DNA from: Hydrurus foetidus | Lineage: Eukaryota | Direction of reading: 5' to 3' | DNA: 45,973 nt | Assembly: GCA_900617105.1 (NCBI GenBank) | Contig: UYFQ01000654.1 | Coordinates: 1 to 45,973, forward strand | Part shown: one piece after another, positions 1-45,973 of the stretch | Layout of the letters: each line of letters starts with the position of its first letter | Numbering within the stretch: the stretch's first letter is position 1 | Notes under the pieces: model-generated | Told to the model about the DNA's origin: nothing | What the model saw: only the letters and a program-made list of their open reading frames with translations | Database searches by the model: none | Position numbers and translations under genes: made by a program

Positions 1-300
1 GCAGTACAATAATGAAGGAAATGCTGTCGAAGTTATTGAGCTGCTCCCATACCGTGATTGAAAACAGAGAGCTTTTTCCACAGCCTCCAACAATTGATCC
101 TAACCTCTGATCACAAAATCCCGCTACGACTAGACTAAGTACATCACTGGCTACATTTCGCACGAGACAGCTCTAGAAGAGATGCCGAAGTGATGTTGCT
201 GTAATTCTATGAGTGGTGAACATCGAAAAGTAGCATATACTTACTTTCGGACAGAAAGGGGTCCCTATGTCACCGAAAATCCGCAAACATAGGGTCGGCG

Positions 301-666
301 TGTCGTACACTAAGGATCAGTTTCCACTGAATGGACAACTATATCCTTCCTGGGTACGCGCTCCTTCTGCAGGTTCAACACGTGCGCTAGCAACTTTCCC
401 GGGCTCAAGGCGAAAGCTCTGCTGGTGTGAGTATTAAGGTAATTAACGATGCAACATCGCTTACATCGTTCATGGAGACAGGCGAAAAGATCGCGCTGTC
501 CCGCACAGTCAAACATGGTGCACTTTCATCTTTTTGATGTTCCTGGGTTAAAGGAACCTGGACCGGTGGAGTAGCGGCCACCACACGGCACACGACGTAC
601 GAAACGTCATCAAATGTACATACGTAATAACTTATACGGTTACTTAGCTCATTAGTTATTCCGACA
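301..666 (-). repeat. Copia-1 3' LTR (366 bp)
   Basis: Matches 6298-6662 by eye except one extra C near position 308 (TGTCGTACACT vs TGTCGTAACT). Confidence 0.96.
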
Positions 667-676
667 CACCCCTATG
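667..676 (-). other. Copia-1 polypurine tract
   Basis: Minus strand CATAGGGGTG directly precedes the 3' LTR TGT; the same 10-mer precedes the Copia-2 3' LTR. Confidence 0.85.
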
Positions 677-1051
677 GCGTGAGTCGTCGGGTTGGTGTAC
701 GCGAATGAAAACGCAATAGAATTCAAAAATGCTTCGTTTACTTGAAGCTTCACAAATGGTGTATCATAACATGATTTTATATTGTAGGGAAGTAGGGTAA
801 TGGTGGGGTTGACCTTAATTGTGACGTTAGATAATTTATTGCATGCAGGGTAATATTAGTATCATAAGGTCTGACTGATCCGAATGAGCATAGAGTTAAA
901 CGATCCTAAAAGACTTTATGTAACACGCAAAAGATTACACTTAAAATAATTTTCTGACTTGTTATACTATCTGATTCCGGAATCGGGTCTTGGGTCTGGG
1001 TCCACGGTCCTCGCTCTTTATGTCTCTGTCAGGGTTTTCTTGAGTCGCACT

Positions 1052-1214
1052 TGATGGGGTAGAAGAAAAGTGATGGAGGGGGGCAGCAGGAATGATGGAG
1101 TCTTGGTGTCTTGAGTGGTCAGTCTTCGTCATGACGCGCGCTGATGGGGTAGTAGAGTCGGATGTGGGGGCAGTAGGAATGACGGAGTCTTGGGGTCTTG
1201 AGTGTTCAGTCTTC
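1052..1214. repeat. Imperfect tandem duplication (~87-90 bp period) in the Copia-1 3' UTR
   Basis: TGATGGGGTAG...GGAATGAYGGAGTCTTGG...TCTTGAGTG...CAGTCTTC occurs at 1052-1127 and 1142-1214. Confidence 0.8.
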
Positions 1215-1293
1215 AGCTGAAGCGGACAGCGGCGTTGTAGAAGGGTAAGATGGAGGGGGGTAGCATGTCGGATGGATTCTTCGTCGGTAGGTA

Positions 1294-4200
1294 TTAGTTC
1301 TTCTTGGACGTAGGGTATGGAAATCGCGGGTTGAATTTGGTGCGTACGGGTGTCGGCGCGGAGTCCGTACGGTCCTCAGTCTTGCATCCATCTGCGTACG
1401 TGAGGGTAGGTGGTGAAGTGTTGAGCAGCTCCTTCCTGAGCTTCTTGAACAATTCACCCTGCAGTGGCTTGGTTAGAATGTCTGCAATCATGTCAGTAGT
1501 AGGTAGGTACACAATGTCTACATCGCCTGTACTGATTCTGTCGTGCAGGAAGAAATACCGTATATCAACATGCCGCGTACGTTCGCTGTTCGAGCGACCG
1601 TTACGTATGAGCTGTATCGTAGACTGATTGTCTTGATACACTAAGGCGGGAGGTTGAGGGTGTCCCTGGCACTCCAGGAAGTTCCTGGTCCACAGAACTT
1701 GGTTGGCGGCGTCGCTGAGTGCGACTAGCTCGGCCTCCGTGCTGGACTTTGTCATGAGGCGCTGAGTACCGCTCTTGGCGTAGATCGCTCCCTTCCCAAG
1801 GGTGATTACGCTGCCTGTGTGACTTTTCATATCGGGATGTATGGCAAAGGATGCATCGATATATGCAATAACATGAATAGGTTCATATACTTCAAATGTT
1901 ATACCCGTATGCTGACTACCCCGTATGTACTGTATCGTACGGGTCAGCTTGTCGTAGTCGTCCCTTTGGGGCCTCAGCACTCTCTTTGTCAGGAACGCTA
2001 CGGCAGTCAGAATGTCTGGCCTCGTCCTCTTACTCAGGTAGAGTAGCTTCGCTGTAATAGAGTGAAAACGCTCACGCAGATTATCAGGTAAGGGTGAGTC
2101 GGATTCATCAGGTATAGTGAATAGATTGGCTCGTGCAGGTGTGTTTGCCGTGCCCGGCATATCCTTACACCCCTCAATGAGGTCTTGTACGAAGCCTTCC
2201 ATAGTCATTTTAACGCAGCCTTCCTTGCTGAAGTCGAAAGTCATGCCTATGTAATTTAAAACTTTTCCTCTGTGTTTGGTTAGACCGGGATATATAGTTT
2301 CAATTTGTTTTATAACATCATCAACGCGAGATTCACTTGAAGCAGTAATTATCATATCATCAACATGAATTACGAGTGATGTTTGTGTGTTATCCGATTC
2401 AGTTCGGTTGAATACGCATATGTCATATTCATTAGCAGTATAATTGAATTTGATCAAATCACTGGATAGCTTATCATACCATAGTTTAGCAGATTCAACG
2501 CATCCATATAAAGCTTTCTTAAGTTTAACAATACATGTTCCATTGTTATTCATGTATTTGTTATATGTTGCATCAATCTTAATTAGTGCAGCAGTCAGTT
2601 GTTTATTCAGACGCATGTATACAACATGGTCGCCGGTCAGCGGCATATCACTATTCAGGAATGCACCGGGGAAGTCAACAGTGGCGACAGCACGCTTCTG
2701 TCTAGCAGCAATTGCAGTCAGCATGAATACACTAGATGTGCTAGCAGTAGGTGAGGCGCCATTGTTATAAACATCTCTATCTTGTAAGTGCCCACCGGCT
2801 ACTAGTCTAGATTTCAGTTTTTCAAACATACCATCAGCAGTATACTTTTCTTTCAAGAACATGCTACTAGGTATAATGGTGCGTTTTTGTTGTGGGGTGA
2901 GGGATTCGTAAGTTACACCTTCCCAAACATTCTTATCACACATTTGTTTCAATTCAGATGTAATGGAATCAACAGCTATCACCCCTAACTTATTAATTCC
3001 CTCATTAACAGTCATTTTGTACAGGTGAGTGTGGTTGTAGAACAGATTACCAACATATTTCTTATCCCATTTACCAAGTTGGTGATTTCTACCACTTCTA
3101 CGTAACACGGGTGAGTTTACAACGGGTGGGTCATATGCGGTTTCAATTATGGTGGCAGGTGGTGTGAATACTTCAGTGTGTACAGTTACATCAGCAAAGT
3201 CATCTTCATCATCACTTATGCCAAATATGTCATCTATCAGTGCTTGATCATATTTAGGTTGGGGTACATGTGTGTCATCATGTGTGTCATCATAATATAG
3301 TTCGTCATTGTCGTATGTAGTGTCACTCACATATAGTGTGTCATCTACATACTCATCTAATGTGGGTGGGTGATTTTCATCAGACATATCGAGTTGTGAT
3401 TCAAGATGTGTTTCGTTATCATTGTGATCGTTATCTTCAATAATCTCATCGGTGTAATCTGCGTTAGCATTTTCATCGACAGTTTCATATTCAACATCAC
3501 CAATGTAAGCACTATCATCTTCAACATCGTCATCATCATCGAATACAATGTGACTACTATTCTCAAATACAGGCTGTTTAACATTGGCAGTTTTTCTCTT
3601 TGAAGCTAATACATTCAAGTGTAATATCACTTCATCAGGCATAGGTAGTACAGTCGCTTTAGTACGTTTAACAATACGTTCGTTAGCTAACAGCATGTAG
3701 TACCATGAACCTTCTAGATTACCGGAGCTCATAAGTGCTATGGCCCCGGCTGTTCTTGGTTTGGTAGAGTTATCAATGACATCATTATGCACTTGGACAT
3801 AATCACCAAAACCATGTTTAATCTCCTTATCTACGTCTAACTTTCTTCCAGTTAATTTCTCTCGTGGACTGATGTGATTAAGTGAGTTACGTGTGGGTGC
3901 TAATACAATTCTACTGACTGCATACTTAACTAACCACACTTCTAATTTCTCATTCAATGAGAACGGTAGAGAATTGACTACTGATCTTACTCTCTCCTTT
4001 ATGTGTCGTATCTTACGCTCGACTACGGCTACGGCTTCTCCGGCTCCGGTAACGTCTAGTACTATACCTCTTAAGCCGACTTTGTTGTGAAACCATTCTG
4101 TATTGATTGCACCCTCGCCGTCTACTCGGATCATCTTAACTCTGAATCTGTACTTTACCATGCTTGCTAATGAAGTCTTTAGGCTGTTCCATATGCTCTT

Positions 4201-5052
4201 ATGCTCTCGGTTAGCTAACTTGCTAACGTATAGGAACTCGATGGGCTGCACTACTGATACTAGATATGGTACTTGGTTGACAAACATTATATCTACATAC
4301 ATAATCTGTTCTGTCTTGTACTCTATACCTATCAGTGGTAGCTTCTCTTCTAACTTGGCCTGGTGACTGGTGGTCTTCCCCTTAAGGGATCCCACGTCCG
4401 GTCCCCATATATCAATGGCTCTATGTACGTCTCGCGCAGTCACTTTGCTATTAGTCAAATTCCCTTGGGATATCAACTTAATAGTCTGTGCTGCGCTAGC
4501 GTATCCTAGTCTACGCTGATAGTCTCTAGCTAACGACGCGTCTCTGACTTCTCTTACTGTATACTTCTTCTTATTCTGCTCTACTGTCGTAACTAACATT
4601 GGCATGCATTCTGTTACCATAGTGTCAAGATTACATTGGTATATATTCATAGTCTCATCTCGTGAGAATCTATAAAAATATTTTCCACTGACGTCTTGCA
4701 CTATGTAACAATCATAGTCATGTAAGTACTTAACATCAGTACAGTCACGTACAGCATTACCAAAAGACAATATATTACCAGCACAGTCAGGGCTATAATA
4801 CACGTTGCCGAACGCCGACACCCCACGTTTCTTGATTATCAGCGGTTTTCCTTTCGGATTCACCCCGCTAACAATCATAGGTGTGGGTGCGTGTTCGACA
4901 TTATACAGCAGGGATGAGTCGTTGAAAACCGACTCACCAGCACATGTGTCAAGCAGAATGTGTCTACTTCTAATCATGTTATATATATTGCATGTATTGG
5001 CACTAAAAACAATATGATCACATGTTTCAATTCCGCTAGTGGAATCAGCCAA
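1294..5052 (-). CDS. pol: Copia-1 Pol (protease, integrase, reverse transcriptase, RNase H); true start uncertain
   Basis: Protease ILLDTCAG; integrase D (YVDIMF), D (RVDGEG), E (VVERKIR); RT KSRLVAGG, KALYG, HVDD; RNase H YIDASF, KSSTEAE, YQDNQS, ADILTKPL. The called start at 5052 is TTG, and the frame is open up to 5160. Confidence 0.95.
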   Translation of the reverse strand: MADSTSGIETCDHIVFSANTCNIYNMIRSRHILLDTCAGESVFNDSSLLYNVEHAPTPMIVSGVNPKGKPLIIKKRGVSAFGNVYYSPDCAGNILSFGNAVRDCTDVKYLHDYDCYIVQDVSGKYFYRFSRDETMNIYQCNLDTMVTECMPMLVTTVEQNKKKYTVREVRDASLARDYQRRLGYASAAQTIKLISQGNLTNSKVTARDVHRAIDIWGPDVGSLKGKTTSHQAKLEEKLPLIGIEYKTEQIMYVDIMFVNQVPYLVSVVQPIEFLYVSKLANREHKSIWNSLKTSLASMVKYRFRVKMIRVDGEGAINTEWFHNKVGLRGIVLDVTGAGEAVAVVERKIRHIKERVRSVVNSLPFSLNEKLEVWLVKYAVSRIVLAPTRNSLNHISPREKLTGRKLDVDKEIKHGFGDYVQVHNDVIDNSTKPRTAGAIALMSSGNLEGSWYYMLLANERIVKRTKATVLPMPDEVILHLNVLASKRKTANVKQPVFENSSHIVFDDDDDVEDDSAYIGDVEYETVDENANADYTDEIIEDNDHNDNETHLESQLDMSDENHPPTLDEYVDDTLYVSDTTYDNDELYYDDTHDDTHVPQPKYDQALIDDIFGISDDEDDFADVTVHTEVFTPPATIIETAYDPPVVNSPVLRRSGRNHQLGKWDKKYVGNLFYNHTHLYKMTVNEGINKLGVIAVDSITSELKQMCDKNVWEGVTYESLTPQQKRTIIPSSMFLKEKYTADGMFEKLKSRLVAGGHLQDRDVYNNGASPTASTSSVFMLTAIAARQKRAVATVDFPGAFLNSDMPLTGDHVVYMRLNKQLTAALIKIDATYNKYMNNNGTCIVKLKKALYGCVESAKLWYDKLSSDLIKFNYTANEYDICVFNRTESDNTQTSLVIHVDDMIITASSESRVDDVIKQIETIYPGLTKHRGKVLNYIGMTFDFSKEGCVKMTMEGFVQDLIEGCKDMPGTANTPARANLFTIPDESDSPLPDNLRERFHSITAKLLYLSKRTRPDILTAVAFLTKRVLRPQRDDYDKLTRTIQYIRGSQHTGITFEVYEPIHVIAYIDASFAIHPDMKSHTGSVITLGKGAIYAKSGTQRLMTKSSTEAELVALSDAANQVLWTRNFLECQGHPQPPALVYQDNQSTIQLIRNGRSNSERTRHVDIRYFFLHDRISTGDVDIVYLPTTDMIADILTKPLQGELFKKLRKELLNTSPPTLTYADGCKTEDRTDSAPTPVRTKFNPRFPYPTSKKN

Positions 5053-5169
5053 ACATGGAGGATCGGTGTGTATGTGGGGGTGTGTGTGTAAATGTAAGTG
5101 CGGGTGTATGTACAGGTGTAGATATGGATGAGTGTACGGGTGAGGAATAATGTATCTTACTTAGTTTAC
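5036..5169 (-). other. Predicted 134-nt GT-AG intron joining Copia-1 gag and pol in frame
   Basis: Donor CG|GTAAAC at 5169 overlaps the gag stop; acceptor CTGATTCCACTAG|C ends at 5036; the junction CG+C reads ...GNR-GIETCD... in the pol frame. Confidence 0.5.
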
Positions 5170-6260
5170 CGATTTCCCACTGGGTGCTGATGGCTTTCCG
5201 CTGTACACTCGTATGAGTAGTGCCCAAGTTCGACGCATTTATTACAGTTGTTGGGACCTGTACCGTACGACGTACGCCCACCCTTCCCTCTGCCCCCGTT
5301 ACCGTTAGCGTTTCCTTTCTCTGTCCCAGCTGGTTTCTCACCGCCAGCCGTTTTCGTAGCGAAAACATTGGTCTGGTTGGGTGGTATCGCTGCTGTTGAC
5401 TTCTTCGGGGTGACCTTGGCCATCTCGAGGTACGCGTCCTCCAGAGTGTCTGGCCAGTCTTTGAGCCTGTGCTCGTAGTACTCCACGTAATGACGGTATC
5501 CGGCATTTAATCCGTTCATAAATTTCATCCCAGCGAGTACTTCGTTGTGGGCGGTCATGGCCTCGTTGAACTCGGGCATGACTCCTAACGCCCGCATCGT
5601 GTCCTCGTACCCATTTTTCAATGCTTTAAAGCGTTGATAGTAGTACTTTAACATATCATTCTGCTCCATTTTGACTGTCTCATACGCCATTCGGACTCTC
5701 AGCAGGTTCTGATCTACTCCCAGCCTCGGATCCGAAAGGTGAGTCAATATGATGGCTCTCAACTGTAGCAGCGGATCCTCTGCAGTCATCGCTGCAAGTC
5801 CGGTTTCAGCTTCTCGAATTGTCGCTTTCGACGCTTCGCTAATTTGACCGAGCATTAGTCCGAAGACTTGCTTCCGGTCCTCTCTCAGAGTAAGGACGTT
5901 TCTGTCGTATAGCTCCAATGCTCGCTTCCATTTTGTAGATACCATAAAGTTCGCATCGGCTGCTATGTCCGCTGGAGCGACATATTGCGGGTAATCACCC
6001 GGTATGCCCTCGTTGCCGAATATCTCAGAGATATCGGACTTGTAGTTCGCGCGCGTATATTCGCGGAACTTCCTCATCCATGTGCTTACGCTACCATGGT
6101 TCATCTCTCTTCCAAGATCCAGGAATGCGCCAATCGCGGCTACCGTTCCTGTTCTTGGTGGAGGCTTCGCACCGCGGCCAGCATTCCCTCTGCCACCGTT
6201 GGCAGGGTTTGCTCGACCGCCTGCGGTATTGTGTTCTCGGCCTCGGCCTCTGCCTTTCAT
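5166..6260 (-). CDS. gag: Copia-1 Gag (364 aa)
   Basis: RG-rich N-terminus, capsid-like core (MEQNDMLKYYYQRF), C-terminal zinc knuckle CNKCVELGHYSYEC; ATG lies 37 nt after the 5' LTR. Confidence 0.92.
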   Translation of the reverse strand: MKGRGRGREHNTAGGRANPANGGRGNAGRGAKPPPRTGTVAAIGAFLDLGREMNHGSVSTWMRKFREYTRANYKSDISEIFGNEGIPGDYPQYVAPADIAADANFMVSTKWKRALELYDRNVLTLREDRKQVFGLMLGQISEASKATIREAETGLAAMTAEDPLLQLRAIILTHLSDPRLGVDQNLLRVRMAYETVKMEQNDMLKYYYQRFKALKNGYEDTMRALGVMPEFNEAMTAHNEVLAGMKFMNGLNAGYRHYVEYYEHRLKDWPDTLEDAYLEMAKVTPKKSTAAIPPNQTNVFATKTAGGEKPAGTEKGNANGNGGRGKGGRTSYGTGPNNCNKCVELGHYSYECTAESHQHPVGNR

Positions 6261-6287
6261 GTTGCAACTGGTTGCAACGAAAGCAAC

Positions 6288-6297
6288 TCGTTAATTA
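6288..6297 (-). other. Copia-1 non-tRNA primer-binding site, complementary to its own LTR
   Basis: Minus strand TAATTAACGA abuts the 5' LTR; its complement TCGTTAATTA lies on the same strand at 6445-6436 inside the LTR. Confidence 0.75.
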
Positions 6298-6662
6298 TGT
6301 CGTAACTAAGGATCAGTTTCCACTGAATGGACAACTATATCCTTCCTGGGTACGCGCTCCTTCTGCAGGTTCAACACGTGCGCTAGCAACTTTCCCGGGC
6401 TCAAGGCGAAAGCTCTGCTGGTGTGAGTATTAAGGTAATTAACGATGCAACATCGCTTACATCGTTCATGGAGACAGGCGAAAAGATCGCGCTGTCCCGC
6501 ACAGTCAAACATGGTGCACTTTCATCTTTTTGATGTTCCTGGGTTAAAGGAACCTGGACCGGTGGAGTAGCGGCCACCACACGGCACACGACGTACGAAA
6601 CGTCATCAAATGTACATACGTAATAACTTATACGGTTACTTAGCTCATTAGTTATTCCGACA
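6298..6662 (-). repeat. Copia-1 5' LTR (365 bp)
   Basis: Direct repeat of 301-666 with TG...CA ends, followed by TSD CGGCG. Confidence 0.96.
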
Positions 6663-6920
6663 CGGCGACGGTATTATAAAATACCGATTAAATCCAAGAC
6701 TGCGCCCTGTCAACTCAACTGTCAACAGTTCGACTCCTTGAATAATTGCGATGTACACTGAACGCTACTTCATGTCGAGAGGGCACTTCCAGTTTCGTGA
6801 ACTCTGCGACTGAGATGTCCATCTGTTTTTTTTCAGTCAATCAAGTACCACAGCGGTCGTAAAACTGCCGGATTCGCTGTAACACAATTAGTGACGAAGT
6901 ATTTCTGTTGTTGGATAAGG

Positions 6921-8521
6921 ATGGAACAAAGTCAGCAAACTTCAAGAAAATCACGGAAACCTCCAGGTTACTCCAATGCCTTTAATATTTGGCGCACTCA
7001 CAGCCTCAACAAAGTGACATATTTCACAGGCGATAAATTTCGGCAGCAAAGAATTCAATCATGGCAGCCTGTTATGACTCCTGTCAAACTCGTCGTTGTA
7101 CTCGTAACGATCGGAGTATTATTCATTATCTTGGGAGCTTCGCTGTACAAGATGTCGGAGGACGTAAGCTCTATTTCGCTGTCTGGATGAGAAAACTACG
7201 AAACTCTTTGAAGTAATCATGTGCCACCAACACTCAGAATTCCTTATCTCTTGAATACTGTAGAAGCTAGATCTTCGAGTTGTCTATGATGGAAGTAGCA
7301 AAAACGACGTCCAGTGTCAGATTGGATATGCGAATGAGGGGAGGCAGTGCACGGTCAGTAATTGCAACTGTGCTGATAATAACTCACACGTTAAATCAGA
7401 GCTTCTCTAATCTTCCAGCGGTTCCTATGATGTCAGGTCTCTTTTGTCTTCGACCGTGATGTTACAGGTCCCTTATTGGTATACTACGAGCTTGACAGGT
7501 TCTACCAAAATCATCGAATATACGTCAACAGCTACAGCTCAGCGCAGCTATTAGGGGCGGTGAGACACGTCATTCACTACTGTTCTTTAATGTTTATTCT
7601 TTCATAGTTGAACGTCTAAGAATTTATATCAAGCATTAATGATACATTCTGATCTCTATTATGTTTGTTCGCTAAACTTCACTCACTTGCAGAACATAGG
7701 ATCAAGCGACAAAGCACTATCCCTCGCATGCAACCCCTCCTCAATGAACGAAATGATGAACCTAAACCCTTGCGGACTTATAGCGAAATCCTTTTTCACA
7801 GGTAGGATGCAAACACTGCTGATGAATACCGCAGTTGAAAGCCTTGAGCTGATCTAACAACGTTTCGTGACTTTCCTAAAATTGGTCGACATTATCATTT
7901 CAATAATTAAATCCAGATATAATTACGTTAACTGGGAGTTCCAAAAGTGGTGTTGAAATGAAAGAAAAAAATATCGCTGCTCCTGCCGATATACTAAAAT
8001 TTAATCAAGTGAATGGATTTCGAAGTGAAATCGTGGCCAATGAAGGCGTCTCGTGCTCTGATGTCGGTCTACCTAGTAACTGCAAATACTACCGTGACAG
8101 GGACACTAATGCCTCGTATCTCTTCCACTATCCAAGTGATGAAACAGTACAGTACTTGTATGAGCAGTATCCTAGGCAAATATCCCCCATACTTGGCGTC
8201 ACCGACGAGCACTTTATAGTTTGGATGAGAACCGCTGCACTTCCTAAGTTCAGGAAATTATACGGAAGAATTCATCAAAATTTCGTCAAAGGCGATTTTA
8301 TTAAATTCAATGTTGAGGCCAACTTTGAAGTGCGTAGTTTTAATGGAGACAAAGCCATCATTATCGGAACAGCAGGGGCGTCAGGTGGTAAGAATTCTTC
8401 TTTAGGAATTGCTTTTCTCGTGTGCGGGTGTTTGGGTATTTTTTTCGCTGGAGGTTTTTGGGTGCAGTTTAAATTGAATCCGAGATTTTTAGGAGATCAA
8501 CGTTTGTTGAGATGGGATTAA
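6921..8521 (+). CDS. CDC50: CDC50/LEM3 (ALIS) family P4-ATPase flippase beta subunit; predicted exons 6921-6966, 7030-7163, 7264-7353, 7437-7559, 7693-7801, 7917-8521
   Basis: Manual splicing at GT-AG sites gives a continuous frame with family motifs FRQQRIQSWQP, YYELDRFYQNHRIYV, PCGLIAKSFF, EHFIVWMRTAALPKFRKLYG, GGKN and two TM segments. Intron 1 (63 nt) is in frame and could be retained. Confidence 0.92.
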
Positions 8522-9315
8522 GAGTTAAGAATAGTGCAGTATATTGTACAGCACTGCGCTGGACTGGACTGCATGATTCAGGATACTGAGTTGCTCTCTA
8601 ATCCCTTGGAGCGTGATGACCGGATGGCCCTCGAATCGTTCTTTTTTATTTGCTGCTTCACCTCATTTAATATATTACATCTATCATGCTCAACTTCTTC
8701 TTGCAGCTTCAAGTACATCAATCCGCGTTACTTGTTCTATTTTTACTGTTAAATAATATCAGCAATTCCAAAGTGTAGCGTTCGTAGTATTTCTTCTATC
8801 TTTAATATTTATCTTCGAGGATTGATGAGGATCATGCCAACAAGTTAGAATCATTTTTAAGCAAGTATCGCTCAACAGATGGATTCTGTGAATTATTTTG
8901 TTGATGTAAAGTGTTCTGTACACAACAATGTGTCCATCGACTCCCTTCTGATCCGATTATACACAGAAGAAAGCTGCGGCCAGATTTCCTACATAATATA
9001 CCGTGAAAATAATTTTAGCGGCTCCCGGCTACTGCCAATATTTGCAGTCAGTCATTGTAGAGGAGTTTGAAGGGAAGTACGCGATATGATATGGTATAGC
9101 AGTTTAAAAGCATGTAATGAAGTCATGTTGAAAGAGTATGTGTCGACAAACATAAGTCGTAACACCACTATCACTGCGATCTGCTTCATGAAATGGACAA
9201 ACTAAGAAAAAATCTAGCTTTTCCTTTCGATGACTCCGAGTTGAAGAGATCTTGTGAAATTGATGTCCAACTCTTCTCGATACAGAAGTGTAGCCTCTCA
9301 ACAATGATCGCAGAT

Positions 9316-10389
9316 TCATTGTAGAAGCATATCATTTAATCTTTCGCATATTTCAATCGTTTGAGTTTCATTAGCACCCTTGGCGAAAAATCCATGGTGC
9401 ATGTTATTATACACTACAGTTTCCACAGGAACTTTGGAGTCTTCTAATCGTCTCCCGAATTTCAAACCTTCGTCAAGAAGTATGTCATGTTTTGCCAGAA
9501 CAATAAGAGTCCTAGGAAAGTTCTGTAGAATATCATCTGGTGTGCGCATGGGACACGCCCTATAGTCGGCAGCATCTACTGCTTGATCCGATAAATACAT
9601 TGACCAAAAATATTGCATCTGCCTCAAAGTTAGCAGAGCGAATGAGGTGCTGTATCGAAAGTGGCTGTCGAGATATACGCCATGATCGAGGCAAGGGTAT
9701 AGAATAAATAAGCCTTTAACTTCCGCTTTGTCGGCAGGATTTGTGAATGCTGGATCCTGATTTAGTGCGGTGACAGAAGCTGCAATCGTCCCCCCAGCAC
9801 TCTCACCGGAGATATATATCCTCATAGGATCCCCGCCGTACTCCCTTATCGAGAGTCTTGTCCACTGCAATACGTCAGCAGCATCATTTACTGCAGCAGG
9901 AAAAGGATTCTCAGGTGCTAGTCTGTAATCAACATTTAAAACTATGAAATCCGTGTACTGAACAATCTTGCTGCACAATGTGTCCTCGTTCGTGAAATTT
10001 CCTATAACGAAGCCGCCTCCATGATACCATATTAGAACAGGCCGCAAAGTTAAGGTGTCAGATTCAATTCTTCCTCCGATGGTGGATTCGTTGGTTACTC
10101 GACGGTACAGTCTCAGCGAAATAGCCATGTTTGCACTGCTGTTCATAGATATACTGAAGAGAGATACATCCTTCGACAGAGTAGAAGGAATACTGTTGAT
10201 CATTTTGCGAACTTTTGCTAGACCAGCAACTCTATTGTTGAGAGCTGGATAAATGTCTCTTACGAATAAACCCATAATCGTCGAGATTACCAGTGAAGTC
10301 GTATCCACCTCACTTCTATAACATGCGAGTAGAAGGCTCGCGATGCCGACAGCACCGGAGAGCAGTAGAATACTGGATGTCAAATACAT
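9316..10389 (-). CDS. HSL-family alpha/beta hydrolase (esterase/lipase), intronless, hydrophobic N-terminus
   Basis: HGGG oxyanion motif, VDYRLAPE, GESAG nucleophile elbow, HDILLDE acid and HGF catalytic His. Confidence 0.93.
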   Translation of the reverse strand: MYLTSSILLLSGAVGIASLLLACYRSEVDTTSLVISTIMGLFVRDIYPALNNRVAGLAKVRKMINSIPSTLSKDVSLFSISMNSSANMAISLRLYRRVTNESTIGGRIESDTLTLRPVLIWYHGGGFVIGNFTNEDTLCSKIVQYTDFIVLNVDYRLAPENPFPAAVNDAADVLQWTRLSIREYGGDPMRIYISGESAGGTIAASVTALNQDPAFTNPADKAEVKGLFILYPCLDHGVYLDSHFRYSTSFALLTLRQMQYFWSMYLSDQAVDAADYRACPMRTPDDILQNFPRTLIVLAKHDILLDEGLKFGRRLEDSKVPVETVVYNNMHHGFFAKGANETQTIEICERLNDMLLQ

Positions 10390-10568
10390 TGCTCCAGCCG
10401 TTCAAGAATGGAGTAGCTTCGGGCAGCTGACTGATCGAGCTTTACCCCGGCAGCGAAGTTGACACTTATGGTAGAAGTGAAGGCATTATTGCATGATCTG
10501 CCACAGTACACTCATCGCTCGCACAAGCTCCGAGCTCGAGCTCACAGCAAGGGGGTTATTGTGCCGGT

Positions 10569-10907
10569 TGTTGGAGATATCTGAGTTTATGGCACGAACA
10601 CAATCAGTGTACTTATGCTTTCGTACGGACGTACGGATTATTATGTGTGTGTGTGTGTGTGTGCGTACATGCGTGAAGACGATGGATGGATCCGTGCATC
10701 GTCACTGAATACTTCAACAGTAGTGTATGAGTGAATGTTGTTGTTGCGTTGAAAGGGACTCGGGGACTTCAGCAGGGATGAAGCACAGTCAATTAACAAG
10801 TGATTACTGACTACACCAAGCTTATTTCACGAGTCTTGACCAAGCGATCCACGACACACGTACTGCGAGAGGCTGTACGCGGCGTCGAAACTCGAGATCC
10901 GTCAACA
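10569..10907 (+). repeat. Copia-2 5' LTR (339 bp)
   Basis: Differs from the 3' LTR by three TG units in a microsatellite and one C/A substitution (10773 vs 16048). Confidence 0.96.
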
Positions 10908-10917
10908 TAATTGACTG
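10908..10917 (+). other. Copia-2 non-tRNA primer-binding site, complementary to its own LTR
   Basis: TAATTGACTG abuts the 5' LTR; its reverse complement CAGTCAATTA is at 10786-10795 in the LTR. Confidence 0.75.
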
Positions 10918-10931
10918 GCTAGGCATTTTCC

Positions 10932-13900
10932 ATGCCTCCCAAACGCGCTGTAGAAGCCCTCAAGAGTGCAGAAGAGTGCATTCTCCAACACGGCAAACAC
11001 GGCAACGTCATCAAGTGGAGAGAACATATGCAGACGATCGTCACAGAACTGTACGGAATCGTGGGGATGTTCTTCACCACTGGCGTGAGATACGAACTTC
11101 CGAAGTTATCATACGAGGATTATCCCTCAGATTCTTCTTCGGAAAGTTCAGATGAGTCCGACGATGAGGAACCGGGCGTCAACGGTCCGCTAGACCAGGT
11201 GCGAACTGCAGCAGCAGCCGCCGCTAAAGCCGCACGCGCTGCGGTGCGACTGGCGAAATCAGAAAGGCAACGCAAAGCCACACAGAAATCTCGTGCGAAA
11301 TTCAGAGAGAATGAGTACATTCAGAGGAGGAAAGATTTGAAGACGCAACACGAGAACGAACGTACGGTCTTCCCCATGATGTGGAAGCGTATGTCGCTCA
11401 TATCCCAGAGCAGAGTAAGGGAGGAAGAGGAGTACAGGACGGCGTATCTCACCCTAGACTGCGTCCTGTTATGGACACTGATCGAGCGAACCCACCTCAC
11501 GCACATGTACGGTGCAGACGAGGCACTGGTAGAGTACAATCAGCACCAACAGGAGATGAAATACGCGTCTATGAGACAAGGTGAGAGAGAGCACTTAGTA
11601 ACCTTCAAGAATCGCTTTGACGAACAGGTGACGGCGAACCTCGCTGTGGGGATCGCAGCCGTATCGGAATCGAAGCGGGCACTCGACTTCCTCGGCAAAC
11701 TCGATCCCCGCAGGTTCGGGGTCATGATGGGCGATATGAAGCATGACGCACTAAGGCGTAAACCGGATGCGTTCCCAAATACACTCGCCTCAGCCTTCCA
11801 CGTATCGAACCAATGGAACGAGGGAAGAGACCCCATACCAGCAGCCGCACCAGCACCCATCGGTGCGAACGCAGCGTACGTTACAGAAGGAGCACACGTT
11901 ACCGCCTCCAGTGACCCGGAGAAGAAAGCGGGGAAAGCAGGAGGGACCGGTAAGAAATCCTTAGCAGATGTCGAATGCTTCAAATGCGAATTGAAGGGAC
12001 ACTACGCAAGGAACTGTCCGCAACGGAAACCGTCAGTTGAGAAAGTCCACGTCACGACGACAGAGTCGGACTGTGAGTACGAGGGTGAGGTTAGTGAGTG
12101 GGGTATAGCACTGGTCGCAGCACAGGAGGTATGCTGCTTCACAAAGTACGATGTACTACTGGACAACGAAGCCTCGCTGAACATCTTCAGCAACAAGGAT
12201 TTACTCACCAACGTGCGAGTGACCGACAAGAAAGTGCGAGTAAGTGGGATCGAGCAGAGAGGAGGCGTTTCAGTCGATCAAGAAGGAAGCTTCGGGGAGT
12301 TCGGAACTGTTTACTACAGTGGAGCAGCGTCGGCCAACATCTTGTCATTTGCGTCACAAGTTGATTCGGGAGCTGCTATAAGATACGACTACCTTGATGA
12401 CTGCTTTACCCTGCGACCTAAGGGGAGCGAGAACGTGCATCGATTTGGAAGGAAGCATGTCGCAGGCAGCGAGGGTAGATTCTACTCTTGCGATTGGAGA
12501 GAATTCATGAACGATCGAGCCCTGGTGGCAACAGTTACTGAAAACCTCAGAGCATTCACGAAGCGTGAGGTGGAGCAGGCTAGGAGAGCCAGGGAGATGC
12601 TTGCTAGGATGGGGTTCCCGACAGTGGAGCAGGCGATGTCGATCATCAACAGTGGGAGCAACTTCGAGGTTAGCGCGAGAGATTTCCAGATCGCTGAAGC
12701 GATATGGGGGAAGGATATAGCTTCCCTGAAAGGGAAGACTACCAAGCGAGCGACTGCTGTCGCAGACATCACCGTGAGCACAAAAATACTGCAAAGAGAT
12801 CAGGTCCTATCGATCGACATTATGTATTTAGATAAATTAGCTATTCTAGTCGGGGTGGCTACTCCACTAGGTCTAACTATTGCATATAGTCTCAATACAG
12901 CAGATCTGAAGAAGCCAGCGAGGACAGCAGCTCAGGTGAAGCTTGGAATCAGCCATTTCCTTGGCGTCCTCGCCTCGCAAAACTTTAGAGCCTCCGTGAT
13001 CATGAGCGACGGAGAGAGCGCAGTGGTCAGCCTCGTCGACGAGTTAGGGAAACTTGGGGTGGAAGTGGACATCAGCGGCGCTGGCGGGCACGTGGCTAGG
13101 ATAGAAAGAAAAATCAGGCTTGTTAAGGAACGAGTACGATCTCATGTAGCGTACCATCTACCGTTCACATTGTCGACCGTGGGTATCGCCATGTGTGTAC
13201 TGTACTGTATATCCAGGCTGAACTACGAACCGGCCGGACCACGAGAATGGGGCCCCAGCCCCCGAGAGGCGTTTATCGGTAGGAAGCCTGATGGTAAGAG
13301 GGATTTTCGCTGTTCATTCGGAGACTACGCACAGTGTACCGTTACTAACACCGATTCAGGAATGGAGAGTCGAACCGAGGACTGTGTGGTGATGCTCCCC
13401 CTTGGTAATCGTACCGGGTCCGTCAGAATGCTATCGCTCAAAACAGGGCGCCTGGTCAACCGTGATCAGTTCCGAATACTCCCGATGCCGGAGTCGGTCA
13501 TCAAGCGACTGAACGATCTCGCACTGGCTGACGGTAGAGTCAAGGGTAAGGGGGAATTGTACACGAAACCGGCAACCTATGCCCAGGACGCAGGCGCAGT
13601 GAGTGACCTCCCGGACACCATAGAACCCAAAGTGAACGATGGAGTCGACCCTGCAGTCCTGCCACTTGATGACGTGAACGGGCCAGATCAGATGGACAAT
13701 GGTGAAGGCGTGCAGCACGGACATGGGGGTGAGTATGAGCAGAGCGACGGTGACGCAGTTAACGATATGGATCCACACAGTGGGGATGTAGACCAGCCTG
13801 GGGTTGCGGAGGATGGGGAGCATGAGCACGTGGACAGTGAGATGGACAGCCTAGTTGAGAACATGAGCCGCATGCGAGCGGGGCCACGCGACCACGAAGA

Positions 13901-15770
13901 GACATACGCAAGCGAGATCGACGCGAGCGGAGTGCCGGTGGACTATACAGCAGGGGACACGGGTGTGGAAGAGCAGCGGAATGCGAGGGATGCACTGGAT
14001 CACGCAGCGCGTCTACTGGATGTGCCACGGAACCCGATGGGGCACGGCGTCACCAGACACGAGTTGATGGACTTCTTCAGGATGAGAAGTGGCTCGGCAC
14101 TGCTTACACGGAACTACGATGGGAACGGTGCAGACTGGGGAGATCATGTGCTCAACATATCGGTCAATGAGGCGCTGCGAACGAGAGGCGATGCAGCAGT
14201 GGGTGTGATAGAGAAAGAGCTCAGGCAGATGATCGACAAGAAGGTTTGGGAGCCAGTCGACGTGAAGGGGCTGTCATGGGAGGAGAAAAAGAGGATCATC
14301 AGGTCTAGTATGTTTCTGAAGGAGAAGTTCCTTGCAAGCGGGGAGTTTGAGAAGTTGAAGGCAAGACTAGTCGCGGGAGGGGATCAACAGGATCGCGACC
14401 TGTACGACGACCTGTCCGCACCGACAGTAGCGACGAGCTCGGTCTTCACGTTGCTGAGCATAGCCGCACACGAGGGGAGGAGGATCGCGGTGATTGACAT
14501 CAGCGGGGCTTTTCTGAACGCAGACATGACCACGGGACTCTCAGTGCACATGCGACTGGATCGTAACATGTCAGGCATCATGGTGAGACTGTCGCCCCCA
14601 TATGCGCAATTCGTCGACCACAAGGGGTGTATCGTGGTGCGCCTTGACAAGGCACTGTACGGGTGCGTGGAGTCAGCCGCGCTGTGGTACGAGAACCTGA
14701 AAGTCGGACTGTCCGAAATGGGGTACGTACCGAACACACACGACACGTGTGTGTTCAACAAGCACAACGAGCACGGAGTACAATGCACTATCGCCGTGCA
14801 CGTGGATGACTTGATGGTGACGAGTATCGATGGGTCTATGATCGAGGCGGTTGCAACCGGTCTGATAAAAAGGTACGGCGACATTACCAGGAAGGATGGC
14901 CCCATAGTGAACTACCTAGGGATGGTTTTCGACCTTTCATTCACAGGTGTGGCACGCGTGTCGATGACGGGATACGTGGAAGACATGCTCAAAGAAAGCG
15001 GGACGAAGGGGGGTGCGAGATCACCAGCGACAGAGGGACTCTTCGACGTGAGGGAGAGTGCGGCGATGGCGAGCGAGGAAGAGCGCGTCCGATTCCACCG
15101 TCAAGTAGCGAAGGGACTGTACCTTGCTAAGCGTGCAAGACCAGACTGCCTAACCGCCGTGGCATTCCTTGCGACCCGGGTGACACGGTGCACAGAGGAT
15201 GACCTGGCGAAGCTAGAGCGACTGCTGAGGTACATCAATGCCACCAAGGACAGAGGGGTGGTGTTCGCACCTGGGGTGAAGGGGATAGAAGTGAGCGTGC
15301 TGATCGACGCGGCATACGGGGTGCACCCGGACGGGAGATCGCATACGGGGAGCTGTGTGGTGGTGGGGAGTAGGGGTGCGGTGCACTCAAAGTCAGCGAA
15401 GCAGCAGATTGTGACGAAGTCTAGTACGGAGGCGGAGCTGGTCGCATTGTCTGATTCTACTAACCAAGCCTTACACTTGAGACACTTTATCATAGGGCAA
15501 GGGTATGCGTGTGGACCCGTGACAGTGTACCAGGACAATATGTCGTGTATGTCACTCATAGAGAGAGGACGGTCAGCCGCAGAGAGGACAAGACACATCG
15601 CCATCAAGTACTTCTGGCTGAAGGAGCGTGTGGACCAGGGCGAGGCGAGAGTGCGACACCTGGGGACCAAGGACATGTACGCCAATCTGCTGACCAAGCC
15701 GTTGCAGGGAGCACAGTTCAAGTCGGAGAGACAGGGGCTTACCGGATGGGACCAAGAGATAGTAGTTTAG
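10932..15770 (+). CDS. gag-pol: Copia-2 Gag-Pol polyprotein (1612 aa)
   Basis: Zinc knuckle CFKCELKGHYARNC; protease VLLDNEAS; integrase SIDIMY / MSDGES / RIERKIR; RT KARLVAGG, KALYG, HVDD; RNase H LIDAAY, KSSTEAE, YQDNMS, ANLLTKPL. Confidence 0.97.
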   Translation: MPPKRAVEALKSAEECILQHGKHGNVIKWREHMQTIVTELYGIVGMFFTTGVRYELPKLSYEDYPSDSSSESSDESDDEEPGVNGPLDQVRTAAAAAAKAARAAVRLAKSERQRKATQKSRAKFRENEYIQRRKDLKTQHENERTVFPMMWKRMSLISQSRVREEEEYRTAYLTLDCVLLWTLIERTHLTHMYGADEALVEYNQHQQEMKYASMRQGEREHLVTFKNRFDEQVTANLAVGIAAVSESKRALDFLGKLDPRRFGVMMGDMKHDALRRKPDAFPNTLASAFHVSNQWNEGRDPIPAAAPAPIGANAAYVTEGAHVTASSDPEKKAGKAGGTGKKSLADVECFKCELKGHYARNCPQRKPSVEKVHVTTTESDCEYEGEVSEWGIALVAAQEVCCFTKYDVLLDNEASLNIFSNKDLLTNVRVTDKKVRVSGIEQRGGVSVDQEGSFGEFGTVYYSGAASANILSFASQVDSGAAIRYDYLDDCFTLRPKGSENVHRFGRKHVAGSEGRFYSCDWREFMNDRALVATVTENLRAFTKREVEQARRAREMLARMGFPTVEQAMSIINSGSNFEVSARDFQIAEAIWGKDIASLKGKTTKRATAVADITVSTKILQRDQVLSIDIMYLDKLAILVGVATPLGLTIAYSLNTADLKKPARTAAQVKLGISHFLGVLASQNFRASVIMSDGESAVVSLVDELGKLGVEVDISGAGGHVARIERKIRLVKERVRSHVAYHLPFTLSTVGIAMCVLYCISRLNYEPAGPREWGPSPREAFIGRKPDGKRDFRCSFGDYAQCTVTNTDSGMESRTEDCVVMLPLGNRTGSVRMLSLKTGRLVNRDQFRILPMPESVIKRLNDLALADGRVKGKGELYTKPATYAQDAGAVSDLPDTIEPKVNDGVDPAVLPLDDVNGPDQMDNGEGVQHGHGGEYEQSDGDAVNDMDPHSGDVDQPGVAEDGEHEHVDSEMDSLVENMSRMRAGPRDHEETYASEIDASGVPVDYTAGDTGVEEQRNARDALDHAARLLDVPRNPMGHGVTRHELMDFFRMRSGSALLTRNYDGNGADWGDHVLNISVNEALRTRGDAAVGVIEKELRQMIDKKVWEPVDVKGLSWEEKKRIIRSSMFLKEKFLASGEFEKLKARLVAGGDQQDRDLYDDLSAPTVATSSVFTLLSIAAHEGRRIAVIDISGAFLNADMTTGLSVHMRLDRNMSGIMVRLSPPYAQFVDHKGCIVVRLDKALYGCVESAALWYENLKVGLSEMGYVPNTHDTCVFNKHNEHGVQCTIAVHVDDLMVTSIDGSMIEAVATGLIKRYGDITRKDGPIVNYLGMVFDLSFTGVARVSMTGYVEDMLKESGTKGGARSPATEGLFDVRESAAMASEEERVRFHRQVAKGLYLAKRARPDCLTAVAFLATRVTRCTEDDLAKLERLLRYINATKDRGVVFAPGVKGIEVSVLIDAAYGVHPDGRSHTGSCVVVGSRGAVHSKSAKQQIVTKSSTEAELVALSDSTNQALHLRHFIIGQGYACGPVTVYQDNMSCMSLIERGRSAAERTRHIAIKYFWLKERVDQGEARVRHLGTKDMYANLLTKPLQGAQFKSERQGLTGWDQEIVV

Positions 15771-15827
15771 ACAGCGTTTAATTAAAGACATATGCGTGAT
15801 GCGTGAATAGAGTTGATTGTGATGTGG

Positions 15828-15837
15828 CATAGGGGTG
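15828..15837 (+). other. Copia-2 polypurine tract
   Basis: CATAGGGGTG directly precedes the 3' LTR. Confidence 0.85.
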
Positions 15838-16182
15838 TGTTGGAGATATCTGAGTTTATGGCACGAACACAATCAGTGTACTTATGCTTTCGTACGGACG
15901 TACGGATTATTATGTGTGTGTGTGTGTGTGTGTGTGTGCGTACATGCGTGAAGACGATGGATGGATCCGTGCATCGTCACTGAATACTTCAACAGTAGTG
16001 TATGAGTGAATGTTGTTGTTGCGTTGAAAGGGACTCGGGGACTTCAGAAGGGATGAAGCACAGTCAATTAACAAGTGATTACTGACTACACCAAGCTTAT
16101 TTCACGAGTCTTGACCAAGCGATCCACGACACACGTACTGCGAGAGGCTGTACGCGGCGTCGAAACTCGAGATCCGTCAACA
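15838..16182 (+). repeat. Copia-2 3' LTR (345 bp)
   Basis: Direct repeat of 10569-10907, followed by TSD CCGGT. Confidence 0.96.
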
Positions 16183-16205
16183 CCGGTCAAAACTCAGAAC
16201 TAAAC

Positions 16206-17727
16206 CAAGGGGGTATAAAAGGAGAGGGGGCAGTACCAACCCAAAGTCCCACTCAAACTTTTCTCACCATAGTCTCACCCAACTCCCAACTACCCGAACA
16301 TTCTCACCATCATAAGAGCTGATATACAGACCAACTTTGGCAACATGCTACAAAGCAGCCAAGGACTGCGCGTCCTCGTCCATGAGCGTCCAGCGTTCGC
16401 CAAATCCCAGCGGTCCTTTTGATAGACGAATTTTGTCTGCATCTTCAGTTCGCGATTTTGCTCGTCCCCACTTCGGTAAGCTTCTCTCGACTAAGTTAGA
16501 AATTGAATGTCGATCGTCACCTTGGCAGACTTCGGGAATAGCTCAATACGTGCACAACAAAACGATTCCCAAAATCTGCCAAGGCACAGTTCAATACTCA
16601 CGAATTTATCGATTTCGACAAATTTGCCGTCTACTTGTGCCTAATTTTCTCTGCATTGCCGCAACAAATTCAACAGGCCAACGGATTTTTGATTTGAAAA
16701 CAATAAGATAATATCAAGAGGCACAGTAGTGAACCTCCGCCCGATTGCAGTCAAACTGTCTTCCGGGCATCGTTTGATAACTGAACATGAGAAACAAATT
16801 CATCCGTAATATCATAATCGAAATCCACCGCCGTCCTTCGAACCTACCAAGTCTATGAGCACTGGACTGAGCATCATGTCACTATTCTAATTGACCCAAT
16901 TTTTTTGAAGAATCTGATCACTCGAGGATTTGGCGCGGGCTCGGTGGCGCAGCTATAAAAGAAGCCTAATTTCGATAGATAGACTTTATTTAATTACGAT
17001 GCGTAGCATGCGCTGTAATTAAAGAGCATTGAGTTTTCATATCATTCGAATCGCTGGCTTGTGAATTTCATCGGAGAAGTGTAGTACGGGCCTGAAAAAA
17101 GATGATAAGCTGGGTATTCTTGCTGTAAATTTATTCGTGATTAAACAGGTTGAAGAAAAAAATCCGGCGCTCCCCAGCAAAATCCAAGAATTGCTGTCGA
17201 CTCCCACTGATAATTCAGAACTTGTCATGCCTGTCAGTTCTTTGGGAGACGATTTCTAGTCTAAATAGTGAGATCGTCGTTTTTAGTGAAAAATATGGTG
17301 CATATGAGATTGCAATTTTTCGACTCGTGGAGCTCGAGAAGGTAAATTTTCGACGCTCACTTAACCTACCAGCACAGAATGCTTGATGCAGGAGTGTCTG
17401 CCATCGGTTTGTCTTGAAGGATCTTCGATGACTGCGATCAACCGGCGAAATTTTTGGGAATTTATCAATTTTTTGCACAAAAATTAGAGGGTTGGCTCCG
17501 GCAGGAAAATCCCAGCAAATCCAAACTTCTCACTCTTGGAAGTACCTTCCTTTTGGGAGCGCTTGGGGTTCTGCCTGCTGGAATCCCTTCGACTGTTCTG
17601 TACTTCGTACTGTGCCACATGTGAGGGAGGGTAGTTCAGATTTTGTATTTTTGGGTGAGACTCTGGTGAGAAAAGCTTGAGTGGGACTTTGGGTTGGTAC
17701 TGCCCCCTCTCCTTTTATACCCCCTTG
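16206..17727. mobile_element. Non-autonomous DNA transposon, 1522 bp, ~77-bp TIRs, 7-bp TSD (P-element-like)
   Basis: TIR CAAGGGGGTATAAAAGGAGAGGGGGCAGTACCAACCC... at 16206-16282 versus its inverse at 17651-17727 (two mismatches); TSD ACTAAAC at 16199-16205 and 17728-17734; no recognisable transposase ORF. Confidence 0.9.
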
Positions 17728-17759
17728 ACTAAACGGTGCCTCAAACTTTTTTTGCGGTA

Positions 17760-17966
17760 TTGTGCCGGTCATATCTATACGACGACTTTTTTGGGGGAAT
17801 CTTTTTTTTGGCGGAACAATCCACGGATTTTCGATTTTTTTGACGGTTTTTGTTTCAAAACTGTAAAAATAATCTTCTTTTTGCCCCAAAATCCGGTTTT
17901 GGGGACTGTTCCGCAAAAAAAAACGTTTTTATTTGCGGCTCCGTCGTATAGTTATGACCGGCACAA
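17760..17966. mobile_element. MITE (207 bp) with TTGTGCCGGTCA TIRs and TA flanks
   Basis: TTGTGCCGGTCATATCTATACGACG versus CGTCGTATAGTTATGACCGGCACAA (one mismatch), TA on both sides. A related older left end starts at 10559 and is split by Copia-2. Confidence 0.8.
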
Positions 17967-18083
17967 TATATTCGTGTTTTTGACCGCAGAATCAAAGTAT
18001 CAGTTATTTTGACCTCTGTCAAAAACACGAAAAACCTCCCCCCAAATTAAATTCTCCCGTTTAGTTATATGTTATATATATTA

Positions 18084-18739
18084 CCGTCAAGCTACAATTC
18101 ACGGGAACGCTAAAAAGTTTCCCATGTATTTTTTTGCCATAAAATATGCGGAGAAAGGAAAATTTTCCCATAAAAAGGGGTAGTTTAGGGTAAATTTCGA
18201 ACCTTAGCATAAAATAATTATATGGGAAAACTTTTTAGCGTTCCCGTGAATTGTAGCCTCAAGTGCCTCTTTAATTATATCGAGATGGAAAAATGGAACA
18301 TACCCCCCTCTTTTTAAAACGCTGAGAAAATCCGAAAAAAAGGCGAAATTCTGACACGGAAAAAAAAGAAGCAAAAGACGGAAAATCTATCTCCACCAAT
18401 ATAGATTTTCATCAAAATCTTTTTTGCGATTCGGATTAAGCGCATTTTTTAAAGTAAGGTCGCTAATTTCAAAAATTTCCGGCATATTCATAGTTTGAAA
18501 TATTTTGGTTCCCGCGAGTCGAGAATGAGAAATTGTCATTTTTGACGACAAATTGTAGCTGAAGCAGCGCTCGGATAAGAATGCTCTCATATTGTTTCTT
18601 GCGCAGAATGTTCGGATATTAGTGTTGTTCCCTGAACTCGTTTCAACGATGTTAAGTGTGTCAGAAAAGGTTCCTTAAAATATGCATATTTGGCTATTTT
18701 TGGCCAAAACCGGAATACAATTAAAGAGGCACTTGACGG
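18084..18739. mobile_element. Non-autonomous Tc1/mariner-like element with TA TSD, left TIR interrupted
   Basis: Removing the 18090-18258 insert restores CCGTCAAGTGCCTCTTTAATT, the exact inverse of AATTAAAGAGGCACTTGACGG ending at 18739; TA flanks at 18082-18083 and 18740-18741. Confidence 0.82.
18090..18258. mobile_element. PIF/Harbinger-like MITE (169 bp), 3-bp TSD TCA
   Basis: ~35-bp TIR (A/G)GCTACAATTCACGGGAACGCTAAAAAGTTT...; TCA at 18087-18089 and 18259-18261. Confidence 0.82.
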
Positions 18740-19074
18740 TATACCCCCTTGCTGACAGATTCGATTACTGTATACAAACTGACACTGACTTTCCTCTCAG
18801 GTACGTACGCGAGTACAGTTCAGTACGTATATAGTTCGAGAGTTACGCAGTTTGAGTTTGTGTTGTCTTTCTTTACACTCCTCTCTCTCCTCATCCCTGC
18901 ACACTGCAGACGGTCATGCCGTTTGAAACAACACGACGAGAGGGCATAATTCGCCTGGCGCAGTAGATTTCCTGCTGCGAGATTGGCTGTCGTTGCTAAA
19001 GAACAATAATCACGACTCAAAAATATCTGAAAACAGTTTACTATGACCGCAGCGTCATCATTTCTACTTGGGTA

Positions 19075-22000
19075 ATGAATGAACGAAGCATGAACGCATC
19101 GATAGATGTCATCAAGATAATAGCTTTCGAGGCTGAACCCGTCGTAGACAAATTCCACTCATACACTCTCATATTCAGTGTCGATAAAAGCAACATCAGA
19201 TGGAAAGTTACACACCAATTCTCGCGATTCAAAATTCTGAATCTCCTCATTCGGAAACTGGCCCCAAAACTGATTTACAGCAAATTTCCGAAGGATGGCA
19301 CTACGACACTTCTGGGTTTGCGGCTTTCGAAGAAGGCGGTCGATAATAGACGGCTAATGTTGGAAATATGGATCCGTGAAGTCGTAGCAAATTTTGAGAT
19401 ATTACCAGAAGAAATCGCACAAAGCCTCAACGATTTTGTGAAGGCACCGAAAAGGATCACAACCCAACTTGAAAGAGCATTCTCAAGCTCGGCCTTGATT
19501 GATTGTAACGTTATCAGTGCTGTATCACAATCTTTTAGTGGCAGAAAGCATTCAGCAGATGCCCACCACTTACCCTCTAACATGGGCGTAAATGGGAAGG
19601 GAACACAGAAGGATTCAAGGTCATCATCTCTTACCAAATCGAAGAGCAGATCTAGGGTTGAAACCCTTGCGCGATTTATCAACAGTTGCTTCGTAAAAAT
19701 TGTTTTGAGGATATCTAGGAGTTTTGAATCTATAAATGAGTGGGATGGAACATCAACTATATGTCTCTCTCGGACAGATCGTATGATACATCTGAAAAAC
19801 GGCTCTCTGAAATTCACCTTCATGCATGAGATGCATCTGCATTTGATCAACTATATCCAATTCTATCTCGTGGCGACATTTCTGAATCAGACTGTTGGGT
19901 TTTTACTATATTGGTTGTTCGGTCTATCCCTCCCAACGTCTGGTGTTGTATTCGTGACATCATTCATCATGTACATGAGCCTGCTTCATACGGATTACAA
20001 GCGAGTTGATGAGCAGCCAACAGCGCACTATTCTTCATGTGCGAAAGTACAGGATTCACTACGAAAGTTTTTGAATTCTCCCTCTTTAGAATACACAGAC
20101 AAGATTTACACATTCCCTTCATTTCTAGCATATCAGAACAGTGCGTCGGTGAGCAGCAAATCAGACTCATCTAGTGACACATTTTCTTCATCAGATGATC
20201 ATTTGGGTGTGCCCAGTTCGGATGATTCGCCCTTTAGAAACAGCCCTGAAGATTACCGACCATTCGCACAATCCACCTTAAAGGACAATACAGAGAAAAG
20301 GGAGAAGTTGGAATTGCACGAATCTTTAGTTCCAGGGTCTACATTTGACAGTGTGGAGTTCAATGATTTGTGTCCAGAGGCGAGAGCGATGTTTTCCGAT
20401 CGCTCAGAGACGCATTCTATGAAGGTGTATTTTGTATTCTGTATTTCTGTCTATCATCTGTTCAATGAAAATATCTATGAATGCGTTCTATTCGAATGTT
20501 AAGTAAGATGCTCGAAAGTCATCTCCTCAACAACATGGCTTGACACGATATTTCTCGTCAAAAATGAGGACGTATGTCTATTCCCTTAGGGAAATATTAA
20601 GCACGGAATGACCGTCAAACTAATTATGTTGTATCACTTTGACAGCCTTCTTTACTTCCATGAATTTAAAATGTCGAACTAACCACGTACACTTGCTCTC
20701 ATTTCATCCCTCAATTTACACAGGTGAGAGGTGAATCGTATTGCGAAGATCACAAGAAAGTCAATCCCGGTCACGCTATGTCAAGACTTCTTCTGTTGGA
20801 ACTGTACGAAGTGGAGGCAAAGGTGACCGAAAATACTCAGTGATTATTGCCGCTATTTGTATCGATGAGGGAGATGGAGCACTTCTGGAGTGTTCGCTAC
20901 CGTATACTGCACCTAACACACATCACCCACACCCGCACACACGCGCATGCCCACCTCTTATCTGATGGTTGTTACTACATTATTATATCCATTCATGCTC
21001 ATTCCTTCTGCACATTAAACTTAGACTATTATCCCCATATATCCCTCTTTCTTATGCGCTTTAAGGACGGTGATCGCCACGACCACATCGTTTCTCGAGG
21101 CGCTGCTAGAAGACGTCTACAAGCCCTCAGAACGCTGCCTGAGAAACTCTTCTTCGTGTGTGTTAATTTTCAGATTCCTGGTGACCCACCGGTGCGTACG
21201 CACGTTCTAGCGGAATGATCCTTTCAGTGCGTTCTGATCAGAATATTCCTATTAAATGCACTCACATCCACTCAAAGCTCCCGTTCAATCGCAACTAACT
21301 GCCCTATCTTCCTCCTCACCAGGTGAGCATCGTGTCGTACTTCGGTCTACCCATGGATTTGATGGACAGGTATCCTGGACCAGCCACTGCAAAATTCCTG
21401 AAAACATTCGAGAGATTCATCGATATTCCAAGGACAGAGAAAGAGAGACTAGAGGCATGGGGAGTGTTCACGAGTGAGCCTGCAGAGGCGCTTGAAGTTA
21501 GTATCGGAAACACCTCATCAACTGAGGGTGCAAAGGAGCCATCCACTGTGACGAAGAACAGTCCCGCTGCGGCTGCATCTCCACCACCATCTCCAACAAA
21601 TGCTAGACTGCCCCCTCTTGCTCCTCTGGTTCAGCCCCAATTGATTCCTCCCACCCCCACTAAGAAGAGCAGACTAAGTGCCCTTCTGTCCCGCTCTGGT
21701 ACCCGTCATACTACCAGCAACGCCATCACACCGAACACTCGCAGCAACTCTCATCCTGTAACTGCTTCCCCTAGACACTCCCCTGCGAATGTTTTGCGCA
21801 GCGGTTCTACAGAATCCAGGAGTGAGGCTAGGCGCAGAGGACGTAGTTCTTCATTCAATGACGCTGCCATGATAGCAGCGCACGAAGGAGTAAAGGCCAC
21901 GACTGCAGCATCTCCTAAGCACTCAGGATACCTCAGGCCATCCAGTGGTAGTGGTAGACTGACAGGTCGATCCGGTGACGCCTCCTTCTCTCTTGCAAAG

Positions 22001-22779
22001 CAGAGAAGTGGCAGTCCTATGGACTCCTTGAGCTTTGATGTGGCGGATGCGGACATGGAGACGGACAGCAAATCCCCTCTAAGTGACGGTGTTGCTTTTG
22101 AGAATTCCTACCTTGCATCTGAACTACGACTGGACGACACAAAGACCTCCGTCCCTCACACACACGCTCAACCTGTTGTTGCTGCCGCTGCGGTTGCCAG
22201 CACTGGATGGAGGGTACCGAGTGACATCACATGGCCGACTGCTCAAGACAAGGGTGCCCTACCCCCCACTGATTTCCGCAATGAACGCTTCAAGCTCATT
22301 CCCTCCATCACAATCGGTCCCTGGGTTGTCAAGGTTGCAGTTGGTGCGACACCTGCACTGTTGGGACGGAAGGTGGTGCAACGGTACTTTAGAGGGGAGG
22401 ACTATCTAGAGATTGACGTGCACGTGGGTTCGAGTGTTATAGCGTCACAGGTATCAACAATTATGACTTCAAAAAGAACCATCATGTATCGGAACAGCAA
22501 CATTTGGATCGTTTTTTCTTCACCATTTTTTGGACCCTCTTTAGTTTTTTTGTGCGCTTTATCATCACTACACTTCTTTATTTTGTCATGTGTTTTTTTT
22601 AATCGTGCACTCTGCTTTTCATACAGGTCGTTGGACTTTGTCGAGGGTTCGCAAAGAATATCGTGAATGACGTAGGCATTGTAATCCAAGGAGAGCACGA
22701 AGGAGAACTGCCAGAAAAGCTCCTAGCTGTCGGTGCTCTAAACCGTATAAACGTAAATATCAGGCAAAAGCTGGACTGA
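19075..22779 (+). CDS. PX-like domain + TM segment + EDR2 C-terminal (DUF1336) protein; predicted exons 19075-20424, 20724-20822, 21066-21191, 21323-22450, 22627-22779
   Basis: N-terminal PX-like pattern (YTLIF...WKVTHQFSRFKILN...FPK...RRLMLEIWI); DUF1336-type motifs MKVRGESYCEDHKK, VNFQIPG, RNERFKLIP, YFRGEDYLEIDV, QGEHEGELPEKLL; all joins are GT-AG and in frame. Confidence 0.85.
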
Positions 22780-23034
22780 CTGTGTGGCACTTCGAATCAT
22801 TCAGATACTGTACCGTACCGTCTCGTCTCGTCCGTTCATTTTATAAATAAGTATTTTTGTGGTGGTCATTACAATTGAATTGTTTAGTTGGCTTGTACAA
22901 TTGAGGAGATGAATATTTACATCCGCATGTTAAAGTCTCATCTACCGAAACAAATTGATCTCTCTTTGTCCATTTTTAAATATCTGAACTTCAACGATAT
23001 TTTCAGCTACTTTTTATCCGTCCACTAATTGGTA

Positions 23035-23409
23035 TGACGTCAGTTGATGACGTCATTCATAAACCTGACCGATGACGTCATATTGTGCTTTGACTTTTAA
23101 TCTGGAGCACACACCCCCAGCTCTATGAAATTTATACGCACCCCCACCCAGATATAACTTTTTTGGTGAATTTTAGGCGGAAACCCCCCATTTTTTAGGG
23201 AGGGACCTTGGATCCTGGAATTCTAGATGCAAAAAAATGGGGGGTTTCCGCCTAAAATTCACCAAAAAAGTTATATCTGGGTGGGGGTGCGTATAAATTT
23301 CATGAAGCTGGGGTGTGTGCTCCAGATTAAAAGTCAAAGCACAATACATCAAGAGATCTCAGTCATTCCTGAAGTGATGACGTCAGTCATAAGTTAGGCC
23401 CTGACGTCA
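23035..23409. promoter_or_regulatory. Cluster of five TGACGTCA (CRE/bZIP-type) palindromes
   Basis: TGACGTCA at 23035, 23048, 23073, 23378 and 23402; function not shown. Confidence 0.4.
23083..23344. mobile_element. Fold-back MITE (262 bp), ~114-bp TIRs, TA flanks
   Basis: TTGTGCTTTGACTTTTAATCTGGAGCACAC... is mirrored almost perfectly around a ~35-bp spacer; TA at 23081-23082 and 23345-23346. Confidence 0.9.
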
Positions 23410-23797
23410 TCCGCGTCGACACTTCCGAGAGGGGGATCATAATTCATAACAGTCGTCATTTAATGTTTTCTCCCGACTGGATATATCCATTCTTACCATG
23501 ATTCGATCAGCAGACCTTCACTGTGACTTTCACAAATGCGATTTGATCAAGATTGATAGGGTAAGATAATTCGAGTCGTTGAAACTAAGAATCATTAACT
23601 ACAGCTTAATAAGAAATACGTAACCAATATAGCGAGAATCAAACCCCGTTGCCCAGTCTTTTTTGCGACCCAAGCTTTTGACTCAACCTAGCACCCCAAG
23701 CCTAATAGAACCTCCGTATAGCGCTACAGTATACAATGCTGGGTCGCGGAGCTGGATTACCACCATGCGGAACCCATGCTTTGGATGCGAAAGTCGA

Positions 23798-23827
23798 GTA
23801 AAGTAAAGTAAAGTAAAGTAAAGTAAA
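23798..23827 (+). repeat. (GTAAA)6 microsatellite
   Basis: Read directly from the sequence. Confidence 0.9.
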
Positions 23828-24015
23828 AGTTTCGATTACTTGTAAGATTGTCAGAGATAACGGCTATTAAATTCTATCATGTACCATCAATGTTTGGACA
23901 AACGTTGAGGTCAGTGACGATTGACTCCATCATATTGAACAGGCTGAAAACTGAAATGTGGAGAAATCCGAACGTTTGTAAATCGCTCTTCAACTATTTT
24001 CATTCAGGAATATGG

Positions 24016-25590
24016 CTAAATGTTAATGAAAGCTCGGAGTCTCTGATTGTGCCTGCTGTAAATGAGGTACGAGTTATGTAGCACCAAAGCAAACAAAAAC
24101 CAGACAAAAAAAACACCCGTAATCTTTATGTACATAGCTTCATACTCTTGACGCGAGTTAGAAATAGAATTAGAACTGGAAGTAGAAAACGAATCAAGAG
24201 CTGACCAATTCGTTAAAGTCATGGCCAAGAGACAATTCGCAGCTGCAAGTTGTATCTTGAAAAGAACTGAATTGTCATGCCACAACTCATCTGCGGAAAT
24301 GCTACTGCACGGACTACTATCGGGATCGGATGACATCACCAACAGTCTGTGATGGTCTCTCAAGAGAGAGGTGCTCTCCCCTATTTGATCGACACCAGCA
24401 CCTGACGAAGAAGCACCTACGATACTTGCATCGACAGAAGTTCTGTCAAACTGAAGTACGGATATGCTCTTAAATCCGTCATTATACGATTTCCGCTGAG
24501 CTGCAAGATACTCACTTCCTTCTTCAACCACTATAACAGACCTGTCGGACTCATCTTTATGGCTAGCATATGGCGATTGTATCCCAACATTTGAGTCTAA
24601 ATCCAATTCTACATTCGTTTTATCTGTCAGATCTGTGCAACAACATAATGTGCTCAGATTAAAATTGATTCCTGCATTCCTATTGGCTGATCGAGATTTC
24701 AGGAATGATCCTTGTTGGATGGCTTTGTACATTAATAAAACACTAGGCGAACCAGTGACCGCCGCGTACGTCATGCATGCCATCACCGTAAGCAGAAGTA
24801 ACCAGTTCACGATAGCATTTGCTGTGTGTCGATGTATGTCCTCGTTGCTTCCTTCAGTTGACATACTGGTACAAAGTGCGTTCGGGTTGGACAGAAGTGC
24901 ACTGCAACAGAGTATGGTCGCATACGTGGCAATAATTGCTGGAATTAAACCACCTTTGTTATGCTGCTCCCTCAGTGAATAGCAAGTACTCAAGATTGAA
25001 GCCCAAATAGTTATTCCTATGACAACTTTGTTCTCCGAACAGAGACCACAATGCCCTATGAGCATCTCAATTATTGTGACTGTGATCAGAAGCAATATCA
25101 CAGAAAGTACCATATGTAGAGTGTACCATGGCTTTGATGCTGGTAAACCTCGGAAATTGTAAGCGAGCTCTGCACGCTTGATAATATACAAGTGCACCTC
25201 ATGTGCAATATCTATCACAACAAGTCCTTGGATGAGTAACCAGACTAGAGCACTGTATCTCATTATCCCCAAAGTGTAAAGGTTGGATGGCGCATAGACA
25301 AAAAATAGTACAGAGAGTAGGAAAGCAGTAAAGCCAGTCGCTTTCCAATTAATGTTGCCAAAAGTAATCTCAAAAAGACAGGAGAGCAGATAGTAGAGGG
25401 CGATGAACCATGCGGCATTATTCAGCAGCATTGGATCACGGCACCCATTCAACGTCTTCAGATTACAGCCGGCAAAGTGGGCTGATAGAAGCTGAAATGC
25501 TATGGCTGCTGTAACGCTTTGGACTCGGTTTCGGTAACTTTCCCAGCTGCAGAGGGCGTCACTGCGGATGCACAAATAAAAATTTTGCAT
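24016..25590 (-). CDS. Serinc/TDE (serine incorporator) family multi-pass membrane protein, divergent and intronless
   Basis: Many hydrophobic segments and Serinc-like motifs IQGLVVIDIAH, GLIPAIIATY...CSALLSNP..C, LAMTLTNW, MYIKI. Confidence 0.8.
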   Translation of the reverse strand: MQNFYLCIRSDALCSWESYRNRVQSVTAAIAFQLLSAHFAGCNLKTLNGCRDPMLLNNAAWFIALYYLLSCLFEITFGNINWKATGFTAFLLSVLFFVYAPSNLYTLGIMRYSALVWLLIQGLVVIDIAHEVHLYIIKRAELAYNFRGLPASKPWYTLHMVLSVILLLITVTIIEMLIGHCGLCSENKVVIGITIWASILSTCYSLREQHNKGGLIPAIIATYATILCCSALLSNPNALCTSMSTEGSNEDIHRHTANAIVNWLLLLTVMACMTYAAVTGSPSVLLMYKAIQQGSFLKSRSANRNAGINFNLSTLCCCTDLTDKTNVELDLDSNVGIQSPYASHKDESDRSVIVVEEGSEYLAAQRKSYNDGFKSISVLQFDRTSVDASIVGASSSGAGVDQIGESTSLLRDHHRLLVMSSDPDSSPCSSISADELWHDNSVLFKIQLAAANCLLAMTLTNWSALDSFSTSSSNSISNSRQEYEAMYIKITGVFFVWFLFALVLHNSYLIYSRHNQRLRAFINI

Positions 25591-25750
25591 CTCTCCTGGG
25601 TCTCAGGACGCGACCTCGACAAATTTGACGAATCCTTTTCAAATCAGCTCTTTCTACTGCTCTCTGACGTCTTCAGAGAGTTTCTCTGAGAGAGATTTAT
25701 TGACAGACTTTCGTGACTTTTGACGTATATACCTAGGGATGGTGGCTAGC

Positions 25751-26102
25751 TAGGCTCTGACACAACCGACGTTTTCAAACCTCAATCCGCTGTATTTTCC
25801 GACTTTTTTTCCGACTCTCTTATTTACACGGTTATTGGTGTGGATCTTGGATCAAAAATCTGGAATCTGGAATCTGCAGACCTTGGGATTTCTGAGTGAA
25901 AAAAAACTTGCCCCTTTTCCATTTTCATGTTTTTAGTCTTGTTTTGGGTTCCTTATGATAAATGCCTGGGATTGCCATATTTATTAACGAATAAACCCTT
26001 ATATTAGAGGAGTTATAGCCAAAAGGCGGAAGCGATCGGACCGGAAAAAAAGTTGACCGTCATCCGACGCAAAGTCGGGAGAGTCGGTTGTGTCAGAGCC
26101 TA
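25751..26102. mobile_element. Non-autonomous hAT-like element (352 bp)
   Basis: Perfect 20-bp TIR TAGGCTCTGACACAACCGAC; perfect 8-bp TSD TGGCTAGC (25743-25750 and 26103-26110); internal CCGAC/GTCGG subterminal motifs. Confidence 0.9.
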
Positions 26103-26344
26103 TGGCTAGCATCATTTATCGGTTCTAGACGGGCTAGCAGAAAAATTGTAACGTCCGTACACGCAGTGTACGGAAGTTTTAATTTTAGTAATGAGTAGAT
26201 GCCATCAAAGAAAACATGAAATCCGTCTTTTTCTTGTGAGTACCCATCAAGTACGGCATTTCGAGTTTTTTGCTATGTAAATCGATGTGAAATTCAGTGT
26301 TGCTGAATTATGTTGAATTTATTACTGTATATGACATGACTTGA

Positions 26345-29300
26345 CATGACATGAAAATGTTGTGTAGAATATTTTTCACTTGGAAAGTGCATGAAAAATT
26401 ACGATATGTATGTATTATGACATATTATAGAGACGCAGAGGTGAACGACAGTATTGCTGAATTATATCGAATTAATGACATGACATGAAAATGTTGTGTA
26501 GAATATTTTTCACTTGGAAAGTGCATGAAAAATTACGATATGTATGTATTATGACATATTATAGAGACGCAGAGGTGAACGACAGTATTGCTGAATTATA
26601 TCGAATTAATGACATGACATGACATGAAAATGTTGTGTAGAATATTTTTCACTTGGAAAGTGCATGAAAAATTACGATATGTATGTATTATGACATATTA
26701 TAGAGACGCAGAGGTGAACGACAGTATTGCTGAATTATATCGAATTAATGACATGACATGACATGAAAATGTTGTGTAGAATATTTTTCACTTGGAAAGT
26801 GCATGAAAAATTACGATATGTATGTATTATGACATATTATAGAGACGCAGAGGTGAACGACAGTATTGCTGAATTATATCGAATTAATGACATGACATGA
26901 CATGAAAATGTTGTGTAGAATATTTTTCACTTGGAAAGTGCATGAAAAATTACGATATGTATGTATTATGACATATTATAGAGACGCAGAGGTGAACGAC
27001 AGTATTGCTGAATTATATCGAATTAATGACATGACATGACATGAAAATGTTGTGTAGAATATTTTTCACTTGGAAAGTGCATGAAAAATTACGATATGTA
27101 TGTATTATGACATATTATAGAGACGCAGAGGTGAACGACAGTATTGCTGAATTATATCGAATTAATGACATGACATGACATGAAAATGTTGTGTAGAATA
27201 TTTTTCACTTGGAAAGTGCATGAAAAATTACGATATGTATGTATTATGACATATTATAGAGACGCAGAGGTGAACGACAGTATTGCTGAATTATATCGAA
27301 TTAATGACATGACATGACATGAAAATGTTGTGTAGAATATTTTTCACTTGGAAAGTGCATGAAAAATTACGATATGTATGTATTATGACATATTATAGAG
27401 ACGCAGAGGTGAACGACAGTATTGCTGAATTATATCGAATTAATGACATGACATGACATGAAAATGTTGTGTAGAATATTTTTCACTTGGAAAGTGCATG
27501 AAAAATTACGATATGTATGTATTATGACATATTATAGAGACGCAGAGGTGAACGACAGTATTGCTGAATTATATCGAATTAATGACATGACATGACATGA
27601 AAATGTTGTGTAGAATATTTTTCACTTGGAAAGTGCATGAAAAATTACGATATGTATGTATTATGACATATTATAGAGACGCAGAGGTGAACGACAGTAT
27701 TGCTGAATTATATCGAATTAATGACATGACATGACATGAAAATGTTGTGTAGAATATTTTTCACTTGGAAAGTGCATGAAAAATTACGATATGTATGTAT
27801 TATGACATATTATAGAGACGCAGAGGTGAACGACAGTATTGCTGAATTATATCGAATTAATGACATGACATGACATGAAAATGTTGTGTAGAATATTTTT
27901 CACTTGGAAAGTGCATGAAAAATTACGATATGTATGTATTATGACATATTATAGAGACGCAGAGGTGAACGACAGTATTGCTGAATTATATCGAATTAAT
28001 GACATGACATGACATGAAAATGTTGTGTAGAATATTTTTCACTTGGAAAGTGCATGAAAAATTACGATATGTATGTATTATGACATATTATAGAGACGCA
28101 GAGGTGAACGACAGTATTGCTGAATTATATCGAATTAATGACATGACATGACATGAAAATGTTGTGTAGAATATTTTTCACTTGGAAAGTGCATGAAAAA
28201 TTACGATATGTATGTATTATGACATATTATAGAGACGCAGAGGTGAACGACAGTATTGCTGAATTATATCGAATTAATGACATGACATGACATGAAAATG
28301 TTGTGTAGAATATTTTTCACTTGGAAAGTGCATGAAAAATTACGATATGTATGTATTATGACATATTATAGAGACGCAGAGGTGAACGACAGTATTGCTG
28401 AATTATATCGAATTAATGACATGACATGACATGAAAATGTTGTGTAGAATATTTTTCACTTGGAAAGTGCATGAAAAATTACGATATGTATGTATTATGA
28501 CATATTATAGAGACGCAGAGGTGAACGACAGTATTGCTGAATTATATCGAATTAATGACATGACATGACATGAAAATGTTGTGTAGAATATTTTTCACTT
28601 GGAAAGTGCATGAAAAATTACGATATGTATGTATTATGACATATTATAGAGACGCAGAGGTGAACGACAGTATTGCTGAATTATATCGAATTAATGACAT
28701 GACATGACATGAAAATGTTGTGTAGAATATTTTTCACTTGGAAAGTGCATGAAAAATTACGATATGTATGTATTATGACATATTATAGAGACGCAGAGGT
28801 GAACGACAGTATTGCTGAATTATATCGAATTAATGACATGACATGACATGAAAATGTTGTGTAGAATATTTTTCACTTGGAAAGTGCATGAAAAATTACG
28901 ATATGTATGTATTATGACATATTATAGAGACGCAGAGGTGAACGACAGTATTGCTGAATTATATCGAATTAATGACATGACATGACATGAAAATGTTGTG
29001 TAGAATATTTTTCACTTGGAAAGTGCATGAAAAATTACGATATGTATGTATTATGACATATTATAGAGACGCAGAGGTGAACGACAGTATTGCTGAATTA
29101 TATCGAATTAATGACATGACATGACATGAAAATGTTGTGTAGAATATTTTTCACTTGGAAAGTGCATGAAAAATTACGATATGTATGTATTATGACATAT
29201 TATAGAGACGCAGAGGTGAACGACAGTATTGCTGAATTATATCGAATTAATGACATGACATGACATGAAAATGTTGTGTAGAATATTTTTCACTTGGAAA

Positions 29301-32300
29301 GTGCATGAAAAATTACGATATGTATGTATTATGACATATTATAGAGACGCAGAGGTGAACGACAGTATTGCTGAATTATATCGAATTAATGACATGACAT
29401 GACATGAAAATGTTGTGTAGAATATTTTTCACTTGGAAAGTGCATGAAAAATTACGATATGTATGTATTATGACATATTATAGAGACGCAGAGGTGAACG
29501 ACAGTATTGCTGAATTATATCGAATTAATGACATGACATGACATGAAAATGTTGTGTAGAATATTTTTCACTTGGAAAGTGCATGAAAAATTACGATATG
29601 TATGTATTATGACATATTATAGAGACGCAGAGGTGAACGACAGTATTGCTGAATTATATCGAATTAATGACATGACATGACATGAAAATGTTGTGTAGAA
29701 TATTTTTCACTTGGAAAGTGCATGAAAAATTACGATATGTATGTATTATGACATATTATAGAGACGCAGAGGTGAACGACAGTATTGCTGAATTATATCG
29801 AATTAATGACATGACATGACATGAAAATGTTGTGTAGAATATTTTTCACTTGGAAAGTGCATGAAAAATTACGATATGTATGTATTATGACATATTATAG
29901 AGACGCAGAGGTGAACGACAGTATTGCTGAATTATATCGAATTAATGACATGACATGACATGAAAATGTTGTGTAGAATATTTTTCACTTGGAAAGTGCA
30001 TGAAAAATTACGATATGTATGTATTATGACATATTATAGAGACGCAGAGGTGAACGACAGTATTGCTGAATTATATCGAATTAATGACATGACATGACAT
30101 GAAAATGTTGTGTAGAATATTTTTCACTTGGAAAGTGCATGAAAAATTACGATATGTATGTATTATGACATATTATAGAGACGCAGAGGTGAACGACAGT
30201 ATTGCTGAATTATATCGAATTAATGACATGACATGACATGAAAATGTTGTGTAGAATATTTTTCACTTGGAAAGTGCATGAAAAATTACGATATGTATGT
30301 ATTATGACATATTATAGAGACGCAGAGGTGAACGACAGTATTGCTGAATTATATCGAATTAATGACATGACATGACATGAAAATGTTGTGTAGAATATTT
30401 TTCACTTGGAAAGTGCATGAAAAATTACGATATGTATGTATTATGACATATTATAGAGACGCAGAGGTGAACGACAGTATTGCTGAATTATATCGAATTA
30501 ATGACATGACATGACATGAAAATGTTGTGTAGAATATTTTTCACTTGGAAAGTGCATGAAAAATTACGATATGTATGTATTATGACATATTATAGAGACG
30601 CAGAGGTGAACGACAGTATTGCTGAATTATATCGAATTAATGACATGACATGACATGAAAATGTTGTGTAGAATATTTTTCACTTGGAAAGTGCATGAAA
30701 AATTACGATATGTATGTATTATGACATATTATAGAGACGCAGAGGTGAACGACAGTATTGCTGAATTATATCGAATTAATGACATGACATGACATGAAAA
30801 TGTTGTGTAGAATATTTTTCACTTGGAAAGTGCATGAAAAATTACGATATGTATGTATTATGACATATTATAGAGACGCAGAGGTGAACGACAGTATTGC
30901 TGAATTATATCGAATTAATGACATGACATGACATGAAAATGTTGTGTAGAATATTTTTCACTTGGAAAGTGCATGAAAAATTACGATATGTATGTATTAT
31001 GACATATTATAGAGACGCAGAGGTGAACGACAGTATTGCTGAATTATATCGAATTAATGACATGACATGACATGAAAATGTTGTGTAGAATATTTTTCAC
31101 TTGGAAAGTGCATGAAAAATTACGATATGTATGTATTATGACATATTATAGAGACGCAGAGGTGAACGACAGTATTGCTGAATTATATCGAATTAATGAC
31201 ATGACATGACATGAAAATGTTGTGTAGAATATTTTTCACTTGGAAAGTGCATGAAAAATTACGATATGTATGTATTATGACATATTATAGAGACGCAGAG
31301 GTGAACGACAGTATTGCTGAATTATATCGAATTAATGACATGACATGACATGAAAATGTTGTGTAGAATATTTTTCACTTGGAAAGTGCATGAAAAATTA
31401 CGATATGTATGTATTATGACATATTATAGAGACGCAGAGGTGAACGACAGTATTGCTGAATTATATCGAATTAATGACATGACATGACATGAAAATGTTG
31501 TGTAGAATATTTTTCACTTGGAAAGTGCATGAAAAATTACGATATGTATGTATTATGACATATTATAGAGACGCAGAGGTGAACGACAGTATTGCTGAAT
31601 TATATCGAATTAATGACATGACATGACATGAAAATGTTGTGTAGAATATTTTTCACTTGGAAAGTGCATGAAAAATTACGATATGTATGTATTATGACAT
31701 ATTATAGAGACGCAGAGGTGAACGACAGTATTGCTGAATTATATCGAATTAATGACATGACATGACATGAAAATGTTGTGTAGAATATTTTTCACTTGGA
31801 AAGTGCATGAAAAATTACGATATGTATGTATTATGACATATTATAGAGACGCAGAGGTGAACGACAGTATTGCTGAATTATATCGAATTAATGACATGAC
31901 ATGACATGAAAATGTTGTGTAGAATATTTTTCACTTGGAAAGTGCATGAAAAATTACGATATGTATGTATTATGACATATTATAGAGACGCAGAGGTGAA
32001 CGACAGTATTGCTGAATTATATCGAATTAATGACATGACATGACATGAAAATGTTGTGTAGAATATTTTTCACTTGGAAAGTGCATGAAAAATTACGATA
32101 TGTATGTATTATGACATATTATAGAGACGCAGAGGTGAACGACAGTATTGCTGAATTATATCGAATTAATGACATGACATGACATGAAAATGTTGTGTAG
32201 AATATTTTTCACTTGGAAAGTGCATGAAAAATTACGATATGTATGTATTATGACATATTATAGAGACGCAGAGGTGAACGACAGTATTGCTGAATTATAT

Positions 32301-35300
32301 CGAATTAATGACATGACATGACATGAAAATGTTGTGTAGAATATTTTTCACTTGGAAAGTGCATGAAAAATTACGATATGTATGTATTATGACATATTAT
32401 AGAGACGCAGAGGTGAACGACAGTATTGCTGAATTATATCGAATTAATGACATGACATGACATGAAAATGTTGTGTAGAATATTTTTCACTTGGAAAGTG
32501 CATGAAAAATTACGATATGTATGTATTATGACATATTATAGAGACGCAGAGGTGAACGACAGTATTGCTGAATTATATCGAATTAATGACATGACATGAC
32601 ATGAAAATGTTGTGTAGAATATTTTTCACTTGGAAAGTGCATGAAAAATTACGATATGTATGTATTATGACATATTATAGAGACGCAGAGGTGAACGACA
32701 GTATTGCTGAATTATATCGAATTAATGACATGACATGACATGAAAATGTTGTGTAGAATATTTTTCACTTGGAAAGTGCATGAAAAATTACGATATGTAT
32801 GTATTATGACATATTATAGAGACGCAGAGGTGAACGACAGTATTGCTGAATTATATCGAATTAATGACATGACATGACATGAAAATGTTGTGTAGAATAT
32901 TTTTCACTTGGAAAGTGCATGAAAAATTACGATATGTATGTATTATGACATATTATAGAGACGCAGAGGTGAACGACAGTATTGCTGAATTATATCGAAT
33001 TAATGACATGACATGACATGAAAATGTTGTGTAGAATATTTTTCACTTGGAAAGTGCATGAAAAATTACGATATGTATGTATTATGACATATTATAGAGA
33101 CGCAGAGGTGAACGACAGTATTGCTGAATTATATCGAATTAATGACATGACATGACATGAAAATGTTGTGTAGAATATTTTTCACTTGGAAAGTGCATGA
33201 AAAATTACGATATGTATGTATTATGACATATTATAGAGACGCAGAGGTGAACGACAGTATTGCTGAATTATATCGAATTAATGACATGACATGACATGAA
33301 AATGTTGTGTAGAATATTTTTCACTTGGAAAGTGCATGAAAAATTACGATATGTATGTATTATGACATATTATAGAGACGCAGAGGTGAACGACAGTATT
33401 GCTGAATTATATCGAATTAATGACATGACATGACATGAAAATGTTGTGTAGAATATTTTTCACTTGGAAAGTGCATGAAAAATTACGATATGTATGTATT
33501 ATGACATATTATAGAGACGCAGAGGTGAACGACAGTATTGCTGAATTATATCGAATTAATGACATGACATGACATGAAAATGTTGTGTAGAATATTTTTC
33601 ACTTGGAAAGTGCATGAAAAATTACGATATGTATGTATTATGACATATTATAGAGACGCAGAGGTGAACGACAGTATTGCTGAATTATATCGAATTAATG
33701 ACATGACATGACATGAAAATGTTGTGTAGAATATTTTTCACTTGGAAAGTGCATGAAAAATTACGATATGTATGTATTATGACATATTATAGAGACGCAG
33801 AGGTGAACGACAGTATTGCTGAATTATATCGAATTAATGACATGACATGACATGAAAATGTTGTGTAGAATATTTTTCACTTGGAAAGTGCATGAAAAAT
33901 TACGATATGTATGTATTATGACATATTATAGAGACGCAGAGGTGAACGACAGTATTGCTGAATTATATCGAATTAATGACATGACATGACATGAAAATGT
34001 TGTGTAGAATATTTTTCACTTGGAAAGTGCATGAAAAATTACGATATGTATGTATTATGACATATTATAGAGACGCAGAGGTGAACGACAGTATTGCTGA
34101 ATTATATCGAATTAATGACATGACATGACATGAAAATGTTGTGTAGAATATTTTTCACTTGGAAAGTGCATGAAAAATTACGATATGTATGTATTATGAC
34201 ATATTATAGAGACGCAGAGGTGAACGACAGTATTGCTGAATTATATCGAATTAATGACATGACATGACATGAAAATGTTGTGTAGAATATTTTTCACTTG
34301 GAAAGTGCATGAAAAATTACGATATGTATGTATTATGACATATTATAGAGACGCAGAGGTGAACGACAGTATTGCTGAATTATATCGAATTAATGACATG
34401 ACATGACATGAAAATGTTGTGTAGAATATTTTTCACTTGGAAAGTGCATGAAAAATTACGATATGTATGTATTATGACATATTATAGAGACGCAGAGGTG
34501 AACGACAGTATTGCTGAATTATATCGAATTAATGACATGACATGACATGAAAATGTTGTGTAGAATATTTTTCACTTGGAAAGTGCATGAAAAATTACGA
34601 TATGTATGTATTATGACATATTATAGAGACGCAGAGGTGAACGACAGTATTGCTGAATTATATCGAATTAATGACATGACATGACATGAAAATGTTGTGT
34701 AGAATATTTTTCACTTGGAAAGTGCATGAAAAATTACGATATGTATGTATTATGACATATTATAGAGACGCAGAGGTGAACGACAGTATTGCTGAATTAT
34801 ATCGAATTAATGACATGACATGACATGAAAATGTTGTGTAGAATATTTTTCACTTGGAAAGTGCATGAAAAATTACGATATGTATGTATTATGACATATT
34901 ATAGAGACGCAGAGGTGAACGACAGTATTGCTGAATTATATCGAATTAATGACATGACATGACATGAAAATGTTGTGTAGAATATTTTTCACTTGGAAAG
35001 TGCATGAAAAATTACGATATGTATGTATTATGACATATTATAGAGACGCAGAGGTGAACGACAGTATTGCTGAATTATATCGAATTAATGACATGACATG
35101 ACATGAAAATGTTGTGTAGAATATTTTTCACTTGGAAAGTGCATGAAAAATTACGATATGTATGTATTATGACATATTATAGAGACGCAGAGGTGAACGA
35201 CAGTATTGCTGAATTATATCGAATTAATGACATGACATGACATGAAAATGTTGTGTAGAATATTTTTCACTTGGAAAGTGCATGAAAAATTACGATATGT

Positions 35301-38300
35301 ATGTATTATGACATATTATAGAGACGCAGAGGTGAACGACAGTATTGCTGAATTATATCGAATTAATGACATGACATGACATGAAAATGTTGTGTAGAAT
35401 ATTTTTCACTTGGAAAGTGCATGAAAAATTACGATATGTATGTATTATGACATATTATAGAGACGCAGAGGTGAACGACAGTATTGCTGAATTATATCGA
35501 ATTAATGACATGACATGACATGAAAATGTTGTGTAGAATATTTTTCACTTGGAAAGTGCATGAAAAATTACGATATGTATGTATTATGACATATTATAGA
35601 GACGCAGAGGTGAACGACAGTATTGCTGAATTATATCGAATTAATGACATGACATGACATGAAAATGTTGTGTAGAATATTTTTCACTTGGAAAGTGCAT
35701 GAAAAATTACGATATGTATGTATTATGACATATTATAGAGACGCAGAGGTGAACGACAGTATTGCTGAATTATATCGAATTAATGACATGACATGACATG
35801 AAAATGTTGTGTAGAATATTTTTCACTTGGAAAGTGCATGAAAAATTACGATATGTATGTATTATGACATATTATAGAGACGCAGAGGTGAACGACAGTA
35901 TTGCTGAATTATATCGAATTAATGACATGACATGACATGAAAATGTTGTGTAGAATATTTTTCACTTGGAAAGTGCATGAAAAATTACGATATGTATGTA
36001 TTATGACATATTATAGAGACGCAGAGGTGAACGACAGTATTGCTGAATTATATCGAATTAATGACATGACATGACATGAAAATGTTGTGTAGAATATTTT
36101 TCACTTGGAAAGTGCATGAAAAATTACGATATGTATGTATTATGACATATTATAGAGACGCAGAGGTGAACGACAGTATTGCTGAATTATATCGAATTAA
36201 TGACATGACATGACATGAAAATGTTGTGTAGAATATTTTTCACTTGGAAAGTGCATGAAAAATTACGATATGTATGTATTATGACATATTATAGAGACGC
36301 AGAGGTGAACGACAGTATTGCTGAATTATATCGAATTAATGACATGACATGACATGAAAATGTTGTGTAGAATATTTTTCACTTGGAAAGTGCATGAAAA
36401 ATTACGATATGTATGTATTATGACATATTATAGAGACGCAGAGGTGAACGACAGTATTGCTGAATTATATCGAATTAATGACATGACATGACATGAAAAT
36501 GTTGTGTAGAATATTTTTCACTTGGAAAGTGCATGAAAAATTACGATATGTATGTATTATGACATATTATAGAGACGCAGAGGTGAACGACAGTATTGCT
36601 GAATTATATCGAATTAATGACATGACATGACATGAAAATGTTGTGTAGAATATTTTTCACTTGGAAAGTGCATGAAAAATTACGATATGTATGTATTATG
36701 ACATATTATAGAGACGCAGAGGTGAACGACAGTATTGCTGAATTATATCGAATTAATGACATGACATGACATGAAAATGTTGTGTAGAATATTTTTCACT
36801 TGGAAAGTGCATGAAAAATTACGATATGTATGTATTATGACATATTATAGAGACGCAGAGGTGAACGACAGTATTGCTGAATTATATCGAATTAATGACA
36901 TGACATGACATGAAAATGTTGTGTAGAATATTTTTCACTTGGAAAGTGCATGAAAAATTACGATATGTATGTATTATGACATATTATAGAGACGCAGAGG
37001 TGAACGACAGTATTGCTGAATTATATCGAATTAATGACATGACATGACATGAAAATGTTGTGTAGAATATTTTTCACTTGGAAAGTGCATGAAAAATTAC
37101 GATATGTATGTATTATGACATATTATAGAGACGCAGAGGTGAACGACAGTATTGCTGAATTATATCGAATTAATGACATGACATGACATGAAAATGTTGT
37201 GTAGAATATTTTTCACTTGGAAAGTGCATGAAAAATTACGATATGTATGTATTATGACATATTATAGAGACGCAGAGGTGAACGACAGTATTGCTGAATT
37301 ATATCGAATTAATGACATGACATGACATGAAAATGTTGTGTAGAATATTTTTCACTTGGAAAGTGCATGAAAAATTACGATATGTATGTATTATGACATA
37401 TTATAGAGACGCAGAGGTGAACGACAGTATTGCTGAATTATATCGAATTAATGACATGACATGACATGAAAATGTTGTGTAGAATATTTTTCACTTGGAA
37501 AGTGCATGAAAAATTACGATATGTATGTATTATGACATATTATAGAGACGCAGAGGTGAACGACAGTATTGCTGAATTATATCGAATTAATGACATGACA
37601 TGACATGAAAATGTTGTGTAGAATATTTTTCACTTGGAAAGTGCATGAAAAATTACGATATGTATGTATTATGACATATTATAGAGACGCAGAGGTGAAC
37701 GACAGTATTGCTGAATTATATCGAATTAATGACATGACATGACATGAAAATGTTGTGTAGAATATTTTTCACTTGGAAAGTGCATGAAAAATTACGATAT
37801 GTATGTATTATGACATATTATAGAGACGCAGAGGTGAACGACAGTATTGCTGAATTATATCGAATTAATGACATGACATGACATGAAAATGTTGTGTAGA
37901 ATATTTTTCACTTGGAAAGTGCATGAAAAATTACGATATGTATGTATTATGACATATTATAGAGACGCAGAGGTGAACGACAGTATTGCTGAATTATATC
38001 GAATTAATGACATGACATGACATGAAAATGTTGTGTAGAATATTTTTCACTTGGAAAGTGCATGAAAAATTACGATATGTATGTATTATGACATATTATA
38101 GAGACGCAGAGGTGAACGACAGTATTGCTGAATTATATCGAATTAATGACATGACATGACATGAAAATGTTGTGTAGAATATTTTTCACTTGGAAAGTGC
38201 ATGAAAAATTACGATATGTATGTATTATGACATATTATAGAGACGCAGAGGTGAACGACAGTATTGCTGAATTATATCGAATTAATGACATGACATGACA

Positions 38301-41300
38301 TGAAAATGTTGTGTAGAATATTTTTCACTTGGAAAGTGCATGAAAAATTACGATATGTATGTATTATGACATATTATAGAGACGCAGAGGTGAACGACAG
38401 TATTGCTGAATTATATCGAATTAATGACATGACATGACATGAAAATGTTGTGTAGAATATTTTTCACTTGGAAAGTGCATGAAAAATTACGATATGTATG
38501 TATTATGACATATTATAGAGACGCAGAGGTGAACGACAGTATTGCTGAATTATATCGAATTAATGACATGACATGACATGAAAATGTTGTGTAGAATATT
38601 TTTCACTTGGAAAGTGCATGAAAAATTACGATATGTATGTATTATGACATATTATAGAGACGCAGAGGTGAACGACAGTATTGCTGAATTATATCGAATT
38701 AATGACATGACATGACATGAAAATGTTGTGTAGAATATTTTTCACTTGGAAAGTGCATGAAAAATTACGATATGTATGTATTATGACATATTATAGAGAC
38801 GCAGAGGTGAACGACAGTATTGCTGAATTATATCGAATTAATGACATGACATGACATGAAAATGTTGTGTAGAATATTTTTCACTTGGAAAGTGCATGAA
38901 AAATTACGATATGTATGTATTATGACATATTATAGAGACGCAGAGGTGAACGACAGTATTGCTGAATTATATCGAATTAATGACATGACATGACATGAAA
39001 ATGTTGTGTAGAATATTTTTCACTTGGAAAGTGCATGAAAAATTACGATATGTATGTATTATGACATATTATAGAGACGCAGAGGTGAACGACAGTATTG
39101 CTGAATTATATCGAATTAATGACATGACATGACATGAAAATGTTGTGTAGAATATTTTTCACTTGGAAAGTGCATGAAAAATTACGATATGTATGTATTA
39201 TGACATATTATAGAGACGCAGAGGTGAACGACAGTATTGCTGAATTATATCGAATTAATGACATGACATGACATGAAAATGTTGTGTAGAATATTTTTCA
39301 CTTGGAAAGTGCATGAAAAATTACGATATGTATGTATTATGACATATTATAGAGACGCAGAGGTGAACGACAGTATTGCTGAATTATATCGAATTAATGA
39401 CATGACATGACATGAAAATGTTGTGTAGAATATTTTTCACTTGGAAAGTGCATGAAAAATTACGATATGTATGTATTATGACATATTATAGAGACGCAGA
39501 GGTGAACGACAGTATTGCTGAATTATATCGAATTAATGACATGACATGACATGAAAATGTTGTGTAGAATATTTTTCACTTGGAAAGTGCATGAAAAATT
39601 ACGATATGTATGTATTATGACATATTATAGAGACGCAGAGGTGAACGACAGTATTGCTGAATTATATCGAATTAATGACATGACATGACATGAAAATGTT
39701 GTGTAGAATATTTTTCACTTGGAAAGTGCATGAAAAATTACGATATGTATGTATTATGACATATTATAGAGACGCAGAGGTGAACGACAGTATTGCTGAA
39801 TTATATCGAATTAATGACATGACATGACATGAAAATGTTGTGTAGAATATTTTTCACTTGGAAAGTGCATGAAAAATTACGATATGTATGTATTATGACA
39901 TATTATAGAGACGCAGAGGTGAACGACAGTATTGCTGAATTATATCGAATTAATGACATGACATGACATGAAAATGTTGTGTAGAATATTTTTCACTTGG
40001 AAAGTGCATGAAAAATTACGATATGTATGTATTATGACATATTATAGAGACGCAGAGGTGAACGACAGTATTGCTGAATTATATCGAATTAATGACATGA
40101 CATGACATGAAAATGTTGTGTAGAATATTTTTCACTTGGAAAGTGCATGAAAAATTACGATATGTATGTATTATGACATATTATAGAGACGCAGAGGTGA
40201 ACGACAGTATTGCTGAATTATATCGAATTAATGACATGACATGACATGAAAATGTTGTGTAGAATATTTTTCACTTGGAAAGTGCATGAAAAATTACGAT
40301 ATGTATGTATTATGACATATTATAGAGACGCAGAGGTGAACGACAGTATTGCTGAATTATATCGAATTAATGACATGACATGACATGAAAATGTTGTGTA
40401 GAATATTTTTCACTTGGAAAGTGCATGAAAAATTACGATATGTATGTATTATGACATATTATAGAGACGCAGAGGTGAACGACAGTATTGCTGAATTATA
40501 TCGAATTAATGACATGACATGACATGAAAATGTTGTGTAGAATATTTTTCACTTGGAAAGTGCATGAAAAATTACGATATGTATGTATTATGACATATTA
40601 TAGAGACGCAGAGGTGAACGACAGTATTGCTGAATTATATCGAATTAATGACATGACATGACATGAAAATGTTGTGTAGAATATTTTTCACTTGGAAAGT
40701 GCATGAAAAATTACGATATGTATGTATTATGACATATTATAGAGACGCAGAGGTGAACGACAGTATTGCTGAATTATATCGAATTAATGACATGACATGA
40801 CATGAAAATGTTGTGTAGAATATTTTTCACTTGGAAAGTGCATGAAAAATTACGATATGTATGTATTATGACATATTATAGAGACGCAGAGGTGAACGAC
40901 AGTATTGCTGAATTATATCGAATTAATGACATGACATGACATGAAAATGTTGTGTAGAATATTTTTCACTTGGAAAGTGCATGAAAAATTACGATATGTA
41001 TGTATTATGACATATTATAGAGACGCAGAGGTGAACGACAGTATTGCTGAATTATATCGAATTAATGACATGACATGACATGAAAATGTTGTGTAGAATA
41101 TTTTTCACTTGGAAAGTGCATGAAAAATTACGATATGTATGTATTATGACATATTATAGAGACGCAGAGGTGAACGACAGTATTGCTGAATTATATCGAA
41201 TTAATGACATGACATGACATGAAAATGTTGTGTAGAATATTTTTCACTTGGAAAGTGCATGAAAAATTACGATATGTATGTATTATGACATATTATAGAG

Positions 41301-44300
41301 ACGCAGAGGTGAACGACAGTATTGCTGAATTATATCGAATTAATGACATGACATGACATGAAAATGTTGTGTAGAATATTTTTCACTTGGAAAGTGCATG
41401 AAAAATTACGATATGTATGTATTATGACATATTATAGAGACGCAGAGGTGAACGACAGTATTGCTGAATTATATCGAATTAATGACATGACATGACATGA
41501 AAATGTTGTGTAGAATATTTTTCACTTGGAAAGTGCATGAAAAATTACGATATGTATGTATTATGACATATTATAGAGACGCAGAGGTGAACGACAGTAT
41601 TGCTGAATTATATCGAATTAATGACATGACATGACATGAAAATGTTGTGTAGAATATTTTTCACTTGGAAAGTGCATGAAAAATTACGATATGTATGTAT
41701 TATGACATATTATAGAGACGCAGAGGTGAACGACAGTATTGCTGAATTATATCGAATTAATGACATGACATGACATGAAAATGTTGTGTAGAATATTTTT
41801 CACTTGGAAAGTGCATGAAAAATTACGATATGTATGTATTATGACATATTATAGAGACGCAGAGGTGAACGACAGTATTGCTGAATTATATCGAATTAAT
41901 GACATGACATGACATGAAAATGTTGTGTAGAATATTTTTCACTTGGAAAGTGCATGAAAAATTACGATATGTATGTATTATGACATATTATAGAGACGCA
42001 GAGGTGAACGACAGTATTGCTGAATTATATCGAATTAATGACATGACATGACATGAAAATGTTGTGTAGAATATTTTTCACTTGGAAAGTGCATGAAAAA
42101 TTACGATATGTATGTATTATGACATATTATAGAGACGCAGAGGTGAACGACAGTATTGCTGAATTATATCGAATTAATGACATGACATGACATGACATGA
42201 AAATGTTGTGTAGAATATTTTTCACTTGGAAAGTGCATGAAAAATTACGATATGTATGTATTATGACATATTATAGAGACGCAGAGGTGAACGACAGTAT
42301 TGCTGAATTATATCGAATTAATGACATGACATGACATGAAAATGTTGTGTAGAATATTTTTCACTTGGAAAGTGCATGAAAAATTACGATATGTATGTAT
42401 TATGACATATTATAGAGACGCAGAGGTGAACGACAGTATTGCTGAATTATATCGAATTAATGACATGACATGACATGAAAATGTTGTGTAGAATATTTTT
42501 CACTTGGAAAGTGCATGAAAAATTACGATATGTATGTATTATGACATATTATAGAGACGCAGAGGTGAACGACAGTATTGCTGAATTATATCGAATTAAT
42601 GACATGACATGACATGACATGAAAATGTTGTGTAGAATATTTTTCACTTGGAAAGTGCATGAAAAATTACGATATGTATGTATTATGACATATTATAGAG
42701 ACGCAGAGGTGAACGACAGTATTGCTGAATTATATCGAATTAATGACATGACATGACATGAAAATGTTGTGTAGAATATTTTTCACTTGGAAAGTGCATG
42801 AAAAATTACGATATGTATGTATTATGACATATTATAGAGACGCAGAGGTGAACGACAGTATTGCTGAATTATATCGAATTAATGACATGACATGACATGA
42901 AAATGTTGTGTAGAATATTTTTCACTTGGAAAGTGCATGAAAAATTACGATATGTATGTATTATGACATATTATAGAGACGCAGAGGTGAACGACAGTAT
43001 TGCTGAATTATATCGAATTAATGACATGACATGACATGAAAATGTTGTGTAGAATATTTTTCACTTGGAAAGTGCATGAAAAATTACGATATGTATGTAT
43101 TATGACATATTATAGAGACGCAGAGGTGAACGACAGTATTGCTGAATTATATCGAATTAATGACATGACATGACATGAAAATGTTGTGTAGAATATTTTT
43201 CACTTGGAAAGTGCATGAAAAATTACGATATGTATGTATTATGACATATTATAGAGACGCAGAGGTGAACGACAGTATTGCTGAATTATATCGAATTAAT
43301 GACATGACATGACATGACATGAAAATGTTGTGTAGAATATTTTTCACTTGGAAAGTGCATGAAAAATTACGATATGTATGTATTATGACATATTATAGAG
43401 ACGCAGAGGTGAACGACAGTATTGCTGAATTATATCGAATTAATGACATGACATGACATGAAAATGTTGTGTAGAATATTTTTCACTTGGAAAGTGCATG
43501 AAAAATTACGATATGTATGTATTATGACATATTATAGAGACGCAGAGGTGAACGACAGTATTGCTGAATTATATCGAATTAATGACATGACATGACATGA
43601 AAATGTTGTGTAGAATATTTTTCACTTGGAAAGTGCATGAAAAATTACGATATGTATGTATTATGACATATTATAGAGACGCAGAGGTGAACGACAGTAT
43701 TGCTGAATTATATCGAATTAATGACATGACATGACATGAAAATGTTGTGTAGAATATTTTTCACTTGGAAAGTGCATGAAAAATTACGATATGTATGTAT
43801 TATGACATATTATAGAGACGCAGAGGTGAACGACAGTATTGCTGAATTATATCGAATTAATGACATGACATGACATGAAAATGTTGTGTAGAATATTTTT
43901 CACTTGGAAAGTGCATGAAAAATTACGATATGTATGTATTATGACATATTATAGAGACGCAGAGGTGAACGACAGTATTGCTGAATTATATCGAATTAAT
44001 GACATGACATGACATGAAAATGTTGTGTAGAATATTTTTCACTTGGAAAGTGCATGAAAAATTACGATATGTATGTATTATGACATATTATAGAGACGCA
44101 GAGGTGAACGACAGTATTGCTGAATTATATCGAATTAATGACATGACATGAAAATGTTGTGTAGAATATTTTTCACTTGGAAAGTGCATGAAAAATTACG
44201 ATATGTATGTATTATGACATATTATAGAGACGCAGAGGTGAACGACAGTATTGCTGAATTATATCGAATTAATGACATGACATGACATGAAAATGTTGTG

Positions 44301-45973
44301 TAGAATATTTTTCACTTGGAAAGTGCATGAAAAATTACGATATGTATGTATTATGACATATTATAGAGACGCAGAGGTGAACGACAGTATTGCTGAATTA
44401 TATCGAATTAATGACATGACATGACATGAAAATGTTGTGTAGAATATTTTTCACTTGGAAAGTGCATGAAAAATTACGATATGTATGTATTATGACATAT
44501 TATAGAGACGCAGAGGTGAACGACAGTATTGCTGAATTATATCGAATTAATGACATGACATGACATGAAAATGTTGTGTAGAATATTTTTCACTTGGAAA
44601 GTGCATGAAAAATTACGATATGTATGTATTATGACATATTATAGAGACGCAGAGGTGAACGACAGTATTGCTGAATTAAATATTATGACATGACATAAAT
44701 GACATGACATGACATGAAAATGTTGTGTAGAATATTTTTCACTTGGAAAGTGCATGAAAAATTACGATATGTATGTATTATGACATATTATAGAGACGCA
44801 GAGGTGAACGACAGTATTGCTGAATTATATCGAATTAATGACATGACATGACATGAAAATGTTGTGTAGAATATTTTTCACTTGGAAAGTGCATGAAAAA
44901 TTACGATATGTATGTATTATGACATATTATAGAGACGCAGAGGTGAACGACAGTATTGCTGAATTATATCGAATTAATGACATGACATGACATGAAAATG
45001 TTGTGTAGAATATTTTTCACTTGGAAAGTGCATGAAAAATTACGATATGTATGTATTATGACATATTATAGAGACGCAGAGGTGAACGACAGTATTGCTG
45101 AATTATATCGAATTAATGACATGACATGACATGAAAATGTTGTGTAGAATATTTTTCACTTGGAAAGTGCATGAAAAATTACGATATGTATGTATTATGA
45201 CATATTATAGAGACGCAGAGGTGAACGACAGTATTGCTGAATTATATCGAATTAATGACATGACATGACATGAAAATGTTGTGTAGAATATTTTTCACTT
45301 GGAAAGTGCATGAAAAATTACGATATGTATGTATTATGACATATTATAGAGACGCAGAGGTGAACGACAGTATTGCTGAATTATATCGAATTAATGACAT
45401 GACATGACATGAAAATGTTGTGTAGAATATTTTTCACTTGGAAAGTGCATGAAAAATTACGATATGTATGTATTATGACATATTATAGAGACGCAGAGGT
45501 GAACGACAGTATTGCTGAATTATATCAATGAATTGACATGACATGACATGAAAATGTTGTGTAGAATATTTTTCACTTGGAAAGTGCATGAAAAATTACG
45601 ATATGTATGTATTATGACATATTATAGAGACGCAGAGGTGAACGACAGTATTGCTGAATTATATCGAATTAATGACATGACATGTGACATGAAAATGTTG
45701 TGTAGAATATTTTTCACTTGGAAAGTGCATGAAAAATTACGATATGTATGTATTATGACATATTATAGAGACGCAGAGGTGAACGACAGTATTGCTGAAT
45801 TATATCGAATTAATGACATGACATGACATGAAAATGTTGTGTAGAATATTTTTCACTTGGAAAGTGCATGAAAAATTACGATATGTATGTATTATGACAT
45901 ATTATAGAAACGCAGAGGTGAACGACAGTATTACTGAATTATATCGAATTAATGACATGACATGACATGAAAA
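26345..45973. repeat. 139-bp tandem satellite, about 141 copies, ~31% GC, runs off the window end
   Basis: Unit (GACAT)3GAAAATGTTGTGTAGAATATTTTTCACTTGGAAAGTGCATGAAAAATTACG...CGAATTAAT; consecutive starts at 26611 and 26750; the printed line phase recurs after 8340 = 60 x 139 bp. Confidence 0.98.

Follow-up and report, generated by a model that had tools for sequence, protein, structure and literature searches.

Two Ty1/copia families of Hydrurus foetidus likely prime reverse transcription with the 5' end of their own RNA

Both LTR retrotransposons described here, Copia-1 and Copia-2, very probably use the initial ~11 bases of their own RNA, and not a tRNA, to begin reverse transcription, in the manner of Tf1. 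We draw this conclusion from the sequence of a 45,973-nt stretch of DNA (the window) and of related elements. In both elements, the ten nucleotides after the 5' LTR, the usual binding site of a host tRNA in LTR elements, are fully complementary to nucleotides 218-227 of the LTR itself. This pairing is kept in dozens of relatives with different letters, and the group therefore likely self-primes. A preliminary description of the window had already proposed self-priming; covariation, an initiator-like CA at the edge of the LTR arm and the stop of the helix at the LTR end speak for that interpretation, while its claim of novelty and its argument from a shared 217-nt offset did not stand.

Copia-1 and Copia-2 are young Ty1/copia LTR retrotransposons (Table 1). 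Each has two direct TG...CA LTRs, a TSD and a polypurine tract (PPT), and the Copia-type RT domain (Pfam: PF07727) scores above cut-off in both. Motifs that we take to be those of a protease and an integrase precede RT in both translations, which gives the order PR-IN-RT-RH; a Pfam scan of both elements returned no integrase match. Copia-1 pol and the Copia-2 polyprotein share 34% identity. The two LTR families have no blastn similarity at E 1e-3, in line with the earlier impression that they are unrelated. ARAGORN predicted no tRNA in the window, and Rfam gave no match in its positions 1-27000.

Table 1. Features of Copia-1 and Copia-2 in window coordinates, in transcriptional order.
Feature	Position	Strand	Remark
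Copia-1 TSD, upstream copy	6663..6667	-	
Copia-1 5' LTR	6298..6662	-	365 nt
Copia-1 initiator-like CA	6446..6447	-	predicted transcript +1 = A at 6446
Copia-1 LTR arm, predicted self-primer	6436..6445	-	TCGTTAATTA; exact PBS complement
Copia-1 primer-binding site (PBS, predicted)	6288..6297	-	TAATTAACGA; adjoins 5' LTR
Copia-1 gag ORF	5166..6260	-	zinc-knuckle match weak; frame differs from pol
Copia-1 pol frame, protease-integrase-RT-RNase H	1294..5160	-	1,288 codons open; PF07727
Copia-1 polypurine tract	667..676	-	10 letters identical to Copia-2 tract
Copia-1 3' LTR	301..666	-	366 nt, TG...CA; second arm copy at 449-440
Copia-1 TSD, downstream copy	296..300	-	CGCCG on minus
Copia-2 TSD, upstream copy	10564..10568	+	CCGGT
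Copia-2 5' LTR	10569..10907	+	339 nt
Copia-2 initiator-like CA	10784..10785	+	predicted transcript +1 = A at 10785
Copia-2 LTR arm, predicted self-primer	10786..10795	+	CAGTCAATTA; exact PBS complement
Copia-2 primer-binding site (predicted)	10908..10917	+	TAATTGACTG; adjoins 5' LTR
Copia-2 gag-pol, one ORF	10932..15770	+	1,612 aa; Gag-PR-IN-RT-RH order
Copia-2 polypurine tract	15828..15837	+	
Copia-2 3' LTR	15838..16182	+	345 nt; second arm copy at 16061-16070
Copia-2 TSD, downstream copy	16183..16187	+	

The four 10-mers picked out in the preliminary description all lie at the positions of the arms and PBSs in Table 1. Pairing spans exactly 10 bp in both elements and begins at the first base past the terminal CA. 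Positions 6, 9 and 10 distinguish the two primer sites; as had been claimed, the arms have changed at the same positions so that pairing is preserved, and each site lacks a match in the LTR of the other element. Dinucleotide shuffles of the element's own LTR hold the complement in 8 (Copia-1) and 6 (Copia-2) cases per 20,000, which agrees with the rough chance estimate made earlier. The arm-PBS helix is present in the MFE and centroid folds of both window RNAs, begun at the predicted +1, a start that favours the helix; the whole-RNA folding z-scores are weak (-1.18 and -1.94). The offset of 217 nt, to which the preliminary description had attached importance, is real in both 5' LTRs, but it is a coincidence and carries no weight as a conserved spacing, because the position of the arm within the LTR varies between 55 and 351 among 35 families. 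In the Copia-2 3' LTR, a TG microsatellite places the arm 6 nt deeper than in the 5' LTR. Contigs from four sequencing runs contain Copia-2 variants, and all 40 substitutions listed for them fall within 10803-10888, and none in 10755-10802 or in the PBS. The public runs covered were 20, all in the form of contigs, and two of them were RNA runs with small shares. A contig from an RNA library spans the arm and continues with more than 255 dissimilar letters; it is uninformative on the transcript start.

One fixed pairing rule was applied to a set of 46 families, i.e. the two window elements and 44 relatives, whose LTR ends were deduced from the PPT and the terminal inverted repeat in collapsed contigs and not from LTR pairs. 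According to this rule, 35 of the 46 families pair with their own LTR over at least 9 bp (range 9-25 bp), against 14 of 2,070 cross-family pairings and 45 of 4,600 shuffles; this is the PBS-LTR covariation that self-priming had been expected to leave among relatives. At 14 bp or more, pairing is found in 15/46 families and in none of the 2,070 cross-family pairings or 4,600 shuffles. The families are interrelated, and p-values therefore overstate their independence. All primer sites of the 35 pairing families differ, the first nine PBS bases being distinct in each, and the self-complementary AATT occupies PBS positions 2-5 in 19 of them. The helix reaches 0 nt into the LTR end in 19 families, 1 nt in 16, and never beyond; the mean pair probability of the cis helix exceeds 0.5 in 33/35. 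A search for a polyadenylation word common to these families, between arm and LTR end, gave no 6-mer present in more than 12 of them.

The remaining 11 of the 46 families fail the fixed rule. Even a looser look, made without a null, revealed nothing clear in L032, L038 and L045, and L012, which is close to L011, has an altered arm with only 4 bp remaining. The pairing trait is scattered over the whole RT-RH tree, with the window elements in separate subclades; this is a quick, midpoint-rooted version without named references, from which L038 (low coverage) and the near-duplicates L012, L075, L095 and L106 are omitted. A search of viral contigs and a Gag-only scan of metagenome contigs yielded no relatives.

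Judging by the initiator-like CA that borders the arm on its 5' side, transcripts are predicted to start at 6446 and 10785. The arm begins within 1 nt of a CA in 30 of the 35 families, and exactly at its A in 21, against a background of 15% and 19 of 165 chance matches. In 25 of these 30 families the next base after CA is C or T, so that the motif resembles the diatom initiator TCAHW (PMC4686930) and the oomycete initiator YCAYTYY (PMC3599244). The predicted +1 A stands opposite G in both window elements, and therefore 10 of the 11 primer bases pair.

According to the model that we propose, transcription would begin at the A of the CA, one base before the arm. Folding predicts that the RNA 5' end pairs with the PBS and thereby encloses 110-140 nt in a loop. 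By analogy with Tf1, the RNA would be cleaved at the arm's 3' end, the element's own RNase H being the probable enzyme; the 3'-OH thus freed would lie opposite PBS base 1 and be extended by RT into U5. Since the helix stops at the LTR boundary, the end of the cDNA would coincide with that of the LTR. Plus-strand synthesis would then copy the primer and restore the PBS, and this would account for the joint changes of arm and PBS.

Self-priming by cis cleavage has been shown experimentally for Tf1 of Schizosaccharomyces pombe (PMC7175516). In Tf1, Tf2 and the Tf1/sushi group, which lack a tRNA site, the PBS likewise complements an LTR segment and the primer is ~11 nt long (PMC7175516); the RNA 5' end has been shown there, whereas it is predicted here. 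Tf1/sushi elements are Ty3/gypsy chromoviruses with the order RT-RH-IN, in contrast to the window elements, which have the integrase before RT and match PF07727; the pairing length of 9-25 bp among our families is also unlike that group. Furthermore, Tf1 requires a three-helix 'pretzel' (PMC10085805). In a simple ungapped test, a Tf1-type U5-side helix was detected in 11/35 families versus 223/1,190 cross pairs (p=0.056), and a leader-side helix in 2/35 versus 205/1,190 (p=0.91). No pretzel was thus detectable as a trait of the families, the side helices doing no better than cross-family pairs.

The lack of detectable side helices in the 35 families would also suit a primer derived from the element's own RNA in trans, i.e. 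a short transcript of the same promoter, abortive or processed, or the other packaged RNA, that anneals to the PBS with no cleavage of a capped 5' end. Cis and trans priming look the same in sequence alone, and the AATT found in 19 of the families could favour intermolecular pairing. Yet folding favours the cis helix in 33/35 families, and cis cleavage has its experimental precedent in Tf1 (PMC7175516); we therefore consider a trans primer unlikely. That the helix is instead a structural switch for translation, packaging or dimerisation, with something else as the primer, seems to us quite unlikely. A switch would leave unexplained why the helix starts at PBS base 1, stops at the LTR end and has an initiator-like CA at its beginning, and no TGG-type or half-tRNA-Met site lies within 3 edits in the 35 families to take over priming. 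Long-range pairing around the PBS is nevertheless common in LTR elements, and a hairpin replaces the PBS in GalEa of fungi, a Branch 1 Copia that lacks a tRNA PBS and carries a Conserved Hairpin Site (CHS). The AATT core recurs in its post-LTR palindrome, CTAATTAGT, from which 10/35 families are at most 2 edits away; the partner of this palindrome, however, lies 12-41 nt downstream, and no complement in the LTR was found by the authors (PMC5445492). A site of the CHS type (CTGATCAGT or CTAATTAGT) was rejected for the window elements, whose sites pair with the LTR and differ from CHSeq1 by 3 edits.

Copia elements with internal tRNA sites are known, namely Bianca with a half tRNA-Ile site (PMC6317226) and FunCo1 with a tRNA-Lys site (PMC5445492), and the Copia-1 PBS region, like L053, differs from the FunCo1 site by at most 2 edits. 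A fragment of a host tRNA might accordingly be the primer, and the LTR match incidental or a relic. This is very unlikely: 25 of the 35 families, including Copia-2, are separated from the FunCo1 site by more than 3 edits, no family (0/46) has TGG in the first six bases past its called LTR end, and the 35 distinct PBS words each fit their own LTR and almost never another's. Chance inverted repeats might be suspected in AT-rich LTRs, the window words being AT-rich and just 10 nt long. This explanation is hardly tenable; it is refuted by the shuffle and cross-family nulls given above, and relatives pair over up to 25 bp.

Self-priming is thus the reading that we retain, but not as the first of its kind in Ty1/copia, as the preliminary description had supposed. 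It has been proposed for the plant elements Houba and Osr-1 and predicted for their whole lineage, TAR, from an LTR complement of the post-LTR sequence of at least 10 bp; the passages of the source on this lineage mention no experiment (PMC6317226). TAR is a land-plant lineage; the window elements have a stramenopile-like host, which looks like a chrysophyte. The nearest Atlas clusters, at 0.97-0.98, are eukaryotic, with diatoms commonest among the 3-4 members that have a record, and these neighbours, like the host, point away from plants; the neighbours point to diatoms. The CoDi elements (diatom Ty1/copia, Branch 1) are alike in their size of ~5-6 kb, TG...CA LTRs and Copia order (PMC2806351). 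Their primer site is not described in the main texts of PMC2806351 and PMC2774666, and in the literature we found no description of such pairing for a stramenopile, CoDi-like Copia.

With the case evenly balanced in our judgement, an old and large stramenopile Copia clade, in diatoms and chrysophyte-like algae, may have abandoned tRNA priming altogether, separately from Tf1/sushi and TAR, by means of a minimal self-primer: one helix of 9-25 bp that extends between the initiator and a conserved AATT junction, without the Tf1 side helices. If so, RNase H would pick its cut site by a different rule. Self-priming has been shown experimentally in a Ty3/gypsy element and only predicted for Ty1/copia in the literature found; given a clade in which dozens of families covary, and intact copies as young as these two, the question becomes directly testable, and the PBS-LTR match predicts the transcript start of each family to a base or two. 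The finding also suggests why tRNA-based annotation would overlook the PBS of algal Copia elements, and it bears on which is ancestral in LTR elements, self-priming or tRNA priming, a question raised in PMC3601003.

The window is eukaryotic DNA and contains two complete elements of the Copia order, lying back to back with host genes in between. In both, as the preliminary description had claimed, the 10 nt directly after the 5' LTR (the primer-binding site, PBS) have an exact complement within the element's own LTR (the arm, positions 218-227, offset 0); such a complement is present in 8/20,000 (Copia-1) and 6/20,000 (Copia-2) dinucleotide shuffles of the same LTR. Neither PBS matches the LTR of the other element, the two LTRs have no similarity by blastn, and the Pol proteins share 34% identity; the 10-letter polypurine tract (PPT) is identical. 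The two LTRs of Copia-1 are the same but for one indel; those of Copia-2 differ in a single substitution and three TG units.

Features of the window
Feature	Position	Strand	Remarks
Copia-1	6662-301	minus	TSD CGCCG; gag ORF and separate pol frame
Copia-1 PBS; arm	6288-6297; 6436-6445	minus	predicted +1 at 6446
Copia-2	10569-16182	plus	TSD CCGGT; one ORF of 1,612 aa
Copia-2 PBS; arm	10908-10917; 10786-10795	plus	predicted +1 at 10785
1.5-kb element directly after Copia-2	~16200-17727		77-nt terminal inverted repeats (97%); apparent 7-bp direct repeat flanking
MITE-like inverted repeat	17758-17968		ends TATTGTG...CACAATA
Longer hairpin element	23081-23346		same ends as the MITE-like repeat
Host gene	7907-8521		CDC50 exon
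Host gene	9316-10401		alpha/beta hydrolase
Host gene	19000-22666		PX and EDR2_C domain frames
Host gene	24016-25602		Serinc-like protein
Satellite	26336-45973 (to window end)		139-bp unit, 141 copies, 99% matches

The gag frame of Copia-1 ends just short of pol, which lies in another frame; this junction (5020-5200, minus) also holds two sites resembling GT donors and a low-complexity stretch rich in CA, and pol may therefore be expressed via splicing or frameshift. For one run, the contigs add up to a depth of about 70,000 over the Copia-1 LTRs versus 128 over the host genes, which fits a multi-copy family, depth being no copy number. The target of Copia-2 (10557-10568 and 16183-16185) matches the first 14 letters of the MITE-like inverted repeat. 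The 1.5-kb element, which has no ORF of at least 150 aa, is probably a non-autonomous DNA transposon, and the satellite is possibly centromeric or subtelomeric. The best named match of the CDC50 exon is an Ochromonas protein (55%); named diatoms reach 38-44%. By this single gene, the host is likely a stramenopile of chrysophyte-like type.

Related Copia elements were collected as at least 106 loci: 79 from metagenome contigs (the best 80 out of 557 relatives in a set of 600 stretches), 24 from contigs assigned to prokaryote genomes, and three from a further scan. Copia contigs were seen inside prokaryote metagenome-assembled genomes for loci L081, L084, L086-L088, L091, L095, L097 and others, with eight in one such genome; eukaryotic contamination of those bins is likely, and the contigs are probably eukaryotic contaminants. 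Many relatives are collapsed elements, with pol end, PPT, LTR, PBS and gag start in a single run. An RNase H end was present in 98 loci, from which 41 were dropped for lack of any gag start inside 1,300 nt and a further 10 by the PPT rule; the 47 kept form 44 families (three pairs merged), or 46 with the two window elements. LTR ends were proposed without the use of complementarity: the start is the best PPT+TG match, candidate ends are CA positions that mismatch the inverted start once at most, and each family is scored by its best perfect offset-0 match across these ends, nulls being treated identically.

The covariation of PBS and LTR that had been proposed as a check is borne out in these relatives. 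Pairing of at least 9 bp occurs in 35/46 families against 14/2,070 cross-family comparisons and 45/4,600 shuffles, of at least 10 bp in 26/46 against 6/2,070 and 12/4,600, and of at least 14 bp in 15/46 against 0/2,070 and 0/4,600, comparisons in which related families count as if independent, which they are not; pairing reaches 25 bp at most. No two of the 35 pairing families share their first nine PBS bases. The trait is scattered over the whole of a quick RT-RH tree (53 rows), in which Copia-1 and Copia-2 fall into different subclades. PBS-LTR pairing is real and lineage-wide. Six of the 11 families that miss the rule (L029, L047, L068, L069, L074, L089) form helices of 11-18 bp under a looser search (G-U allowed, no null), weaker ones are found in L022 (likewise) and, by eye, L004, and L032, L038 and L045 have no clear helix even with G-U pairs; 7/10 loci failing the PPT rule also show helices (G-U allowed, no null). 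L012 has an LTR near-identical to that of L011, which pairs over 17 bp, and its changed arm leaves 4 bp; it is possibly a dead or non-autonomous copy.

In 30/35 families the arm's 5' edge has a CA no more than 1 nt away, against a background of 15% and 19/165 chance matches. Its A is the first paired base in 21, stands just before the arm in eight (as in Copia-1 and Copia-2) and just after in one; between offsets -12 and +12, none besides the two main positions has more than three families. Around it, T at -2 (20/30) and C or T at +2 (25/30) resemble the diatom initiator-like element TCAHW (PMC4686930) and the oomycete initiator YCAYTYY (PMC3599244). This edge CA provides strong, if indirect, evidence that the arm would be the 5' end of the transcript. 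Predicted self-primers would measure 9-21 nt across families and 11 nt in both window elements. The helix enters the LTR end by 0 or 1 nt in the 35 families and never further, as would be the case for a primer whose 3' end adjoins U5. When RNA is folded from its predicted start, the helix appears in both window elements (weak z-scores) and in 33/35 families, a result favoured by beginning the fold there. Within 10755-10945, contigs of four runs, which drop rare variants, place 40/40 listed substitutions in 10803-10888 and none in arm or PBS, and their summed depth is highest over the arm. Loose contig ends at 10791 (public runs X1, X3, X5) lie inside the arm of Copia-2; subfamilies with one extra base there are suggested, and no matching PBS change is among the 12 of 34 indel rows listed.

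As to a tRNA primer, the PBS region of Copia-1 is at most two edits from the tRNA-Lys-type site of fungal FunCo1; 25/35 families are more than three edits from it. AATT, which is self-complementary, occupies PBS positions 2-5 in 19/35 families (A at 2 in 33 and at 3 in 31, T at 4 in 30), with free variation in the remaining PBS; it recalls the palindrome of fungal GalEa and may mark a cut site or dimer contact. GalEa itself lacks a PBS, and the account in PMC5445492 shows no LTR complement, whereas the window elements have an exact one.

In Tf1, the RNA's first 11 bases anneal to the PBS, and cleavage by RNase H falls between bases 11 and 12 (PMC7175516); three helices are required (PMC10085805). 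The side helices of this "pretzel" fold were not detected in the families by a simple ungapped test. [quoted passage not shown] Hairpin priming has been suggested as perhaps ancestral (PMC3601003), and the main texts of the CoDi papers PMC2806351 and PMC2774666 do not mention the primer site. For diatom or other stramenopile Copia, no description of self-priming was found in the open literature (subscription journals and Repbase lie outside this scope). For LTR elements of Thalassiosira pseudonana, self-priming is reportedly mentioned in Repbase Reports.

Judged from sequence, Tf1-like self-priming is probably the function of the PBS-LTR pairing. The window elements, by this prediction, operate like Tf1, yet they belong to Copia and are no members of the Tf1/sushi group.
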